A stretch of 64,000 nt of DNA from Bryobacterales bacterium (GTDB lineage Bacteria > Acidobacteriota > Terriglobia > Bryobacterales > UBA6623). Both the position numbers and the translations under genes were made by a program. The stretch spans positions 648,683 to 712,682 of the forward strand of contig CBDFIK010000005.1 of the NCBI GenBank assembly GCA_965248105.1, read 5' to 3'. Below, piece by piece: positions 1-64,000 of the stretch. A model generated the notes under the pieces. The model made no database searches and had not been told where the DNA came from. It worked only from the letters and a program-made list of their open reading frames with translations. How positions within the stretch are numbered: the stretch's first letter is position 1; every line of letters starts with the position of its first letter.

Positions 1-2005
1 ATTCCGAGCTCAGCACGGTGGCCGTGATGACCCCACTTGGCATACAGCCGAGCATGACATTGGCCGCGGCAACGCCATTCCAAGAGGTGACCGCTTCCCA
101 CGGGTCCACCGTGACATCCTGCATCGAACTAAAGGCAACACCGACATTCGCCATGGGAGCGTTGTTCTTTGCGCCTACCCACAAGCGGACTGCGTCGGGA
201 ATCAGCTCTCCGACGACACCGCTGATCGTGCTCCTCGAAAGGAGGACGGCTTGGCCCGGCAATTCCTCTTCGGTTGGCACGATGGTGAGGTGAAACGGAT
301 CTTTTAGCGAGCGACCGGCACTATCCTCCACCCCGATCTCAAGACGCGTCGGAAGCAGAACGTCCCCGGCGGAGCATGCAAACGCCGCCAAACCTTCGCC
401 ATCGGTGACAGCCGTGGCCGGGCATGACACCACGGAGCCAATGGCATCCAGGGTCAGGGTCAGACCGGGTAGCGGATCCGCCCCGGCGAGCGCACTGACC
501 ACCAGTGGGCGAGGAAACGCCTCATCCTTAAGGACGACCTGGTAGTCCCCACCAGCCTTGCTGAGCCTACCCAAACCCTGCCCCGCGACGTTGAGGTCGA
601 AGACCGCTTTAGGAGAACCAGGCGAAGTGCGCGCCTCCGCTTGAAACGGATCCACAATGGGAGGCGTAGCGATCGTATGGGCCACTCCCGAAAGGTTCGT
701 TTCCGCCGTAATCGGGTCGAAGCCAACACCGGGCGTCGCACTGCTAAAGGTCACTGCCGCCCCGAAAACACCCCGCCCGTCGCCCGCAAGAGCGCGAACA
801 GCCAGAGGCTTGGCGAAGGGTACCCCGACGGCAGAGAGTTGTTGGCTGCCGCCGTAAACTTCGAGGGTGGCGGGGGTGACTCCAGGAGTCGAGACTACGG
901 CGATCCCGGTCGGTGACGAAGCATTCTGCAACTCCCCGAGAACTTCACTGGCCTGGGCGTTCATGCGGACGACCTTTCCTGGCGGCCCAAAAGCAAAGAA
1001 CACGTCCTGCGCACCGAAGCCCACTTCCACGTCTATGGCGGGGAGTGGAAAGGGAGCGCCTGTCCGAGGATCTTCTAAAGCTGACAGCCTCCGGGCGCCG
1101 CGGTCCGCACGAAATCCGCCCAGTCCTTCGACGATCGCGTAGGCTAACTCTTGGCCGGGTGACACTGCCTTTAGCACCTTGCCGGGCGCCGCGAGTGTGA
1201 TCTCGAGGTCTCGTTTTGGTAAGTCGACGAACAGGATTTGCGCGTCGCCGGTCAGAAAGGCGGTGCTCAAAGGCGCATCCGGGTCGAAACCAATCGAGAA
1301 AGCCAGGTCTATCCCCGTTTCGATGCCGGAGATGATCTCAGCGGTCGCCGCGTCAATTTCAAAGAGCGAACCGCCAGCCACCGCATACACTGCCGACGCA
1401 TTTGGCGCCGCTGCGATCGCACTGGGTTCAGCAGGTAACGCGACTTCGATGTCCAGGAGTTGTGGCGGCAGCGTGAGGAGATTGACAACCTGAACCTCGT
1501 CAGAACCAGAGATGGTCAGGTACGCTCGCGTCGCATCGGGCACCGCGGCAAGTCCGGTTACGTCAGACTCGAACCCCAAAACCTTCGGCAACGGATTGTC
1601 GGCATCCAAAGCTCCGAACACATGCAAAACGGACCCACCGATGACGAGCAATTGCCTTCCGTCCTTGGTCAAGACGGCACTTCCCTCTCCTGTCTTGATG
1701 GGCTCCATCAGCGGGTGTGTAGCAAGAACCGCGAAGGGTGGCGCCGGCCCGAGGACGACCACGGAGTCAGACGTGACAACGTAGATCTTCAGAAGTTCGT
1801 TTGGCTTCTGGGCGTCGGGAACACCGACCGCCTGAATGGCGCCCTCGCCAACCGTCGGCGAGCCGACCAGCTCAAACGTTCCGGCGTCGTAGATACTGAC
1901 CGTCGTTCCCTGGTGAAACACCACGAGGTAGTCGACTGCTGCCAGCGGCAAGGGGAGAGCGCCTCCCATAAGCAGACACAAGAGCCTCCCAAATAGACAC
2001 TTCAT
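1..2005 (-). CDS. Secreted repeat protein, N-terminal ~668 codons only (C-terminus lies beyond window start)
   Basis: Absent from the ORF track because no stop falls inside the window. Minus-strand translation from ATG 2003-2005 reads MKCLFGRLLCLLMGGALPLPLAAVDYLVVFHQGTTVSIYDAGTFELVGSPTVGEG... I found no stop down to nt 1, and the other two minus frames give only short ORFs. The N-terminus is hydrophobic and signal-like. The beta-rich repetitive sequence looks propeller/Ig-like by eye only. Confidence 0.6.
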   Translation of the reverse strand, partial: MKCLFGRLLCLLMGGALPLPLAAVDYLVVFHQGTTVSIYDAGTFELVGSPTVGEGAIQAVGVPDAQKPNELLKIYVVTSDSVVVLGPAPPFAVLATHPLMEPIKTGEGSAVLTKDGRQLLVIGGSVLHVFGALDADNPLPKVLGFESDVTGLAAVPDATRAYLTISGSDEVQVVNLLTLPPQLLDIEVALPAEPSAIAAAPNASAVYAVAGGSLFEIDAATAEIISGIETGIDLAFSIGFDPDAPLSTAFLTGDAQILFVDLPKRDLEITLAAPGKVLKAVSPGQELAYAIVEGLGGFRADRGARRLSALEDPRTGAPFPLPAIDVEVGFGAQDVFFAFGPPGKVVRMNAQASEVLGELQNASSPTGIAVVSTPGVTPATLEVYGGSQQLSAVGVPFAKPLAVRALAGDGRGVFGAAVTFSSATPGVGFDPITAETNLSGVAHTIATPPIVDPFQAEARTSPGSPKAVFDLNVAGQGLGRLSKAGGDYQVVLKDEAFPRPLVVSALAGADPLPGLTLTLDAIGSVVSCPATAVTDGEGLAAFACSAGDVLLPTRLEIGVEDSAGRSLKDPFHLTIVPTEEELPGQAVLLSRSTISGVVGELIPDAVRLWVGAKNNAPMANVGVAFSSMQDVTVDPWEAVTSWNGVAAANVMLGCMPSGVITATVLSSE

Positions 2006-2039
2006 CCCATCCCTCAAAGCCAAGGGAAATCCTTTTTAA

Positions 2040-2110
2040 CGATATCCGCCTATCTGCAATAAAAGATATAGTTTTACATAAATCATGAATAAAGAAATAA
2101 CTTTATGAAG
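2040..2110 (-). promoter_or_regulatory. AT-rich intergenic tract, probable promoter region of the 1..2005 gene
   Basis: Strikingly AT-rich stretch (gatatccgcctatctgcaataaaagatatagttttacataaatcatgaataaagaaataactttatgaag) in a GC-rich context, directly upstream of the ATG at 2005 on the minus strand. No confident -35/-10 assignment. Confidence 0.3.
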
Positions 2111-2282
2111 ATTCGAGCGGACAGCGCGCGATGGACCAACGGGTCTCGTTCCGCGGCGAGGTTCGTCGTGTACAGACGCCACACGTCCCACGCGGGCGCC
2201 GCGTGCAGTTCTCCCACAGCTTTTGCGCCGGGATGGATACCCTTGGAACGAGCCGTCAGAAGCGGTCGCCGACGGCTGCCGG

Positions 2283-3356
2283 CTACTGCGCCGGAGTAGT
2301 GGAGGGAAACTCGACCGGGTCCCGTCCCAGGCCGTAGATGCGGATGCCGCCCTCGCGCCTGGGCGGCCGGGCCGGACGGGGAGGCTCCTGGGAAGTCACC
2401 GTCGGGGAAGCAGCGGCCTGTTGGCGGCGCGTCGCGGCCTGCTCTTGAATCTGCTTGAGAACCTCGCTCTCAGGGATCCGTAAACTTGCTTCCAGGACCC
2501 GTCCCTCGTGGACGAATGTGAGGTTGTTCAAAAACTCCGTGGTTTCGGGCTTCTGCTCGCCCGCCTTCATCAGCGCGAGGAATCCCTGGACCGTATCGAA
2601 AAGCTGCTTCGCGTCTGCTTCCGTCGGTGACGCCACTTCCAAGGCCAACCGAACGTCGCTTCCCAGTGACACGCCCAGACCAAAGGCCTCGATCTTGGAA
2701 GCCAGGTTCGAAGCGATGTTCGTTGTACCTGCAGCGCCGCCGCCCGTCGGCAGGTTAAAGGGACCGTTGGCGCTAATCCATATGTGGTGGTCGCTCAAAC
2801 GTTCGATTGACTGGCGAAGGTAACCAGTGAAGACGGGCCTCGTCTGCGTCGAATAACGATCGACTACTTCGCGGACGTCAGCTAGCTCGCCCAGAGCACC
2901 GTATCGGCCGTCCAAGGCCACAAAGTGGCGAGGCTCACCCGATCCCTTGGCCGGAAAGATCTGATGGCCTTGGTAGGTTTCACCGCGGCAGGCGGCGCCA
3001 CAGAGCATGCCGGCAAACGCTCCGTCCTCGAAGTTCCCGCGGGCAAATATCACCACGTCTTTTGGTTCGTTGTTAGCGCTACCAGAGTCGAGCCTGCCCG
3101 TAATCAGAACCTCCTCCACATACTGGAACGGATTCGCGCCCATCAGTTCGAGGAACGCACCGACTTCGGGGCTCGATTTCCTCGTTTCATCAAGGGCGGA
3201 CTGGACCAGCGGGGAATTAGCCATTTCGGAAAACTGAATCCCAACCATCAAGTTGACGTCAGCGCGCGCCAAACCAACAAGGTTCGGATCCGCGGCGTGC
3301 GATGGAACCGATAGGGCCACGATGGCCGCGAGCAGTGAGGATGCGATTGTTTTCAT
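2283..3356 (-). CDS. Secreted hypothetical protein
   Basis: 357-aa ORF with ATG start. Signal peptide MKTIASSLLAAIVALSVPSHA/ADP. Pro/Arg-rich C-terminal tail. No family recognised. Confidence 0.7.
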   Translation of the reverse strand: MKTIASSLLAAIVALSVPSHAADPNLVGLARADVNLMVGIQFSEMANSPLVQSALDETRKSSPEVGAFLELMGANPFQYVEEVLITGRLDSGSANNEPKDVVIFARGNFEDGAFAGMLCGAACRGETYQGHQIFPAKGSGEPRHFVALDGRYGALGELADVREVVDRYSTQTRPVFTGYLRQSIERLSDHHIWISANGPFNLPTGGGAAGTTNIASNLASKIEAFGLGVSLGSDVRLALEVASPTEADAKQLFDTVQGFLALMKAGEQKPETTEFLNNLTFVHEGRVLEASLRIPESEVLKQIQEQAATRRQQAAASPTVTSQEPPRPARPPRREGGIRIYGLGRDPVEFPSTTPAQ

Positions 3357-3693
3357 GCCGATTTCTCCTTCCCTTGATAATAGGACGAAGCAGGCTGACC
3401 GGGAATCGAGCGAAGACCTTAGCGCAGATCGTCGCGGGCTGCATTGCGCCGTTCAGGCCCGGCTGCGATCCAACGATGTCCACGCCATTGGGGAACGTCG
3501 ACGGCTGCCCCGCAGCGACAAAAGGCAGTGTGTCAAATGTGCAGGACACTACCCTGCAAGACTCCCGACAGAACGGCCCCAAGCTGTTGATATAATGAGA
3601 TCTAGCAGCCCCTGGCAAAAGCCTCGTAGGAGGCTCGCCGGCCGACGGCGAAGGATCGGCACTCGAATCCGTATCGACTAAGGAAGGTTCGCT

Positions 3694-4254
3694 TTGGACG
3701 TTCAAGCCACGCAACTCCGCCCGGGAATGTTGGTCAAGTTCAACGGGAATCTGTTTTCGGTCTTCAGCGTCGCGCATCGAACGCCGGGGAATAAACGCGG
3801 CTTCGTCCAGGCCAAGATGCGGAACCAGTCGAGCGGCGCCATGATCGAACACAAGTTCTCGTCAGAGGATGTCGTTGAAAAAGTGTTTCTCGACGAGCAG
3901 GAGATGGAATACCTCTATGAAGATGGCGGCCTCCACTACTTCATGAACACGGAGACCTACGAGCAGATTCACCTCAGCAAGGACGATCTGGGCGAGCAGG
4001 TGTTTTATCTGATTCCGAACGCGACCCTCAAGCTCCAGTTTTATGAGGGCCGTCCGTTCAACATCGACCTGCCGGCCGCGATCGAGATGACCGTCGTCGA
4101 AACCACCCCCGCGATCAAGGGAGCAACGGTCACCAACGTCACCAAGCCTGCCAAGACCGAAACCGGCCTGGTCGTCCAGGTTCCACCGTTTATCAAAGAA
4201 GGCGAAAAGATCCGCGTCAACACCGTCGACGGAAGCTACCTGGGCCGTAGCTGA
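3694..4254 (+). CDS. efp: Translation elongation factor P
   Basis: 186 aa with TTG start. Collinear without gaps with E. coli EF-P from the N-terminal RxG motif through the C-terminal ...VPPFIKEGEKIRVNTVDGSYLGR end. Confidence 0.95.
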   Translation: MDVQATQLRPGMLVKFNGNLFSVFSVAHRTPGNKRGFVQAKMRNQSSGAMIEHKFSSEDVVEKVFLDEQEMEYLYEDGGLHYFMNTETYEQIHLSKDDLGEQVFYLIPNATLKLQFYEGRPFNIDLPAAIEMTVVETTPAIKGATVTNVTKPAKTETGLVVQVPPFIKEGEKIRVNTVDGSYLGRS

Positions 4255-4322
4255 GCAGCCAAGAGTTCGCGGTCTTACCCAAGAGAATGAAAACCGGTCG
4301 GTTTTCGACGGCGCCTGGAAAC

Positions 4323-4346
4323 GTAGGGGCACGGCATGCCGTGCCC
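4323..4346. repeat. Family A palindromic repeat (GTAG-GGGCACGGCATGCCGTGCCC)
   Basis: Perfect 20-nt palindrome at 4327-4346. Identical copies at 26385-26404, 27215-27234 and 38401-38420. Covarying variants at 26336, 27164 and 61815. Confidence 0.9.
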
Positions 4347-4380
4347 GAAGTTCCCCATCCCCTCCGCAACACACGCAACG

Positions 4381-4405
4381 GAGCCGCGACCGTCAGCGAG
4401 CGGTC
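4381..4405 (+). repeat. Family E short repeat (GAGCCGCGACCGTSAGSGAGCGGTC)
   Basis: Near-identical 25-mers at 4381-4405, 58169-58193 and (more diverged) 59835-59860, all in the same orientation and all intergenic. Confidence 0.7.
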
Positions 4406-4825
4406 AGTCCCCCTCAAGAGTCCGGCCCTGCCACCAGCTCAGGCCCACCCAAGCGGATCAAAACCCCCGGGTTTTCGACGGGGTGCCCATGGGCCGGCGT
4501 GCCCACCCAAGAGAATGAAAACCAGTCGGTTTTCGACCGAGGGTTATGCGCCCCGGTCGCTACGGAAACTCGGCCTGTCACTGACGTTCCTGGCTCACCT
4601 TCCTGCATCACGCGCACCCTTGCGACGAGCGAAGCTGAGCCGCAGGCGGGAGCCTGCGGGCCCGCGCCCTCACGGGCCATGCCCGATCCAGAGCCGCGAA
4701 CGCCAGTGAGTGCCCATGGACCTAACGGCCCACCCCAGGGGATGAAAGCCGGTTGGTTTTCGACGGAGCGGTCATGGGCCTAACACAATCGCAAAAGCGC
4801 CTCCCCTTCCGAATAATCCCAGCCC

Positions 4826-5572
4826 TCACATCCCCACCAAGTTGGGATGCAGTTTTCGGAAACCCTGCTCGCCCGCCCAAACATCAAGCGGCAACGCGGC
4901 GATCTCGTCCACATCGGGCACGGCCGCCGGGTCTTTCGCAAAGTTGACCTGGTGCAGGTACTTCCGGCACGACTCACAAACTTGTACCTGCAGGTGTTCG
5001 AGTTCAGGAGCCGCATAGTAGACGAGCTTCTTCTCGTCCGCTAACCCGCAGGCCGGACAATGCCCGCGCGCGAAGGGCCACTCCGTCAGGCACAGCGAAC
5101 ATACGAGTGATAGAGCGGTGCCATCACCTTGCGGCCGCCGGCAACCCACTTGAGGAGGATGACCGCAGTGAGGGCAGCGGTTCGAACCCCGGCCGCCGGG
5201 GTTCGGGGGCGAAGCGGCGACCCACGGCTGCAACAAGACGCGGGCGAAAAAGCTGCGCGGGGACGTCGTGTCGCTTTCGTTTAGGTAGGCGTCGAGCGCC
5301 TGTTGGCACTTTGCGTCATTGATCTCGCGAGCGGTCTGCTTAAGCGGCTCGGGGCCCTTCGCCAGCACCAACTCGACCAGCGGCTGACGGGCCGCCAAAG
5401 GCGGGCCCCCGCTCAGTGTTTGTTGTAAGGAAGCGATTTCCCCATAGAAGCGCAAGGGCCCTCGCGCCGAGGGGTACCGCTCGGCCAAAAGGCGAGCCCG
5501 AGCTGCCCTTTTGACGGCCAATGTCTGGAAGTCCATCAATTCGACGTGAATGCCGCCCGTCCGGGGGCCCAC
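4826..5572 (-). CDS. fdhE: Formate dehydrogenase accessory protein FdhE
   Basis: 248 aa. Paired CxxC motifs (CPHCGH, CSLCLTEW, CPACG, CESCRKY) in FdhE-like order, at the last position of the fdn operon. The start is GTG 5572 or ATG 5536. Confidence 0.8.
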   Translation of the reverse strand: MGPRTGGIHVELMDFQTLAVKRAARARLLAERYPSARGPLRFYGEIASLQQTLSGGPPLAARQPLVELVLAKGPEPLKQTAREINDAKCQQALDAYLNESDTTSPRSFFARVLLQPWVAASPPNPGGRGSNRCPHCGHPPQVGCRRPQGDGTALSLVCSLCLTEWPFARGHCPACGLADEKKLVYYAAPELEHLQVQVCESCRKYLHQVNFAKDPAAVPDVDEIAALPLDVWAGEQGFRKLHPNLVGM

Positions 5573-5689
5573 TCAGGATAACAATGACGTTGGGCCCGGC
5601 CATTTGCTCCCGGCGGACGACTCGTCATCCCCCCAACGAGATCAGAAGATCAGCGGCCGCTTGCGCGCGGGAACCGGAGCGCGGCTAAC

Positions 5690-5853
5690 CCGCATTTCTC
5701 ACGACAAACCTGAACCTACCGGGACATAGGTAACACTTTATGCCAAGCACATAGGTAACACTTCTCGTCCGGTCCCATCCCCGGACGAGTGGCCCGCCCC
5801 TACAAACAAAGCCTGTTCAACGCCGGTCCTGCGAACGCTCGTGAGAAATGCGG
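5690..5853. repeat. MITE-like element with perfect 15-bp terminal inverted repeats
   Basis: CCGCATTTCTCACGA at 5690-5704 and its exact reverse complement TCGTGAGAAATGCGG at 5839-5853, with a third direct half-copy at 5874-5889. Inside are the direct repeat ACATAGGTAACACTT at 5724-5738 and 5749-5763, and a 9-bp-stem hairpin at 5764-5789. Confidence 0.55.
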
Positions 5854-5921
5854 ACTAGGGGGTCCTAGGTAGACCGTATTTCTCACGACTGACTCCGCAG
5901 GGGCCGGCAGTGGCCCAAACG

Positions 5922-6545
5922 CTATTGCTTGGAGATTCCCCTGTACCACTTGGGGTGGTGGGAGGCAGCCCAGCCCGGCTTCACCCATCCTTGGATCATC
6001 CCTCGGAAGGCTTCGGGAACCGCCGCGGTGCCCATGTAGATATGGACGATGATTCCGCCGATCGAAGCAACGGCGACAGCGGGGTGGATCAGGATTGCGG
6101 CCAGCCGTAAGGACCGGGGCATCGCTTCGGGAAACCACAGCACGATACCGCTGGCGAATAGCAGAAGCGTGCATCCGGTTTGCACCCAGAAAAGCATTTT
6201 CTGGCCGGCATTGAAGCGTCCCGCCTCGGGAAGCCCTTCGTCGTCGTGTACCGCGTACTTGTGAGCATTCCGCAGCCAGACCTTATCGTCGGAGTCGAGT
6301 CGCATCTGGCGCGCCCAGTTGCGAAACATAGTACCGAGGACCAACGCAAAAATCACGCCGCCCCAGGGATGTCCCCAACGCACCGTCTCGCCTCCGCCGA
6401 AGACGGCCGCCAACCAGTAAAGGTGATGAGACCAAAGTGCCAGCCCGGTCAGCGCGGCGTAGAGAAAACTGATCGCCGCCATCCAGTGGATAGCCCGCTC
6501 GGTGAACGAGAAGCGCTGAATTTTTTTGTCGCTAGACTTTGACAT
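5922..6545 (-). CDS. fdnI: Formate dehydrogenase gamma subunit (cytochrome b556, FdnI/FdoI type)
   Basis: Membrane protein with His-containing helices (ERAIHWMAA..., ILIHPAVAV..., VHIYMG). I place the start at ATG 6543-6545 (MSKSSDKKIQRFSFTER), overlapping the fdnH stop. The ORF-track N-extension to 6791 runs inside fdnH. Confidence 0.85.
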   Translation of the reverse strand: MSKSSDKKIQRFSFTERAIHWMAAISFLYAALTGLALWSHHLYWLAAVFGGGETVRWGHPWGGVIFALVLGTMFRNWARQMRLDSDDKVWLRNAHKYAVHDDEGLPEAGRFNAGQKMLFWVQTGCTLLLFASGIVLWFPEAMPRSLRLAAILIHPAVAVASIGGIIVHIYMGTAAVPEAFRGMIQGWVKPGWAASHHPKWYRGISKQ

Positions 6546-7371
6546 CGTCAGGGTCGGGTTCGGTCGGTTGTATTTCGGCGCCGGGCGCGGAATCCTCATA
6601 AGTCCGCGGCCCATACCGCAAGTAGTGGAAGAACGCTCCCAAGACGCCGCCGACAAGAACCAAGTTGCCCAGCCACTTGAGCGGACCCTTCCACAGCGCC
6701 ACGGTCCACGGAATCTTAGGGTCCTTGGGAAGTCCATAGCTTTCCGGATCCGAGGAGTCTCGCAACACGTAGAGTACGTGAGTCCCGCCAACGCCTTCCG
6801 GGTTGTAGACGCCGGCTTCGGCGTGCCCGTCCTCCCGCAACTCGCCCGCCCGGGCGTTTGCGATCTGGATCAAATCTTCGCGCGTGCCGAAAGTCAAACA
6901 ATTCGTCGGACAGGCCTTGATGCAGGCCGGCTCGAGCCCGACGGCCGTGCGGTCAGAACAAAGCGAGCACTTGTAGACCTTTTTCGTCTTGGGGCTGAGC
7001 CGTGGCACGTCGAAAGGACACCCGGTAATGCAATAGCCGCAGCCGATGCACTTGTTGTGGTCGAAATCGACGATGCCGTCTTCCTGCCGAAAAATCGCAC
7101 CCGGCGCGGGACAAGCCTTCAGGCACCCAGGATCAATGCAGTGCATGCACTGGTACTTGACCATGTTCCAGGTGAGCTCGCCGTCCTCTCGCTCGAACTC
7201 GTTGAACTTGATCAAGTTCCAAAAGTTGTGTTCGAGATCGGGTAGCGTCTGGTAGGTACCGTCGAATGTGCCGATGGTGAATTGCTGATCGTTCCACTCC
7301 TGGCAGGCGACCTCGCACGCCTTGCAGCCAATGCAAGTCGTCGTATCGATCAGTTTGGCAACGGTATGCAT
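6532..7371 (-). CDS. fdnH: Formate dehydrogenase iron-sulfur beta subunit
   Basis: Four ferredoxin-type Cys clusters (CIGCKACEVAC, CMHCIDPGCLKAC, CIGCGYCITGC, CSLC...CIKAC) plus a C-terminal TM helix. The start is ATG 7369-7371 (MHTVAKLIDTTTC). The ORF-track extension to 7584 is repeat DNA. Confidence 0.9.
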   Translation of the reverse strand: MHTVAKLIDTTTCIGCKACEVACQEWNDQQFTIGTFDGTYQTLPDLEHNFWNLIKFNEFEREDGELTWNMVKYQCMHCIDPGCLKACPAPGAIFRQEDGIVDFDHNKCIGCGYCITGCPFDVPRLSPKTKKVYKCSLCSDRTAVGLEPACIKACPTNCLTFGTREDLIQIANARAGELREDGHAEAGVYNPEGVGGTHVLYVLRDSSDPESYGLPKDPKIPWTVALWKGPLKWLGNLVLVGGVLGAFFHYLRYGPRTYEDSAPGAEIQPTEPDPDDVKV

Positions 7372-7415
7372 GCTTGGTTTAGGTTTAGCAGGGAATGGCG
7401 GGAATGGCGGGAAAC

Positions 7416-7768
7416 GTGAAAAAATCGGGGACTGCCACAAGCGGCTTAGCACTAACTTCTCTAATGTCAGTGAGTGTTGAAGCCGCGGCCGGCCCTTCCG
7501 GGAATTCCCTCTCAAGCGTATTGAGCGGTACGTTCGCTGGCGAAATCGCGAACAACCACAGCCGCGAAGCGGCGGCAGGAACATAGCCTGGGGTGGAGCC
7601 GAAGGCGGAACCCCAGGTAGGGAATCGAACGAGCTGGAGCCCTGAAAGGGCGGCAGGAATGCAGTCCGTTAACCCGACCTGACTACCCGAGCCGCCGACA
7701 CCGATTTTCACGGCGGTATTGTGAATTCGCGGATTCATAGACGCTGGCTGTCCCCAAGATTTTTTCAC
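7416..7768. repeat. 353-bp MITE-like element (family F) between fdnG and fdnH
   Basis: Left end is GTGAAAAAATCGGGGACTGCC (7416-7436). Right end is GGCTGTCCCCAAGATTTTTTCAC (7746-7768), which is the reverse complement except for a 2-nt indel and 1 mismatch. Related 20-mers occur at 18233-18254 (inverted) and 58244-58264, with a half-site at 7850-7873. Confidence 0.6.
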
Positions 7769-7867
7769 AGGCTGCCAATCACCAATTTTCTGTCTGCTGC
7801 GTCGAGGCGCGCGTTGAAACACACAGAGGAAATTGGCTGACAGTCGTCATTTCCCAAGCCCCCATTT

Positions 7868-10800
7868 TCACACCTTCTCCATGTTCACCAGGAACCCCTT
7901 GTATTCGGGTGTTCCTGAGTTGGGGTCCATCACCGAAGGCGTCAGGTTGTTGATCAACGGGCCTTTCACACGTCCCAGAAATCCCCAGTGAATCGGCAGC
8001 CCAACGTGGTAGATCCGCCGACCGTTTACGTTGAGTCCTCGCATGCGCTTAGTGACCAGCGCGGGCCCTTCCACGCTGCCGCGAGCCGAGCTCACACGCA
8101 CCACGTCTCCGCTGCGAATGTTCTTCTCGTCAGCCAGCTCCGCCGGCAGTTCGACGAAGAAATTGGACTGCAGCTCTGAGGTGGCGGTGATGTGCTTTGT
8201 CCAGTAGTGGAAGTGTTCGGTAAGCCGGTAGGTGATCGCTACGTAGGGATATTTCGCGGCATCGCCGAGCGAGTCGAGGTCGCTTGAGAAAACCTTCATC
8301 GCGGGATTGCTTCCGACTTCGGGATGCAGCAGGTTCTCGACCGGCGACTCGGCCGGCTCGTAGTGCTCGGGGAACGGTCCTTCGACGAAATCCGACGCAA
8401 AGAGCTTAGCTACGCCTTCCGCCAACATGATGAAGGCCCCGTTAGCTTCCGGCGGTGCATCGGACTTGTAGTCGGGCACGTCGCCCGTCCAGCGGCCGTC
8501 TTTCCAACGGATCGCCGCGCGGCTCTCATCCCAGGGTTTCCCACTCGCGTCCGCGGATGCGCGGTTGTAAAGCACCCGCCGGTTTGCGGGCCAGCTCCAC
8601 GCCCAGTTGGCATAGAGGCCGAGCCCGGTCGGGTCCGCCTGCCCCTGGCGGGCGATCAGATTGCCGTCTTCCGTGACTGATCCCGAATAGAGCCAGTTGC
8701 CGCACAGAGTCGAGCCGTCGTCTTTCAAAGCGCCAAACCCCGGCACCTGGCGCCCGCTCGAAATCTCCTGTCCGCTGATCTCTGCTGCCACTTCTTCGAG
8801 CGAGGGCGCTACCGGGTTCGCGTAGCTCCAATCCATCGCCAGTAATGGCTCAGGAGCCGTACCTCCCTCTTCCTCGTAGAGTTCCCGGATCTTCAAGAAG
8901 AGGCGGGCTATGATTTCCTGATCGTCTTTGGCTTCACCGGGGGCGTCGAGAGCTTTGTACTTCCATTGCAGCCAGCGTGAGGAATTGACGAACGTGCCGT
9001 CTTTCTCCGCGAAGCAGGAGGCCGGTAGTAGGAAGACCTCCGTCTGGATATCCGCGGGATCGGTGACCGTGGGATAGTATTCTTTCGCCAGCGTTTTGGC
9101 TTTCCAGAAGGCCGCGGTTTCGGTCTCGAAGTTCTCCGCGACGATCAGCCATTTCAATTTCCCGAGCGCCTCGATCATCTTGACGGTGTTGGGCCCGCTC
9201 GCGACTGGGTTCATACCGAACGAGAGCATCCCTTCCACTTCGTCGGCGTACATCTTGTCGAAAAGGAAGCCCCAGCTGTGGTCCTCGCCTTCGGCGATCT
9301 TGGGCAGATAGTCGTATCCGAAATCGTTTTTCCGGGTCGCACTCTCGCCGTAGTAGGCCTTGAGCAGGCTGACCATAAACTTCGACGTGTTTTCCCAGTA
9401 GTTGAGCGAGTTCGGACGCAGAGGCTTTGGCGAGTTTGTTCTCACGTACTCCGCCAGCGTGGTCCAATTGGCCCTCGGCAGCTTCAAGTAGCCGGGAAGC
9501 ATGTTCCACGCGCCTAGGTCGGTGGCGCCTTGGATATTCGAATGACCGCGCTGTGCGTTGACGCCTCCCCCGGGGATGCCGATATTACCCAACAACAACT
9601 GCAGCATCGCCGCGGTATGGATCAACTGCACCGAGTGGCTGTGCTGCGTCCACCCGAGCGCGTAAAGGATGGTGCCCGAACGTCCGGCCCGGCCCGTCGA
9701 ACAGATGACCTCGGCGGCCTTCTCGAATGCCTCGGCCGAGCACCCGCAGATCGAAGCGACGGTCTGGGGCGTGTAGCGCGCATAGTGCTTCTTGAGTAAT
9801 TGAAAGACGGAGCGCGGGTGCTGTAGCGTTCGATCCACCTTGGCGTAGCCGCGCCCGTCGAGTTCGTATCGCCAGGTGGACTTGTCGTAGCGTTTGTTCG
9901 CCGCATCCCAACCCGAGAAATAGCCATTTTCAAAGGCGAAGCCTTCCGTTACCAGAAACGTTGAGTTCGTGTGCTCGCGCACGTAGTCGGCGTGGTATTG
10001 GTCGTGGGTCAGGGCGTAGTGGATCAGCCCGCCCAGGAAGGCGATGTCGCTGCCGGAACGAATCTGCACATAGCTGTCGGAAACCGCCGCTGTGCGATTG
10101 AAGCGCGGATCGACACACACCAGTTTGGCCTTGCGATGGCGTTTGGCTTCCATGACGAAACGGAAGCCGACGGGATGGTTTTCGGCCGGATTGCCGCCCA
10201 TCACCAACACGACGTCCGCGTTGGCGACGTCGGTCCAACCGTTGGTCATGGCCCCGCGGCCGAACGTGGCGGCCAAACTGACCACCGTGGGGCCGTGTCA
10301 AAGACGGGCCTGGTTTTCGTAAGCCAGCACACCCAGGCTGAACCGCAGCTTGCCGAGCAGGTAGTTAATCTCGTTCGTGTCGGTACAACCGCCGATCATG
10401 GCGACATTGGCGAGACGGTTGACCGTACGACCTTGCGGGTCGCGAGCTTCGAAACCCCGGTCGCGCGAGTCTTTGATCCGCCGGGCCATCTTTGCAATAG
10501 CCTCGTCCCAGGAAATCGCCTTCCACTCGGTCGCGCCCGGCGCGCGATAAAGCGGTCGTGTCAGCCGCCGATCGTTGACAACGAATTCCTTGAGCGAAAT
10601 GCCCTTGGAACACAGCGTCCCGCGATTGATCGGACTCGACGGATCGCCCTCGATGTGAACGACCGTCGGCTTGACGTTTTTTGCCTTGTCGCCGAGCGTG
10701 TGGATGACGACGCTGCAGCCGACAGCGCAGTAAGGACAAATACTGTGGGTCTGTGTCGTGCGCGCGATCTTCAGCTCGCGGGCGGCGGCCTGAGCGGGCC

Positions 10801-10879
10801 GCAGATCAAACCCGAAGGCGGTCGTCGCCAGCGCGGCGCCTGTCTTAACGAAGCCTCTTCTAGAGACGTCTCCCGGCAT
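7868..10879 (-). CDS. fdnG: Formate dehydrogenase alpha subunit, molybdopterin, Tat-exported, selenocysteine-containing (TGA at 10298-10300 read as Sec)
   Basis: ORFs 10298..10879 and 7868..10285 join through an in-frame TGA: ...YENQARL-U-HGPTVVSLAATFGRGAMTNGW, matching the E. coli FdnG Sec context. The twin-arginine signal is MPGDVSRRGFVKTGAALATTAFG. The N-terminal 4Fe-4S motif is CPYCAVGC. Confidence 0.9.
10268..10286 (-). promoter_or_regulatory. Bacterial SECIS hairpin of fdnG
   Basis: Counting U of UGA as 1, the stem is G15-C21 (GGUGGUC) paired with G27-C33 (GGCCGCC), and the loop is A22-U26 (AGUUU). This gives an 11-nt spacer with G23 and U24 in the loop and U at position 17, the same numbering as the E. 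coli fdhF SECIS determinants. Confidence 0.65.
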
Positions 10880-11105
10880 CGCAACCTCAAACGTGTAAAG
10901 GTTGTATCACGGGAGCCAGAGGGGTGTCAACGGAAGGTAGTATCTCAGTTCCACCCACCTTCGTTTCGGGACAGTTTCAACCTGCCCGCGGGCGGGTCCT
11001 TATGCCGGTCGCTACCGGAAAACAATCGAAACTGAGCCTCTACCCACTGCGGCGGCGGCGATCACAAGGGTGTCGGTTCACCACGGTGCTAGAATACCAA
11101 CAGCT

Positions 11106-11321
11106 ATGAAATACAGGGTGCTGATCGAGCAGGACGAAGACGGGGCGTTCGTCGCCACCTGCCCCTCCCTGCCCGGGTGCGTTTCGCAAGGTGCGACACG
11201 CGACGACGCTCGCCGCAACATCCACGAAGCCATCACAGGCTATCTGAAGAGTCTCGAAGAGCACGGCGACCCCATCCCACCCGGGATTCAAGAAGAAGTG
11301 ATCGAAGTCGTTTCTAAGTGA
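11106..11321 (+). CDS. hicB: HicB-family antitoxin
   Basis: 71 aa from ATG 11106: MKYRVLIEQDEDGAFVATCPSLPGCVSQGATRDDARRNIHEAITGYLKSLEEHG, a typical HicB/UPF0150 N-domain. Confidence 0.85.
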   Translation: MKYRVLIEQDEDGAFVATCPSLPGCVSQGATRDDARRNIHEAITGYLKSLEEHGDPIPPGIQEEVIEVVSK

Positions 11322-11538
11322 GACTACCTGTCGTCTCGGGCGCCGAGGCTGTCAAGGCGTTTCGGAAGATCAGCTACCAGTTTGACCGCCGGCACGGAAG
11401 TCACATTATCCTCCGTCGCAACGCTCCTCCCTATCGCCGCCTTTCGATTCCGGACACAAGGAACTGGCTAAGGGCACACTTCGAACTCTAATTCGAGAGT
11501 CGGGTCTAACAGTTGAAGAGTTTAGAAAGTTGCTCCGA
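11318..11538 (+). pseudogene. hicA: HicA-family toxin, disrupted by a 1-nt frameshift
   Basis: GTG 11318 overlaps the hicB stop. Frame 1 gives VRLPVVSGAEAVKAFRKISYQFDRRHGSHIILRRNAPPYRRLSIPD, then runs out of family (TRNWLRAHFEL*). The +1 frame from ~11458 gives KELAKGTLRTLIRESGLTVEEFRKLL, the HicA C-terminal consensus. The frame switch is at ~11453-11460. Confidence 0.65.
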
Positions 11539-11608
11539 GTTCGATACGCCGACGCCAGTGGCAGGGGACGACGTGCGCAGTCCGACTCGGTAGGGCGAGT
11601 CGTACGCC

Positions 11609-13249
11609 CTAAAGGAGCAGGCCTTGCGTGGGTAACGGGTTCTTGTGTTTCCGCTTGGCCTTGTTGAAAGTTTCAACCCTGCGGCGTGGGTACTCGAGCT
11701 GCTTGCCCGAGAGCAGCTCGGGTATCGTCAGAATCTGTACCTTCGGATACCTGACTGATGACCACTCGGGCTCATAGAACCCTGCTGCCAGTGCCTCCTT
11801 CCTCATAGGCTGCGTGGGTTCCCTCAGCGTGACAAGAGCAGCGATGGTCGCGTTCTCGCGCTGCATGACGCCCTTCAGGTCGCGCACATCTTTCACTCCA
11901 ACGTGCCCGCTCTTGACCTGCACCACGACTTTCTTGGCCTGCTCACTTTTGTCGTCGAAGAAGTGGATGTAGCCATCAACTCCCTCGTCCGCGCCCTTTC
12001 TGCGGTCCTTCGCCGGGTGTGCATCAACGAGGTCAACAGCCCACCATTCGAACTGATAGCGGTTGAGGCTCTTCAGCGCCTCGGCGCCTTTGAGGTCCGT
12101 GGGTGCTCCAACGATTTTGTAGTCACCAAGATCCTCGCGGAAATGGTCTCGCAGCCTGCGTTGAACGAGGTTAATCGCCAGGTAGGTTATGTCGATGCCT
12201 ATCCATTGGCGCTTAAGTTTTTCGGCCACGGCTATGGTGGTCCCACAGCCACAAAAGGGGTCAAGCACAACGTCGCCCTCGTTGCTGCTTGCCTTGACGA
12301 TGCGCTCCAAGAGCGATTCGGGCTTTTGCGTCGGGTAGCCGAGGCGCTCCGCCGCTTGCGAGCCTATGGGCTTGATGTCTGTCCAAATATCCTGAATCGG
12401 CACGCCCGGCATTTCGTCAAGGTACCGCTTGTATCGCGGCACAGCGCCGGGCCGTTGCTGTACTACACGCCCTTGGTCAATCAATTCTTGCATTTTTCCC
12501 GTTGTGAAGCGCCAATATCGTGTAACCCCCATCACCTCGTATTGCGGGTTGCCCTTGGCAGCCCCACCCGGCCCCGTTAAGTCGCCCAGCGTATAGCGCC
12601 GGCCTGTTTGAGGCTCTACGTATCGGTAGAAATGTTCGACGTAATCTTGATCATAGGGCGTATGTTGTACGTTCCACGTGTAGTCAATGCCACCCTTCGT
12701 GTAAAAGAGAATCACGTCGTGCACCCGCCCGTGCTGCCGGCGGCCTTGCTTGGCGTCGCTGTGGGCGCTTGTGCGCTTCCAGATAATCTCCGTCTTGAAA
12801 TTGTAGGGCTGAAACACGGCGTCCATGACCACTTTGAGGTAGTGGCTCGCTGTGGGGTCGCAGTGCAGATAGATGCTGCCGTCCGGCCTCAGTACTCGGT
12901 GGAGTTCCACGAGCCGAATTGCCATCATCACCAAGTAGGCCATCATGTCATTGCGGCCTAAGAAGGCAATGAGGGTGTTCATCAGGTCTGCCAACTGACG
13001 CGGGCCTGCCGTGACGATTTCTCGGAAGGCTACTTCGGATTCCTGACTCCAGTGCCAAGTGTCTTCGAAAGCTGTGATTTGCGCCGCCGATTTCTCGCCG
13101 CTCTTCTCCTTGAAGAGGACGTTGTAGCCGGCATTCGAGTTGAAGGGTGGGTCGAGGTAGATTAGATCTATACTTTCGGCCGGAATCTGATCGCGGAGAA
13201 TCTGCAGGTTGTCCCCGAAATACAGTTGGTTTGTCCAATTTTCATCCAT
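11609..13249 (-). CDS. DNA amino-methyltransferase (beta-class, DPPF motif) fused to a C-terminal Mrr-type PD-(D/E)xK nuclease domain
   Basis: Motif IV is [15 protein letters not shown] near the N-terminus. Motif I is [16 protein letters not shown] downstream. The C-terminal [14 protein letters not shown]...VVVQVKSGH matches the Mrr catalytic-core pattern (D-G-x-D-G ... Q-x-K). ATG 13249 is preferred over TTG 13270. The gene is visibly AT-richer than its flanks. Confidence 0.8.
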
Positions 13250-13427
13250 GTTCGCTGAGTTCGTCTTCAACGGTTCGCCGGGCCACTACCGTCTTGAAAG
13301 GCCACTCGAAGCACTATTGTCGCAGATGCCGACGGTGCCTCAGGCGATCGGTCTCGCCATCACCGAAGGACGTGCGCAGAGGTCCATCAAGTACTTGCGC
13401 TTCCGGGCTCCGCCCTCAGAATCGGAA

Positions 13428-14276
13428 TCAAACCACCTTTGCCGGGTTCACTAACTTCCCAATCTCCGCGGCTTCGATCGTCACGACGTCGCCCGGCTGC
13501 AAGGCCGCTTCTTCCGTGACGATGATTCCGGTGCCGGTGAGAATCACCGCCGGCGCGGGCACGGGATTACTGCGTAGCAGGTATTCGGCCAACTCCTCGA
13601 ACTTGCGCCGCAGTTGAGCAGTAGAAGCCGATCCCTCAAACGTGGTCTCTCCGTTGCGAGTGATCGTACAGCTTAACTGCAAATCATAAGGATTCGCGAT
13701 TTCTTCCGGGGTCACGATCACCGGACCGAGCGAGCAGCAAGCTTCGTAGGCCTTCGACTGCGGCAGGTAGAGCGCGTTTTCCTTTTCGATGTCCCACGCC
13801 GAGACATCGTTGCCCAGCGTGTAACCCACAATGTCGCCGCGACTGTTGATGACGATCGCCAGCTCCGGTTCGGGAGCGGTGAACTTCGAGTCGGAACGGA
13901 TGCCGATCGCCTCACCGGGGCCGACGCAATTGCGACTGGTCCCCTTAAAGAAGATCTCCGGGCGGTGGGCCGGGTTGTGCACGTAGCCGTACATGCCTTC
14001 GCCGGTGCCGAGTTCCGCGTCACGAAACTCGGCGCTCGGGGCGTAGGTACAGCCGCAACCCCAAACTTCGGACGGAGTAACCGGGATTTCGGGCTCCGTA
14101 CTTACCACTTCCGATGAGGCCGATTCAACCGCCACCGCGCTGAGACTTCGACTCTGCTCTTCGGCTTTAACAATCAAAGAAGCCACGGTATGTTCCGGAA
14201 TCGGCCGATAGCCTCCGTCTTCCACAATGGCGGCGGTCAGCGTCCCTGAAGAATCTCGCATCTGTGCTAATTTCAT
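13428..14276 (-). CDS. Fumarylacetoacetate hydrolase (FAH) family protein
   Basis: 282 aa. C-terminal FAH-fold motifs (EPELAIVINSRGDIVGYTLGNDVSAWDIE..., ILTGTGI...L.PGDVV). Exact substrate unknown. Confidence 0.75.
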   Translation of the reverse strand: MKLAQMRDSSGTLTAAIVEDGGYRPIPEHTVASLIVKAEEQSRSLSAVAVESASSEVVSTEPEIPVTPSEVWGCGCTYAPSAEFRDAELGTGEGMYGYVHNPAHRPEIFFKGTSRNCVGPGEAIGIRSDSKFTAPEPELAIVINSRGDIVGYTLGNDVSAWDIEKENALYLPQSKAYEACCSLGPVIVTPEEIANPYDLQLSCTITRNGETTFEGSASTAQLRRKFEELAEYLLRSNPVPAPAVILTGTGIIVTEEAALQPGDVVTIEAAEIGKLVNPAKVV

Positions 14277-14374
14277 CGTCTCTCGCTAGTTCGGTGATGG
14301 GTCCGCAAAAAGCGGCAATTCGTGAATTCAGCCGCGTATATGTGTGGCGGCCGCCTCGACGAATGGGCTACGTA

Positions 14375-15982
14375 TTACTCTCTCAGACCAAAAGTAAGAA
14401 GAGTAAGGCCCGCTTTCACGGACACGTACTGCTTGCCATCGACAAGGTAGGTAATAGGTGAGTTGTCCGTTCGAGCGCCGAGGTTTTTTCTCCACAGCAA
14501 CTTGCCGGTCTCGACGTCGAGGGCTATGAAATTACCCTCTATGCTGCCTGAGAACAGGACGTCACCGGCGGTCGTCAGCAATCCCGATTCGGAAACCTCC
14601 CTCATCTTGAACTCCCACTTTCTTTCTCCCGTCTCGGGATCGAGCGCGCGGATGGCCCCGTAGCCTGCATCCTCTTCCGCCATGTGGTTAGGATAGATTC
14701 TTTCCACAAGGCTGCCATCGTAGCGGTTGCCGGCGGTGTAGATCGGTTCGCCCAAGTAAAACACGCCCCAGTAATCCGCCCAAACCGACAAGTAAAAAAG
14801 ACCCGTTCTGGGGCTGTAGGAGGGTGCATACCAGTTGGTCGCTCCTTGCGCCGCCGGGTAAACCTTAACGCCTTCTTTCGTTGGTTCCGTACCCGGCAGT
14901 TTGATGGGCCGGCCGTTTTCGTCGAGGCCCTTGGCCCAGGTTTGCTTGGCAAACGGCTTTCCCAGCAGGAATTCTCCTGTCGCGCGGTCCAGCACGTAAA
15001 AGAAAGCATTGCGGTTGCCCCACAGCATCAACTTGCGCGGCCGCCCGCGAAACTCTCTGTCCACCAGCACCGGAATTTGAACCGCGTCCCAGTCCCAAAC
15101 GTCGTGCGGCGTGAACTGGAAATGCCATTTCAGCTTGCCGGTATCAACGTCAAGGGCCACGACGGAACCGGTGTAGAGATTGTCGCCGGGGCGTACGTCG
15201 CCATTCCAATCAGGGCTGGGATTGCCAATGCCCCAATAGACCAGGTTCAGGTCTGGATCGAACGATCCCGTCACCCAAGCCGAGCCGCCGCCCGTCTTCC
15301 AAGCGTCGCTCTCCCAAGTCTCGTGGCCCGGCTCGCCAGGGCCGGGTATGGTGTAGAAGCGCCAAGCTTGTTCTCCGGTCTTAGCGTCATAGGCGTCAAG
15401 GTAGCCGCGAATGCCGTACTCGCCGCCCGCGGTTCCGACGATGACCTTATCCTTGACCGCTAGGGGAGCCACGGTCACGGTATAGCCTTTCGTGTTGTCA
15501 CAGACCTGTCGGTCCCAAAGAACGTTCCCGGTTTTCGCGTCGAGCGCCAGCAGCCGGCCATCGAGCGTTCCCGTAAAAACCCGATCGTCGAGGAGAGCGA
15601 CCCCGCGGTTCGAGCGGGCAACTGTGTTGACCCTCTTCGGCAAAGTGTGGACGTAGGTCCAGAACCTGCGGCCGGTCTTGGCGTCGAGCGCTATGACATT
15701 GTTATTTCCTTCGGTCAAGTACATGATGCCGTCAACAACCAGCGGCGTCGCCTGTAGCTTGCCTTCCGTGCCGGCATGAAACATCCACTTTAGTTCGAGG
15801 TCACCAACGTTCTCCCGGGTGATCTGTTTCAGTCCACTGTAATGCTGGCTTTTATAGGTCCCCGAATAAGTTGCCCAATTCTGGGGGTTGGCTTCGGCGC
15901 TGAGCAGATCTTCGTAGCTGACCTGGGCTGTCAACACAAGCGCCCACAAAAGAAGAAAGATCATGCGTCCGAGAGGTTTCAT
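14375..15982 (-). CDS. PQQ-dependent dehydrogenase (8-bladed quinoprotein, methanol/ethanol-dehydrogenase superfamily), secreted
   Basis: Signal peptide. N-terminal NPQNWATYSGTYKSQHYSGLKQIT...NVGDLELKWMF...ATPLVVDGIMY...ALDAKTGRRFW and repeated ALD..TGK..W propeller motifs. Only one Cys in the whole protein. Confidence 0.8.
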   Translation of the reverse strand: MKPLGRMIFLLLWALVLTAQVSYEDLLSAEANPQNWATYSGTYKSQHYSGLKQITRENVGDLELKWMFHAGTEGKLQATPLVVDGIMYLTEGNNNVIALDAKTGRRFWTYVHTLPKRVNTVARSNRGVALLDDRVFTGTLDGRLLALDAKTGNVLWDRQVCDNTKGYTVTVAPLAVKDKVIVGTAGGEYGIRGYLDAYDAKTGEQAWRFYTIPGPGEPGHETWESDAWKTGGGSAWVTGSFDPDLNLVYWGIGNPSPDWNGDVRPGDNLYTGSVVALDVDTGKLKWHFQFTPHDVWDWDAVQIPVLVDREFRGRPRKLMLWGNRNAFFYVLDRATGEFLLGKPFAKQTWAKGLDENGRPIKLPGTEPTKEGVKVYPAAQGATNWYAPSYSPRTGLFYLSVWADYWGVFYLGEPIYTAGNRYDGSLVERIYPNHMAEEDAGYGAIRALDPETGERKWEFKMREVSESGLLTTAGDVLFSGSIEGNFIALDVETGKLLWRKNLGARTDNSPITYLVDGKQYVSVKAGLTLLTFGLRE

Positions 15983-16851
15983 TGTCGTGTTCCCTCGGGT
16001 TTCAGGGTAGAGAGATAAGCGACAAGATCTGCAATCTCGCGCTGACTCAACTTTCGCTCGAAGGACGGCATCACGGAATTTTTGTCTAGGTCATATTCTT
16101 CGAGGTCGCTCTTGATGACTGAGATAAGGCGCTCCTGGGAATCGAGGAGCTGCAGCGAGAAAGTGTCTTCGTTTAACCGCCTGCCTGTGACCGTGATCCC
16201 TTCCTTGGTGGTAGCGCGCAGCTCCCAGTAAGCGGGAGAAACCTTCTCGTTCGGGTTGAGAATGGATCGCTTCAGTTCCTCGAGAGATCTGTCCCCTCCA
16301 ATGTGACTCAGATCGGGACCGCGGCGCCCCCCCTCCCCCTTGACAGTGTGACACTGCGAACATCCACCCTTGCCCCGGAAAAGCTTTGCGCCCCGAGCAG
16401 CGTCACTTGCGCTTTGCTTTGCTCCAGCGGTCCGCCGCAGCGACTGAACGTACGCTACGACCTGCCAACGTTCCTTTTCGCTAAACGTGAAAGGCGGCAT
16501 CCCCGTACCCGGAATCCCATTTCTGATCGTTTCATACAGCTCAACGTCCGTAGTACGGCCGGGCGATCCTCTCCTGATCTGGGGGCCTATTCCAATCGTG
16601 CCGTTGCCGTCCAGTCCATGACATATAGCGCAGAGGGGGCGAAAAAGCCGAGCGCCGGCCGCTTCATCGCCGGCCGATGTGTAGGGGTTTTGAATACTGG
16701 TTTGCTGGGCAGAGAGCGAAGCGCAAAACAGCACCAGAACAGCACACCACGGGCCGGCGTTGCGGCCTATCCGCCTTATTGGCTCACGATGAACGCCAGA
16801 CCTGTTTTTCTTCCCGAACCGTCCAAAGAAAGACGCCTCGAATCTTCTCAT
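15979..16851 (-). CDS. Dihaem c-type cytochrome
   Basis: Two CxxCH motifs (CAICHG, CSQCHT) and an N-terminal hydrophobic anchor. Its stop overlaps the start of the PQQ dehydrogenase in an ATGA at 15979-15982. Confidence 0.8.
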   Translation of the reverse strand: MRRFEASFFGRFGKKNRSGVHREPIRRIGRNAGPWCAVLVLFCASLSAQQTSIQNPYTSAGDEAAGARLFRPLCAICHGLDGNGTIGIGPQIRRGSPGRTTDVELYETIRNGIPGTGMPPFTFSEKERWQVVAYVQSLRRTAGAKQSASDAARGAKLFRGKGGCSQCHTVKGEGGRRGPDLSHIGGDRSLEELKRSILNPNEKVSPAYWELRATTKEGITVTGRRLNEDTFSLQLLDSQERLISVIKSDLEEYDLDKNSVMPSFERKLSQREIADLVAYLSTLKPEGTRQ

Positions 16852-16889
16852 GGCTTTCTCGCTCTTTCACTGACACACAAGGGTGTGTA

Positions 16890-18113
16890 TCACTTGATTG
16901 CGACGCTACTGAAGGGCTCATCCAACGCAGCAGCCTCGTAGAGTAGGCCCTTCTTGAAAATATTGTCCGTCACGGTTACGCGGGATGAGTTCGTCCAAAG
17001 CAACTCCCCGTTGGCATTGAACGTGAAGTGCATCACGAGGACGACTCCATCAGGTGATCGGGTATACACGACCAGCAGAGGTGACGCGTCGAATAAGAAA
17101 AAAGGCTTTTGTTCCGTGTAATGTCTTCTATATTTATTACGCTCTGCTTCGTCCGCCGACGTAAACCACTCCTTCAAGCGATTCCCGCCTTCCGGAGTAA
17201 GACACTCGACAAAATCATCGATTTCTTCCTCGCGGAGTAGCGAGTGCATTTTCTTAATTGTTGCTTCTACCCGCGTTACAAGCTCGGTGCCACCTCCCCT
17301 CGTTTCGAGCGAAACACCTCTGAGGAACAAAGTCAACGGGCGGTGCGTTCGCCCCTCGGCACTCAACGAGGAAGATACTAACGGGACTTCGTGCGTGGCG
17401 CGCCGGATGACGTCTTCTGTACAGAACCGTGGATGGTCAGTCGCGGCCGGCTCCAGCATCGAATCCAGCGAATCTACGACAAGCTGGTAGGTCCACTGCC
17501 TCGTTCGGTAAGGCAGGAATCCTAACGCCCCATGATCCTCATATGCGAAAAGGAATGGAAAGGCGAATGTCCGCTCCTTGTACTGCATGCTGGAAAACAA
17601 CATCACTAACCCATCAAATTCATAGCCCCGAGGAACCGCGACGAGGTCAACCACCTCGAACTGTTTAAAAAATGCGTCGGCCTGCTCCTCCACGCGGTCG
17701 CGATATCTTCGCTGTTCAGAGTGCGACAACTCAAAAAATGCGGCTCGGTCTTGCCGCTTAATGGCGTCTATCACTTTGCGAAAAGACTCCTCATACGGGT
17801 CGGCGTCCCCGTCCGCCTCTTCCCACCAAGCCGATTGAGGATAAACGCGCTCAGTAACTTGCAGGCATGCGCTTGTGCTGTGGGCACGAGCCTCGACATG
17901 GAACGCCATCGGCAAATAAACGATACGCTCCTCCGCGGCCAACAGCGCGCTGCACACCAAGCTAAGTGAGCCTACTGCAGCCGGCACAAACAAAACCACA
18001 AACAGCGAATGGATCGACGGTCTTCGGGCCAGAAGTGGGATTCGGGCGTGATGGCCACATTTTGCCCATACCTGAAAGGCTGCCAAAGTTGCTAGTGACT
18101 TAGCTGGAAACAT
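16890..18113 (-). CDS. Hypothetical protein with N-terminal membrane anchor/signal
   Basis: 407-aa ORF with ATG start and a hydrophobic segment LFVVLFVPAAVGSLSLVCSALLAA. No motif recognised. AT-richer than neighbours by spot counts. Confidence 0.55.
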   Translation of the reverse strand: MFPAKSLATLAAFQVWAKCGHHARIPLLARRPSIHSLFVVLFVPAAVGSLSLVCSALLAAEERIVYLPMAFHVEARAHSTSACLQVTERVYPQSAWWEEADGDADPYEESFRKVIDAIKRQDRAAFFELSHSEQRRYRDRVEEQADAFFKQFEVVDLVAVPRGYEFDGLVMLFSSMQYKERTFAFPFLFAYEDHGALGFLPYRTRQWTYQLVVDSLDSMLEPAATDHPRFCTEDVIRRATHEVPLVSSSLSAEGRTHRPLTLFLRGVSLETRGGGTELVTRVEATIKKMHSLLREEEIDDFVECLTPEGGNRLKEWFTSADEAERNKYRRHYTEQKPFFLFDASPLLVVYTRSPDGVVLVMHFTFNANGELLWTNSSRVTVTDNIFKKGLLYEAAALDEPFSSVAIK

Positions 18114-18164
18114 CTTCTCCTTTTCCGAGCGTTCGTTCGCAACACTCCTTCAGTAGTGGACCAT

Positions 18165-18254
18165 AAATACTGGGGACAGTCAGCCGCGGCTGAAGATGTC
18201 ACTGATTCCAAGCGCCTTCCGGGACGCTGCTTGTGACAGTCCCCGATTTTTTCC
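18165..18254. repeat. Family F mini-element (~90 bp)
   Basis: The right end, GTGACAGTCCCCGATTTTTTCC (18233-18254), is the reverse complement of GGAAAAAATCGGGGACTGTCAC and near-identical to the left TIR at 7416. The degenerate partner is AAATACTGGGGACAGTCAGCC at 18165-18185. Confidence 0.5.
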
Positions 18255-18350
18255 TGCATTCGGGAACAGCACGCCGTGCCCAAAAGCTCCCGATCGCCCA
18301 TCTGGCTTCTAAATATGCGTGACCGACCTTAGTGCGTAAGCCCTTCCCGC

Positions 18351-20165
18351 TCAGCTTCCCTCCCGAATGCCCGCTTCTTCGTACACCACGAGGAACTGAT
18401 TCGGTTCGATCTTCTCAAACTCCTGACGCTTGCCGCTAGGCCAGAGGACCTCGATGTGTTCCACGAGAAGATCACCTCCCAGGCCAAAGGTGAGCGGCAA
18501 CTCGCTCTGCGAACAGTAACTCGAGCCGCTTCGAACCGTCTGCCACTGCTTGCCCGACGCGCTTCGGACTTTCACAACCGCTCCGATTGCGCTGCGATTC
18601 GACTCGCGCCCCACTAGCTTCAATCGCAGATAGGAATTCGTATTGCCGCCGTCGTTGCGCAACAGATAGGCCGGACCATTGTTGGTCGAGATTAGGACGT
18701 CGAGATCCCCGTCGCGGTCGTAGTCGCCGTAGGCGGCGCCGCGCGCGACTACAGGGCGAACGAAATCCGCTCCGACCTTCTCGTTAGCGAGTTCAAAGCG
18801 GCCCCGCCCCGTATTTCGAAACAAAAGCGGTGTTTGCTCGTATTGAACCTTCGGCTGGACGCGGCTGATCTCCTGCTCCAAATGTCCGTTAGCGGCGAAA
18901 ATATCCAGGTGGCTGTCCAGATCGTAGTCGAAGAAGAATGCTCCGAAAGTCAGATATAGCAAGCTTGCCCGCCCCACCGCGCTCGTCGGAGCCTCGTCGA
19001 CAAACAGCCCGTTCCCCTCGTTGTGATAAAGCGACAGCATTTCGTTTGAAAAGTTGCCGATCAAAAGGTGCGGCCGCCCCGAGCGGTCGTAGTCGGCGGC
19101 ATCGACTCCCATGGCGCCACGCGCCTTGCCGTCTTCGGCGAAAGCCACCCCCGACGCCAGGCCTTTGTCGCTGAACGTGCCGTCGCCATTGTTGCGGTAG
19201 AGCTTGTTGGGCTGCGTGTCGTTCGCTTGGAAGATATCCAGGCGCCCGTCGCCGTCAAAGTCGAGAAGCGCCACGCCAAGCGCCTTGCTGGTGTCGTCGA
19301 GTAGCCCGGCTTTCTCCGTTAGATCGGCAAACTTCCCCGCGCCCAAATTGCGGTAAAGCCGCGACGAAACACCGTTATAGGACTCCGGCGTGCAGTAGGA
19401 CTTCGTCTCTCCGTCGAGCGAGCACCAGAGGTCGTTTTCCGGACTCCACACGACGTAGTTGGCCACGAAGATATCCAGCCGCCCGTCGCGGTCGTAGTCA
19501 AGCCAAGCGGCGCTTGTACCGAAGTTAGCGTTCGAAATACCTGCTTGCTCGGAGACGTCCCGGAACGTCCCGTCGCCTTGGTTATGGAAGAGGCGATCGC
19601 CTTCGAGCGCGGTGATATAGAAATCCTGATACCCGTCGTTGTCGTAATCCCCGACTGCGACTCCCATGCCGTACATCTCGATCGCCAGCCCGGCCTCCTT
19701 GGTAACGTCGGTGAACGTCCCCTTGCCGCTATTGCGATAAAGGGCCATGGTCGCCTTCCGCTTCGGGTTGGGCTGCCAACTCCTGCTGTTGACCAGTAGA
19801 ATGTCCGGCCAATCGTCGTTGTTGAAGTCGAGAAAGGCGCAGCCGGAGCCCAGTGTTTCGGGCAGCCACTTCTTGCCGGAGCGTCCGTTGTGGTGCACGA
19901 AGTCGATGCCGGCAGCCGAAGTCACATCAGTGAAAGCCACATCGGCGGCCCCGGTCGCCACGATGGGGTTCCCGTCCTGTGAATCCCCCGGCCCGCAAGC
20001 TGCTGCGAGCAGGCACGCGGCTGCTGCGAAGAGCATCGGCCGGCTTGCCGCCGGGGGAAGGGCGAGGCGTCCGCCGTCCGGCGGCGCGAGGAACTTTGTC
20101 CGAGAAACGCCGTGGGCTTGGTGGCGATGCGTCAGCCTGGCTGCATCTGGCTCGTCGGCCTTCAC
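18351..20165 (-). CDS. CRTAC1-family protein (FG-GAP/VCBS repeats + UnbV/ASPIC C-terminal domain), probable lipoprotein
   Basis: Repeated DxDxDGxxD loops (DFNNDDWPDILLVN, DYDNDGYQDFYI, DYDRDGRLDIFVAN, DFDGDGRLDIFQAN, DYDRDGDLDVLIS). C-terminal RSGSSYCSQSELPLTFGLG. GTG 20165 overlaps the upstream stop. The alternative ATG 20036 gives the lipobox MLFAAAACLLAAAC. Confidence 0.85.
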   Translation of the reverse strand: MKADEPDAARLTHRHQAHGVSRTKFLAPPDGGRLALPPAASRPMLFAAAACLLAAACGPGDSQDGNPIVATGAADVAFTDVTSAAGIDFVHHNGRSGKKWLPETLGSGCAFLDFNNDDWPDILLVNSRSWQPNPKRKATMALYRNSGKGTFTDVTKEAGLAIEMYGMGVAVGDYDNDGYQDFYITALEGDRLFHNQGDGTFRDVSEQAGISNANFGTSAAWLDYDRDGRLDIFVANYVVWSPENDLWCSLDGETKSYCTPESYNGVSSRLYRNLGAGKFADLTEKAGLLDDTSKALGVALLDFDGDGRLDIFQANDTQPNKLYRNNGDGTFSDKGLASGVAFAEDGKARGAMGVDAADYDRSGRPHLLIGNFSNEMLSLYHNEGNGLFVDEAPTSAVGRASLLYLTFGAFFFDYDLDSHLDIFAANGHLEQEISRVQPKVQYEQTPLLFRNTGRGRFELANEKVGADFVRPVVARGAAYGDYDRDGDLDVLISTNNGPAYLLRNDGGNTNSYLRLKLVGRESNRSAIGAVVKVRSASGKQWQTVRSGSSYCSQSELPLTFGLGGDLLVEHIEVLWPSGKRQEFEKIEPNQFLVVYEEAGIREGS

Positions 20166-22987
20166 GGAAGGCCCCCGAGCTCGTCCATTCTTGCGCCGGC
20201 TGGCCTGGCGGCGACCTGGATCGGCAACTCGACCGAGACGTGCTCGTGAATCGATTGGCGCTCGTTGTTGTCTTCCGGACTCAGCCTGCGGATGCGTGCG
20301 GTGACTGTCTGCGCCGACTCATCGGCCTTGAAGCGCCGGAACAGCTTTTCCTCACGCGCCGCGCCCTCCGTGTCCCCCAAACCCCGGTAGCAGAGCATCC
20401 GGCGATAGTGCATCTGAAGATCTTCGGGGTCGATCCGGGCAACGCGGTCCAGGACTTGGATCGCTTCTTCGTACTGGCGCTTGAGGAAAAGTATGTTCGC
20501 GATTTCGTTCAGCACAACGCGATCACGCGGGTACTGGCTTGCGGCACGCCGCAGAGAAGCCAGCGCACCGTCGTAGTCGCCTTCCGACTTCTGAATCTTG
20601 GCCTTGAAAAAGTGAATGCGCCCCAAGCTGTCGTCTACTGCCAACGCTTTCTCGATGAAGGGCGCCGCCGCGTCTGTCTGGCCTTCCTGGATCAACGCTC
20701 GGGCAACGTTCAGCCAGCCGTCGGCGAAGTCGGGATCGGCCTCGGTCACACGCTTGAAGGCATATTCGGCTCCTTTTAGATCCCCTTGCAACAGTAAGCC
20801 GATCCCGTAGTCGTTCCAGCGCTTGGCGTCTTCCGGCTGCACGGCCGGGCCCCAATTCGTCTCGCCCGACCCAATCTCCAGCTTCGCTTCCGCTCGAGCC
20901 AAAACCACGATCGGTAAATTGGGAATACGGTCTTTGATCTGGCCGGCGACGTTATCCGGGATATCGGCGGGAGAAAACGTAAAGCGACGATCGTCGTAGC
21001 CCTTGCTAAAGCTCGCGGTGTCCGTCGGGTCCGGCTGGCCCGCGTAGGCAAACTGCGTGTAGTAATGCGAAAACTTCCGATAGTTCAACTTGGCCAGCAA
21101 ACGGATCGGCCCGGGAACGTTTTCAGGAATCTTCATCCGAAAGTGCGCCACATCGGCGGCACCAGGCGGTATCAGCCGCACATAAAGTGCGCTTCGGGCC
21201 TGGAAAGCGTTACGTTTGTTGATCGGGTTGCCGTGCCCGTCCAGCAGAAACGCACGGTAAAAGTGCGCCCCTTTTTCGACCGCGCCCTTGCCGTCGTCTT
21301 CGACCGCGCCGCTCCAGAAGATGATTCGCCCGTCCGCGTCCGCCGCCTGCAGCTCGAGCCAAACATCGAAAGCGTCTACCGTTCCCCCAGGGAAGAAGTG
21401 CCCTACTTTGCGAGTCCTTACTACGACGTCCACCTTGATCGTGTGACCAGCTTCGACCTTCGGGGACGCCCGGTCGATCGGTGCGGCAATCTTGCCTACT
21501 TCTCGGATGAGTACGGTCCCGCTTCCGGCTTCTGCTTCCTCGCCAACGGCGAACCCGGTGGAAAGCACCTGAGCATCTGCCACCCGGCGACGCATAGCTG
21601 GCGCATCAGACCCTTCTTCGACAGGCGAGGCGGCGAAAATGTCCACCGACACGATGCCGTCTTCCAGGAATTCCTTCGTTACGCGAAGCTGCTCTTCGTC
21701 TTGATTCACGTAGGGCACGGCGGTGTTCGCCGCCGGGAACCGGTGCGAGTGAACGTAGCCGTCGACGTTGCCCGGGTCATCCGACTTCACGAGCGGCATG
21801 TGGCAATCCGTGCAGTCGGCCGGCTGCACGGGATAGTAGAACGAACGTGCCCCGTAGCCCGACACGCCGCTCGCTTGCCAGTTGTCGTACTCGTTGAACC
21901 CTCGAAACCAGCGGTAGTCATTGACCGGAACATCCAAGTGCACCTTATGGCACGTAGCGCAAAACTCGGCTTTGTCGAGCCGCATGAACGGTTTCATGAA
22001 CGCCTGCCGATGCGCCGCCGGAGCGGTATTCACAAAGTAGTCGTGAATGGTCTTGATGACGGGATTGTCGCTCTTCGACATCTCGTGCAGCGGAGGGTAG
22101 GTAATCGTGAACCCTCCGTTGCCCATCGTGTCGCTCACATGGGTAATCGAATGGCAAGACATGCACCCTAGACCGGCCAGCGCTTCTGTGGTGTCGATTT
22201 GTTCTTTAACCGGGCGTTCGAATTGGCCGTTGAAAAACATCGCGTGGTCATGGCAGCCGGCGCACCATTTCGAAGCCTCGACGCCACCCGTTACTTCCTG
22301 CATGTACTCGATTGACTTGCGATAGAACTGATTGTTGAACGACGAGAAGTGGTGCATCGAGCTGTTCCACTGCTCGTAAATATCCTTGTGGCACTCGCCG
22401 CAGACCTTCGAGTCCAAGAAGAAGTCCGAAGGAATAAGATCTCCGGTATTACTTTGAGCCGAGGACGGGAAGAAAGGGCTCCCAGAGCCCGAACCTTCGT
22501 ATTCCATGCTCACGGGCGCTGTCGTGGGATTGACGATCCGATCATCCGCGCTCGGGAACCAGCGCAGCTGCAGCCAGCGGCTCGACGGTAAGGCCAACGC
22601 CACCAGGAACGCTACGCCCAACGCCCGAGAAAAACGAGGTAGCTGGCCCCGCGCGTAGCCCCAAACCAAAGCAGCCCCGAGAAAGCCCAAAGACCCGTGA
22701 ACCACCACGACCCACAGATGCGGTCGCGTCGCGCCGATATAGCACAGAACAATGCCCAGCGCGCCTGCCACCGACAACGTTGCCGTCGCCCCCCGGGCGT
22801 GGCTCCGAAACGCCTTGACCGCTTGAGCCTTCGATACCCAAAGGGCCGCTAGCAGGCCCGCACCGAGGGCGATATGCAATAAAACGTTAGCGAGATAGAA
22901 AACGCCGGCTTCAGGAAATGCCCAGACCCAGCCCGTATTGAGCAGCAGCAACAAAAAACCTGCCGCCACTACTCTTGCCTTAGTCAC
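20162..22987 (-). CDS. Membrane-anchored pentahaem c-type cytochrome with C-terminal TPR domain
   Basis: 4-5 N-terminal hydrophobic helices. Five CxxCH motifs (CGECH, CAGCH, CMSCH, CATCH, CTDCH). C-terminal TPR-like repeats (AEYAFKRVTEADPDFADGWLNVARALIQEG...). The GTG start lies 3 nt after the upstream stop. Confidence 0.8.
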   Translation of the reverse strand: MTKARVVAAGFLLLLLNTGWVWAFPEAGVFYLANVLLHIALGAGLLAALWVSKAQAVKAFRSHARGATATLSVAGALGIVLCYIGATRPHLWVVVVHGSLGFLGAALVWGYARGQLPRFSRALGVAFLVALALPSSRWLQLRWFPSADDRIVNPTTAPVSMEYEGSGSGSPFFPSSAQSNTGDLIPSDFFLDSKVCGECHKDIYEQWNSSMHHFSSFNNQFYRKSIEYMQEVTGGVEASKWCAGCHDHAMFFNGQFERPVKEQIDTTEALAGLGCMSCHSITHVSDTMGNGGFTITYPPLHEMSKSDNPVIKTIHDYFVNTAPAAHRQAFMKPFMRLDKAEFCATCHKVHLDVPVNDYRWFRGFNEYDNWQASGVSGYGARSFYYPVQPADCTDCHMPLVKSDDPGNVDGYVHSHRFPAANTAVPYVNQDEEQLRVTKEFLEDGIVSVDIFAASPVEEGSDAPAMRRRVADAQVLSTGFAVGEEAEAGSGTVLIREVGKIAAPIDRASPKVEAGHTIKVDVVVRTRKVGHFFPGGTVDAFDVWLELQAADADGRIIFWSGAVEDDGKGAVEKGAHFYRAFLLDGHGNPINKRNAFQARSALYVRLIPPGAADVAHFRMKIPENVPGPIRLLAKLNYRKFSHYYTQFAYAGQPDPTDTASFSKGYDDRRFTFSPADIPDNVAGQIKDRIPNLPIVVLARAEAKLEIGSGETNWGPAVQPEDAKRWNDYGIGLLLQGDLKGAEYAFKRVTEADPDFADGWLNVARALIQEGQTDAAAPFIEKALAVDDSLGRIHFFKAKIQKSEGDYDGALASLRRAASQYPRDRVVLNEIANILFLKRQYEEAIQVLDRVARIDPEDLQMHYRRMLCYRGLGDTEGAAREEKLFRRFKADESAQTVTARIRRLSPEDNNERQSIHEHVSVELPIQVAARPAGARMDELGGLP

Positions 22988-22990
22988 CGA

Positions 22991-25900
22991 TCACCTCAAC
23001 GGCCGGATCAGCCTCAACGCGCCTCTTACGTTATATTCTCGCAGATACCCACGGTGGATCTCGCCGTCCGGGTAGTGCTCGGCGTGACCGTAAGGGTAGC
23101 CCGTCATGGCGTGAAAGGGAAGAGGTTCGACGCTGTCGCCAAAGGCTGTGTTCGCCTCGTTCTCTTTCGCCCAGCCGTCGGCGAAGAGCAAAAAATCGCG
23201 TCGCCAGCCAGGCGGAAGATCAGGCAGACCCGCCGCTGGGAACCTCAACGCCAATTCGTCGCCCGCACCTAGGATGACAAAGCGGTCGTCGATCGCCTCG
23301 AGTAATTCACGCACCTCGCCGTAACGGGTATACATCCCCAGTGTTGGGTTCCACATCGACGTCAGATGTACGCGCGCGTAGTCGTAGCGCTCCGGCTGCT
23401 TGCGTTGCGGGTGGAGTTTGAGGTCCGAGAATCCTCGGAAACGCAGTTCCGCCTCTTGAGGCAGGATGGGAGAGAGCGTCGCCTCGGGAGACCGAGTGTC
23501 TACCGCGGCGAACACCTGGTCCCAGTAAAGGCACATATTCGTGAGGATGCGTACTTCCCTCGAATCCGAGAGGAACTTGCCTCGCAAGTCCACGGCGATC
23601 GTCCTCGGCCGCCCCGCCGGCAGACCCATGTCCGCGACAACCGTGACCCAGTCGCCCTGGGCGTCTCGTACCTGCAAGGAGGGCAGCTGCACCGCGCTGT
23701 GCTTGCTCTGTCCGCTAGCAACGAGGACGCTGGCATCCGCCCAATCGACCCAGCCATGGAGAAACAGTACAACGTCGTCTCGCCCCTTCAGGGAAGGGAA
23801 GTCGAGCGTCAGCGAGTGCCGCTCGGCGCGCCCGGAAGAGTCACGCTTGAAATCGTCGGGGTAGCGACGGTCTCTCTTCACCAGGCGTTCCCGAACGTCG
23901 TGCCCGTGGTGATCGGTGGCTCGCCGAGGATAGTGGCGTTCGCTCACACCGTACAAGTGAAACTCGGGAAACGGCGGCGCCTTGAATTTCTCGCTGCTGA
24001 AAATATCCACCTCGTTCGGGTGATCCACCGCGATCAGCTTCACCTGGTCGACATAGGCAACTTCCCGCAACTCCTCCGTAATCCTTATTTCGTAAAACCC
24101 GTCGCGCGGTCTCAGTGAGCGGCCGGCGATCGACACATACTCGTCATGATCAACCGGGAAAAACTTGTCATTGCCCAAACTGGTCCCCAGCGGCGCCACC
24201 GCTAACACCTCGCTGATGAATTCGAACTCCCGGCCGTTCCAAGTGAAGATCATCGGACACGAGCCCGACAGCCGCGGCTTTTCCTCGTAAACATGCGCCT
24301 GACCCACTGCTTGCTGGGATTCGTTCTGGATCAGCCCATTGGCCCAAGTGATTCGAACCGTATCGATACTCTCGGCCCCCGCCAGGCCGAACGCCAACGG
24401 CACGCCCTGATAGACCTGCTTGCGGTACAGCCGCCCGGCCTTCACTTCCACGCGCGCTCCTTCGGCCCGAACATTGTTCTTGATGCCTTCGAGGGCAACC
24501 GAAACGTGCTTGTTGGTAGTCTCGGTGGCGTTAGAAAGCAGATAGGTGCTGCCGTCGGCGGCGAGGGCCGCCACGTCGGTACTTCCGGATCCATCGAAGT
24601 CCGCGGCCACGGCGGCAACGAGTCCATCCGGCAGTCCCGAGACCTGCCCCGATTCAAACTTCATATCTCCGCGGTTGAGCAACAGGCCCTCATGGGTAAT
24701 CGCATCGACCCAGCCGCGGTTCTGAAAATCCCCCCAAGCCAACACGCCGGGCATGCCCGAGCCCGCGCGCAAGTGTCCCTCATGATTTCGGAGGATTCGC
24801 GTGTGCGTGCCGGGTCCCTCTCCCCAAGACATCGCGATGTCGAGGAACCCGTCGTTGTCGAGGTCAACCACATCCAAGCGCACGGGGTCACCCCCTGGTT
24901 TCAAGCTCTGGATTGGCTTCGCTGTAAACTCTCCGACCTTGCGGTCTTCGTACACGACGACCTTGTCGGCATAGGCCACGACGATGTTAAACCCATTGTT
25001 CTCCCACAGCTCGAGCGTAGCGGCGGCCAGCCCGCGTGAGCCTTTCACAAACGGGAACTTGCCGGAAACATCCAAGAATGTTCCGTCGCCGTTGTTGCGG
25101 AGCAAAACCTGTTGCGCCCCGACCGCCAGCAGGTCGAGGTCATAGTCGTGGTCGTAGTCGACCCACAGTGCCGATTGAAAATCACCTTCTGCAAGTAGCC
25201 GCGGGTCGCCGCTAACGAGGCCTTCCTGGACTTCGGCCAGATAAGCCCCATCACGCGTGATCAGGCAAAGATCTTGGAATCCGTCGTTGTTGAAGTCCCC
25301 CGCGGCAAGAGACCGAATTTCCCCCTCGATTTTCTTCTGTGGCGTCTGGTCGTCACTGAGGTTAAACGCGACCGATTGGCGGGACCACACCGCCAAATCC
25401 ACCGCGCCGTCGCCGTTCGCTTCGAGAAGGGCCAAACCGATCGGCGGTCCCTTCAGGGCCAAAGCCAACTCCACGGCTCGAAACTCCGTTGTCGCTGCTT
25501 CGGCCGTGGGGGGAGCAGCGTCGATCGGGTCATACAGTTCGGAGTAGAAACTCCAGTTGATGTCTTCGCCGATCGCGGCTCCGGCCTGCAGATCCTTGAG
25601 TTCGCGGAAGCGATCGAGTTTCTGCTTCGCGCGCTCGGTGTCGATACGCCGCAGAACGTTATACAGTTGGAAATTGGGCGCGGCCAGGCTGGGGTCCAGC
25701 TCCGACGCCCGTTCGAACGCCGCGATGGCCTTGTCGATGTCCTTTTTCAGCCGATACAGAACACCAAGGTTGTAGTGCGACTTCGGCTCGTCGGGAACGA
25801 GCTTCAGCATCTGGTTGAATTCCTGGATGGCCCGGTCCGCCTCTCCAAATCTCTTGAACTCGATGCCCAGATTGAAATACGTGTGCGGGATTGACGGGTC

Positions 25901-26203
25901 GATCTCGCGAGCCTTTTCGATCTCCGCGATGCCTTCTTCCGGCTTACCGACACGCAAGAGAGACAGCCCGTAATTCAAGTGCTCACGCGCCGAACCGGGG
26001 TTCAGCGCCAGGGCTTTGCGCAACTCATCCACGGCTTGCGTCTGCGTTCCAGGATTCTCGTAGAAGGCCTTGCCAAGGTTCCGGAGCCGCTGCAGCTGTG
26101 CCGCCTGCGCAGGGTCCAATTTCGGACCCGAGGGTGGCGCAAACATCAACGCTACGCTGCCGATCCCAACCAGAACAACGACGGCAATGACTACCTTTTT
26201 CAT
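22991..26203 (-). CDS. Giant TPR + FG-GAP/VCBS + ASPIC-like protein with a ~450-aa C-terminal region of unknown function
   Basis: ATG 26203 is preceded by GGAGG (MKKVVIAVVVLVGIGSVALMF anchor). There are N-terminal TPRs, FG-GAP loops (DFNNDGFQDLCLI, DLDNDGFLDIAMS, DFDGSGSTDVAAL) and an ASPIC-like VYQGVPLAFGLAGAESIDTVRITWANG. The ORF-track start at 26254 is less likely. Confidence 0.8.
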   Translation of the reverse strand: MKKVVIAVVVLVGIGSVALMFAPPSGPKLDPAQAAQLQRLRNLGKAFYENPGTQTQAVDELRKALALNPGSAREHLNYGLSLLRVGKPEEGIAEIEKAREIDPSIPHTYFNLGIEFKRFGEADRAIQEFNQMLKLVPDEPKSHYNLGVLYRLKKDIDKAIAAFERASELDPSLAAPNFQLYNVLRRIDTERAKQKLDRFRELKDLQAGAAIGEDINWSFYSELYDPIDAAPPTAEAATTEFRAVELALALKGPPIGLALLEANGDGAVDLAVWSRQSVAFNLSDDQTPQKKIEGEIRSLAAGDFNNDGFQDLCLITRDGAYLAEVQEGLVSGDPRLLAEGDFQSALWVDYDHDYDLDLLAVGAQQVLLRNNGDGTFLDVSGKFPFVKGSRGLAAATLELWENNGFNIVVAYADKVVVYEDRKVGEFTAKPIQSLKPGGDPVRLDVVDLDNDGFLDIAMSWGEGPGTHTRILRNHEGHLRAGSGMPGVLAWGDFQNRGWVDAITHEGLLLNRGDMKFESGQVSGLPDGLVAAVAADFDGSGSTDVAALAADGSTYLLSNATETTNKHVSVALEGIKNNVRAEGARVEVKAGRLYRKQVYQGVPLAFGLAGAESIDTVRITWANGLIQNESQQAVGQAHVYEEKPRLSGSCPMIFTWNGREFEFISEVLAVAPLGTSLGNDKFFPVDHDEYVSIAGRSLRPRDGFYEIRITEELREVAYVDQVKLIAVDHPNEVDIFSSEKFKAPPFPEFHLYGVSERHYPRRATDHHGHDVRERLVKRDRRYPDDFKRDSSGRAERHSLTLDFPSLKGRDDVVLFLHGWVDWADASVLVASGQSKHSAVQLPSLQVRDAQGDWVTVVADMGLPAGRPRTIAVDLRGKFLSDSREVRILTNMCLYWDQVFAAVDTRSPEATLSPILPQEAELRFRGFSDLKLHPQRKQPERYDYARVHLTSMWNPTLGMYTRYGEVRELLEAIDDRFVILGAGDELALRFPAAGLPDLPPGWRRDFLLFADGWAKENEANTAFGDSVEPLPFHAMTGYPYGHAEHYPDGEIHRGYLREYNVRGALRLIRPLR

Positions 26204-26335
26204 AGTTTGATCCTCCCATGGTAGCGGAACCGGCCAAGTGCGTTCAGCGCCCACTCACGCCTTGGGTCGATGCCCGGCCTCGGACGCCCCTGAGCAACCA
26301 AACCCCGGGCAAGCTTGCTGAACGCAACGGAGACC

Positions 26336-26404
26336 GGGCGCAGCATGCTGCCCCCACAGGTCTGTCAGGCGCCTGGAATTGTAGGGGCACGGCATGCCGT
26401 GCCC
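26336..26404. repeat. Family A composite double-hairpin element
   Basis: GGGCGCAGCATGCTGCCCCC (26336-26355), a 29-nt spacer ending CCTGGAATTGTAG, then GGGCACGGCATGCCGTGCCC (26385-26404). Same architecture as 27164-27234. Confidence 0.85.
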
Positions 26405-26482
26405 GACGTTCCCGATCGACCGGACCGACCTTTCGCCGCACTGCCCAGAAGCTGCCGCCATCGCGACTCAAGTCCCGTAGCG

Positions 26483-27150
26483 CAGGCCTGGGCCGCCGTT
26501 TTGCCCAGACCTGCGGCCTTTCCCTGCCAGGGTGCTGTCGGTCCGACTCCCATGTGCCGGTCACATGTGGCCTAAGCTTTTGTTTTCAGTAACTTATGGG
26601 GCCTTGTCCAGGGAGGTCCCACCCACCCGCGATAGAATAGACGCAGGAGGCTGTGCCAAAAAGGTAGGTAAAAATGGCTGCGGGAGCCACATAAAGGGGA
26701 CGAGGCGGTGGATTATGTTGTTCGGCAGGGGCGTCTTCCGGCGGTGTGTGAAAACCCGAACCGTTGGGCCGGCTACCTTCGCCGCGAACCACACAACCGG
26801 GCAGGCAACAACCGGACGGAGCCGTGCCCGTCAGGGCGCGGGCCCCGCGGGCGAGAACCGGACTGATTCACGCCGACCGGGCGCCCGCACGCAGGCTCAC
26901 GCCCGCATCTCTGTGCTGTTGTGTTCATTAAGCTGACTATCGAGGCCGAACCGTTGGGCCACCCTGCCCATGGCTTTTTTCGCCTGCGGAACCGGCTGAT
27001 TCAGGGAAATTACTAAACAAAGCCAATTGATATATAAGTCAATGTATTGCAACGACTTATCCTATATTCCTGCGGCGAAGAAAAGGCGTCGTTCAGAGGC
27101 AAACGAGCCCAATGATTACCTACTCGTGAGGTGTGCGAGTTAACTGCGCC
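26483..27150 (+). repeat. Long composite non-coding repeat, copy D1 (paralogue of 59411-60250)
   Basis: Shared blocks with D2: 26483-26520 vs 59411-59450; 26522-26657 vs 59511-59648 (114 nt align without indels); 26780-26845 vs 60006-60070; 26900-26959 vs 59935-59995; 26961-27150 vs 60071-60250, including the AT-rich AAATTACYAAACAAAGCCAATT...TATTGCAA block. Block order differs between the copies. Confidence 0.7.
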
Positions 27151-27163
27151 GCCCAGTGCAGGC

Positions 27164-27234
27164 GGGCACAGCATGCTGTGCCCCTACAGATCTGTTGGGT
27201 GCCTGGAATTGTAGGGGCACGGCATGCCGTGCCC
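27164..27234. repeat. Family A composite double-hairpin element
   Basis: GGGCACAGCATGCTGTGCCC-CTACAGATCTGTTGGGTGCCTGGAATTGTAG-GGGCACGGCATGCCGTGCCC. The two arms, including CCCCTACA/TGTAGGGG, are also mutually inverted. Confidence 0.85.
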
Positions 27235-27237
27235 GAA

Positions 27238-27416
27238 GTTCCCGATCGACCACTTGGCTTCCAAGTAATGGACTACTAAGCTTAGGTGCGTCCGTCCGGC
27301 CGGGAGATCCCACACTCCAGAGCGAAGAGGCCAACGCCCCGCCTCCTTGCGTTTCGGCCAGGCAACGACCGGACCGACCTTTCGCCGCACTGCCCAGAAC
27401 CTGCCGCCATCGCGAG
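27238..27416 (+). repeat. Second copy of the 59-nt tail of the family A element, split by a ~114-nt insertion flanked by CGACC
   Basis: The intact copy at 26408-26466 is GTTCCCGATCGACCGGACCGACCTTTCGCCGCACTGCCCAGAAGCTGCCGCCATCGCGA. Here GTTCCCGATCGACC (27238-27251) and GGACCGACCTTTCGCC...ATCGCGA (27371-27416) are separated by an insert that ends in a duplicated CGACC. Confidence 0.6.
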
Positions 27417-27624
27417 CAGCACGCGAACGCCAACGAGGGTCCGGTTCCCGGTACCGCGAACGTTCTCGGCCCCGCCGCTTGCGCTCCGGATCTTGAGGCT
27501 CACCCGGGTCCATCAGGCGCGCGGGAGCGGGCGCCTTGATCCCTGCCACAACTGTTCACGGACCGGGTTCTCTCCGGCGTTGGAGATGCTCGCCCGCGGT
27601 CGATATGAAGGACGAGCAACAGCC

Positions 27625-27879
27625 ATGATCAACCTGACCCGGCTCAACGGCGCTGAGATCGTGGTCAACGCCAACGTCTTGGAGTCTCTCGAGGCCACTC
27701 CGGATACCGTTCTGTCGTTGACCAGCGGCCAGAAGCTTGTTGTTCGAGAAACGATCAGCGAGGTCGTCGAGAAGGTCATTCGCTACCAACGGCGGGTTCA
27801 CACGTCGCCGCCAGTGACGCCTCGCGAGCCGGCTCACCCTCCCGCTGAGGCTGGGCCGCCCCCCCAGGGCAAGCTATGA
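27625..27879 (+). CDS. flbD: Flagellar protein FlbD
   Basis: MINLTRLNGAEIVVNANVLESLEATPDTVLSLTSGQKLVVRETISEVVEKV matches the FlbD family pattern. ATG at 27625. A 4-nt overlap links it to motA. The ORF-track N-extension from 27286 is repeat DNA. Confidence 0.8.
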   Translation: MINLTRLNGAEIVVNANVLESLEATPDTVLSLTSGQKLVVRETISEVVEKVIRYQRRVHTSPPVTPREPAHPPAEAGPPPQGKL

Positions 27880-28682
27880 GAATCGACGCGGGAACGTTAT
27901 TGGGCATCGTGCTCGCGGCGGGCGGCATATGGTGGGGCTTGGTGCTCGAAGGCGGATCCCTCTATGAGATCCTGCAGCCCACGGCTGCCCTGATCGTTTT
28001 CGGCGGGACCTTGGGGGCAACCCTGATTTCCGTACCCTTCCCCACCGTGTTAGGAGCCGGCCGGCAGGTGGTTGTGATCTTTTCTCAACCGAAGCACGAC
28101 CTCAACGCCAAGACCGAGCAGATTGTGTTGCTGGCGAATAAGGCCCGCCGCGCCGGCATCGTGTCGCTAGAGAAACAATTGCAAGAGATTTCGGATCCTT
28201 TCTTGTGCAAGGCGATCACGTTGGCTGTTGATGGGACCGAACCCAGTGACATCCGCCACATCATGGAAAAGGAGATCGATCAGGAGTTCGGACGCCGCGA
28301 AGCCGAGGCTCGGGTCTTTGAAACCGCCGGTGGCTATGCGCCGACGATTGGCATCATCGGCGCGGTCATGGGGCTGATTCAAGTCATGAAGCATCTCGCC
28401 GACATCGATGAAGTGGCCAAGTGGATTGCCGTGGCTTTCGTGGCGACAATTTACGGAGTCGGCGTGGCCAACCTCGTTCTTCTGCCCGGCGCCAAGAAAA
28501 TCATCAGCCGCGCACAAGAAGCGGCAACGTCGAAAGAGCTCACGCTGGAAGGTGTGATCGCCTTGTCCGAAGGGCTCAACCCGCGATTGATCCGCAACAA
28601 ACTTTCGGCCTTTTTGGAGACAAGAGACGAGGCGCCGCCCGAAGCCTCTGGGGCTGCTTCGCCTGCTGTGGCCAGACGTTGA
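27876..28682 (+). CDS. motA: Flagellar stator protein MotA
   Basis: 268 aa, 4 TM helices, MotA/TolQ/ExbB channel signature (YAPTIGIIGAVMGLIQVM...AFVATIYGVGVANLVLLP). Confidence 0.9.
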   Translation: MRIDAGTLLGIVLAAGGIWWGLVLEGGSLYEILQPTAALIVFGGTLGATLISVPFPTVLGAGRQVVVIFSQPKHDLNAKTEQIVLLANKARRAGIVSLEKQLQEISDPFLCKAITLAVDGTEPSDIRHIMEKEIDQEFGRREAEARVFETAGGYAPTIGIIGAVMGLIQVMKHLADIDEVAKWIAVAFVATIYGVGVANLVLLPGAKKIISRAQEAATSKELTLEGVIALSEGLNPRLIRNKLSAFLETRDEAPPEASGAASPAVARR

Positions 28683-28683
28683 A

Positions 28684-29532
28684 ATGCGTTCAAAAAGACA
28701 GCCCGAAGAAAACCAGGATCGCTGGCTGCTATCCTATGCCGACTTCGTCACGTTGCTGTTTGCCTTTTTTGTGGTTATGTTTGCCACCTCGCAAGTCAAC
28801 AAGAAGCGCATGGCAAATATGGCCGCGGCCTACTCTTCTTATCTCGGTGGTGAAGAGTCGACTGAGCGGGGCCTGGCTGCTGATAGCGCGCTGATGGATG
28901 CCCCCGCGGACGGCGTTGGCCATACTCCCGGCAATCATAGCCTCCGTGAGAGGCTGACGCGAGCTGAAATGATACCGATCAAGAAACGCGTGGAGAAGAG
29001 GTTGGCCGCGTTGATGGCCGGTGACAAGGTCGCGGTCCGCCTGCTGCCCCGCGGTTTGGTTCTCAGCCTTCGCGAGGCGGCGTTTTTCGATACCGGCCAA
29101 GACACGTTTCGGACCGGAGCCAAGCCTCTGCTACATGAAGTCGGCCAAGCGATGCAAGAGATCACCTACCAACCCATCCGGCTGGAAGGACACACCGACA
29201 ACGTTCCCATACTGACCAAGGATTTCTCTTCCAACTGGGACCTCTCGACGGCTAGAGCGATCCAAGTAATGAACGCACTCAAAGACGAGTTTGGCCTCTC
29301 CCCCGAGAGGATCTCCGTGACCGGGTATGGAGCAGTTCGTCCTATTGCCGACAATCGTACGCCCGAAGGACGCGCGGCTAATCGTCGAGTGGATATCGTC
29401 ATTTTGAGCCAGTCGGCGGCGGCCATGGCGCCCCGCCAACGATTGAGAGATGTCGAGCCGCGAGCGGGGTCGGCTGCAAGGGTCGCGGTCGCATCCGTCG
29501 AATCTTCTTCCCAAGCCAACGCAAGCCCCTGA
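28684..29532 (+). CDS. motB: Flagellar stator protein MotB (OmpA-like C-terminal domain)
   Basis: DRWLLSYADFVTLLFAFFVVMFA plug/TM with the conserved Asp. C-terminal OmpA motif (GHTDNVP...NWDLSTARA...GYG...P...N.T.EGRAANRRVDIVI). Confidence 0.9.
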   Translation: MRSKRQPEENQDRWLLSYADFVTLLFAFFVVMFATSQVNKKRMANMAAAYSSYLGGEESTERGLAADSALMDAPADGVGHTPGNHSLRERLTRAEMIPIKKRVEKRLAALMAGDKVAVRLLPRGLVLSLREAAFFDTGQDTFRTGAKPLLHEVGQAMQEITYQPIRLEGHTDNVPILTKDFSSNWDLSTARAIQVMNALKDEFGLSPERISVTGYGAVRPIADNRTPEGRAANRRVDIVILSQSAAAMAPRQRLRDVEPRAGSAARVAVASVESSSQANASP

Positions 29533-29983
29533 CGCTCGCAGGGGCGCTTTAGGTCCCGCCCAGGGCTCGGTGGCTCTGGTTTCGGCACCAAGCAGCCCGC
29601 TTTTTTCGCCACGATTCGTAGGCGGGCCCACGCCCGCCTTGGGCACTCGCATCAAGGCTTTGCCTCTAAGACCAGTCGGCCGCCATCTGGCAAGTGTCAT
29701 AACCCTTTTTGCTCTCAGTCAGCTAGGTCCTGACGGTTATAGACAGCCGTCCACCTGGCGACAGATGCATGAGGGTGCCGGAAAGACCGATTGATTGTTT
29801 GAGTTCGCAAGATATGGGGTCGCGCGTCGTAGCGCGGTCCCACGGCACTGCCAAGAACCTTGTGGGTTGCCGTCTGTCTTGCGCATAGCTCAAGTCCAGG
29901 AGAGTGGCAGCGAAGCGGCCCCATAACACGATCTCTCCTTCCGCGCTGGGCCTGTCTTGCCCAATCCATCTGTCTGCGATCAA

Positions 29984-31375
29984 ATGACGGAACGAATCAA
30001 GGCCGTTCACATCGGGATCGGATCGGCCGCCGAGGAATCTTTGGTAAACGTGCAGGGACGCGAGTGGAATATCCAAGGGGCGGGATCTTGGTGGGAGTGT
30101 CTCAAGCAGCTTGCTGACGAGGAACAAGACGTCTTGGTCACAGGCACGGAGTTGGAAGGAATCTCCGTCGACAGGCTGATCGAAGAGGTACTGCGCCTCC
30201 GTCCGAGTCTAACAGTGGTGGTGCTGGCGCAACAGCCGGATTATTCCGAGGCCGCTCGATTAGCTCGCCTTGGCGCCGGCGACTATTTGCCGGCGACACC
30301 AGAGACTCACTTCTCGGCGGACGAAATCGTAGGCGGAATCAGACGCGCCCACGAGAACAACCCCTGGCGGACGTCCCGGGCACTACAGGAGACCTCTGGA
30401 GCTACGCCTGAGCTCGTCGGCCAGAGCAGTGCTATCCGTGGCGTCAGTCGGTTGATCAAACTTATCGCGCCGCGACAGTCAACGGTGTTAATCACCGGTC
30501 GCACGGGCACGGGCAAAGAACTCGTCGCGCGGGCCATTCATGCGGCCTCACCAAGGGCAGCTCATCCACTGGTAGTAGTCAACTGCGGCGCCATCCCTGA
30601 ACACCTGATTGAGGCGGAGTTGTTTGGTCACGTCAAAGGTGCCTTCACCGGAGCCATCGGTCATCGGGTGGGACGTTTCGAGCAGGCGCACCGAGGCGTT
30701 ATTTTCCTTGACGAAATCGGCGAAATGCCGCTTGAGATGCAGAGCAAGCAGCTTCGCGTGCTGCAGGAGCGCGAGTTCCAACGGGTGGGTAGCTCGGAAA
30801 CGATTAAGGTCGATATTCGAGTCGTCGCGGCAACGAATTGCGACCTGAAAGAACTGGTTCAACAGGGGAAGTTCCGCGAAGACCTCTACTACCGACTAAA
30901 TGTGGTTCCCCTATCTTTGCCGAGCCTGGCGGAGCGGATTGAAGACTTGCCGTCGCTTGTGCAGCACTTGCTGACGAAGATTTGCCGCCAAGAAGGCTTG
31001 TCCCTTATGCGCATGGTACCCGAGACCGTAGTTCGGTTGATGGAATATCACTGGCCGGGCAACGTGCGGCAGCTCGAAAATGCGATCGAGAAGGCGGTTG
31101 CCTTAAGCGGAGATCGCGAAATCCTCTATCCCAGCGACTTCCCCCTTCCGCCTCTCACTGCCGGCACGGCGCCTTCGGTAGCGCCGGACGTGCGGCTGCC
31201 TACCGAGGGGCTCGATCTCGACTCCGTGGTCGGTGGTTTCGAGCGCAGTCTGCTCGAACAGGCCCTGGAGCGAACCGGTGGCAACAAAAAACGGGCGGCT
31301 GAGCTGTTGAGAATCAAACGCACGACCTTTGCGGCCAAGTTGCGAGCGTCGAGCCAAGCCCGCTCCGGGGAATGA
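29984..31375 (+). CDS. Sigma54-dependent transcriptional activator (FleQ/FlrA-like) with degenerate receiver domain
   Basis: AAA+ core: Walker A ITGRTGTGKE, EAELFGHVKGAFTGA (GAFTGA loop), C-terminal Fis-type HTH GNKKRAAELLRIKRTTFAAKLR. The N-terminal receiver-like fold lacks the acidic pocket, the phospho-Asp and the Lys. ATG 29984 is preferred over TTG 29957. Confidence 0.85.
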   Translation: MTERIKAVHIGIGSAAEESLVNVQGREWNIQGAGSWWECLKQLADEEQDVLVTGTELEGISVDRLIEEVLRLRPSLTVVVLAQQPDYSEAARLARLGAGDYLPATPETHFSADEIVGGIRRAHENNPWRTSRALQETSGATPELVGQSSAIRGVSRLIKLIAPRQSTVLITGRTGTGKELVARAIHAASPRAAHPLVVVNCGAIPEHLIEAELFGHVKGAFTGAIGHRVGRFEQAHRGVIFLDEIGEMPLEMQSKQLRVLQEREFQRVGSSETIKVDIRVVAATNCDLKELVQQGKFREDLYYRLNVVPLSLPSLAERIEDLPSLVQHLLTKICRQEGLSLMRMVPETVVRLMEYHWPGNVRQLENAIEKAVALSGDREILYPSDFPLPPLTAGTAPSVAPDVRLPTEGLDLDSVVGGFERSLLEQALERTGGNKKRAAELLRIKRTTFAAKLRASSQARSGE

Positions 31376-31513
31376 GCGGCTGTGAAGTTCCCCGGCTCGG
31401 CTGAGCGACAAGATTCCGGGTGCTGACAACGGTTTGTCGCTTGGCGGTCAGCGGTTCTCTGATTCTAAAGGGCTGCCTTTTGGTCCCTGCCATGCAAGCA
31501 AGTCCAGAAAGAC

Positions 31514-31870
31514 ATGCTGCTCGGTTCACAAGCTTTGCTGATCGCCCGATACATGGACTTGCTATCGCTGCGACAGAAGTTGACCGCGACCAACATTGCA
31601 AACGCTGATACCCCGGGTTATCTGGCTCGGGATATCGATTTTGGCGAAGAGATGGCACGAGCCCTCGAGCAGTCTCCCGAAGGGGTTGCTTCGCCGCTGA
31701 TCGTCCGGCAGGTCGAAGGTCTAGCGATCAAGAACGATGGCAATAACGTTAGCCTCGACCGCGAATTGCGAGTGTTAGGGGAAACGGGTATCCGTTACTC
31801 GCTCGCCTCCTTGATGCTCCGGAACAACATCCAATCGGTTCGTTCGGCGATACGAGAAGGCCAGACGTAA
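31514..31870 (+). CDS. flgB: Flagellar basal-body rod protein FlgB
   Basis: LRQKLTATNIANADTPGYLARDIDF motif. Length and N-terminal spacing are like E. coli FlgB. Confidence 0.85.
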   Translation: MLLGSQALLIARYMDLLSLRQKLTATNIANADTPGYLARDIDFGEEMARALEQSPEGVASPLIVRQVEGLAIKNDGNNVSLDRELRVLGETGIRYSLASLMLRNNIQSVRSAIREGQT

Positions 31871-31892
31871 CGTAACAATCATCTAGCCACCT

Positions 31893-32354
31893 ATGAGTCT
31901 GTTTTCTATCTTGGATGTCAGTGCTTCGGCGCTCGCGGCTCAGCGCATGAGGGTCGAAGTGCTGGCGCAAAACATCGCCAACGCCGAAACAACACGGACG
32001 CCCGAAGGGGGGCCGTACCGGCGACGTCACGTGGTTTTCAAAGCCGAGCCGCAGCCCTTGTCTGGCTTTCAGGCGGTCTTGGCGCGTGTGCAGTCCCCGT
32101 CGGGATCGTCCGTTCCCCCCGACGTCCAGGGCGTCCGCGTTTCGGAGGTGAGTGTCGATAATACGCCCCCGGAAAGGCGTTATCTGCCGAGCCATCCCGA
32201 CGCCAACGCGGAAGGGTATGTCGACTTTCCGCCCTTTAATCCCGTGGAAGATATGGTCGACCTGACGGCGGGCGTGCGTTCCTATCAGGCCAACTTGGCG
32301 GTGGTGTCGGCGGTCAGAGAAATGATCACTCGAACGATTGAGATTGCCCGCTAG
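31893..32354 (+). CDS. flgC: Flagellar basal-body rod protein FlgC
   Basis: MSLFSILDVSASALAAQRMRVEVLAQNIANAETTRTPEGGPYRRR... and C-terminal YQANLAVVSAVREMITRTIEI. Confidence 0.9.
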   Translation: MSLFSILDVSASALAAQRMRVEVLAQNIANAETTRTPEGGPYRRRHVVFKAEPQPLSGFQAVLARVQSPSGSSVPPDVQGVRVSEVSVDNTPPERRYLPSHPDANAEGYVDFPPFNPVEDMVDLTAGVRSYQANLAVVSAVREMITRTIEIAR

Positions 32355-32480
32355 CTCTCTAGTTCCCCATGGCGGCGCCCCCCCCGGACAACAGGCAGCT
32401 CACAAGACGGGCGAGTCGGGCAGTGATTCGACTGGCCGAAACGAACGTGCGACACCCAAAATTTTCGGAGGACACGAGCG

Positions 32481-32777
32481 ATGGACCCAGTTGCATTAAG
32501 CAAGATTGCGCTACCCGAAATGATCTCCCGCGGCGAGCAAGCTCACGCCGGCGATGCTACCTCGTTTGCGAACATGCTGGGCGAGGCGCTTGAGCGGGTG
32601 AAACAGCTCGGCGACGAAGCCGACCAGGAAGTGAAACGGCTGATGGCCGGCGAGCCGGTCGAGCTGCATCGAGTCATCATGGCCGGCCAGCAAGCCGGCC
32701 TGGCCTTCGAGTTGATGATGAGCGTTCGTAACAAAGTCGTGGAAGCCTATCGGGAGGTTATGCGCATGCAAGTCTAG
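32481..32777 (+). CDS. fliE: Flagellar hook-basal body complex protein FliE
   Basis: 98 aa. SFANMLGEALERV...ELHRVIMAGQQAGLAFELMMSVRNKVVEAYREVMRMQV. Confidence 0.85.
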   Translation: MDPVALSKIALPEMISRGEQAHAGDATSFANMLGEALERVKQLGDEADQEVKRLMAGEPVELHRVIMAGQQAGLAFELMMSVRNKVVEAYREVMRMQV

Positions 32778-33156
32778 CGGCTTGCCGGAAACCGCGGGAG
32801 GACAGTTCTCGCCCGTCTTGCCCATGAGCCGGATCATGACTGCTTTGGCCGGCGCCGGATCAGTTTTTCCGAACAAGTTGCATCCTGCCTGTTAGGGATG
32901 GGACGCTCGCACAAACTTTCGGGAACTTACCCCTATAAATCCAGGGCTGCGATGTGGCGCGGAAGAAGTTCTTGTATATCTTGCTCTGTCGATCGAGATT
33001 CGTGATGAGTGTCATCCTGTGCCGCGCCGCTCGCCAAACAAGCCGGGAGGCTCTCGAAGTTCTCACTCACGTCGCTGGGAGAAGGCGGTCAAAGCCGGGC
33101 TCGGCGGCGCACTGCCGGCAGCAGGGCAGTAAGGGAATTCGCACCACAAGACGGTA

Positions 33157-34818
33157 ATGGGGAACCTGGTTCTCGCGATTGCGAATCTTAGCAAGCAGGT
33201 CGCCGGGCTGTTTCAGGGTTTTACCTTGCAACGGAAGATCGCCCTGCTGGTTCTGGGAGCGCTCGTCTTCGGGGGCATCTCAGCGTTTCGCTGGGTCATG
33301 CTGGAGTGGGCCTTTCGGCCCCTGTATACGGATCTGAGCCAGGAGGAAGCCGGAGCCGCCGTGGCGCGGCTCAAGGAGCTGCAGGTTCCCTACAAACTGG
33401 CCGCCGGGGGCCAAACGATTCTCGTGCCGGAACCCAAGCTGGCGGAGGTGCGGCTCCAGCTAGCCTCCGACGGATTGCCGCGACAGGGACGCCTCGGTTT
33501 TGAGCTGTTTGACGAGTCCAGTTTCGGGGCCACGGAATTTGCCGAGCACGTCAATTTCCGGCGGGCCTTGGAAGGCGAGCTCGAGCGGTCCGTTCTCTCC
33601 TTGGCCGAAGTCGAGCGGGCGCGGGTGCACATCAGTCTCCCCCAAAAGTCTGTTTTCCTCAACCGAGAGCAGCCCGCCAAAGCATCGGTCGTACTTCAGC
33701 TGCGACGCGGCGCCGGGCTGGGTCGGGAGAAGGTCGAGGCGATCGGGTTTCTGGTGTCCAGCGCTGTGGAGGGGCTCGATCCCCAGCGAGTCGTTATCGT
33801 CGACACGGCAGGTACCGTGCTGGCGCGGCCCCGTCCTGAAGGCGAGGGCTTCACGGATGAACAGCTCGAGTACCAAAGGAAGATCGAGAGGCGAATCCAA
33901 AACAACATCGTGGCCACGCTGGAGCCCTATGTCGGTTTCGACAAGGTTCGAGTGGCCGTGGCCGCTGAATGTGATTGGAAGGGTGGCGAAGAAACGAAAG
34001 AAGTCCTGGATCCAAACACGATCGTCATAACAACGCAAAAATCGGAAGACACGACGCAGCCGATCCAGGAAAGCGGCGTGCCCGGAACAGCCTCCAACTT
34101 GCCGCGCCAGCCGGCCCAGCCAAGAACCGGAGCGGTAGCTTCGTCGCGGAAAGTCGAGACGACTAATTTCCAGACAAGCCGCACCGTCACCCGCACGGAC
34201 CTCGAACGCGGGGAGGTCCAGCGTTTGTCCGTAGCCGTCCTAGTCGATCACATCGTCGAACTTGACGAGGAAGCCGGCAAGTTGATCCGAAAGCCTCGGA
34301 CCCCAGAGGAGATGGACATTTTTCGACAGCTGGTGGTCGCCGCTGCGGGCATACGCGAAGAGCGCGGCGACGTGCTGACAATCCAAGCGCTGCCCTTCAC
34401 GATCTTTGAAGAGCCTCCCGTGCCTCCTCCGCCCCCCGCTCCACCCGAGGAGGAACTTTTCTCGTCAGAGTGGTTCAAAAAGTTCCGATATTACCTTATA
34501 GCGGGAGCTTCCGTCATTCTGGTCGTGATGATCTCCGGCTGGCTCCTGGTCCGCCTCAAGAGAAAAGTGGCCACGATCAAAGCCGAAGCCGAGGCGCGGC
34601 GCGCGGCGGCAGAAGCGCAGCGTGAGATTGAAGCGGCCGAGCAAGAAGCTCGCCAGAGCGAAGCCGAGGAGGCCCGCATGCTCAAGGGACTGAGGCTGGC
34701 GACGCTCCAGAGCTCGAAAGCCCAGGTCCTCAAGAAGCACCTCGAAGAGACGGCCGCCAAGGACCCCGAAGCCTTCGTCCAACTACTGCGCAGCTGGATT
34801 CACGAAGATGATAAGTAA
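33157..34818 (+). CDS. fliF: Flagellar M-ring protein FliF
   Basis: 553 aa. N-terminal TM, YscJ/FliF ring domain (YTDLSQEEAGAAVARLKELQVPYKL...GGQTILVPE), second TM near the C-terminus, charged tail. Confidence 0.9.
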   Translation: MGNLVLAIANLSKQVAGLFQGFTLQRKIALLVLGALVFGGISAFRWVMLEWAFRPLYTDLSQEEAGAAVARLKELQVPYKLAAGGQTILVPEPKLAEVRLQLASDGLPRQGRLGFELFDESSFGATEFAEHVNFRRALEGELERSVLSLAEVERARVHISLPQKSVFLNREQPAKASVVLQLRRGAGLGREKVEAIGFLVSSAVEGLDPQRVVIVDTAGTVLARPRPEGEGFTDEQLEYQRKIERRIQNNIVATLEPYVGFDKVRVAVAAECDWKGGEETKEVLDPNTIVITTQKSEDTTQPIQESGVPGTASNLPRQPAQPRTGAVASSRKVETTNFQTSRTVTRTDLERGEVQRLSVAVLVDHIVELDEEAGKLIRKPRTPEEMDIFRQLVVAAAGIREERGDVLTIQALPFTIFEEPPVPPPPPAPPEEELFSSEWFKKFRYYLIAGASVILVVMISGWLLVRLKRKVATIKAEAEARRAAAEAQREIEAAEQEARQSEAEEARMLKGLRLATLQSSKAQVLKKHLEETAAKDPEAFVQLLRSWIHEDDK

Positions 34819-35839
34819 CGCCGAAAACGTCAACGAAGTCTTCCCGGGGTTGCGCAAGGCGGCGATCGCCATTGTCACTCTGGGCGACGACGTAGCCGCG
34901 GATGTGTTTCGCTTTCTCACCGAAGACGAAGTCCAACTGGTCGGGCGGGAAGTTTCGAAGCTCAACAAGGTGACTCCCGAACAAGCCGAGAACACCCTGC
35001 AAGAATTTCACGAGATGTCGATGGCGCAAGACTACTTGATGTCTGGGGGCATTGAGTACGCCAAGCGGGTAATGAACAGTGCCTTTGGTCCCGATCGAGC
35101 TCGATTGATTATCGACAGGGTGGTCAGGTCGTTGGGCGAGGAAATTTCCACCTTCGACACCCTTCAAAAGGCCGACCCTCTGCAAGTTGGCAAGTTCATC
35201 GAGGCGGAGAGTCCTCAGACGATTGCTCTGGTGTTGTCACACCTTAACAGCAGTTCGGCGGCCGGGATGCTACTGGCGTTACAACCCGATGTTCGGGCCG
35301 ATGTCGCCATGCGGATGGCCAGTCTCGACCAGATCTCGCCGGAAATCGTCAGCCGCATCGCAGGCATCCTCGATCAAAAGCTGAGCTCGCTGGGACAATT
35401 CAGCCGCGAGTCTTATGGCGGCATACCCGCTGTCGCGGAAATGTTCAACCGGCTGGAGTCGAATGCAGGCCAGGAGCTGCTCGGCCAGATCGAAGACACC
35501 GATTCGGAGATGGGGGAGGCCATCCGCAATCTCATGTTTGTCTTCGAGGATCTGCTGCTGATCGATTCCATTGGCATGCGCGAGATTCTGTCTCGAGTGG
35601 ACAAGAAAACGCTGACGATCGCACTGAAAGGGACCAGCGATGGACTGCGTGAGCACTTCTTCGGCAACATGTCGGAACGGGGAGCGGACATGTTGCAGGA
35701 GGATATGGAAGCGCTGGGGCCGATCAAGGTCCGGGACGTCGACGGGGCGCAGCAGCAGATCATCGGCATCGTGCGAGCGCTGGAGACCGAGGGTGTGATC
35801 AGTCTGAAAGGCGCGGTAGGCGAACAGTACGTTGTCTAG
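34808..35839 (+). CDS. fliG: Flagellar motor switch protein FliG
   Basis: 343 aa. GLRKAAIAIVTLGDDVAADVFRFLTEDEV..., MFVFEDLLLID..., C-terminal torque-helix region. Overlaps the fliF end by 11 nt. Confidence 0.9.
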   Translation: MISNAENVNEVFPGLRKAAIAIVTLGDDVAADVFRFLTEDEVQLVGREVSKLNKVTPEQAENTLQEFHEMSMAQDYLMSGGIEYAKRVMNSAFGPDRARLIIDRVVRSLGEEISTFDTLQKADPLQVGKFIEAESPQTIALVLSHLNSSSAAGMLLALQPDVRADVAMRMASLDQISPEIVSRIAGILDQKLSSLGQFSRESYGGIPAVAEMFNRLESNAGQELLGQIEDTDSEMGEAIRNLMFVFEDLLLIDSIGMREILSRVDKKTLTIALKGTSDGLREHFFGNMSERGADMLQEDMEALGPIKVRDVDGAQQQIIGIVRALETEGVISLKGAVGEQYVV

Positions 35840-36542
35840 GGTAATCAAGGATAGTACGGTTGCTGCCGGTCCGCTCCAACCGGCCGAGATTCAGCGCCCA
35901 CCTTTGCCTGGGCTATCCCCTTTCGCACCTAAACAAGTAGGCGAGCTGGAGTCGGGTTTAGACGCTGCCGCGTCGCGAGCAATGGGACTCGGTGCGCAAG
36001 GCGCGGCTCATGCGGCACCAGGACCAACCGAATCTCCCAAGGATGGAAAGGTCGATCTCGAGGAGGTTCGCAAGGAAGCGTTTCAGGCGGGCTTCGCCGA
36101 AGGCGAGCGAGCCGGCACCGAAAGCGCGATGCGGCAAATGCAAGGCGCGATTGCGTCATTCGGCCAGGTGGCGCACGAGCTGACGTCCGTAAAACCCCGC
36201 CTACGCGCCGAGGCGGAACGGGAACTGGTCGCGCTGTCGCTGGCCATCGCACGGCGCATCATTCATCGCGAGCTGCATGTGGACCCCACGACAGTCTTGG
36301 CGATTGTTCGCGCCTGCTTGCAAGAATTTGACCGCGTCGAGATTCAATGTTTGACCGTCAGTCCCGAGGATCTCGAGGCGGTCGCCACGTATTTCAGGGA
36401 GAACCCGGTTCCGAACTTGAAGCTGGTCGCCGACCCCAGCGTCTCCCGCGGGGGCGCCGTATTTCAGACCAACCAGGGGGAACTCGATGCCCGGATCGAG
36501 ACACAATTACAGGAGATCGAGTACGGTCTGGCGGACCGCTGA
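35832..36542 (+). CDS. fliH: Flagellar assembly protein FliH
   Basis: 236 aa. Central coiled region and C-terminal FliH/YscL-type domain (ALSLAIARRIIHRELHVDPTTVLAIV...RGGAVFQTNQGELDARIETQLQEI). TTG start overlaps the fliG end. Confidence 0.75.
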   Translation: MSRVIKDSTVAAGPLQPAEIQRPPLPGLSPFAPKQVGELESGLDAAASRAMGLGAQGAAHAAPGPTESPKDGKVDLEEVRKEAFQAGFAEGERAGTESAMRQMQGAIASFGQVAHELTSVKPRLRAEAERELVALSLAIARRIIHRELHVDPTTVLAIVRACLQEFDRVEIQCLTVSPEDLEAVATYFRENPVPNLKLVADPSVSRGGAVFQTNQGELDARIETQLQEIEYGLADR

Positions 36543-36547
36543 AAACA

Positions 36548-37876
36548 GTGAGGGAAGATCATCTCAGGCAGGTTTTGCAGTCTCAAACGGCGCGGATTGA
36601 AACGCTGAGTCCAATTCGGGCGAGCGGCGTCGTCTCGGAAGTCGTCGGGCTGCTGATTGAGTCCGACGGACCACCTGTATCGGTGGGGGATCTTTGCGAG
36701 ATTGAGACCGCTGCTGGGAACAGAGTTCGAACGCAAGTCGTCGGATTCCGTGGTCGCCGGGTGCTATCGATGCCTCTCGCGGAAGTCGATGGTCTGCAGC
36801 TTGGGATCCCGATCGTAGCTCGCCGCGAAGAGGCTCGCGTTGGGGTCGGAGAAGAGCTATTGGGCCGGGTTGTCGACGGCTTTGGACGCCCAATCGATGA
36901 CAAAGGGCCGATCCACGCCAGCAAGTTCTACGAACTTTATAAGGCTCCTCCAGGGCCGATGGAAAGAGAACCGATCGTTGAGCGGCTGACGACCAGCGTT
37001 CGCGTCATCGACGGCCTCCTTACTTGCGGCAAGGGCCAGCGGGTCGGTTTATTTGGTGGCTCTGGCGTCGGGAAAAGCACCCTGCTGGGCGCCCTGGCTC
37101 GCCATAGCGAGGCGGACGTCAACGTGATCGCGCTAATTGGCGAGCGAAACCGCGAGGTGGGCAGCTTCTTGCACGATACGCTTGGTGCGGAGGGCCTCAA
37201 AAAATCCGTGGTGGTGGCAGCCACCTCCGACCGCCCGGCGCCGGTTCGGGTCCGGGCGACCTTCCTGGCCACAGCCGTCGCTGAGTTCTTTCGCGATCAG
37301 GGGCGCGAGGTGCTGCTCATCATGGACTCGCTCACGCGGTTTGCGATGGCCCAGCGAGAGATCGGACTGGCGGCCGGCGAGCCTCCCAGCCAGAAGGGTT
37401 ACACACCATCGGTGTTCCAACTCTTGCCCAAGATTCTGGAACGGGCGGGAAATTTCGCCCGCGGGTCGATCACGGGTTTCTACACCGTCCTTGTGGAAGG
37501 CGACGACATGAACGAACCTGTGGCTGACGCTCTTCGGGCCATCCTCGACGGACACATCATCTTGTCCCGTGGGTTGGCGGAGTCCAACCACTACCCTGCC
37601 GTCGATGCTCTAGAAAGCACGAGCCGCTTGGCTAGCAGCGTTTCCGCACCGGAGCACCTCGAAAGCGCGGGTCGCCTGCGGGACTCGCTCGCTACTTATC
37701 GCCGGACCGAGGACTTGATTAACTTGGGGGCTTACGCGGAAGGGTCAAATCCGAAAGTGGACACCGCCATTCGGGCTCGAGACGAGATCCTGAGTTTCCT
37801 GAAGCAGGACTTGTCGTCCCACGAACCTTTCGAGAACACGCTCGAACAGCTCCAAGCGCTGGCAGGAAAGCTGTGA
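36548..37876 (+). CDS. fliI: Flagellum-specific ATPase FliI
   Basis: Walker A GGSGVGKST and Walker B VLLIMDSLTRFA, with an F1/T3SS ATPase fold. GTG 36548 lies 6 nt after the fliH stop. The ORF-track extension to 36347 overlaps fliH in another frame. Confidence 0.9.
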   Translation: MREDHLRQVLQSQTARIETLSPIRASGVVSEVVGLLIESDGPPVSVGDLCEIETAAGNRVRTQVVGFRGRRVLSMPLAEVDGLQLGIPIVARREEARVGVGEELLGRVVDGFGRPIDDKGPIHASKFYELYKAPPGPMEREPIVERLTTSVRVIDGLLTCGKGQRVGLFGGSGVGKSTLLGALARHSEADVNVIALIGERNREVGSFLHDTLGAEGLKKSVVVAATSDRPAPVRVRATFLATAVAEFFRDQGREVLLIMDSLTRFAMAQREIGLAAGEPPSQKGYTPSVFQLLPKILERAGNFARGSITGFYTVLVEGDDMNEPVADALRAILDGHIILSRGLAESNHYPAVDALESTSRLASSVSAPEHLESAGRLRDSLATYRRTEDLINLGAYAEGSNPKVDTAIRARDEILSFLKQDLSSHEPFENTLEQLQALAGKL

Positions 37877-38325
37877 GGGCGTTCTCGTTCCCGCTGGAAA
37901 GAGTTTTGGCCTTCCGCCGGCTGCAGCTCGACATCGCCGAGGCCGGGCTGAAGGAAACCCTTGCCCGCAAGTCTTACTTGCGACAGCGTGGAAGGGCGCT
38001 CGAGCAACAGTCGCGGCAACTGATGGATGAGACCGCGCGACTTCCCATGACAACCGGCGCCGCCTTGCGGTCTACGGACGCCTACGTAGAACGATTGGGA
38101 AGGGAACGCCGTCATGCTTCCGCAACCGAGCGAAAGCTCGAGCAGGACCGCCGCGACCAGTTAAGCGCCGTCGTAGAAGCGCGCCGCCAGGTTCGGCTCC
38201 TCGAAACGCTACGTTCGAAGAAACTGCGGCCGTACGCTAAGGCAACCGCCCGTCTACAGGAGTCCGAAGTAGCCGAACTCCATTTAGGGAAGTGGCTCCG
38301 GGTGAACCGGCGCGCCACTGAATAA
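37873..38325 (+). CDS. fliJ: Flagellar export chaperone FliJ (coiled-coil)
   Basis: 150-aa Arg/Glu/Leu-rich coiled-coil ORF. Its ATG overlaps the fliI stop by 4 nt, at the canonical position after fliI. Confidence 0.6.
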   Translation: MRAFSFPLERVLAFRRLQLDIAEAGLKETLARKSYLRQRGRALEQQSRQLMDETARLPMTTGAALRSTDAYVERLGRERRHASATERKLEQDRRDQLSAVVEARRQVRLLETLRSKKLRPYAKATARLQESEVAELHLGKWLRVNRRATE

Positions 38326-38396
38326 CGCCCAGGACTCACTCTCCCCACCGCTCCGTTACACGCCAGCCCATACCGATCTGTTGACCGCCTGGAAAT

Positions 38397-38420
38397 GTAG
38401 GGGCACGGCATGCCGTGCCC
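38397..38420. repeat. Family A palindromic repeat
   Basis: GTAGGGGCACGGCATGCCGTGCCC, preceded by CCGATCTGTTGACCGCCTGGAAAT, the same left context as the copies at 26360 and 27186. Confidence 0.9.
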
Positions 38421-38650
38421 GCGGCGACCTCTGGTCGCCGTTGCCGCGGGAACAGCCGCGTAGCCCCCTCACGGGTGCAGCTCTATCCGCGTATGGCTCA
38501 GGCCCCGTTTGATCGCGGCCTCTGCTCGGCAGGGAACGATCCGGTAGTGTACCCCGCGTTCTGAAGACCGCCGGCCGACCCGTGAAGTGATCAGATGGGC
38601 CGGCACCGGGCCAGCAGTGACAAAAAACCGCCCCGGCGACAGAAATTTGC

Positions 38651-38677
38651 TCAACCATTGGAAGGCAAGACCGATAA
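38651..38677 (+). promoter_or_regulatory. Sigma28 (FliA)-like promoter candidate for the flagellin gene
   Basis: TCAA-N15-ACCGATAA versus the consensus TAAA-N15-GCCGATAA. Lies 92 nt upstream of the fliC ATG. Confidence 0.4.
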
Positions 38678-38768
38678 GCTGCCTTGTAACTCATAAACGG
38701 GTGGGGCCCAGCCCGCACCGGCCAGGAAGGGACTCCTGGCGAAACTCATACCAAGGAAGGAAAACACT

Positions 38769-41153
38769 ATGCCAGGCTTTTCAATTGTTACCAACGTAGC
38801 GTCGTTGATCGCCCAGGAAAAACTGGGTTTTACCAATGACCTGCAACTGCGAACTATTACGAGGCTGACGTCGGGCCTCCGTATCAACTCCTCGGCGGAC
38901 GACGCGGCCGGGTTGGCCATTGCCAACCGGTTCCGGTCCGATATTTCGGTGTTGCAACAAGGCGTTCGAAACGCCGCGGACGGACTCAGCACCCTGCAAA
39001 CCATCGACGGCGGCCTCAACAACATTTCGCTGCTGATTGACCGTGCCAGAACGCTGGCCACGCAGTCGGCATCCGGCACGTTTACGGGCGACCGAGCCGT
39101 GCTGAACACCGAGTTCACATCGGTTCTCACCGAAATCGACCGCCAGGCCCAGGCTATCGGCCTCGATCCGAGCGGCTCATTCAACGCGCTGCTGTCGGTA
39201 TTCATCGGCGGCGGGCGCGCTAACAACAACATCACGGAGACCACCAACGGATCGGTTCAGATCGACCTAAGTAATTCGTCCGTCAATGCCAATAGGCTCG
39301 GCCTGAAGGGTGTCCAAGCGCTAGGAGGCACTGAGGGGACCACCGATATCGGCAGTTCCTCGACCACCAGCGTGCAATCAATCGCCGCGGATACGACGAA
39401 CACGGGCTCGGTGCGCACCAGCGGCTTTACGGAGTTTCACTTCGTCGGCCCCGGTTTCGCGGACACGGATCAGGCGCAGCTTTCCGTGAACCTAACGGGT
39501 GTGGTCGACACCACGACCCTGGCCAGCGCGATCAATTCCGCCATTTCTGGGTTCTCGGTCAGCTCCTCCTCGGGGCAGGCCTTCAAGGACGCTGGCATCA
39601 AGGCCGTAATCAATACGGATACGACCGGAAAGCAGCAGTTGGCCTTCACCTCCAGCAGTACGGCATTTCAAGTGCAGGCCGGCGACCAATTGGCCAATGC
39701 GTTGCTCGGTAACTTCAGCAGCGGCGCGACCGGCGAATCGCTCAACGTCACCCGCACCGGCGCCGCGACGGGCGGTGTCGCAACGGCCGGCACCATCAAA
39801 GTTCGCATCGACGGTGGCGGGCTAACGACGGCGCAGACTCTTACCGTTACCGCAGCCGGCGGTGAGAATCAAACCGCTCTTACAGCCCTTCTGAACACCC
39901 AACTGCTGGCCAACACCAGCCTGGTTTCGGCCGGCTACTCGGTGTCGTCCGACGGCACGAACCTGACTATCACGAACGACGAGGGTGAGAGGTTCGACGT
40001 GATTGTCGCCGGGGACGTGGGCGACACGTTTGGGTTCGGTACGGGCGAGCTGGGCGGCGGCGTGCACGGCACGGCTACCGACGTGACCTACTCCACCATT
40101 ACCGGCAGCGCGGCTTTCGACAACACCGTCGGCGGAACCGCGACGCTTTCGATCTACGTCGAGGGTTCGGAAGGCGCCAGCTCCGAGACCTTGGCGGTCG
40201 TAGTCGCCACGGATACAACCGATGTCGAACTGGTCGACCAGATCAATTCCCTGATCCAGGCGAACTCCTTGTTGAGCACCACCGACATACAGGCTACGCA
40301 GACGGGCGGTACGATTACGCTTGCATCCGCCTCTGGCACGCTGTTCCGGATCTCGGTGGACGATCTCGCGACGCCTGCTCTGAAGTTCGGCGACAACGAT
40401 ACCGGCAGCATCACCGCCGGCACTTTCGCCGAAGCGGTGGACAGCACGAACTTCATCAACTCCGGGGGAGCCCAGGCGACAGCCTCCACGGCCTTCACCA
40501 GGCTCAACTTCGGAGATGACGTTCAAAGCCTGGCCTTCAGCGCGAAGGACTCGGCCGGCGTGGTCCAGAACCTGGTCGTGAACCTCAGTTTCGCTAATTC
40601 GTTCACGCTTGACCAGGCGGTCGACAGGATCAACAGTGAGTTGCAGGCATCGAACAACAGCACGCTGAAACAGATCGTGGCTGTGAAAGAGAGAGTTGCC
40701 GGCGGTACCACCGAGAATATCCGTTTCCTCAGTACGCTGTCGTCCGGTTTCTCGGTGAGTATTGGCGACTTGGTCAACGACCACGGTGTTGCCAACACGG
40801 ACTCGAGCGCCCTACTGAAGGCTTCCACGCAGCTCGCGGGAGGCTCGGTCGCCGACATCTCTTCGAAAGAAAACGCGGAGACCGCGGTGACGCTGCTGGC
40901 GACCGCCGTGTCGAAACTGGCGGCGGTTCAAGCCGACGTCGGTAAGGGCCAGAACCAGTTACAATTCGCGATTGGTCTGGCTACGACTCAGATCACCAAC
41001 CTCTCGGCTGCCGAAAGTCGGATCCGAGATGCCGACCTGGCGGCTGAAGCGGCCAACCTTACTCGAGCCGCCATTCTGCAGCAGGCCGGCGTGGCTGCAC
41101 TGGCGCAAGCCAACTCCGCGCCACAAGCCGTTCTGGCACTGCTACGAGGATAA
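38769..41153 (+). CDS. fliC: Flagellin, giant form (794 aa) with a repetitive central region
   Basis: N-terminal D0/D1 (LRINSSADDAAGLAIANRFRSDISVLQQGVRNAADGLSTLQTIDGGL) and C-terminal D1/D0 (QNQLQFAIGLATTQITNLSAAESRIRDADLAAEAANLTRAAILQQAGVAALAQANSAPQAVLALLRG). The ~550-aa insert holds four IN-motif-like modules. Confidence 0.9.
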   Translation: MPGFSIVTNVASLIAQEKLGFTNDLQLRTITRLTSGLRINSSADDAAGLAIANRFRSDISVLQQGVRNAADGLSTLQTIDGGLNNISLLIDRARTLATQSASGTFTGDRAVLNTEFTSVLTEIDRQAQAIGLDPSGSFNALLSVFIGGGRANNNITETTNGSVQIDLSNSSVNANRLGLKGVQALGGTEGTTDIGSSSTTSVQSIAADTTNTGSVRTSGFTEFHFVGPGFADTDQAQLSVNLTGVVDTTTLASAINSAISGFSVSSSSGQAFKDAGIKAVINTDTTGKQQLAFTSSSTAFQVQAGDQLANALLGNFSSGATGESLNVTRTGAATGGVATAGTIKVRIDGGGLTTAQTLTVTAAGGENQTALTALLNTQLLANTSLVSAGYSVSSDGTNLTITNDEGERFDVIVAGDVGDTFGFGTGELGGGVHGTATDVTYSTITGSAAFDNTVGGTATLSIYVEGSEGASSETLAVVVATDTTDVELVDQINSLIQANSLLSTTDIQATQTGGTITLASASGTLFRISVDDLATPALKFGDNDTGSITAGTFAEAVDSTNFINSGGAQATASTAFTRLNFGDDVQSLAFSAKDSAGVVQNLVVNLSFANSFTLDQAVDRINSELQASNNSTLKQIVAVKERVAGGTTENIRFLSTLSSGFSVSIGDLVNDHGVANTDSSALLKASTQLAGGSVADISSKENAETAVTLLATAVSKLAAVQADVGKGQNQLQFAIGLATTQITNLSAAESRIRDADLAAEAANLTRAAILQQAGVAALAQANSAPQAVLALLRG

Positions 41154-41183
41154 TTTATCCCCCCTCTCCTCGAATCTCCTCTA

Positions 41184-41214
41184 CCCGCCCGGTCATCCCG
41201 GGCGGGCTTTTTTT
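41184..41214 (+). terminator. Rho-independent terminator of fliC
   Basis: CCCGCCCGG (41184-41192), loop TCATC, CCGGGCGGG (41198-41206), then C plus a T7 run (41208-41214), 31 nt after the stop codon. Confidence 0.75.
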
Positions 41215-41242
41215 ATCCGTCGCGAAGCCCTGCTAGCAGCCC

Positions 41243-41294
41243 GTGGTGGCGCACGCATTCTTGCGTGCCGTGTCCCCATTCGTGGCGACATGCC
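41243..41294 (+). repeat. Family B twin-hairpin repeat, copy B1
   Basis: GTGGTGGCGCACGCATTCTTGCGTGCCGTGTCCCCATTCGTGGCGACATGCC. The hairpins are GCACGCA-TTCT-TGCGTGC and GTC(C/G)CCA-TTCG-TGGCGAC. Confidence 0.85.
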
Positions 41295-41671
41295 TGCTGG
41301 CGCAGCGGATACTAAATCACGTGGTTGCTCCTCCCGAACCCCAAAACGTTACATGCTGCAAGCGGCCCAAAAACCTAATTCGGACAGCTCAGCGACATGT
41401 CGCCCTGGGGCCGCCTGTTGCCACCTTCCGCGTCCCTACAAGCAGAGACCCAGAAGCTGACCTTCCACCGTGTATGCGCCTCACCGTCTTCTATGGCAAA
41501 ATAGGGAACGCTGTCAAAAGTGATCTTCATGACCCTTCACAACAGCGTAGCGGACACAGACACGGTGCGGGCCCTTCGGCACCGCCCAGGCCGACCAGCC
41601 TAGAGCAGAAGAAATCCAATACCGGCCAGGCGCCTCTGTCCTGACGTGAATCAATGAACGGGAGTTCATCT

Positions 41672-42763
41672 ATGAAACTTGGCTTCTTCATGATGCCGCT
41701 GCACCCGCCGGAGAAATCGCGGACGGAGTGTTTCGAGGAAGACGTGGAGTTTGTCGTCCACGCCGACGAGCTGGGGTTTACCGAGGGCTGGATCGGCCAG
41801 CACCACACCTTGGAGTGGGAGCCGATTCCCTCTAACGATGTCTTCATCGCCTATTGTCTGCCGCAGACCAAGAACATTCGTCTCGGCACGGGTGTCTCGA
41901 TCATTCCCCAGCACCATCCAGTGAACGTTGCCGTGCGTCTCGCGTTTCTCGATCATCTTGCGCGGGGGCGTTTCAACTGCGGCTTCGGGCAAGGGGGCTC
42001 GCCGACCGATTGGGGGCTGTTCGATCTGCCCGATCCCAAAACACAAGGGCTGATGACGCTCGAAGGGATCGACATGATCCTCAAACTCTGGCAAACGGAC
42101 CCGCCTTTCGACTTCCAAGGCAAGTTCTGGCGCATCAAGGTCGAAAACCCCAACCACGAATTGAAGATGGGAACGCTGCTGAAACCCTACCAAAAGCCGC
42201 ATCCGCCGATCGGGATGAGCGTGATCCGTGGCGAGTCAATGGCAGCGCGAATGGCCGGAGCGCGAGGCTATATGCCGATCAGCACAAACTTGGTGCCCCG
42301 CAACATTCTGCCGGTTCACTGGAAAACGTATTGCGAGGGCGCTCGGGAGAAAGGGCGCCCAGAGCCGGACCGCTCGATGTGGAGAGTTTCTCGCAGCATC
42401 TACATCGGCGAATCAAACGATGAGGCCTGGGACCACGTACTCAACGGCACGTTCAAGACTTCGTTTGACTATCTGGTCGGAATTCTCACGGCGGCGAAAT
42501 TCCTCTCCCTGGTGAAGGCTGATCCCGACATGGCCGACGAAGAGGTCACTACTGAATACATGTTGAAGAAAGTATGCATTATAGGGGACGTCAAGTCCTG
42601 CATCCGGCAACTAGAAGAGGTCTGGGAAGCGAGCGGGGGTTTCGGGACCCTCCTGATGACTTCCAAGGACTGGGACGACAAGGCCAGATGGCGCCGCTCG
42701 ATGGACTGGTTGGCCACGAAGGTGTTGCCCGCGCTGCCGACGGTGGGAGCCAAGGTCGCTTGA
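41672..42763 (+). CDS. LLM-class (luciferase-like) flavin-dependent oxidoreductase
   Basis: MKLGFFMMPLHPPEKSR...ADELGFTEGWIGQHHT..., a typical LLM TIM-barrel N-terminus. ATG 41672 has a GGGAG 7 nt upstream. Confidence 0.8.
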   Translation: MKLGFFMMPLHPPEKSRTECFEEDVEFVVHADELGFTEGWIGQHHTLEWEPIPSNDVFIAYCLPQTKNIRLGTGVSIIPQHHPVNVAVRLAFLDHLARGRFNCGFGQGGSPTDWGLFDLPDPKTQGLMTLEGIDMILKLWQTDPPFDFQGKFWRIKVENPNHELKMGTLLKPYQKPHPPIGMSVIRGESMAARMAGARGYMPISTNLVPRNILPVHWKTYCEGAREKGRPEPDRSMWRVSRSIYIGESNDEAWDHVLNGTFKTSFDYLVGILTAAKFLSLVKADPDMADEEVTTEYMLKKVCIIGDVKSCIRQLEEVWEASGGFGTLLMTSKDWDDKARWRRSMDWLATKVLPALPTVGAKVA

Positions 42764-42826
42764 GCGCGTTTCCGCCGTAGTTGCGTTTCCGCTGCAAAAT
42801 ACGCTTGCGGCTCGCGGCGGGGACCC

Positions 42827-42883
42827 GTAGTGGCGCACGCATTCTTGCGTGCCGCGTCGCCATTCGTGGCGACACGGCACGCC
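42827..42883 (+). repeat. Family B twin-hairpin repeat, copy B2
   Basis: GTAGTGGCGCACGCATTCTTGCGTGCCGCGTCGCCATTCGTGGCGACACGGCACGCC, in the same orientation as B1. B1 and B2 bracket exactly one gene. Confidence 0.85.
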
Positions 42884-42922
42884 CGTACATGACAAACGGT
42901 GCAAGTCGGGAGAGGAGACACT

Positions 42923-43969
42923 GTGATTACGAAAACAAGCGAGGAGCTTCACCGGGTACACGAAGATGTGCTTAAGGCTGTGGGAACACCGGACGATATC
43001 GCAACAATTGTCGCCGACATACTCGTCGGCGCGCATCTTGCCGGCCACGACTCGCACGGCATTCAGCACCTGCCACGCTACGTGCAAGAGGTGGGGCAGA
43101 GCCACATCGTTCCCGCCGCGCGTCCTGAGATCGTCTCGGAGAAAGGAAGCGTGGTATTCGCGCGCGGCAACTGGGGCTGGGGACACTTCACGGCGCACTT
43201 TCTGACGGATGTCGCCATCAAGAGGGCGAAGGAACACGGAGTCGTGTTGGCCGGCGCCGTCGAAGTAAACCACATCGGACGGCTTGGCCACTATGCGGAA
43301 ATGGCCGCGGCGGGGGACGTGGTTTTGATGGTCTTTAACGGCGGCTTTTCGCGGAACATCCCAACCGCGGCGCCTTACGGAGGGCGCAAGGCACTTCTCG
43401 CTCCGAACCCAATAGGCATGGGCTTCCCGACTTCCCAAGGGCCACCCGTGGTGCTCGACTTCGCCACCACCCGAATCGCAGGCGGCAAAGTTGCCCTGGC
43501 CGCCGCCAAGGGCGTCGAGGTGCCGCCGGGATGCATCATCGACAAGGACGGCAACCCGACCACGGATCCGAATGTATGGCCCAAAGGCGGGGGAGCACTA
43601 CTGCCCTTCGGCGAGCATAAAGGGTTTGGCATCATGGTCGCCCTTGAAATCCTCAGCCGAATCCTCGCCGGCTCCGAGAACTACGCCGAAACCGAGCACG
43701 GCGGCCCGCACATGCGAACCGCCGGCTTGACGATGGTAGCCATCGACAGCGGCGTGTTTTCGTCGAAAGACGAATTCGCGACCCGGACTTCAGATTTGGT
43801 ACAGCGCATCCAAGCCGTTCCGCCCGCCGTCGGCGTCGAGCGAGTCATGGCGCCTGGAGATTTCGAACATCGCGAGCGCACACGCCGTTTGAAAGAGGGC
43901 ATTCAAATCCCCGAATCGACTTGGAAGGATGTAGTGAGCGCAGCCGACGCGCTCGGTGTGAAGGTCTAG
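42923..43969 (+). CDS. Ldh_2 family (malate/L-lactate/ureidoglycolate dehydrogenase type 2) oxidoreductase
   Basis: VGAHLAGHDSHGIQHLPRYV signature and ...LLPFGEHKGFGIMVALEIL. GTG 42923 is preceded by AGGAG. Confidence 0.8.
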   Translation: MITKTSEELHRVHEDVLKAVGTPDDIATIVADILVGAHLAGHDSHGIQHLPRYVQEVGQSHIVPAARPEIVSEKGSVVFARGNWGWGHFTAHFLTDVAIKRAKEHGVVLAGAVEVNHIGRLGHYAEMAAAGDVVLMVFNGGFSRNIPTAAPYGGRKALLAPNPIGMGFPTSQGPPVVLDFATTRIAGGKVALAAAKGVEVPPGCIIDKDGNPTTDPNVWPKGGGALLPFGEHKGFGIMVALEILSRILAGSENYAETEHGGPHMRTAGLTMVAIDSGVFSSKDEFATRTSDLVQRIQAVPPAVGVERVMAPGDFEHRERTRRLKEGIQIPESTWKDVVSAADALGVKV

Positions 43970-44185
43970 CATCCCAAACGGCGACGCGCGTCAGCGAACG
44001 GTCCAGAGATCGGGTCCAAGAACCGATCTATTACGTAGGGCGCCAAAGAAACGGGTAACTGCCGCCTTGCTGACCAGGGCCGCAGCCGCGGGGATCCCGG
44101 GCCTCATGCCCTGCGGTTCCCAACGTGGCATGCAAAGGCCTGGACACTCTCCCGGGGCGTGCTGATATTCCCGCTCCCCACTCCA

Positions 44186-44869
44186 ATGAACAATCAACTC
44201 CCCTCCCGCGCCGTCATCTTTGACCTTGATGGGGTTCTCGTGGAGAGCGAATCGCTGAAGGCCAGGGCCCATTCAGCGGCGGTCGGAGAACTGGGTGGCC
44301 GGGTGCCTCCAAGTTACTATAGCCACGTTATGGGAGCGTCCCACGAGTTCGTGCGGGCAGCTTTCATACGGGAAGGCAATCTTACCGTCGCCCCGGAACG
44401 ATACTCATCCCTCTATCACGGGATCTACGAGCAAATGCTAGAAGATCTGGAGGTGACAGCGGGCGCTCGCCAGCTGGTCGTAGCGCTCGGTGATCGCGAT
44501 TATCGACTGGCGGTCGCCACGTCCAGCCAGCCGTGGATGGTAGATCGAATTCTGCGCCAGACCGGCCTCGGAGGGCATTTTCAGGTTGTCGTCACGGCGG
44601 CGGATGTCGAGCGGCACAAGCCCGCGCCCGACGCGTATCATCAGGCGCTCGATCGGCTGGGGGTGATGCCGGCCAACGCCGCCGTCATCGAGGATTCTGA
44701 AAGCGGCGTAACCGCCGCCGTCAGCGCCGGGATTCCAACCCTAGCCCGGCGACATGAAATGAACCAGCGGCATGATCTGACCAAGGCCGAGGTGGTGCTC
44801 GATTCTCTCCTCCAGACCGACCAAATCCTCCACTGGATCGACAAAATCGGCTCGAGGGTCAGAGCTTAG
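44186..44869 (+). CDS. HAD-superfamily hydrolase (beta-phosphoglucomutase-like subfamily IA)
   Basis: Motif I AVIFDLDGVLVESE, motif II VATSS, motif III/IV K...IEDSESGVTAAVSAG. Confidence 0.8.
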   Translation: MNNQLPSRAVIFDLDGVLVESESLKARAHSAAVGELGGRVPPSYYSHVMGASHEFVRAAFIREGNLTVAPERYSSLYHGIYEQMLEDLEVTAGARQLVVALGDRDYRLAVATSSQPWMVDRILRQTGLGGHFQVVVTAADVERHKPAPDAYHQALDRLGVMPANAAVIEDSESGVTAAVSAGIPTLARRHEMNQRHDLTKAEVVLDSLLQTDQILHWIDKIGSRVRA

Positions 44870-45232
44870 CGGCACCCAAGGACGCAGTGAAAACCGATCA
44901 CCATTCGACGTATTTGCTCCGGTGACCACTTCTCTGGAAGTCCATCGTATTGTCGGTCGATTTCAAGTGTGAAGAAAGATCACGCGCTACACTTCCGTAA
45001 TAACGTCAGGGGAACTTGGAGTTCACTTGGCGCGGTAGGGTGTGGCCTCGGAGAAACAATTGACTCGCTTCCTCGTCTGGTCCACCAGCGCGGGGGGCTG
45101 GAGTGCGCGCCATGGTTTTGGATCTCCACCGGAGTCAGAGGCTCAGGCTCTCCGGCGCGTCGGTTGGAGCGAGTTTCGACGGGCGCGTGTCGGCGGTGAC
45201 GGCGCCAACTTGCTGCCATCCGTTCCCCTTGG

Positions 45233-47683
45233 CTAGAAGGGTCGGACCACCCCGATGGCCAGGCGGCCGGCCGAGTCGCGCGCAATGTCAGCTTCCGCTC
45301 GCACCCTTGTCATCCAGTCCAAGTAACGGAGGCCGACGCTGCCATCCGAATGGAGCGTCATCACGCAAAATCCGTTGTTGCCGCGCCCTTGGCGCAGGCC
45401 GGTGGAAGCTGGGAAACGAGCCTGTGTTTCCAGGAACTCAAGTGGCGCCGGTGACGGCTCGCCGTGCCGTTTGCGTCCGTAGGGAAAGCCCCCGTGCCCA
45501 ATGCAGCTTCCAATGAAAGGGCTCTCGGTCCCGTGGTTGAACAAGGCACAGTAGTGAGTATTGCCCCAGAACCACATGTCAATCAGCTGCCGGCCGGCCA
45601 GATCGAGCAGGTCCGACGTCAACAGATCGGTCGGTGCTTCCTCTCCGTATTCGTACGGATGATTGGCGCTGAACAGAATGTTCGAGCGGCCCGATTGCCG
45701 GCCGTCCACGAGCCGTTCTTCCAGCCAGCCCAGAAGAGCTGCCTGCCCAAAGCGCCCGTCCTCATGGTAGGCCGTGTCGATCCCGATCAGCTGAAACTTT
45801 TCTGACTCAAGAGCAAAGTAACTACCCTCCTGCCGCTGCCGCCCGGGGTGATCCTGCCTTTTCCGATCGATGTAGTCAAAGTACCAGCGCGCGCCGCGGT
45901 ACATCTCGTGGTTGGCGTTGAGAAAGAACAGTTCCGTCTGTCCCACAACGTTCTGGAGGGGCCTCCGGACAAAGTTTCGGAACTCGCCTTTGCGGCCGGC
46001 ATAGTACACATCCCCGCAATGGATACCCAATGGAAAGCGGCGGTCTTCGAGTTGTTTGGAGATATAGTTCGACTGGTATTCGCCCGTTCCCCAGTCGCTC
46101 AACAGCGCCACCTCGAGGGGCGATTGCGCGGAGGGCTCGGGCAGCCGGTAGCGGAATTGGGTGGTGAAGTTTTCGTGTTCGCGGAAAGGCGCTTTTCCGG
46201 CACCGAACAAGAAGGGGACGGTGGTATGGAGAATCCAGCGAAACGCATCGCCGGCTGGCTCGAATCTGCGCCGGCCGGGGTTGATCGGATACCGCTCCAA
46301 GTCAATCCCGGGAAAGCTGAAGTCGTCCGGCAACCTTTCCGCGGCGGATTCGAGGCTTTCCGCGGCGAGCAAGGAGCGTTCCGCACCCCGCGGGTTCTGG
46401 AGGGCAAAGCGCACGTCCTCCAGAGCCTTATCGAGCTGATCCTCGGTCAAATTCTGATCAACCGCCCGCCGGAAGAACTCCAGAGTTTCGCGCGGTTCAC
46501 GGAAGAGACGTTGCTGAATCTCTGCTACGTTCTCCAGGCTGAGGTCCGGCTCATCGTCCTCGTCTTCGGGAGTCTCCACCGGCAGCCCGGATGCCACATC
46601 GACGCTACGGCGCAGCAGAGCACAATCCGATTCCGAGGTAGGGATGCGATTGAACGAGACGTCGAGCTTCTCGAAGACACTGTGGATGTTGCATGCCAGA
46701 GCATTCTCCGCTTCCGGAGCGGGATCTGATTCCCCAGCGAAATGCAGCCCGACAACCACATTCTGGTGCTCACCCTCAGCCATGATCCAGACACTGCCTG
46801 AATCGCCGCCACTCGAGACTTCGCCGTCACTGGGAAGATGCTCGGGGTCCGGCCGTATCTCGAATCCCCCAATCTCGCGCACCCCCACTCCGCGGTAAGA
46901 GATGTTCGACGTGACACCGGTCCGTGTCACAATCCCGCGGGTGACGCCCGTAGTGCGTCCCGACTTTGCAACCCGGTCGCGCAGCTCGACCTTTCCGATT
47001 CTGCGCTCGGGGATCACATCGAGTCCCACGATGCGTTCGTCAAAGCCGCGGTCCTCGATGGAAGCGATCGCACAGTCGCCGGCCAAGCCAAGGTGACTGC
47101 GCACAAGTCTTCCTGTGAAGTCCTTCCGTCGGGATCCCCCGTCGTGGGCGCCGGGTTGGATTACCCGATCCCCGATCTCGCCTGTACCCCCTTGTAGTAC
47201 ATGCCAGTTGCTCAAGACGTAGGGCTGGCCCGTTCGCCTGTCGTAGACGATGGCCCCGAGCGTACCCGCACTCACGTCCTTGTGAGCGATACTGATGCCC
47301 GGTTGGATGGGGTCTTGGCGGGTGCGCCGAATCTGGCGGACGCTGGGCGAATCTGCTTCCGCGCCCTCTCGCTCTGGGACAATGATAACCGTGGGCTCGT
47401 AAACGCGCTTGGTAACCTGGACCCGCACCTGATTCCCGTATTCGTCGTCAACGTAATCGGGTAGCTTCTCGAGCCCCTTCTCGTCGAGACTCTCCAGCGC
47501 GACCTTTTCCTCCACCGTGAACTGAATGCACAGTTCGTCCGTTTCCTCGCCCGTCGTCTTGTCGATCCGGTAGCCGACACCAACGGATGTGACTCCCTTT
47601 GTGTTCAGATAACGCTGCGCCCTGCGGCGCACCAGCTTGATAAGTTCCTGCTCAGTCGGCTTTTTCCGATTGGTTTTCGCCAT
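45233..47683 (-). CDS. Fusion protein: chymotrypsin-fold (S1-like) serine protease + purple-acid-phosphatase-like metallophosphoesterase; no signal peptide
   Basis: Triad contexts LSNWHVL (His), GDCAIASI (Asp), GGDSGSVW (Ser). An acidic helical linker of ~180 aa follows. The phosphoesterase motifs appear in order: LSDWGTG, CGDVYYAG, NANHE, SANHP, GNTHY, IGHGG. Confidence 0.75.
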   Translation of the reverse strand: MAKTNRKKPTEQELIKLVRRRAQRYLNTKGVTSVGVGYRIDKTTGEETDELCIQFTVEEKVALESLDEKGLEKLPDYVDDEYGNQVRVQVTKRVYEPTVIIVPEREGAEADSPSVRQIRRTRQDPIQPGISIAHKDVSAGTLGAIVYDRRTGQPYVLSNWHVLQGGTGEIGDRVIQPGAHDGGSRRKDFTGRLVRSHLGLAGDCAIASIEDRGFDERIVGLDVIPERRIGKVELRDRVAKSGRTTGVTRGIVTRTGVTSNISYRGVGVREIGGFEIRPDPEHLPSDGEVSSGGDSGSVWIMAEGEHQNVVVGLHFAGESDPAPEAENALACNIHSVFEKLDVSFNRIPTSESDCALLRRSVDVASGLPVETPEDEDDEPDLSLENVAEIQQRLFREPRETLEFFRRAVDQNLTEDQLDKALEDVRFALQNPRGAERSLLAAESLESAAERLPDDFSFPGIDLERYPINPGRRRFEPAGDAFRWILHTTVPFLFGAGKAPFREHENFTTQFRYRLPEPSAQSPLEVALLSDWGTGEYQSNYISKQLEDRRFPLGIHCGDVYYAGRKGEFRNFVRRPLQNVVGQTELFFLNANHEMYRGARWYFDYIDRKRQDHPGRQRQEGSYFALESEKFQLIGIDTAYHEDGRFGQAALLGWLEERLVDGRQSGRSNILFSANHPYEYGEEAPTDLLTSDLLDLAGRQLIDMWFWGNTHYCALFNHGTESPFIGSCIGHGGFPYGRKRHGEPSPAPLEFLETQARFPASTGLRQGRGNNGFCVMTLHSDGSVGLRYLDWMTRVRAEADIARDSAGRLAIGVVRPF

Positions 47684-47752
47684 CTTTGGGACTCCTGAGA
47701 CCAGAATTTAGTTGAGTAGCGCCCTCAGCTTGTCCTCATTTCCCTTCTTCAC

Positions 47753-50071
47753 CTAGGGCCTCTTCACGAACACTCGCTGCAGCAGTTCGTTCTCGGCGGG
47801 CAAGAAACGTCCGCCCGGGTCCATCTTGAGGCGCACTTCGTTGAACTCGTCCCAGATGTCGCCGTAAAGATGCTTCATATCCGCGAACGTAGCCGTGGTC
47901 TTCTTCCCCAAGTGCGACCGGGCATCGTAGTTCGCGCGCAACAAGTCGTCAAACCGGCTGAAAACCTGGCGAATGCGTTTTCGCGAATATTCCCCCAGAG
48001 GAGCCGCGAGTTCGAGGTAGCACGTCCGCCCGCCGGTGCCCGGTCCGATCATGGCTTCGGAGGCGTCGGGGGTAAAACGCACCTCGATAACCGTGCGCAT
48101 CTCCTCCTCCAGCAGAAGCTCCTGCACCTCCCCGAGCGCTTGCTGGTAACGCGAGTATTGCGGTTTGCCGTTCTTGACGGGCAAAGAAATGCCGACTTCG
48201 ATCTCGTCGTGCTGAAAGTACAGCTTGCGAGCAAACGCGTCCTTCGCGGCCAGCACCAACGGTTTGCGCTTATTCAGATTCTTCAGCATGTCGTCCGCAT
48301 CGGGATCGTCGGGATTTCCCGGGTCCGGCGCCGTCAACCGCGCCAGTCTCAGCAGCGCGTTCGGCAAGAACGCCGAGCCGACGTGATCGAGAATCTCCCG
48401 CGAGGACTTCAGCAGCTCGGCGTTGTTCGAGATCGGCTCGTTGGTCCGCTTCCAGCCGTTGAGCCGAACGGTCGGCAAGTCCTCGCCGCCCCCGCCGGCG
48501 TAGTAAAAGCTGACATGGTCGTAGGCGAACAACTCCTTCGGCTGTTTCTTCTTGAGCAACTCGCCAATCGTGTCTTCCGCCCACTTGCGCGGCACCAACT
48601 GCTGGGTCTTTCGGAAGTTGAACGCCGCATCCAGTTTGAGCATCACCTCGACCACGACGCCGCAAACCCCCAGGGCTCCCGCGACGGGCAGCCGTGAAAG
48701 CTTACGGGCCCGCGCGGGCCGAGGCGGCCGCCAAATCCATCGCCCGGGCTTGCCGCGAGCTACGCTCTCGTCCTTGACAAACAAGTGCTCGGCGCCGTTT
48801 GCGTCAAGCACTTTGAGTTCGAGCAACTGTTGCGACAGAAAGCCCGCGCTGTGTCCGGTCGAGTGGAGATCCGTCGCGATCAACCCGCCGATACTCTGAG
48901 CGTCGGTCGAGCCGGCGACCGGCAACGCCAGGCCCGTATTGCCCATCTTTGAAACGGCCTTCGTGAAGTCGCGCAGCCGCATGCCCGCGGAGGCACGGAC
49001 CACGCGATCCGCCTGATCTCCCTTGAGGTTGTATTTGGCGGCTTCGTTGGGATCTACGATATTGACCCGCTTTCCAGAGGCGAGCTTGTAATTATCAAGC
49101 GTCACGAGACCGCCGATCCGCTTCTTCCTCTTGCCGCCCATCGAGGAAGCGATATTGAAGGCGTGCCCGCCGGCGGCCATGCGTAATGGATCATTCTTCC
49201 GGATCTCGTCTTTTACCGCGGCCAAGTTTTTGGGCTTCCTGTATTTCTTCGGGTAGACTGTGATGTCACGGTTCCAGTTGACCCACTTCCTGCGGATACG
49301 GAACCACTTCGATTCATGATCGACGGCGCCGAACGGGCGCGCCAGCAGATTCAACACGTTGCGCAGGTGAGCCGCGCGCGCCGCCCGTCCGGGCTTGTCG
49401 ACGTCACTCAAGGTGAGGCCCTTGACGAACGTTCTCAGCTTCGCGGCCGCCTGGTTGACCTTCTCGACCAAGGCCGGGTTGTCCGTGTCGTGCGCGGAAT
49501 GGAACTCATCACTGGCTTTCAGCGTACCGCTGAGATCCTTCGCGGCCCTCAGAAACGCCGTGCCCTTTTGATCGCGAAAATAGGCGATCGGAACCGCGCT
49601 GAGCACGTCATCGAGAAAGTCGTCCTTCCGTGCCTTGTTCAGCTCCTTGTGCCGCTCGGCATACTTCCTGAGCCGGTTGATCTGCGCTTCGTGGCGGAAA
49701 TAATCCGGGTGATCCCTGATGAGCTTGCGGATGTAAGCGATCTCGAACTTGTGCACGGCGCCGACATCTTCGGCCAGGCGCAGGAGCTCACTGATGTCGA
49801 CATCGTGGAACCGGCCGCCGGGGCGCTCCGCCCGTCGGCTCAAGAAGATCTTGACGTAGTCCCTCATGCTGCGCGCTTCGAGCACGTGATTCGGATCCCG
49901 GAAGTATCCGGCAGGAAAAGGGAAAGGGTTGACGGGGGGAGTCGGCATGGGAATTCTCGTTAGTTTAGAACTATAACCCGGCAATTCCACGCTGCGGCGC
50001 GCGTTTAACCCGGGATTTTTGAGTTGGAGTCTGTCGCGGTCATGGTACACGGCTCGCGGCCGGGAACGCAA
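47753..50071 (-). CDS. FAD-linked oxidase of the gulonolactone/arabinonolactone oxidase type with a ~280-aa helical N-terminal extension
   Basis: PCMH-type FAD domain (AAGGHAFNIASSMGG, GSTDAQSIGGLIATDLHSTGH). ALO-type C-terminus (RSHLGKK...FNEVRLKMDPGGRF). The N-terminal region matches no family I recognise. An alternative ATG at 49948 would start MPTPPVNPFPFPAGY. Confidence 0.75.
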   Translation of the reverse strand: MRSRPRAVYHDRDRLQLKNPGLNARRSVELPGYSSKLTRIPMPTPPVNPFPFPAGYFRDPNHVLEARSMRDYVKIFLSRRAERPGGRFHDVDISELLRLAEDVGAVHKFEIAYIRKLIRDHPDYFRHEAQINRLRKYAERHKELNKARKDDFLDDVLSAVPIAYFRDQKGTAFLRAAKDLSGTLKASDEFHSAHDTDNPALVEKVNQAAAKLRTFVKGLTLSDVDKPGRAARAAHLRNVLNLLARPFGAVDHESKWFRIRRKWVNWNRDITVYPKKYRKPKNLAAVKDEIRKNDPLRMAAGGHAFNIASSMGGKRKKRIGGLVTLDNYKLASGKRVNIVDPNEAAKYNLKGDQADRVVRASAGMRLRDFTKAVSKMGNTGLALPVAGSTDAQSIGGLIATDLHSTGHSAGFLSQQLLELKVLDANGAEHLFVKDESVARGKPGRWIWRPPRPARARKLSRLPVAGALGVCGVVVEVMLKLDAAFNFRKTQQLVPRKWAEDTIGELLKKKQPKELFAYDHVSFYYAGGGGEDLPTVRLNGWKRTNEPISNNAELLKSSREILDHVGSAFLPNALLRLARLTAPDPGNPDDPDADDMLKNLNKRKPLVLAAKDAFARKLYFQHDEIEVGISLPVKNGKPQYSRYQQALGEVQELLLEEEMRTVIEVRFTPDASEAMIGPGTGGRTCYLELAAPLGEYSRKRIRQVFSRFDDLLRANYDARSHLGKKTTATFADMKHLYGDIWDEFNEVRLKMDPGGRFLPAENELLQRVFVKRP

Positions 50072-50184
50072 GCAGTTTCCGCCTTGGAACGGACTGGGGA
50101 ATCACATCGAAGGGTTCGGCGGCGAAAAGATGCACGGGCGGCTGAAGGCGAACTTATTTCAAGCATTTGTCGCCGCCCTCTTTA

Positions 50185-50772
50185 TTAGTTGTGCTTTGAG
50201 GACGGCGAATTACCCGGCGGTTCAGTGTCCATGAAGTGGTAACAGATCATGTGGCAGACAATCATATGGCCGTCCTCGATACGGCCCATGTGTGTGTCAT
50301 CGACATGGACGTTGAGTTTGACGAACGCTGCGAGCTTGCCGCCGTCTCGGCCGCTAAGACCAATCGTGTAACAGCCGATGGAGTTGGCTTCTTCGATAGC
50401 ACGAATCACGTTCGGGGAGTTTCCGCTGCCGCTTAGCACCATCACGATATCCCCGGGCCGGGCGAAATTCTTCAACTGTTCGACAAAGACCGCGTCATAA
50501 CCCACATCATTGGCGTACGCGGTCAGAGTCGGGATCTGCTCGCTAAGCGACATGATCCGGAAGCGCTTCGGATGCCGGTAGCTGGCGCCCTTCACCATGT
50601 CGCAAGCGAAGTGGTTCGCTGTAGCGGCGCTCCCCCCATTGCCACAGACGAAGATTTGCCGGCCCTCCTCGCGCGCCTTGGAGAAAACGTCAATAGCCTT
50701 CTGCACTTGGTCGAGATCAATCGTCTCAAGAGCGTGAAGAAGCTTGGCCTTGTATTCGCTGGGAAAATTCAT
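50185..50772 (-). CDS. SIS-domain sugar-phosphate isomerase, GmhA (sedoheptulose-7-P isomerase)-like
   Basis: IFVCGNGGSAATANHFACDM and VLSGSGNSPNVIRAIEEA motifs typical of the GmhA/DiaA SIS family. Confidence 0.8.
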   Translation of the reverse strand: MNFPSEYKAKLLHALETIDLDQVQKAIDVFSKAREEGRQIFVCGNGGSAATANHFACDMVKGASYRHPKRFRIMSLSEQIPTLTAYANDVGYDAVFVEQLKNFARPGDIVMVLSGSGNSPNVIRAIEEANSIGCYTIGLSGRDGGKLAAFVKLNVHVDDTHMGRIEDGHMIVCHMICYHFMDTEPPGNSPSSKHN

Positions 50773-50952
50773 AGCTTACTGTTGCCGTCCTACTGCCCAG
50801 TGAGAAGAAATTCGGTCGGACAGGAAACCTTGCCTGTCCGGCCACAGGGCTGCACGATTACGACGACTTACGAGACTAGTCGGCGACTCGAAGCCGCGTG
50901 AAATAGGTTCCTCAACAACCTGCTAGGGTGACTTGACCCGCTCACCCGCGGA

Positions 50953-51942
50953 TCAGCTCGGCAGAGAGTTTGCTCTTGCCAATACCTGTGACGGCGCTGC
51001 CACGCCAGTGCCTTCTTTCGTGATCGTAACACTGGAGACCAGATTGCCGAATCGCACCGCCTTCTCGAAGTCACCGGTCGCGTACAAAGCCAGCGCCATG
51101 CCCGCGGCGAAACTGTCGCCCGCTCCACAGATGTCGACTGGTTTCTCAATATCAACGGTGGGGACAAGTTGTTCCCCATGGTCATGCACCAGGAGGGCGC
51201 CCCGCTTGCCCTGTGTCACGACGAGCGGGTGATCGCCGATCTTCTCACGCAGGCGCTGGTAGTTGGTCTCACCGAAGAGCTTCCGGCTGGCCTCATTGGC
51301 TTCTTGCAAGTTGGGCTTGGCGATGACATTTCGAAACAACTCGATGCGGGCTCGCGAATCGACAATAACAATCTTGTCGGGGTTGCGCTCAGAGACGTCG
51401 GCAATCACCTCTCGGAATAAGTCCGAGAGGACCCCTCCCTTTTCAGTCTCGGCCTGGTCCGCTACGAGAATGACGTCGAAGCTTTCATACTCGGAGTGAA
51501 AGGTTGCAATAAGCTGATCTTCGATTTCGCCGGGCAGGGGCTTGGTATTAATGAAATCCAGTCGTGGGTGGTCTTCCTTTCCACTGCTGCCATTAATGAG
51601 CTTCGTATAGGTGAACGTCTGTATCTCAGGAGACGCAACCAACAGCCGATAGTCGATGTTTCGGCTTGCCAAGGATCGCTCGAGCTCAAACCCGAAGCCG
51701 TCCTGCCCAATAGCGCCCAAAACCGCCACACGGCCCGCCCCCAAAGCCGCCAGATTGTTGGCTATGGTTCCTCCGGCGCCTGGGGTAACCTCGGTTTCAA
51801 CGACGCCAATACGAGGGATACCCGTTTCGCGCGACGGCTCCGACGCCGCGGGGTCGTAACGGCACCAGCGGTCGAGACAGATGTCGCCCACGACCAGCGC
51901 GTGGCAGTCGGCGAACTGCTCGACCAGGGTTTCCCAGTTCAT
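50953..51942 (-). CDS. PfkB-family carbohydrate kinase, HldE/RfaE domain-I (heptose-7-P kinase)-like
   Basis: ALVVGDICLDRWCRY...PRIGVVETEVTPGAGGTIANNLAALGAG...DICGAGDSFAAGMA. ATG 51942 overlaps the upstream stop in an ATGA. No fused adenylyltransferase domain. Confidence 0.8.
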   Translation of the reverse strand: MNWETLVEQFADCHALVVGDICLDRWCRYDPAASEPSRETGIPRIGVVETEVTPGAGGTIANNLAALGAGRVAVLGAIGQDGFGFELERSLASRNIDYRLLVASPEIQTFTYTKLINGSSGKEDHPRLDFINTKPLPGEIEDQLIATFHSEYESFDVILVADQAETEKGGVLSDLFREVIADVSERNPDKIVIVDSRARIELFRNVIAKPNLQEANEASRKLFGETNYQRLREKIGDHPLVVTQGKRGALLVHDHGEQLVPTVDIEKPVDICGAGDSFAAGMALALYATGDFEKAVRFGNLVSSVTITKEGTGVAAPSQVLARANSLPS

Positions 51943-52913
51943 GGCGATTCCCCGTCCAGGATAGCTTGGCGCAGAGCGGGCCAGACGGCGCGGTGGTCTC
52001 CACATACATAGAAGCTGCTCCCGCCATCGGCCACCGTCCTGACCAGCATTGTCTTATGGGGGCGAAAATAGTAGCCCGGGTCGGTCTTGGGAAGCTCTTT
52101 TCGATAGTCCCCTTGAATGGGCACCAGATCGAAAACCGCCGTCGTAAGATTCTTGATAACCCGGCCCTGCTGGTGAGCGACATTGCGGGCCATGGCCAAG
52201 GCTTTTAGAAAAACCTCGGGGCCCATGATCGCGGAACCGAAGTTCAGCAGCACACCACCTTCGAGGTTTTCGACCGCTCGCGTGAAAACCAGGAAGTCGC
52301 GGTAGCTTGACTTGCCCACGGCCGCGCCGTCGCAATTGGGATGTTCATGAATGATGTCATAGCCGAGGCCGACGTGCACCGTCGCCGGGATCGATTGCTC
52401 GTAGGCCGTCGCGAAAAGGCTGACGTCTCGGTGAGGATACTCGCTGTCCAGAATCCGGCGGCCGACATTTTCGCCCAGGCCCAGATCGAGCTCCGCCGCT
52501 TCACACGTCCACTCGTTCAGAACGCCGGTTTCTTCCCACAGTCCGAACTCCCCGCTGCGAATGTAGCGCGCCACGCTCTCCGTGGTTGCCCCGATACGCG
52601 CCAGTTCGTAGTCGTGGATGGCTCCCGCACCGTTCATAGCCAGGTGGGTGAATACGCCCCGACGCAATAAATCGACCACCACGCGCGAGACCCCCATCTT
52701 TATCACATGGGCGCCCATCATCAGAATGCGTGCGGCACCACTAGAGCGAGCGTCGTTAACCCGCTCGGCGATCGTGATCAGGTCCGGGTGCCCCCACTCG
52801 CCGACAGGGTCATCCAATTCCAGAAGATAATCGATCTCCATGTCGTGCTTGCGCTCCGCCAAGGGGCGCAAGTGCAGCCGACTGCGATCGAATACCGGGT
52901 ACTTGGACTTCAT
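51939..52913 (-). CDS. Uncharacterised protein, possibly deoxyhypusine-synthase-like (DHS-like NAD-binding fold)
   Basis: 324 aa. ILMMGAHVIKMGVSRVVVDLLRRGVFTHLAMNGAGAIHDYELA resembles the DHS ...SSGIR..I..LV....VD.LVTTAGGVEEDL segment by eye only. Translationally coupled on both sides by ATGA overlaps. Confidence 0.45.
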   Translation of the reverse strand: MKSKYPVFDRSRLHLRPLAERKHDMEIDYLLELDDPVGEWGHPDLITIAERVNDARSSGAARILMMGAHVIKMGVSRVVVDLLRRGVFTHLAMNGAGAIHDYELARIGATTESVARYIRSGEFGLWEETGVLNEWTCEAAELDLGLGENVGRRILDSEYPHRDVSLFATAYEQSIPATVHVGLGYDIIHEHPNCDGAAVGKSSYRDFLVFTRAVENLEGGVLLNFGSAIMGPEVFLKALAMARNVAHQQGRVIKNLTTAVFDLVPIQGDYRKELPKTDPGYYFRPHKTMLVRTVADGGSSFYVCGDHRAVWPALRQAILDGESP

Positions 52914-53821
52914 GCCGGAAACAACGAGTTCATCAGTTCCGCGTGGCCCCGAAAGTGGGGGACGATCCAGTCGGCGCCCACGGCCGCCAGCCTTTTGCGT
53001 TTCACTGGATCAACCTTCTCGCAAGCCGGCTCGTCCGTGGCCACGCCTACCGCCACGCCGCCGACCTCCTTGACGTTCTCGATCTCGACGAAGCCGTCCC
53101 CAAATCCGAGAAACTCCTCACCCTCAAAGTCGCTGTCGCGGATGAGTTTTTCAATCAAGATCTTCTTGGAAAACTTCTTGTAATCGTCCAGCGCTCCGTA
53201 CACGCCGTCGAAATAGGAATCCACGTGCAACAGAGCAGCTTCTTCGCGCATGTAGGGTTGATCCGTGCCACTGGCTAAATAAAGTATCAGGCCTCTTTCC
53301 TTGAGGGACTCGATCAGGCGCCGGACGCCGGGAACCATCATCTCGTCGGGGGAAAGACTCTCGGACCGCAGCTGCTCGATGCGGTGTCGAATCTTATCCA
53401 TCAATCGATCGAGGTAAATGTGTTTGTACTCCAGCGGATCGCGCGGCTTCCCGCCGCGCTTGCGGATCTGCTCAGCGAATTCGATCATCTGGTAGATCGT
53501 CTGCCGCCCTGTCAAATGGCCCACGTAGCCCTCTACCAGCGTTCGAAGTTCTTCTTCGCTTTCTCCCGTGTCGAGCCCCAGCAGCTCCTCCACCATCATG
53601 GGGACCATGACGTCAACCCACCCTGCTCGAATCAGCGAGACCGTCCCGTCAAAGTCAAACAATGCGACCCGGGCACGGGACGCGGTCGCCCCCGGGGATA
53701 AGCACTCAATATAGGATTCCATCCTGGTTTGGTACAGCGGGGCAGGAACGTTTCCCATCTGACGGGCTGTTTCACCCCGTTCCCGGCCGTCCGCCGGGCT
53801 GATTCTCAATCTTACCGACAC
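52910..53821 (-). CDS. HAD-superfamily hydrolase/phosphatase
   Basis: Motif I ALFDFDGTVSLIRAGW, ...LASGTDQ..., GFGDGFVEIENV. The start is uncertain (53821, 53758 or 53722). Confidence 0.7.
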   Translation of the reverse strand: MSVRLRISPADGRERGETARQMGNVPAPLYQTRMESYIECLSPGATASRARVALFDFDGTVSLIRAGWVDVMVPMMVEELLGLDTGESEEELRTLVEGYVGHLTGRQTIYQMIEFAEQIRKRGGKPRDPLEYKHIYLDRLMDKIRHRIEQLRSESLSPDEMMVPGVRRLIESLKERGLILYLASGTDQPYMREEAALLHVDSYFDGVYGALDDYKKFSKKILIEKLIRDSDFEGEEFLGFGDGFVEIENVKEVGGVAVGVATDEPACEKVDPVKRKRLAAVGADWIVPHFRGHAELMNSLFPA

Positions 53822-53893
53822 TGCCCCTTCCGAAGCACCCTCGGGCTGCTCGGTCGCTGCAAATCGGTCGGTGCCTCTGACTGCTGCAAAGCT

Positions 53894-55081
53894 CTACGAC
53901 GCGCCGCTACCGACGACCGCGCACCGATGAGAGTCGTGGGATCGTGTCTTGCGATAGATAAGAGCACCGACTGCGGGGAGCTGATTCAGTAATTCAATTC
54001 CAATCTCGCCCACCGTCGGGTGGCACAACAGGCGCGAGGCCAGGTGTCCCCACTTCCGGTTGGCGTGGTAATGGCGGTGCCACCAACGTTCGTAGTTGAG
54101 CTGCGCCGAGCGGAGGGTTTGTTTTCCTTTCATCGCCTGAGAGACCAGGTCGGCGCAAACCACCGCGGATCGCATCGCTCCGGCCACGCCCACACCCAGA
54201 AAAGGAGCCATCACGCCGGCGCTGTCGCCGACCATAAAGACCCCGTTGGCGACTTGCTCTTTAGGAACGAAGGAAACTTGTCCGATCGTCAACAGACTGT
54301 CTTCGAAAGGCGAAGCGTCGCGCATGGACTCGGCCAAGAAGGGGTTCTCGCGCCGGGCCGCCCCGATCAGCTTCTCCGGGCGCCCCCCGTTCTGGCGTAA
54401 GGCTTGTTCGGTGGCCAGTAGGCAGATGTTCGTTCGGTCGCCCTCGATCCCTACCACGCCGCAGTAGCCGCCCGGGAAAAGATACAGTTCTACGTTGTCG
54501 CCCCGGCCCATACCGGCGAAGTGGCATTTGACGCCGACGTAAGGGCTTCTCTCGACCAGAAACTTGCGCCCCAGCACCCGGTCCAGATTGGAGCGTTTGC
54601 CCTGTGCGCCGATGACGACCCGAGAGCGAATCGCGCCGCGCGGCCGGGGAGATTCGCTACGTATCCTAACCTCGTAGCCGGTGTCGGAGGCTGGGGAAAC
54701 ACTCTCCACAAAGGCGCCTTCGTGGACGCGCACCCCCAGCTTCGCCGCCTGCGCGAGGAGCACGGAATCCATAGCGCGTCGGCTGATGCCGAGACCCTCC
54801 TCGGCCAGGGGCAAGGAATAGGGCCGCCCGCCTGTTCCATACAGAATCATCCGGCGCACGCGGGTGGGACAGCAGCCCATGATTTCTTCGTACAAGCCGA
54901 GCTCGCGCAAGGACGCGGTGGCTTCACCCGAGACAAATTCCCCGCAAAAGCGATGGGGACGCCGCGACGATTTCTCGAGCAACAGCACATCGACGCCGGC
55001 CCTGCGTAGCGCAATCGCGGCACAACAACCGGCCACACCCGCCCCAACGATGGTCGCCTCAGCTTGGAGATTCCCGCTCAT
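53894..55081 (-). CDS. FAD-dependent oxidoreductase (geranylgeranyl-reductase/aromatic-hydroxylase-like)
   Basis: N-terminal dinucleotide fold ATIVGAGVAGCCAAIALRRAGVDVLLLEK, later VFMVGDSAGVMAPFLGVGV. Confidence 0.8.
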   Translation of the reverse strand: MSGNLQAEATIVGAGVAGCCAAIALRRAGVDVLLLEKSSRRPHRFCGEFVSGEATASLRELGLYEEIMGCCPTRVRRMILYGTGGRPYSLPLAEEGLGISRRAMDSVLLAQAAKLGVRVHEGAFVESVSPASDTGYEVRIRSESPRPRGAIRSRVVIGAQGKRSNLDRVLGRKFLVERSPYVGVKCHFAGMGRGDNVELYLFPGGYCGVVGIEGDRTNICLLATEQALRQNGGRPEKLIGAARRENPFLAESMRDASPFEDSLLTIGQVSFVPKEQVANGVFMVGDSAGVMAPFLGVGVAGAMRSAVVCADLVSQAMKGKQTLRSAQLNYERWWHRHYHANRKWGHLASRLLCHPTVGEIGIELLNQLPAVGALIYRKTRSHDSHRCAVVGSGAS

Positions 55082-55857
55082 CGTTCGCTGTTGTCGTCGA
55101 TCACGGTCATTCGATAATACAGCCCTTCCGTGTACACGCGCGCGCTTTCGAGGCCGGCGTCTGCCAGGATCGACCGTATCTCCGACGGCGTGTAGGCCCG
55201 AAAAATGGAAACCTCGCCGTCGTGACGGGTGAGCCGGCTTCTCGCGAAAACAGGCGCCGACATCCGGAAGAAAAGGTAGGGAACCCGATCGCGAACTAAA
55301 TCATTCAGAACCAGAGTGCCGCGACAAACCGCCTTCAGCGCGGGCAGGATCTCGAGTAACTCGGCTCGACTGAAATGGTGCAGAAACAGCATCGATAGAA
55401 CGAAGTCGAATGACGCCGGGGGAAAAGGAAGCGCCGTGACGTCGGCGGCCAGCAGTTGGATTTCCGCGTACTCCGAAACGTTCTCCCGAGCGATGTTCAA
55501 GTGCCGCCAATTAATGTCAAGGGCAACAATTTCGACGGGGATTTTGTGACGCCGCGCCCAGAGCGCGATCTCGAGCGGCACGGCGGCCGATCCGGTGCCG
55601 ACATCGAGGATGCGCAGCCGACGTTTCGTCCCAGCTTGGCGCATCCGGGGAAACAGGAACCGTCGCAGCGCCGCCCGCCCACCCAGCCAGCGATTGATTC
55701 GGCTGATGTCGGAAAGACTTTCTCGAACGTCGTCGAGCGACCCGCGCTGAAGGTCAAGCCACTCCGGCCGATCCTGCCGGGTCGGGATAGCTGTCCAGCG
55801 GTCGAGCAAAGGGATCATGGAGCAATCTCCATCGGGCTTCCGAACAGACCAGCGCAA
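55078..55857 (-). CDS. Class I SAM-dependent methyltransferase
   Basis: Motif I RILDVGTGSAAVPLEIA, post-I ALDIN, motif II LLAADVTALPF. Its stop overlaps the next start in an ATGA. An alternative ATG lies at 55818. Confidence 0.8.
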   Translation of the reverse strand: MRWSVRKPDGDCSMIPLLDRWTAIPTRQDRPEWLDLQRGSLDDVRESLSDISRINRWLGGRAALRRFLFPRMRQAGTKRRLRILDVGTGSAAVPLEIALWARRHKIPVEIVALDINWRHLNIARENVSEYAEIQLLAADVTALPFPPASFDFVLSMLFLHHFSRAELLEILPALKAVCRGTLVLNDLVRDRVPYLFFRMSAPVFARSRLTRHDGEVSIFRAYTPSEIRSILADAGLESARVYTEGLYYRMTVIDDNSER

Positions 55858-55958
55858 AGCCTGAGTGCCGCGGCTTGACCTCCGGACCCAGTTTGGTTCC
55901 GAGCTTGGCCCAAGCCCGCCGCCAAGTTTCTCCTCCGGCCCTTGTAGAATGTTAGTCG

Positions 55959-56549
55959 ATGAGATGGGTTTTGTCGCGGCGCATCCCGCCGATCACGAAA
56001 CTGCTCTTGGTCGAGAGCGGGCCGCGTGCCATCGCCGAGAAAGCCATTATCCGCTTTCGGGAGCTCTACGGCGAAGAGCTGCCGATTGATTTACTGACCT
56101 GTCTTCCTAGCGATCCGTCCAGCCTGACGGCCAACGGAGTGCCGAGCGAAGTCTTTCGGGTCATCCATTGTCACGACCGCAGGACGCGCTGGCGGCTGCT
56201 GCGGCGTGTCCGGGCCAAACGGCATCCCGTGACCGCGATCATCTGCGCCGACTCCCCAATCCTAGGCCCTTGGAAAATGGCCGCGCTCGCCCTGTTCCCT
56301 TCCAAGTTCTTAATCATCAATGAGAACGCCGACTTTTTCTGGCTTGATCGCGGCCATCGCAGCGCCGTCAAGCAATTCCTTCTCCACCGGACCGGCTTGC
56401 TGGAAGGCTCCGCCCCGCACAAGGTGGCTGCGATCCTCGTTTTCCCATTCGCTTTCGCGTATTTGCTTGCTTACGCACTCGTCGTCCACGCGGTGCGGCT
56501 CGCTCGAATGGGACTCGGCCTTCATCGGCGCCGCGACCGGAGTTCTTAG
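55959..56549 (+). CDS. Hypothetical protein with C-terminal TM helix
   Basis: 196-aa ORF with ATG start, divergent from the methyltransferase operon. Hydrophobic AAILVFPFAFAYLLAYALVVHAV. No family recognised. Confidence 0.5.
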   Translation: MRWVLSRRIPPITKLLLVESGPRAIAEKAIIRFRELYGEELPIDLLTCLPSDPSSLTANGVPSEVFRVIHCHDRRTRWRLLRRVRAKRHPVTAIICADSPILGPWKMAALALFPSKFLIINENADFFWLDRGHRSAVKQFLLHRTGLLEGSAPHKVAAILVFPFAFAYLLAYALVVHAVRLARMGLGLHRRRDRSS

Positions 56550-56880
56550 CAGTCAGACAAGGAAACTCGGGAAGAGGCCACGCCCGCCGTAGCTCCCGCA
56601 CCCATGAGATCTCGGATGTCGAAAACGACACCCTGCTTGCGCTGCCAAAGGTCGTGACGCGACGCCTTGTAAAACCTCCCTGTGTAGATTAGCCTCGGGC
56701 GCCGGCCGTTTGACAGCCCTTCAGCCTCGCTCTAGCATGGGGACAGAAGAATTCAAGGAATCGGGGACTAACCCAGACGTTGGGTTGCGCGGAGCCTAAG
56801 AATCAGCGAGCCGCGGGGCGGCGAGGTGGACTGTCCCGGGACTTTTCACATCTTCCGAAGAGCCCGGGTGAGCCGTGGCG

Positions 56881-58065
56881 ATGAAACTGCCCATCTACAT
56901 GGATTATCACGCCACGACGCCGGTCGACCCGCGCGTTGTCGAGGCGATGTCGCCCTATTTCAGCGAGAACTTCGGCAACGCCGCCAGCCGGAACCACGCC
57001 TTCGGCTGGCGCGCGGAGGAGGCTGTGGGAAGCGCCCGCAGTCAGATTGCCGAGCTGATCGGAGCCGTTCCAAGGGAGATCGTCTTTACCAGCGGGGCAA
57101 CAGAGTCCGACAACCTGGCGATCAAGGGCGTCGCTGAGATGCATGCCGAACGCGGCAACCACATCATTATTTGCGCTACGGAACACCGCGCTGTCCTCGA
57201 TACCTGCCGCAGGCTCGAGAAGCAAGGCTATCGGATAAGCTACCTGCCCGTTCAGCCGGACGGTCTGATGGATCTGGAAACGGTTCGCCGCGCACTCAGC
57301 GACAAGACGATCCTGATCTCGATCATGTACGCGAACAACGAAATCGGCGTCATCCAGCCGATCGCCGATATTGGGCAACTGGCGCGAGATCACGGAGTCC
57401 TGTTTCACGTAGATGCCGCGCAGGCCGTGGGGAAAATACCGCTCGATGTTGAACGAGACCAAATCGATCTCATGTCGTTTACCGCCCACAAGATCTACGG
57501 TCCCAAAGGAATCGGAGCGCTGTACGTAAGGCGAAAACCGCGCCTGCGGCTGAGCCCGCAAATGGACGGTGGCGGCCATGAGCGCGGCATGCGTTCGGGG
57601 ACGCTCAACGTGCCGGGCATTGTCGGCTTCGGCAGGGCCTGCGAGCTGTGCCAAGCCGAGATGAACGAAGAAGCTGCCCGGCTGCGGTCGCTACGAGACA
57701 AGCTCAAGGACGGCATCCTAAACCGCATCGCGGACGTGTCGATCAACGGGAGCCTCGAGCATCGCCTGCCGCATAATCTCAACGTGAGCTTTGCCCACGT
57801 TGACGGTGAATCTCTGCTGATGGGGCTGAACGACATCGCGGTATCGAGCGGCTCCGCGTGCACGACGGATCTTCCCGAACCTAGCCACGTCCTCCAGGCG
57901 CTGGGGGTGAAGAATGAGTTGGCCCATAGCTCTCTGCGCTTCGGCCTGGGCCGTTTCAATACGGAAGAGGAAGTCGATTACGCAATCGACAGGGTCGCCG
58001 AGGTCGTCTCCCGCCTGAGAGAGCTGTCGCCGCACGGGCCGGCGGCGCGAACCTTGTCACCGTAG
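56881..58065 (+). CDS. iscS: Cysteine desulfurase IscS/NifS
   Basis: [23 protein letters not shown]... is collinear with the E. coli IscS N-terminus. PLP Lys context [14 protein letters not shown], active-site loop SSGSACTT. Confidence 0.9.
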
Positions 58066-58168
58066 GCTAGTGTTTGGTTTCAAAAGTTCGCGTATTTAAA
58101 AAGCCCTTTGCCGAAGGATCATACGGTCGTCCGTCTGGCCCGGAAGTGGTTTGTTCGCAGAGCCTTCC

Positions 58169-58193
58169 GAGCCGCGACCGTGAGGGAGCGGTC
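58169..58193 (+). repeat. Family E short repeat
   Basis: GAGCCGCGACCGTGAGGGAGCGGTC. See 4381-4405. Confidence 0.7.
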
Positions 58194-58243
58194 CAGGGAT
58201 TGCCGGCCTATAAACGATCGTGAACTTATGCAACCAAGCACTA

Positions 58244-58278
58244 GAAAAATGGGGACTGCCACACTACTGTCCCATCAT
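58244..58278. repeat. Family F hairpin remnant abutting the IS relic
   Basis: GAAAAATGGGGACTGCCACAC followed by ACTGTCCCATCAT. It overlaps the transposase stop codon (58275-58277). Confidence 0.45.
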
Positions 58279-59315
58279 AAGTCAAATAGAGTCAGTTGGT
58301 TAGAAAGGGTGGGTCGCGGAAGTTGGGAGTCGAGACCCTCTAACACCTGTAAAATGGGGGTTTTCTCGAAAACGGTGACGCTGAGAATCTGTAGAATTCT
58401 GTAGAGTCCGGCCTCGATGCCGTGCTGTTTCCTGAGGATCGCCACGAGCAAATAGACGATCATAGCGACCCAGATCTGCGTCTTCACGGCGTTGGCCGAG
58501 GTGCCGTAGAACTTCTTGATGCGGAGGTGTTGCTTGCTCCACTTGAAGAACAACTCCACGTCCCAGCGGCGCTTGTATAGCTGGGCGATGGTGAGCGCGG
58601 GCAACTGAAAATTGTTGGTCAGAAAGCGTAGACGGAGGTTGTGTTGCCGGTCCCAGAAGCGGATCAGCCGAGCGGGGGCGGGATAGTCGTGGGCGGAATC
58701 CTGACCGGTTCATACGATCGTCTGATCCGAGCACAGTCCGGTCGCTTTGTCCACGCGATGCGAATAGCGTCGACGGTACGGCATGTTCTTTCGAGTGCGG
58801 ACGACCAAGAAGGCGGCCGCCGTCGTCAGCCGATACAGGCGGGCGAAATGAATGTATCCGCGATCCATGACATAGCAGGCGCCCGGCTGGGGCATGAAAT
58901 CATCCCACACGCTGACATCGCTGACGTGTGCCGAAGTCACGCGAATAAAGCTGGGGATACTGCCCCGCAGATCCAACACGGTATGGACCTTCACGGCTGC
59001 TTTGCTGCGTTGGAAGGGAGCCCACGGGAACAACGACAAGCACAGATCGATGGTGGTGGAGTCCAGGGCGTAAACCGTCTGGTCCAATTCCAGCCCCAGA
59101 TCTTCGTGGGAGTAGAGTTGCCGGGCTTGGCGGATGAGGATCTGAGCAACCTCGGCGTAGATGCGCCAGTCGCGTTTCAAGTTGGCGTTCGCCAGCGTGT
59201 TGCGGGAGATGTTGCCGCGAAAGCCCATATGGTAGAGCCGTGGTTGGACGGCGCGCAGACAAACTTCGATATCGCGCAGGCTCTCGCGGGAGGTGAGTTG
59301 GGCGAAGGCGAGACA
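58275..59315 (-). mobile_element. Decayed IS4-family transposase gene: N-terminally truncated, with one in-frame TGA
   Basis: ORFs 58710..59411 and 58275..58604 are in the same frame, and only TGA 58710-58712 interrupts them (…SDQTIV*TGQDSAHDYPAPARLIRFWD…QLYKRRWDVELFFKWSKQHLRIKKFYGTSANAVKTQIW). Homology begins abruptly at LCLAFAQLTSRESLRDIE (~59318), so about 50 N-terminal residues are missing. No terminal IRs identified. Confidence 0.8.
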
Positions 59316-59405
59316 CAGGGGGGGAGATCGCAGGGGGGGAGATCGGCAGGGGGGGAGATCGGGGGGGGAGATCGGGGACAGCTCCCGATCTGTCCCGATC
59401 TGTCC
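59316..59405 (+). repeat. G-rich tandem repeat (CAGGGGGGGAGATCGG x ~4) followed by two inverted CCCGATCT units
   Basis: Units at 59316-59330, 59331-59346, 59347-59362 and 59363-59375, followed by GGACAGCTCCCGATCTGTCCCGATCTGTCC. Contains four G6-G7 runs. Confidence 0.85.
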
Positions 59406-59410
59406 AGCCA

Positions 59411-60250
59411 CAAGGCCTGGGCCGTCGTTTGGCCCAGACCCGCGGCCTTTTTAGAAGCCCGCATTTCTTGCCGACTTGAGATCGGATCCCGCTCGCACCA
59501 GTTCGAGAACTCCTGCCAGGGCGCTGTCGGTCCGACTCCAATCTGCCGGTCACAGACGGCAACGTCTTTTGTTTTAAGTAACTTCTGGTCCTTTGTCCGG
59601 GGAAATCCAAGCCGCCCGCGATAGAATAGACGCAGGAGGCTGTCTGAGAAACGCATGGCAAGATCGTGGAACGCCATAGGCCGCCTAGCAGCCGTCGACG
59701 GCGAAAATACCAAACAAACCCAATTCCTAGGCAAGCCGAGCCCTTTCAATAACTTAGCTCGTAGGGTGGATCTCGACTTTGAGATCCGCGGCCTTTTGCT
59801 TCTGTGATGCACGCTCTGAGGGCGTCCCGGCACCGAGCCGCGAGTGTGAGCGAGCGGTTCCAGAGTTGAGTCTGGTCGGCGGGGATGAATCCGCGCCCGC
59901 CCCAACACCATCGGGGCGCGGGCCCGCGGGCTAACGCCCGCGGCTCTGTGCTGTTATGTTCACCAAGCTGACTGTCGAGGCCGAACCGTTGAGACAACCA
60001 CATTCGCGGCTAACCACACGACGGAGCAGGTGAGTACCGGACAGAGCCGTGCCCGTCAGGGCGCGGGCCCTTCCCATGGCTTTTTTCGCCCACGGAAACC
60101 GCCGACTTACGAAAATTACCAAACAAAGCCAATTTGCAGATAAGCCAATCTATTGCAATCACTTAGATGGCATGTCCGGGCAAAGAAAAGGAGTAGCCAG
60201 AGGCCAAGCGATCCCCTATGCTTGCCCGCTTGAGCAGGTGGCAAGTTAGC
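59411..60250 (+). repeat. Long composite non-coding repeat, copy D2 (paralogue of 26483-27150)
   Basis: See D1 for the block correspondences. D2 has an extra 60 nt at 59451-59510 and an extra ~285 nt at 59649-59934 that contains a family E copy (59835-59860). Confidence 0.7.
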
Positions 60251-60430
60251 CCGAGTTCGCTAGGACAAACAAGAGTGTTTGTTCCTACTGAACGCCGCCG
60301 ACTTGGTAGGACCGGCACTCTTGCCGGTCCTTCGCCGCGAAGCGGCGACGCAGCCCGTAGCCACCATTAGCCCGGGGTGAGCCCGTAGCGCGACCGCGCC
60401 GCGGATCTCGGCTTCCGTCCGTGCAACTCA

Positions 60431-60476
60431 ATGTCGCCACGAATGGCCCCACGGCACGCAAGAATGCGTGCGCCAC
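60431..60476 (-). repeat. Family B twin-hairpin repeat, copy B3 (inverted)
   Basis: ATGTCGCCACGAATGGCCCCACGGCACGCAAGAATGCGTGCGCCAC is the reverse complement of the B1/B2 core. Confidence 0.85.
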
Positions 60477-60960
60477 GTCGGGGTGACGATTTGTCACCGG
60501 CTCTTGGCTGCGACTGTTCAGCGAGCGATCTCGTTAGCAGAGCTTTCGGACGATTTCGAACCGAACAACCCACGGCAGCTATCCGGCGCCGCAACCAATC
60601 ATCTCCGGCCACGTCTATCCTCTTGGGGGGCATAGGTGCGGCCTGTCCTCCCATTAGCTCGACCCATTAGTGGTCGGTCTTCTCCTTCTCCGCCGACGGC
60701 GGGGGTGGCTGTGGTCGGACAGATGGTCGCTCGCGGCCATCGACCCCAGCCTCCTCATCAGGTCTGGCCACAGTCATCTCCGCCCCGATCGCCTTGCCGG
60801 GTGCGCCGGTTGACGGCCCGTTCACGTTCCACTGTTCCCCTTCCCTGCCCCTGACGGTCGGTTATTGGAGATCTTGTTAACATGGTAAGAGAAGCTCTGC
60901 AAGCCGCCCGGCTGGTAGTTCTACGGGTCGTACCGCAAGAGAATCCAATGGGTAGAAGGA

Positions 60961-61656
60961 ATGGGCAAAGTCAAGTCCCCAGAAACCGAGAGCGTACAGA
61001 CGCAGACTGAACCGGCCGAGGAATCTCAGCCCCACCAAGAAGAACCCTCCCGCAGTGAGAACGAGGTCGACGGCACCGGCTCGAACGGCTCGACGCCCGA
61101 GGACGAGGCTGAACCTCAGCCCGGCGGCACCGAAGCGGCCGCCGAGTCCGACCTTGCTGCCGCGGTCGCCGAGAGGGATCGGGCCGTGGCCGAGAAGAAC
61201 CAGCAATTTGAGCGCTTTCAGCGGGCCCAGGCCGATTTTGAAAACTTCCGCAAGCGGCTCCTGCGAGAGAAAGAAGAGGCTCACGAATACGCGGCGATGG
61301 GGACGATCGAGTCGCTCTTGCCCATCCTCGATGATTTCGAACGCGCTTTAAACGCTCCAGGGATCGACACCGAGTTCCGCGAGGGGTTGGACCTGATCTA
61401 CCAGCGGATGTTCGAGGTCTTTACGCGAGCTGGGTTGAAGCTCGTGGAAACCGAAAACACTAAATTCAACCCCTATTTCCATCACGCGCTAGACCGAGAG
61501 CCCGCCGAGAACGACGAGCAGGACCAGACGATCCTCGAGGTTTACCAGCGGGGGTATCACTTCAAAGACCGCCTGCTGAGACCGGCCATGGTCAAGGTAG
61601 CCGTGAAGGAAACCGCCGAGCAGACAAAGGACGATCAGGAAGAAAAGAAGGACTAG
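60961..61656 (+). CDS. grpE: Nucleotide exchange factor GrpE
   Basis: Acidic N-terminal tail, then FERFQRAQADFENFRKRLLREKEEAHEYAAMGTIESLLPILDDFERAL and C-terminal beta domain ...YQRGYHFKDRLLRPAMVKV. Confidence 0.9.
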   Translation: MGKVKSPETESVQTQTEPAEESQPHQEEPSRSENEVDGTGSNGSTPEDEAEPQPGGTEAAAESDLAAAVAERDRAVAEKNQQFERFQRAQADFENFRKRLLREKEEAHEYAAMGTIESLLPILDDFERALNAPGIDTEFREGLDLIYQRMFEVFTRAGLKLVETENTKFNPYFHHALDREPAENDEQDQTILEVYQRGYHFKDRLLRPAMVKVAVKETAEQTKDDQEEKKD

Positions 61657-61703
61657 TGGATTGTCCTGGAGACGGGTTCACTATAGATTCGAGATTCGGA
61701 AAT

Positions 61704-61743
61704 GTCGGGCTCGAAAGCCCGACACAGCACGCTGAAAGCGTGC
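61704..61743 (+). repeat. Two tandem GC hairpins with GAAA-type loops in the grpE-dnaJ spacer
   Basis: GTCGGGCT-CGAA-AGCCCGAC (61704-61723) and GCACGC-TGAAA-GCGTGC (61727-61743). No U-tract follows either. Confidence 0.6.
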
Positions 61744-61810
61744 GGCACGTCGCCAGGACGATCAAAGTCTTGTCTGGGACAGCTTACTATTGATGTTCGC
61801 GAAATACAGT

Positions 61811-61834
61811 GTAGGGGCGCAGCGTGCTGCGCCC
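61811..61834. repeat. Family A palindromic repeat, covarying variant
   Basis: GTAG-GGGCGCAGCGTGCTGCGCCC. Two base pairs are swapped relative to the canonical copy (A:T to G:C at 5:16, G:C to A:T at 7:14), and the stem stays intact. Confidence 0.8.
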
Positions 61835-61974
61835 GCTCTGGCAAGGCATTTGCTGTGTCCGAAAACAACACTATATTCTGCGGGTATCAATAGGCAACAG
61901 GGCGCCGACTATAGCGCTGCCGGGTCGAAATAGCAGCAGCGCCAACCGCGACGGGGGCAGTGAGACTTAAATCC

Positions 61975-63093
61975 GTGGCAAACAAACGGGACTATTACGA
62001 AGTTTTGGGCGTTGACCGTGGCACCGGGGAAGGCGCGATCAAGAGCGCCTACCGCAAGCTGGCGTTGAAGTATCATCCTGATCGCAATCCCGACAGCTCG
62101 GAAGCAGAGGAGAGATTCAAGGAGGCGGCCGAGGCCTACAGTGTGCTCAGCGACGCCGAACGACGCAGCCGCTATGACCGTTTCGGGCACGATGGGCTTG
62201 CCGGTGTAAGCGGCGGCGGATTCGACCCACGAGACTTCAGCGATTTCGCCGACATTTTCGGGGACTTCTTTGGCTTTGGTGATCTATTCGGGGGACGGCA
62301 GCGTAGGGCCAGGCCACGACGCGGCACCGACCTGCAGTACGACCTGGAAGTGGATTTCGAAGACGCCGTCTTCGGCCTCAGCACCGCGATCCAGTTTCCG
62401 CGTAACGAAGCCTGCGGCGAGTGTCGAGGGTCGGGGGCGGCGGCAGGCAGAGGCCCGACGACTTGCTCCACCTGCGGGGGTCGAGGGCAGGTGTACTACC
62501 AGCAGGGGGTTTTCTCGGTCGGTCGCACTTGCTCCCGGTGCGGCGGTTCAGGCCAGGTCATCGAGAAACCCTGCAGTACCTGTGGAGGTCGGGGACAACT
62601 CCGTAAGCAATGCAAGCTGCCGGTGAACATCCCTCCCGGCGTCGACAACGGCATTCGACTGCGCCTAGGTGGCGAAGGCGAAGCGGGATCGCTGGGCGGC
62701 CCGCCCGGCGACTTATATGTTGTGCTGCGCGTTCGCGACCACCCGATTTTCGAGCGGATGGAAAGCGATCTGCATTGCGAGGTGCCGATCAACGTGGCAC
62801 AGGCTGCCCTGGGAGCTCAGATCACCGTGCCGTCCCTTGAGGGGCAGGCCCAACTGAAGATTCCACCTGGCGTCGAGACCGGTCGCCAATTTCGTCTTCG
62901 CAACCGGGGAGTTGCTCATGTGCAGAGCGGCCGGCGGGGCGATCTGGTCGTTCATATCAAAGTCGTGGTTCCTTCCAAACTCACCAAGGAGCAGCGCAAA
63001 TTTTTCGAGTCGCTGCTTGAAGTCTTGCCTGTCGATAATTCCCCTACAGAAAAAGGCATCTTCGACAAAGTCAAAGACTACTTCACGAACTGA
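61975..63093 (+). CDS. dnaJ: Molecular chaperone DnaJ
   Basis: J-domain ([10 protein letters not shown]...[11 protein letters not shown]), G/F-rich linker, four CxxCxGxG zinc-finger repeats. GTG 61975 gives MANKRDYY. The ORF-track start at 61960 is also GTG. Confidence 0.9.
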
Positions 63094-63205
63094 GCGATCC
63101 CGAGGGAAGGCTCGAGGGCTGTGCCCTACCGGGGAGGGTCGTGCGCCAACGCAGAGCGCCCACCGGGGAACAGCCGCTCGCCGGCTCGTTGAGTATGATG
63201 AAGGC

Positions 63206-63667
63206 GTGCCCTTCCCATTCGGCGGCGAGCTTCTTCCGGTCGGCTCGGAAGCCCCGGATTTCCAGCTTCCTGATGAGACCGGCAACGTCGTTCGGCTCTC
63301 CGATTTCCACGGTCGCCGCCCCGTCGTGCTTGTCTTCTACGTCATGGACGCCACGCCCGGCTGACGCAAGCAACTATGTCAGTTGCGGGACAACTGGGCG
63401 GCCTTCACGGAGCACGGCATCACACTGTTCGGCGTTAATCCCGGGAGCTCGCGCAGCCATCAAAAGTTCAAAAGCGCTCACGAGTTTCCGTTTCCCTTGC
63501 TGGTTGACAAGGGAAGAAAGGTTGCTGTTCGCTTCGGTGCAGCCGGGTTTTTTGTCAAACGGTCTGTCTACGGTATCGGGATCGACGGGCGAGTTCGGTT
63601 CGCGGAGCGCGGCATGCCGTCTCCCGAGAGGATCCTGGCGGCCGTCAAGGACGCTGCGATTCGCTAG
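63206..63667 (+). CDS. bcp: Bcp/PrxQ-type peroxiredoxin with in-frame TGA (63362-63364) at the peroxidatic-Cys position; candidate selenoprotein (alternative: pseudogene)
   Basis: ORFs 62912..63364 and 63383..63667 share a frame. The joined sequence is (V)PFPFGGELLPVGSEAPDFQLPDETGNVVRLSDFHGRRPVVLVFYVMDATPG-[TGA]-RKQLCQLRDNWAAFTEHGITLFGVNPGSSRSHQKFKSAHEFPFPLLVD..., versus E. coli Bcp ...TPGCTVQACGLRD. The Cys 5 residues downstream is conserved. GTG 63206 is the only in-frame start candidate. Confidence 0.6.
63370..63396 (+). promoter_or_regulatory. Candidate SECIS hairpin(s) downstream of the bcp TGA
   Basis: There are two mutually exclusive perfect 6-bp stems. One is GCAACU(63370-75)/AGUUGC(63381-86) with loop AUGUC. 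The other is CAGUUG(63380-85)/CAACUG(63391-96) with loop CGGGA, extendable by a U:G pair. Confidence 0.35.
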
Positions 63668-64000
63668 CCCGCGGTGAATGTCCCCCGCCTCGGAAAACGG
63701 GCGCAGTCAGATTTTGGTCGTCTCACTCATGCTGCACGAAGCAGTTGCGGGAAAAGTCAGGCGACGTCCACGATGGGCAACTGTCCCGGGGTGAGCGCAG
63801 TAACCCCGAGTGTGGGCCCGCAGGCTAACGCCAGCGGCTTCCATGAGGAGGCTCGTCATTGTCAAGCGAGGGAGTCGGACAACTTCAGTTATTGGCGAAC
63901 GTCCGACCGGGCTTCCATCCGCACTCGGGTGGCGTCATTTCGTCGACGCGGCGCTCTATGAAGTTCGGTCCAGGCGGCGCTGCTCGCTCTGTATCGGCCT

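Follow-up and report, generated by a model that had tools for sequence, protein, structure and literature searches.

A 64,000-nucleotide window of Bryobacterales DNA raises the question of what a single bacterial protein that carries both a serine protease and a purple-acid-phosphatase-like (PAP-like) metallophosphoesterase might do, and whether the flavin oxidase gene beside it encodes its partner. A preliminary description of the window, made from the letters alone, had taken the two genes for a cytoplasmic module. The fusion gene and its parts lie as follows:

45233..47683, minus strand, stop codon included: NAL1-like protease / PAP-like metallophosphoesterase fusion gene, 816 aa (open reading frame and translation)
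46649..47683, minus strand: N-module, residues 1-345, NAL1-like serine protease with an alpha-lytic-protease-type core (triad, profile, Foldseek)
47201-47203, 47075-47077 and 46799-46801, minus strand: codons of triad residues H161, D203 and S295, respectively
46124..46648, minus strand: helical N-terminal domain of the metallophosphoesterase, residues ~346-520 (stand-alone ~490-aa homologues align with it from their start Met onward)
45236..46123, minus strand: PAP-like catalytic domain, residues ~521-816, with SDWGTG, GDVYY, NANHE, GNTHY and GHGG (invariant motifs in alignments A2 and A4, Foldseek)

The start of the fusion gene is preceded by an AGGAG ribosome-binding site 8 nt 5' of the ATG, the AlphaFold 2 (AF2) model of the protein has a mean pLDDT of 81, and every motif first reported for the 816-aa frame (LSNWHVL, GDCAIASI, GGDSGSVW, SDWGTG, GDVYY, NANHE, SANHP, GNTHY and GHGG) was found in it. 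Full-length orthologues (n = 29; 796-839 aa, 44-90% identity) occur in independent assemblies, and the fusion is therefore real; they rule out an assembly artefact, and they contradict the idea that a frameshift or a missed stop made the fusion unique to one assembly. The protein begins with MAKTNRKKPTEQE..., which is basic and hydrophilic. No signal peptide was found in the family representatives, whose N-termini are short or, where extended, hydrophilic and Lys/Arg-rich, and the early observation that the fusion lacks a signal peptide was thus confirmed. Each half is also found separately as a family of its own, and the 816-aa product joins two complete proteins end to end in one self-contained cytoplasmic chain.

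The N-terminal half had been described as an S1-type protease, which was borne out by an intact His-Asp-Ser triad in chymotrypsin-fold order and by fold matches to NAL1 and alpha-lytic protease. None of H161, D203 and S295 varies among 11 diverse N-modules or among the 29 full-length orthologues (alignments A1 and A2). When the fusion protein was searched by itself, Pfam Trypsin_2 matched weakly (E 7e-3, under the gathering score) and neither NAL1_N nor Nal1_C matched at E<=0.1; against relatives, the two NAL1 profiles scored 22.9-26.6 bits, just under their gathering cut-offs of 26.1-27. A profile of the N-module family retrieved NARROW LEAF 1 chains from the PDB at E 5e-6, and Foldseek aligned the modeled N-module with NAL1 (8pmi, 7y77, 8has; E 2e-18 to 1e-15, target TM 0.56-0.67, ~400 columns) as well as with alpha-lytic protease and SGPB (TM 0.78-0.80). 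The NAL1 match takes in the N-terminal domain ahead of the trypsin-like core. The domain calls are firm because they come from structure comparison, whereas the Pfam matches of the fusion alone are weak, and the closest solved relative of the N-module is rice NARROW LEAF 1 (NAL1), a protease of agronomic importance. Rice NAL1 (PDB 7y77, 8pmi, 8has; Pfam NAL1_N PF25608, Nal1_C PF25819) shares the fold, including the N-terminal domain, and the triad with the bacterial module, but the two are only 17-20% identical; NAL1 is also a plant regulatory protease without a fused hydrolase, whereas the bacterial module carries a C-terminal phosphoesterase, nuclease, phospholipase A2 (PLA2) or other enzyme. 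The rice protein assembles into a hexameric cage of two stacked trimers (PMC12012508). Literature searches on bacterial NAL1 homologues and on trypsin-like protease-effector defence fusions found nothing relevant, in agreement with the initial impression that no described system combines these activities.

Residues 346-816 are a complete ~490-aa PAP-like metallophosphoesterase, which we liken to binuclear PAP. Members of a stand-alone metallophosphoesterase (MPE) family of ~490 aa (634 matches) line up with the fusion so that their start Met falls at the junction. What had been read as an acidic helical linker of ~180 aa is instead the conserved N-terminal helical domain of this family, and the AF2 model places helices at 353-448 and 476-493. 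D530 (SDWGTG), D558 and Y561 (GDVYY), and N591 and H592 (NANHE) are invariant and correspond to the PAP motifs DXG, GDXXY and GNH(D/E)-like. H710 (GNTHY) and H730 (GHGG) are invariant as well, while the second His of the GHXH motif, which counts among the seven metal ligands of PAP, is replaced by Gly. The conserved candidate metal ligands are D530, D558, Y561, N591, H592, H710 and H730. The reported motif series is present in full; the His of SANHP is variable (H/D/E/Q) across alignments. The purple-acid-phosphatase flavor suggested by GDxxY was corroborated by these invariant PAP-type motifs and by Foldseek matches of the C-module to mammalian PAP (1war, 1qhw, 1ute, 2bq8; E 2e-13 to 7e-13, target TM 0.65-0.68). 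Pfam Metallophos reached 16.8 bits against the fusion (E 9e-3; gathering cut-off 21.5) and 23.7 bits against the orthologue P0024. Mammalian PAP/TRAP (1war, 1qhw, 1ute, 2bq8) resembles the C-module in fold and in the motifs DxG, GDxxY and GNHE-like (NANHE), which are invariant in the bacterial family, but identity is 12-14% and GHXH has become GHGG. The fusion further differs in its extra helical N-domain of ~175 aa, its fused protease and its cytoplasmic nature without a signal peptide.

Upstream of the fusion, the following features bear on the question of a partner:

47684..47752, minus strand: 69-nt spacer from the oxidase stop to the fusion start, holding the fusion ribosome-binding site (sequence)
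47753..49948, minus strand: VAO-family flavoenzyme gene, 731 aa, FAD_binding_4 and ALO domains with a private helical N-domain of ~210 aa (Pfam, homologues, AF2, Foldseek)
47765..50175, no strand assigned: stretch that in essence is the oxidase gene, missing in the closest relatives, L011 and L013 (tblastx and blastn synteny)
50185..50772, minus strand: SIS-domain (GmhA-like) gene, last of a conserved upstream operon (Pfam SIS_2 5.7e-24, synteny)

The position of the oxidase gene, 69 nt upstream on the same strand, is as originally described, but its length of 772 aa derives from a mechanical TTG start at 50071. Approximately 55 full-length homologues have 716-733 aa and begin at MPxxxxxPFPFP, so that the oxidase most likely spans 47753-49948, with its start at the ATG at 49948 and 731 aa. 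Pfam ALO (1e-13) and FAD_binding_4 (2e-7) both exceed their gathering scores, and the AF2 model (pLDDT 88) matches L-galactonolactone dehydrogenase (8qmy, E 1e-20) and alditol oxidase (2vfs) in Foldseek at TM 0.7-0.8, as well as DprE1, which validates the earlier assignment to gulonolactone/arabinonolactone-oxidase-type flavoenzymes. The His of GGHAF is invariant among full-length homologues. In NCBIfam the best match is to TIGR01679, at 74.6 bits where the cut-off is 292, and the protein falls far under every subfamily cut-off. Compared with VAO-family sugar-1,4-lactone oxidases/dehydrogenases and alditol oxidase (8qmy, 2vfs), it has the same FAD_binding_4 and ALO domains and fold but differs by the added ~210-aa helical N-domain and by these sub-cut-off scores. 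That N-domain had been put at ~280 aa and outside any family; the size shrinks to ~210 aa in the 731-aa numbering, while the second point holds, with no Pfam match, 0 sequence matches in the PDB at E<=10, and Foldseek searches of PDB and BFVD that matched the flavoenzyme part only. BLAST also found no similarity between this domain and the extensions of a GMC oxidoreductase encoded upstream of other fusions, and a shared adaptor was rejected.

A functional pair, in which the oxidase would be partner, substrate or activator of the protease-phosphatase, for example through pro-enzyme processing or through H2O2 generation coupled to effector activation, is suggested by the common strand, by the 69-nt gap, in which a promoter and terminator scan found no terminator-like hairpin, and by the order SIS-oxidase-fusion, which recurs in L091 and L093. 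Comparison of near-identical strains speaks strongly against it. By blastn, L091 and L013 are 99.8% identical up to the end of the SIS gene, then differ by a gap of 2,576 bp and resume at 95% identity in the fusion; the proposed two-gene module thus breaks apart at a clean 2.6-kb presence/absence indel. The fusion of L011 and L013 is 90% identical and has no adjoining oxidase. Conversely, oxidase orthologues at 81% and 78% identity lie beside a glycogen phosphorylase gene, and those at 61% and 49% in other unrelated contexts, all without the fusion, and no ALO-type oxidase was found near fusion orthologues at 66, 58, 55 and 50% identity. Adjacency was confined to oxidases of 89% identity or more and was seen in no other genome examined, so that the pair is not conserved among divergent orthologues. 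The oxidase, an independent enzyme of the VAO family, is an insertion that varies between strains and came to lie beside the fusion in one narrow Bryobacterales lineage, and judged by these comparisons the fusion would not require it. A conserved module of oxidase and fusion is largely refuted, and we consider a functional pair very unlikely, all the more as the oxidase N-domain is unlike the extensions of the GMC partner. Six other oxidative-enzyme families do adjoin other members of the fusion family, namely a cholesterol-oxidase-like GMC enzyme, an alpha-dioxygenase-like haem enzyme, a tyrosinase, a hemocyanin-like protein, a vanadium-chloroperoxidase-like protein and a multicopper oxidase fused to AhpC, all counted as raw cases. 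Because such unrelated oxidases and peroxidases recur beside other members, a looser theme of oxidative enzymes next to protease-effector proteins may exist.

Leaving the oxidase aside, the window shares with L011, L013 and L091 the syntenic gene order methyltransferase - FAD_binding_3 - HAD - unknown - PfkB - SIS - fusion; in L011 and L013 the SIS gene directly precedes the fusion, in the same orientation and across a gap of ~97 nt. Four close relatives have the fusion behind the SIS/PfkB/HAD operon in a common orientation, which makes co-transcription with a metabolic operon possible and counts against a role in conflict. The fusion could then be an accessory of this operon, its PAP-like domain dephosphorylating a sugar-phosphate intermediate and its protease being incidental or regulatory. 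However, the synteny is limited to relatives with a fusion of ~90% identity or more; more divergent orthologues lie in unrelated contexts, and the link to sugar-phosphate genes raised in the preliminary description does not reach beyond the genus. The stand-alone MPE family is likewise unassociated with SIS or PfkB genes, and sibling variants carry nuclease, PLA2 and peptidoglycan hydrolase domains, so a sugar-phosphate role is unlikely for the family. Overall, we regard the metabolic explanation as quite unlikely.

These siblings identify the fusion as a member of a large, patchy, sparsely distributed and undescribed bacterial family in which a NAL1-like protease is combined with interchangeable destructive enzymes. 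The N-module is ~50% identical across variants with MPE, PLA2, Endonuclease_NS or SGNH-like domains, and its C-terminal partners comprise Serratia-type DNA/RNA nuclease, PLA2 (with a Cys-rich CxxHDxCY core), SGNH hydrolase, peptidoglycan amidase/endopeptidase/GH19, subtilase, MPE or none. Among 65 long representatives, Pfam detected Endonuclease_NS in 18, PG_binding_1 in three, Amidase_2, Peptidase_M74 and GH19 in two each, and LysM, S8 and PLA2 in one each; 47 of 118 family representatives have no C-terminal tail. The sensor/effector logic proposed at the outset is echoed by this constant protease module with swappable nuclease, PLA2, SGNH and peptidoglycan hydrolase domains. At 50% identity the family forms 680 clusters at E<=1e-30 and 5,571 at E<=1e-10, and 361 loci were found in 185,579 species genomes. 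N-modules, still ~50% identical, are spread over at least eight phyla (Acidobacteriota, Planctomycetota, Actinomycetota, Bacteroidota, Alphaproteobacteria, Cyanobacteria, Chloroflexota, Verrucomicrobiota), with plasmid-borne copies in Tsukamurella, Streptomyces and Rhizobium. In a tree of N-modules, the MPE type is a clade nested inside PLA2-type diversity, and in Acidobacteria a stand-alone MPE shares an operon with a NAL1-nuclease fusion, which provides a Rosetta-stone link between the two halves. A phage origin was rejected, as tblastn against 50,697 phage records returned one marginal match (E 7e-4) and a pattern scan of IMG/VR found no relative.

The fusion sits at a synteny breakpoint (tblastx and blastn), and two loci have a defence-like look: the orthologue in L005 has PDDEXK, deaminase, Macro and HsdR genes around it, and the PLA2 variant in L096 lies beside an AAA_21/RloB pair inserted into alr. 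PADLOC-DB 2.0 HMMs did not match the fusion or the oxidase at E<=0.1, and Pfam and PADLOC searches of 132 ORFs within 2.5 kb at 35 diverse loci identified no dominant partner. With only scattered generic PADLOC matches, these neighbors do not make a clear case for a defence island. All-against-all clustering of ORFs within 6 kb at 80 genome loci yielded Nocardia-level synteny and one cross-lineage cluster, a large GMC oxidoreductase upstream at nine Acidobacteria-type loci; the same clustering of 59 MPE loci and locus L097 yielded only alpha-dioxygenase and GMC clusters. No conserved downstream immunity gene was found, the downstream genes being heterogeneous with no neighbor cluster recurring across phyla. 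Polymorphic toxin systems (Zhang et al. 2012, PMC3482391) likewise join a constant N-terminal region to alternative nuclease, lipase or peptidoglycan-hydrolase type C-terminal domains. In contrast, the NAL1-like family has no secretion/trafficking domain, signal peptide or conserved downstream immunity gene, and its effector type tracks deep clades instead of being shuffled among close relatives.

We predict, with roughly even confidence, that the fusion is a horizontally mobile, self-contained protein in which a protease is coupled to a latent hydrolase, and that its role is of the conflict or cell-death type. By analogy with the hexameric cage of rice NAL1, the protease module would keep the attached hydrolase latent and would then activate or free it by cutting at the module junction. 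Such zymogen logic would parallel that of mammalian PAP, which is latent, a repression loop holding the enzyme inactive until proteolysis activates it; PDB 2bq8 represents this inhibitory repression-loop conformation. The freed hydrolase would destroy phosphate esters, be they nucleotides or the head groups of phospholipids, and its purpose, distinct from housekeeping metabolism, might be cell suicide, antagonism or autolysis. The GHGG motif without the final His of PAP GHXH, the absent immunity gene and the absent PADLOC match were counted against a conflict role.

The C-terminal types PLA2, Serratia-type nuclease, PG_binding/LysM, GH19 and PAP are classically extracellular, which also counts against conflict inside the cell, as release or secretion fits such domains better than cytoplasmic action. 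The fusion might thus be a degradative exo-enzyme, leaving the producer by lysis or an unknown, unconventional route and serving outside it in phosphate/nutrient scavenging or in lysing neighbors, with the NAL1/alpha-lytic-like module as a co-released protease or an intramolecular folding/processing domain. Further support comes from the full repertoire (PLA2, Endonuclease_NS, PG_binding_1, LysM, Amidase_2, GH19, M74, S8, PAP), from the resemblance of the protease core to the secreted, bacteriolytic alpha-lytic protease and SGPB, and from neighbors that are often oxidases, peroxidases or other proteases (M10 with PG_binding, S8, astacin, C1, C10, M28); an immunity gene would be needless if the enzymes were inactive in a reducing, low-Ca2+ cytoplasm. 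However, the family has no Sec or Tat signal peptide, its extensions being hydrophilic and Lys/Arg-rich, it spans Gram-positive and Gram-negative phyla that lack a common specialized secretion system, and no secretion-system genes recur near its loci. We consider export unlikely.

To our knowledge, the wider NAL1 family is essentially unstudied, and the window leads to hundreds to thousands of bacterial homologues, recurrently beside oxidative enzymes. In a broader and more speculative version of the predicted conflict role, which we think improbable, NAL1-like protease-effectors would be a new class of self-contained bacterial cell-death/antagonism devices. Here, the protease would form a cage that gates a nuclease, phospholipase, wall hydrolase or phosphoesterase held latent, often alongside neighboring ROS-, halogenating- or quinone-generating oxidases and a fatty-acid alpha-dioxygenase, as a prokaryotic counterpart of eukaryotic oxidative-burst/wound responses, and the family could also be a bacterial source of plant NAL1. 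If the gating model is true, the biology of bacterial conflict and cell death would gain a new architecture contained in a single protein, along with a tractable experimental model of how NAL1-type cages recognize and cut substrates. The oxidase illustrates that genes may be neighbors in one genome by an accident of the strain, and annotation labels such as "DNA/RNA non-specific endonuclease" or "metallophosphoesterase" conceal the protease half of these proteins.

Both open reading frames lie where the preliminary description had placed them, and every motif quoted there was found in the sequence.

45233-47683, minus strand: protease-metallophosphoesterase fusion, 816 aa
47753-50071, minus strand: oxidase, mechanical open reading frame with a TTG start, 772 aa

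An AGGAG ribosome-binding site precedes the fusion ATG by 8 nt, and 69 nt separate the oxidase stop codon from the fusion. The oxidase length required correction, as its TTG start is a mechanical one: because approximately 55 homologues span 716-733 aa and begin at an MPxxxxxPFPFP motif, the ATG at 49948 is the most likely start, for a predicted protein of 731 aa. The fusion by itself gave weak Pfam matches, to Trypsin_2 (E 7e-3) and Metallophos (E 9e-3), both under the gathering score. The oxidase matched ALO (1e-13) and FAD_binding_4 (2e-7) over the gathering score and scored far under every NCBIfam subfamily cut-off. PADLOC returned no match for either protein.

A frameshift artefact was ruled out for the fusion because 29 full-length orthologues (796-839 aa, 44-90% identity) were recovered by homology search from independent assemblies; its closest relatives in a one-genome-per-species scan were from Bryobacterales MAGs (~90% identity). 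Hundreds of other proteins share the N-terminal ~345 residues (the N-module) at ~50% identity, joined there to phospholipase A2 (PLA2; PF00068, HDxCY core), a Serratia-type DNA/RNA non-specific endonuclease (PF01223) or an SGNH-like hydrolase. The catalytic triad is intact, with H161, D203 and S295 invariant in an alignment of 11 N-modules from such proteins. Relatives fell slightly below the gathering scores of Pfam NAL1_N and Nal1_C, and the family profile found the PDB chains of rice NARROW LEAF 1 (NAL1; E ~5e-6). Modelled with AlphaFold2 (mean pLDDT 81), the window protein matched NAL1 structures with E 2e-18, and its protease core aligned with alpha-lytic protease and SGPB at TM scores of 0.78-0.80. 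The original assignment to the S1 proteases was correct, and the window protease is specifically NAL1-like.

The C-terminal domain of the same model matched mammalian purple acid phosphatases (PAPs; E ~1e-13, TM 0.66-0.68), bearing out the PAP-type character proposed from its motifs. Residues 346-816 searched alone gave 634 matches, mostly stand-alone metallophosphoesterases (MPEs) of ~490 aa from Acidobacteriota, Myxococcota (Minicystis, Sorangium) and Chloroflexota. Since these align with the fusion from their own start methionine to the fusion junction, the segment previously taken for an acidic helical linker is the N-terminal helical domain of the MPE family. The 816-aa protein is two complete proteins fused end to end. 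In its phosphoesterase part the DxG, GDxxY and NxNHE motifs of the PAP-type site, H710 and H730 are invariant; the histidine of SANHP is not conserved and GHXH is replaced by GHGG.

When 1.84 billion cluster representatives were searched by profile, 680 proteins fell into the protease family at E<=1e-30, rising to 5,571 at E<=1e-10 and to 10,260 at E<=1e-3. The family is modular: of the 118 representatives in which the module is complete, 47 have no C-terminal tail, and the tails of the others measure 50-600 aa. Pfam domains identified in the tails of 65 long representatives were Endonuclease_NS (18), PG_binding_1 (3), Amidase_2, Peptidase_M74 and GH19 (2 each), and LysM, S8 and PLA2 (1 each). 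Among 185,579 species, each represented by one genome, 361 loci were found in at least eight phyla, with hosts including Nocardia, Rhodococcus, Streptomyces, Arthrobacter, Dyadobacter, Hymenobacter, Inquilinus, cyanobacteria and planctomycetes. Copies also occur on Tsukamurella, Streptomyces and Rhizobium plasmids, where they are annotated as endonuclease only; none were found in the phage collections searched. In a neighbour-joining tree of N-modules, the nuclease type forms its own clade and the MPE type is nested inside PLA2-type diversity, with one MPE-type outlier (P0030). Effector swaps are thus few and old, not rampant. Taken as an anatomical and evolutionary statement, this account of the fusion is very probably right. 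At L115:1823-5141 the next gene directly after the outlier encodes an SGNH-like hydrolase of its own, 56% identical to the protease-fused SGNH domain of P0120, so an effector domain can be either fused or adjacent. In public records the family proteins carry the names "hypothetical protein", "metallophosphoesterase" and "DNA/RNA non-specific endonuclease", and our literature search turned up no account of NAL1-like proteins in bacteria, nor of the fusion family. Architectures in which one constant module bears alternative effector domains are already known. The instance seen here, whose constant part is a NAL1-type protease and which has neither secretion signal nor immunity gene, appears to be undescribed. 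The interest of the locus rests on the family that the fusion reveals, not on a two-gene module.

The fusion and the upstream oxidase had been presented as such a module. The order SIS gene, oxidase, fusion was found only in relatives with an 89%-identical oxidase, and no ALO-type oxidase lies near fusion orthologues at 58, 50, 66 and 55% identity. The contexts are unrelated for the oxidase orthologues with 61 and 49% identity, and those at 81 and 78% identity both adjoin a glycogen phosphorylase gene, a shared and conserved context that differs from the window. At two loci with a 90%-identical fusion (L011 and L013), the fusion directly follows the SIS gene. Decisive was the DNA comparison of L013 with L091, a near-identical strain: identity is 99.8% across the upstream operon, beyond which L091 has an extra 2,576 bp, corresponding to the oxidase gene, that L013 does not have, and from the fusion onwards the two align again at 95%. 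The segment affected in the window is:

about 47765-50175: variable segment (oxidase indel)

The fusion is thus independent of the oxidase, which is not a conserved partner, and a true partnership between them is very improbable. A metabolic role tied to the sugar-phosphate (SIS/PfkB/HAD) operon, also raised previously, is improbable too, as the link is limited to the closest relatives. The fusion marks a break in synteny, since no relative shows homology beyond the fusion's stop codon; L091 has a transposase downstream. A ~150-bp repeat occurs just 3' of the oxidase stop codon at the indel boundary (L091:10194-10336 and 14678-14785; L013:1712-1864) and has 75-79%-identical copies elsewhere in both genomes; possibly it is a small element, mobile or prone to recombination, that took part in the oxidase indel. 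The upstream operon itself (50185-55857, minus strand) comprises six genes encoding a methyltransferase, a geranylgeranyl-reductase-like FAD_binding_3 protein, a HAD protein, a 324-aa protein with no Pfam match, a PfkB kinase and a SIS protein, and is conserved and syntenic in related Bryobacterales (87% DNA identity). The window also encodes, at 38769-41153 (plus strand), an unusually long flagellin of 794 aa with Flagellin_N and Flagellin_C ends and a central region of ~580 aa.

What survives of the oxidase-partner idea is a looser theme of oxidative neighbours, seen at the following loci among others.

L075:6364-15103 (also L052, L053, L072, L081, L111, L145): Acidobacteria operon from GMC oxidoreductase to MPE
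L157:5912-8851, same strand: tyrosinase and NAL1-nuclease, Rhizobium sp. T1473 plasmid NZ_CP149877.1 (802 kb)
L061:8452-9963; L084:3056-4390, 7752-9821: vanadium-chloroperoxidase-like loci beside NAL1-nuclease

In the Acidobacteria operon, a cholesterol-oxidase-like GMC protein (1coy, E 2e-24; ~1,180 aa, large C-terminal repeats) is followed by a protease-nuclease fusion (NAL1-nuclease), a haem enzyme nearest to plant fatty-acid alpha-dioxygenase (4kvj, E 2e-117) and a stand-alone MPE. At L014 and L015 a NAL1-MPE fusion directly follows the same GMC protein, and alpha-dioxygenase followed by MPE was seen in seven metagenome loci. The Rhizobium tyrosinase gene lies 48 nt upstream of the NAL1-nuclease, a pair also present on two other Rhizobium plasmids. 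Upstream of the cyanobacterial NAL1-nuclease are a vanadium-chloroperoxidase-like protein (1idq, E 2e-42) and, immediately adjacent to it, a hemocyanin/tyrosinase-like protein. A Chthoniobacteraceae MAG has a member of the same chloroperoxidase-like family upstream of NAL1-nuclease, and elsewhere a PLA2 variant is followed by a multicopper oxidase-AhpC fusion. As a pattern across individual loci, this theme is suggestive. Protease genes (M10 with PG_binding, S8, M28, astacin, C1 and C10) are also common beside family members. The enzymes of the Acidobacteria operon, lipid-oxidising and degradative and without signal peptides, make up a eukaryote-like set. At L002 (10513-15108), a fusion orthologue of 50% identity is followed after 20 nt by the gene for a 1,531-aa protein without Pfam match; the genes upstream of the orthologue encode a GMC oxidoreductase and two small membrane-like proteins.

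No neighbour family was found to recur across phyla, and genes downstream of family members are heterogeneous. Around 35 diverse loci, the 132 ORFs lying up to 2.5 kb away included no dominant Pfam family, and their PADLOC matches were scattered and generic only. The family thus has the character of a mobile gene that stands alone, with no fixed partner. Two loci look defence-like: L005, with PDDEXK_4, deaminase, Macro and HsdR genes, and L096, where a PLA2-type member and an AAA_21/RloB (AbiL-like) pair are inserted into alr. The latter (L096:4037-9959) looks like a small island, flanked on one side by an Ala_racemase_C fragment of 69 aa and on the other by a full alanine racemase gene. The family matched none of the known defence systems, and it differs from polymorphic toxin systems in missing two of their defining features, a secretion domain and an immunity gene.

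Mammalian PAP is latent and is activated by proteolysis (compare PDB 2bq8). By analogy, the NAL1-like module might hold the attached hydrolase latent until the protease cleaves near residue 345, which would activate or release the hydrolase; the biological role would then be of a conflict, cell-death or autolysis type. The protease module of rice NAL1 forms a cage (PMC12012508). We offer this gating and conflict mechanism tentatively, as somewhat short of an even prospect; for anatomy, evolution and mechanism taken jointly, the chances are roughly balanced. The main rival, under which these proteins are degradative enzymes that are released or unconventionally exported, draws on the classically extracellular nature of nearly all C-terminal domains and seems rather unlikely. 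No signal peptide was found across the family representatives, whose N-terminal extensions are hydrophilic and Lys/Arg-rich. Such tails, of ~8 to ~60 residues, occur in the window protein (47683-47650), P0286, P0292, P0302, P0423 and others (e.g., MAKRKNQRRKAARKDARPERKTAKKAAQ), and could possibly serve in nucleic-acid binding, membrane binding or as a targeting signal.

Follow-up and report, generated by a model that had tools for sequence, protein, structure and literature searches.

Towards one end of the 64,000-nucleotide stretch of DNA analysed here (the window), which comes from a Bryobacterales bacterium, a GTG at position 63206 opens a single frame of 153 codons on the forward strand that runs to the TAG at 63665-63667 and includes a UGA at codon 53. 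Two open reading frames, 62912..63364 and 63383..63667, lie in this common frame and are parted only by TGA 63362-63364 and six sense codons (63365-63382), with coordinates and frame as given in a preliminary description of this DNA. Translated from GTG 63206, the joined product reads MPFPFGGELLPVGSEAPDFQLPDETGNVVRLSDFHGRRPVVLVFYVMDATPG-U-RKQLCQLRDNW...AIR, and its start agrees with the N-termini of Cys-containing homologs (MSWLFGGELL...). Judged by its frame, its Pfam match, its alignment with solved structures and the purifying selection on both halves, 63206..63667 (+) is one intact and complete gene for a Bcp/PrxQ-type peroxiredoxin (Prx), predicted to contain selenocysteine (Sec), that gene callers split in two. 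In its other frames and on its opposite strand, the locus shows no overlapping ORF with homology.

Several residues of the predicted protein can be assigned putative roles. The UGA at 63362..63364 (+) is predicted to be read as Sec, U53, at the peroxidatic position (Cp) of TPG-U, as indicated by relatives and by alignment with the structure 5enu. Five residues further on, Cys58 (codon TGT, 63377..63379, +) is the likely resolving Cys, found where it had been said to be retained, and atypical 2-Cys Bcp enzymes show this same U/C-x4-C spacing. Arg119 (CGG, 63560..63562, +) is probably the catalytic Arg, based on the alignment of KRSVYGI with ERSTFLI of 5enu; its role is presumed from what is generally known of the Prx family. 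At Val46 (GTC, 63341..63343, +) the protein departs from the PxxxTxxC motif, which has Pro at this position, as counts in Sec and Cys forms bear out.

Family assignment and the catalytic column

When the stop is replaced by Cys, the translation matches the Pfam family AhpC-TSA (PF00578) over positions 1-123 of the 124 in the profile (E 2.1e-32; 112 bits against a cut-off of 26). This match spans both halves, in line with the earlier claim that the codons past the TGA stay open and Bcp-like. Solved Bcp/PrxQ structures also align, with 3drn at E 2e-20 and 5enu at E 1.7e-18, and the relatives 3drn, 5enu, 5epf and 2ywn together cover an E range of 2e-20 to 2e-15. In the Pfam and PDB alignments the TGA falls on the Cp column, as had been expected: it aligns with the C of TPGC in 5enu and with the equivalent residue of the 3drn chain, which has TPGS at this point. 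Against the NCBIfam Bcp equivalog NF006960 the protein reaches 78.8 bits, under the cut-off of 140, and is therefore placed as a divergent member of the Bcp subfamily. Two of the three PxxxTxxC residues are matched, namely Thr50 and the Cp position (UGA), and the motif Pro is replaced by Val46 (FYVMDATPGU). The putative resolving Cys at +5 and the presumed catalytic Arg, aligned with the Arg of ERSTF in 5enu, are both present.

The window protein thus shares with E. coli Bcp and the atypical 2-Cys PrxQ enzymes a fold family recognizable by sequence, the TPG-C/U-x4-C-x-x-RD stretch with the resolving Cys five residues past Cp, and the Arg aligned with the catalytic Arg. It differs in that selenium would take the place of sulfur at Cp, and in having Val for Pro at -7. 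Orthology to PrxU, an AhpC/TSA-fold peroxidase that likewise has Sec as its peroxidatic residue, is ruled out by a score of 32.7 bits with NCBIfam NF040737 (cut-off 270). The two belong to different Prx subfamilies, the NF040737 profile having 233 positions and the window protein 153 residues, and to our knowledge PrxU does not have the U-x4-C arrangement. PrxU of Eubacterium acidaminophilum is an experimentally verified Sec-peroxiredoxin (Söhling et al. 2001, cited in PMC13188914).

Spread of the TGA form and Sec decoding in the organism

A scan of GTDB contigs, one genome per species, for the pattern Y-x2-D-x-TPG-TGA-x4-C-x2-RD reveals the TPG-TGA-x4-C-x2-RD arrangement in at least 120 stretches of GTDB species representatives. 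Among the matches listed are Acidobacteriota, Gemmatimonadota, Chloroflexota, Planctomycetota, Binatia, Poribacteria, Delta- and Gammaproteobacteria, and others. The 123 genes among these listed matches are all Bcp-like around the motif, and 119 of them remain open for about 90-145 codons past the TGA; the remaining four end early or leave the locus. Sec and Cys forms interleave on a rough neighbor-joining tree, with about 34 Fitch changes among 230 sequences, a count that is not trustworthy because the protein is too short.

The window holds a second gene with an in-frame UGA, fdnG, on the reverse strand (UGA 10298-10300). It encodes a Tat-signal molybdopterin formate dehydrogenase in which the TGA has the context ...ENQARL-U-HGPTV..., and the Rfam model SECIS_3 matches at 10245..10303 (-) with 65.3 bits against a gathering score of 63, which bears out the preliminary description of fdnG as a Sec gene with a SECIS. 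The organism therefore very probably decodes UGA as Sec. Pfam scans of 35 ORFs and an ARAGORN search revealed none of selA, selB, selD and tRNA-Sec in the 64-kb window, where ARAGORN reports zero tRNA genes of any kind, and the presence of the Sec machinery is accordingly deduced from fdnG. TGA otherwise serves as an ordinary stop: of the 35 open frames that reach 300 codons or more, 17 are closed by it, as is dnaJ at 63091-63093.

Hairpins downstream of the UGA

Two alternative hairpins had been described past the TGA. Both exist (6-7 bp), though only the distal one is SECIS-like. This hairpin, here called (b), is the proposed SECIS apical stem-loop at 63379..63397 (+). Its stem begins 14 nt past the UGA and pairs UCAGUUG (63379-63385) with CAACUGG (63391-63397) around the loop CGGGA (63386-63390), which corresponds to the Arg-Asp codons, at -6.6 kcal/mol. 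The alternative, hairpin (a), folds as GCAACU-AUGUC-AGUUGC at 63370..63386 (+) with -6.7 kcal/mol; it is recognized by folding and by Sec/Cys pairing counts. The two share the AGUUG arm, are of about equal energy and compete with each other.

The fold energy of the window's own region is unremarkable, and support for a SECIS is therefore taken from comparison with relatives. The 49-nt region shows no extra stability against dinucleotide shuffles (z = +1.3) or synonymous-codon permutations (z = +0.68). The Rfam 15 SECIS models give zero matches in 63150-63700, at gathering thresholds or at E values up to 10, and the hits of other Rfam families in the Prx region at permissive thresholds (JUMPstart, lncRNA fragments) are chance ones.

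The comparison of Sec with Cys forms is more informative. In counts that treat related sequences as independent and draw the Sec and Cys sets from different collections (genomes versus metagenomes), a hairpin of at least 6 contiguous bp with its apex 20-30 nt past the codon occurs in 51 of 113 Sec forms versus 19 of 111 Cys forms (Fisher p 7e-6), one of at least 7 bp in 30 versus 4, and the 27-29 nt apex bin alone holds 40 Sec versus 2 Cys forms. Sec forms are not enriched over Cys forms at apex distances of 36-52 nt. Subject to the same reservations, the mean z of the local MFE relative to synonymous-codon permutations is -1.05 for Sec forms and -0.09 for Cys forms (Mann-Whitney p 2e-9). In the register of hairpin (b), 61% of cells are paired in Sec forms with Gln at +3 versus 43% in matched Cys forms, and cells changed on both arms number 32 versus 11. 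Compensatory arm swaps occur in other Sec subfamilies, where CAGUUG/CAACUG becomes GCAUA/UAUGC or GUCUG/CAGAC. The hairpin register varies among Sec-Bcp subfamilies.

Within the clade of the window gene, hairpin (b) is intact in all nine Sec forms (-6.6 to -10.6 kcal/mol). It is disrupted (-2.6 to -4.1) in the six nearest Cys orthologs, and three of these have the identical QLCQLRD peptide. Leu is encoded by UUG in all Sec forms and by CUG or CUC in these three Cys orthologs. The preliminary description had asked for a conserved or covarying stem-loop, and what emerges is a conserved hairpin specific to the TGA form, with compensatory changes in other Sec subfamilies. The four closest sequences share an invariant 52-nt block that includes the UGA and hairpin; a 35-nt block upstream is equally invariant, so that conservation at such close range is not diagnostic by itself.

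Hairpin (b) shares with bacterial SECIS elements (the E. coli fdhF type and SECIS_3 of fdnG) its position in the coding region just 3′ of the UGA and a small, G-containing loop, and its apical helix begins at nt 18 from the U of UGA, as does that of the window's fdnG SECIS. It differs from them as a 7-bp mini-hairpin that does not have the long lower stem, its 5-nt loop CGGGA does not contain the GU of the fdnG loop, and it matches none of the Rfam SECIS families.

Sec might also be inserted under the direction of hairpin (a), or of the mutually exclusive pair acting together with (a) tuning recoding, a reading to which we give a small but appreciable chance. Hairpin (a) equals (b) in stability and is the MFE choice of the 49-nt region, its loop AUGUC has the GU also present in the fdnG loop, it lies above shuffles in the Sec alignment, and it is kept in three relatives (L030, L062 and L086), with five of its six pairs in a fourth (L027). 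Since they share AGUUG and exclude each other, the two hairpins could act as a bistable element and so set the balance between Sec insertion and termination. However, the apex of (a) lies at nt 17, 5′ of the Sec-enriched 20-30 nt zone and 6-7 nt nearer the UGA than the fdnG SECIS loop, and (a) is lost in one relative (L039) and in the gammaproteobacterial group, where (b) survives via compensatory changes. Pairing in register (a) is moreover almost as frequent in Cys forms (58%) as in Sec forms (66%), which rules (a) out as the main SECIS candidate and suggests that its pairing is mostly a by-product of the Q-L...Q-L (CAR...NUG) codons. Hairpin (a) is therefore probably incidental.

Selection on the frame and the proposed mechanism

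The TGA, with both half-frames open, is found in eight Bryobacterales relatives (L001-L004, L027, L030, L042 and L062). Both halves of the frame and the TGA are preserved in the three nearest metagenomic relatives (84-93% identity) as well as in four Bryobacterales MAGs, and the identical TGA is present in independent assemblies of different samples (ERZ25067264, ERZ25072670, ERZ21829562, ERZ23496031 and four Bryobacterales MAGs). At the TGA column relatives carry TGA, TGC or TGT, and none of them shows a frameshift. Between the window and L027 or L062 synonymous divergence is saturated (dS > 1), with dN/dS of 0.18-0.26 upstream of the TGA. Downstream, 18 pairwise comparisons have a usable dS, and 17 of them give ratios of 0.07-0.37; the outlier (1.64) is the near-identical pair L003/L042, with one synonymous and five non-synonymous differences. 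The comparison with relatives proposed in the preliminary description has thus turned out as anticipated for the column, with purifying selection and zero frameshifts past it. As the TGA is kept despite saturated synonymous sites and dN/dS is low on both sides, the comparative evidence indicates that it is no lesion. The interpretation offered in the preliminary description is supported overall, with every proposed check that was feasible favoring it.

With gene continuity, the identity of the TGA column, conservation of the TGA under purifying selection, a Sec-specific hairpin and a second Sec gene in the window all observed, we consider it highly likely that the locus encodes a 153-residue, presumably thioredoxin-dependent peroxiredoxin of Bcp/PrxQ type in which the peroxidatic Cys is replaced by Sec through in-frame SECIS recoding. 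UGA 63362-63364 would be recoded during translation by SelB·GTP·Sec-tRNA(Sec), with SelB presumably recruited by the small in-frame SECIS at 63379-63397, a 7-bp stem and 5-nt G-rich loop. The loop consists of the two codons for Arg-Asp in the conserved C-x-x-R-D motif. The enzyme is predicted to act as an atypical 2-Cys Bcp: Sec53 would attack the peroxide, Cys58 would resolve the selenenic acid to give an intramolecular selenenylsulfide, and a thioredoxin-type reductant would reduce the latter.

It is improbable that the UGA is read without selenium, by near-cognate Trp or Cys insertion, or that it terminates translation to leave a 52-residue peptide and perhaps a separate 94-residue C-terminal fragment. 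In E. coli a UGA followed by C counts as a leaky stop, and at the Prx locus the UGA is followed by C. The second ORF opens with TTG at 63383, the Prx hairpin is weak, and public data hold the 94-residue fragment as gene-caller output (P0044, P0087 and P0088). Such a fragment, however, could not be a peroxidase without Cp and the Thr-Pro-Gly loop, and purifying selection acts on the first 52 codons as part of one frame. At least 120 species keep TGA at Cp, and a hairpin at the distance in question is far commoner in Sec than in Cys forms, a combination that is a signature of Sec recoding rather than of leakiness; the organism, too, has a second, SECIS-bearing Sec gene in fdnG. A recent pseudogene or an assembly or sequencing error, for which one could cite the single transversion that turns TGC or TGT into TGA and the absence of the window's exact 94-residue fragment from a collection of 15 billion proteins, is effectively refuted and retains only the slightest probability, given that independent assemblies of different samples share the TGA, that the frame has no additional stops or frameshifts, and that dN/dS past the TGA is far below 1 at saturated synonymous divergence.

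Relation to known Sec-peroxiredoxins

In what follows, COG1225 is taken to be Bcp. That Sec-containing Prx are known from selenoproteome surveys, as had been pointed out, holds true: a survey of the Sargasso Sea lists Sec-Prx as COG1225 with a TxxU motif and 43 genes (PMC1088965), a 2006 genome survey counts 12 genes (PMC1794560), a 2016 survey reports 91 in 78 organisms (PMC5029168), and a 2026 review has the entry 'Peroxiredoxin (Prx) PF00578 TxxU' (PMC13188914). Syntrophobacter fumaroxidans is among the Sec-peroxiredoxin organisms of the 2006 survey (PMC1794560), and a Syntrophobacter MAG (L006) carries the TPG-TGA arrangement too. These precedents decide the question of novelty, and the window gene is a real but ordinary case of a selenoprotein family known for about 20 years.

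Likened by family and motif descriptions, the window gene and the published Sec-Prx share the Pfam family and, by our reading, the COG, Sec at the peroxidatic position of T-x-x-U, widespread Cys-containing homologs, and an in-frame SECIS that directly follows the UGA and has a small apical loop containing G. The window gene differs in its host, Bryobacterales (Acidobacteriota) being a lineage unnamed in the cited surveys, and in belonging to a sub-clade with VxxxTxxU rather than PxxxTxxU and with Arg or Gln rather than Thr after Sec.

The importance of the gene is mainly for annotation. The prediction that the locus would be annotated as fragments is matched by its relatives, which appear in public protein collections only as the 94-residue C-terminal pieces mentioned above; for this reason soil Acidobacteriota seem to be without an intact copy of the peroxidase. 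To judge from the genes, they probably make a selenium-dependent peroxidase. With the TGA-at-Cp Bcp in at least 120 species of many phyla, selenium supply could affect peroxide defence in soil and sediment beyond what annotations suggest. No concept changes: Sec-Prx, Sec/Cys interconversion and bacterial SECIS elements within the reading frame had all been established before.

The motif Pro is present in all 111 Cys forms and in 103 of 113 Sec forms. Val takes its place in six distinct Sec sequences of the Bryobacterales clade among the 113 counted, and also in L004 and L042, while the closest Cys orthologs keep Pro and read FYPMDETP. Loss of Pro only in Sec forms (10 of 113) could mean that a structural constraint on thiol peroxidases is eased by Sec. 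That the switch to selenium in the Bryobacterales clade was accompanied by remodelling of the active site, and perhaps by tunable recoding, is a speculative extension of these counts that we regard as improbable. The confinement of Pro loss to Sec forms offers enzymologists a small, testable lead.

Reading Frame and Family

The two open frames that the preliminary description had joined, 62912..63364 and 63383..63667, indeed lie in one frame, with only TGA 63362-63364 and six sense codons between them. From a GTG at 63206, a start in agreement with the N-termini of Cys homologs (MSWLFGGELL...), the frame runs for 153 codons on the forward strand, MPFPFGGELLPVGSEAPDFQLPDETGNVVRLSDFHGRRPVVLVFYVMDATPG-[TGA]-RKQLCQLRDNWAAF...AAIR, to a TAG at 63665-63667. 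With Cys put at the stop, the joined product matches Pfam AhpC-TSA across the entire profile (E 2.1e-32), which bears out its proposed likeness to Bcp, and it also matches the solved Bcp/PrxQ structures 3drn (E 2e-20) and 5enu (E 1.7e-18). The TGA falls in the column of the peroxidatic Cys (Cp), being aligned with the C of TPGC in 5enu; the matching position in 3drn reads TPGS, and Arg119 aligns with the Arg of ERSTF in the structure alignment. The second Cys is retained as claimed, five residues past the TGA (Cys58), which is the spacing of Cp and resolving Cys in atypical 2-Cys Bcp enzymes. Identity as a PrxU ortholog was rejected, as the score of 32.7 bits is far below the cut-off of 270.

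Conservation of the In-Frame TGA

Full-length Cys homologs with up to 70% identity came up in a protein search, as did three 94-residue fragments with 84-93% identity (P0044, P0087, P0088), which represent the second half-ORF in the gene calls of other assemblies. The contigs of these fragments, L001/L002, L003, and L004, carry the same TGA with both half-frames open, and the gene order grpE-dnaJ-prx is common to the window and L001. When GTDB genomes, one for each species, were scanned for the DNA pattern TAY-N6-GAY-N3-ACN-CCN-GGN-TGA-N12-TGY-N6-MGN-GAY, at least 120 stretches matched. All 123 genes in the matches listed read as Bcp around the motif, and the frame stays open for ~90-145 codons past the TGA in 119 of them, the other four stopping early or leaving the locus. 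The matches listed are spread over Acidobacteriota, Gemmatimonadota, Chloroflexota, Planctomycetota, Binatia, Poribacteria, Delta- and Gammaproteobacteria, Actinomycetota, and an Alicyclobacillus isolate. The closest among them are the Bryobacterales MAGs L030, L042, L027, and L062, which makes Bryobacterales the probable source of the window.

Among eight Bryobacterales Sec forms (TGA at Cp), dN/dS ranges from 0.08 to 0.77 upstream of the TGA and, where dS is estimable, from 0.07 to 0.37 downstream, in comparisons that include pairs with saturated synonymous sites (dS > 1); the exception is the near-identical pair L003/L042, with a downstream value of 1.64 from six differences. Sequence comparison thus indicates that the TGA at Cp is not a lesion. 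Elsewhere in the window TGA is a normal stop, closing 17 of 35 long open frames, and dnaJ ends on one (63091-63093). A rough NJ/Fitch estimate puts the number of Sec/Cys switches at about 34. Two contigs, from a Dehalococcoidia MAG (L017, DAOUJQ010000011.1) and a Binatia MAG (L020, DATBLC010000002.1), each hold a pair of separate Sec-Bcp genes in a span of 8 kb, suggesting that the selenoprotein gene was duplicated in tandem or locally; the L017 copies are ~470 bp apart and both lack the motif Pro.

Relation to Known Sec-Peroxiredoxins

COG1225 is Bcp. Sec-containing Prx had been said to be known from selenoproteome surveys, and they are an established bacterial family (PMC1088965, PMC1794560, PMC5029168, PMC13188914). 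"Peroxiredoxin (Prx), COG1225, TXXU" was the second most abundant family in the Sargasso Sea survey, with 43 genes (PMC1088965). A 2006 genome survey found 12 Sec-Prx genes and inferred five Cys-to-Sec conversions, in organisms including Anaeromyxobacter, Geobacter metallireducens, and Syntrophobacter fumaroxidans (PMC1794560); Syntrophobacter is also the genus of the MAG L006. The count rose to 91 genes in 78 organisms in a 2016 survey (PMC5029168), and in a 2026 review Prx PF00578 TxxU is one of the verified families (PMC13188914). For Acidobacteriota, three known selenoprotein genes are on record in Occallatibacter riparius (PMC12013277). Judged by its sequence, the window gene is a new, so far unannotated Sec-Prx within this already known family.

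Hairpins Downstream of the TGA

The two alternative hairpins proposed 3' of the TGA are present, with 6-7 bp and one arm in common: (a) at 63370-63386 (+), GCAACU-AUGUC-AGUUGC, -6.7 kcal/mol, and (b) at 63379-63397 (+), UCAGUUG-CGGGA-CAACUGG, -6.6 kcal/mol, with its apex at nt 27. Neither is convincing when judged alone, because the Rfam SECIS models have no match in the Prx-gene region 3' of the TGA, and folding there is no better than that of shuffles and shows no gain over synonymous-codon permutations (z +0.68); the support is comparative. With the U of UGA taken as nt 1, nt 18 is the first helix position both in (b) and in the apical helix of the SECIS in the window's fdnG.

The control set comprised 120 stretches in which the same pattern had TGY for TGA, and filtering and de-duplication left 113 Sec and 111 Cys forms. 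Hairpins of at least 6 contiguous bp with an apex 20-30 nt past the codon occur in 51/113 Sec and 19/111 Cys forms (p 7e-6), and z of the local MFE relative to synonymous permutation averages -1.05 and -0.09, respectively (p 2e-9), although these p-values overstate independence, since one collection supplied the Sec set and another the Cys set, and the sequences are related by descent. With at least 7 bp in the same zone the counts are 30/113 and 4/111, and with at least 6 bp in the apex bin at 27-29 nt they are 40 and 2; a control zone (at least 6 bp, apex 36-52 nt) gives 25 Sec and 35 Cys forms.

Registers were counted in ungapped, codon-anchored alignments of forms with Gln at +3 (A2, 31 Sec; A3, 29 Cys). 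Register (b) has 61% paired cells in Sec and 43% in Cys forms, with both sides changed in 32 and 11; the values for register (a) are 66% and 58%, with 19 and 5. The arms of register (b) are swapped wholesale in other subfamilies (GCAUA/UAUGC in the gammaproteobacterial group, GUCUG/CAGAC in locus L039). In register (a), Cys forms pair almost as often as Sec forms, and this pairing is mostly a product of CAR and NUG codons.

The contrast is sharpest among the nearest relatives: hairpin (b) is intact in 9/9 Sec forms of the clade (-6.6 to -10.6 kcal/mol), and all of the six closest Cys orthologs have it broken (L245-L250; -2.6 to -4.1 kcal/mol). Of these six, L246, L247, and L250 have a downstream RRM gene in common with L001, and L245-L247 also encode the peptide QLCQLRD. 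For its Leu (codon 63383-63385, within C-Q-L-R-D), all nine clade Sec forms compared (L001-L004, L027, L030, L042, L062, L086) use UUG, and L245-L247 use CUG or CUC; UUG is the pairing partner of CAA in gaC-AAC of the hairpin (b) 3' arm.

The hairpin register varies by Sec-Bcp subfamily (loci L005-L124, nt 10-45 past the UGA): a GUU triloop (GCGG-GUU-CCGC) occupies nt 21-23 in the TKEACGFRD group, nt 25-29 form a 5-nt loop, CGNGA, in the gammaproteobacterial group and in that of the window, and other subfamilies have 8-nt loops. In each, the residues past R-D differ in a way that complements the C-x-x codons. L245, a 762-nt metagenomic contig (protein P0001) reading YPMDETPHC, is nearly identical to the window over residues 1-45 and the region upstream of them, and more divergent in the C-terminal half, a pattern that may stem from a Sec/Cys replacement in the recent past or from recombination with a close relative.

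Loss of the Motif Proline

The Prx motif is PxxxTxxC/U. Its Sec form, PxxxTxxU, is stressed in a 2026 review (PMC13188914). In the window the motif Pro is Val46 (codon 63341-63343, FYVMDATPGU). Loss of this Pro seems to be tolerated only where Cp is Sec, since Val, Leu, or Thr replaces it in 10/113 Sec forms (about four lineages, counted on related sequences) and in none of 111 Cys forms; the six closest Cys orthologs also keep it (FYPMDETPxC). Besides the window, the replacement occurs in L001, L003, L004, L027, L030, L042, L062, L017 (two copies), L071, and L092.

Probable Selenocysteine Use and Proposed Mechanism

The fdnG-fdnH-fdnI-fdhE cluster occupies 4826-10879 (-). Its fdnG carries a Tat signal and the stretch ...ENQARL-[TGA]-HGPTV..., with the in-frame TGA at 10298-10300, and the SECIS claimed for it is matched by Rfam SECIS_3 at 10245-10303 (65.3 bits against a gathering score of 63). 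It is a second selenoprotein gene in the window that ORF calling would split too. No selA, selB, selD, or tRNA gene lies within the 64-kb window, so the Sec machinery of the organism is something we infer. A class-V aminotransferase of the IscS/NifS/CsdA/selenocysteine-lyase type (Pfam Aminotran_5, E 1e-89) lies at 56875-58065 (+), 5 kb upstream of the Sec-Prx gene.

Beside the genetics and RNA comparison of the Sec-Prx gene, which are direct observations, family knowledge suggests how Sec insertion, SelB binding, and redox chemistry would proceed. Hairpin (b), with the Arg-Asp codon pair of C-x-x-R-D as its loop, would recruit SelB with Sec-tRNA(Sec), and this complex would decode UGA 63362-63364 as Sec53. 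The enzyme would then act as an atypical 2-Cys Bcp, in which Sec53 reduces peroxide, Cys58 resolves the selenenic acid to a selenenylsulfide, and a thioredoxin-type reductant regenerates the enzyme.

Other Genes in the Window

Adjoining the fdn operon, 11609-13270 (-) encodes a 553-residue fusion of N6/N4 DNA methylase and Mrr-type restriction endonuclease domains. A flagellar cluster at 27876-41153 (+) holds motA, motB, a sigma-54 activator, fliF, fliG, fliH, and fliI, together with an unusually long flagellin of 794 residues.
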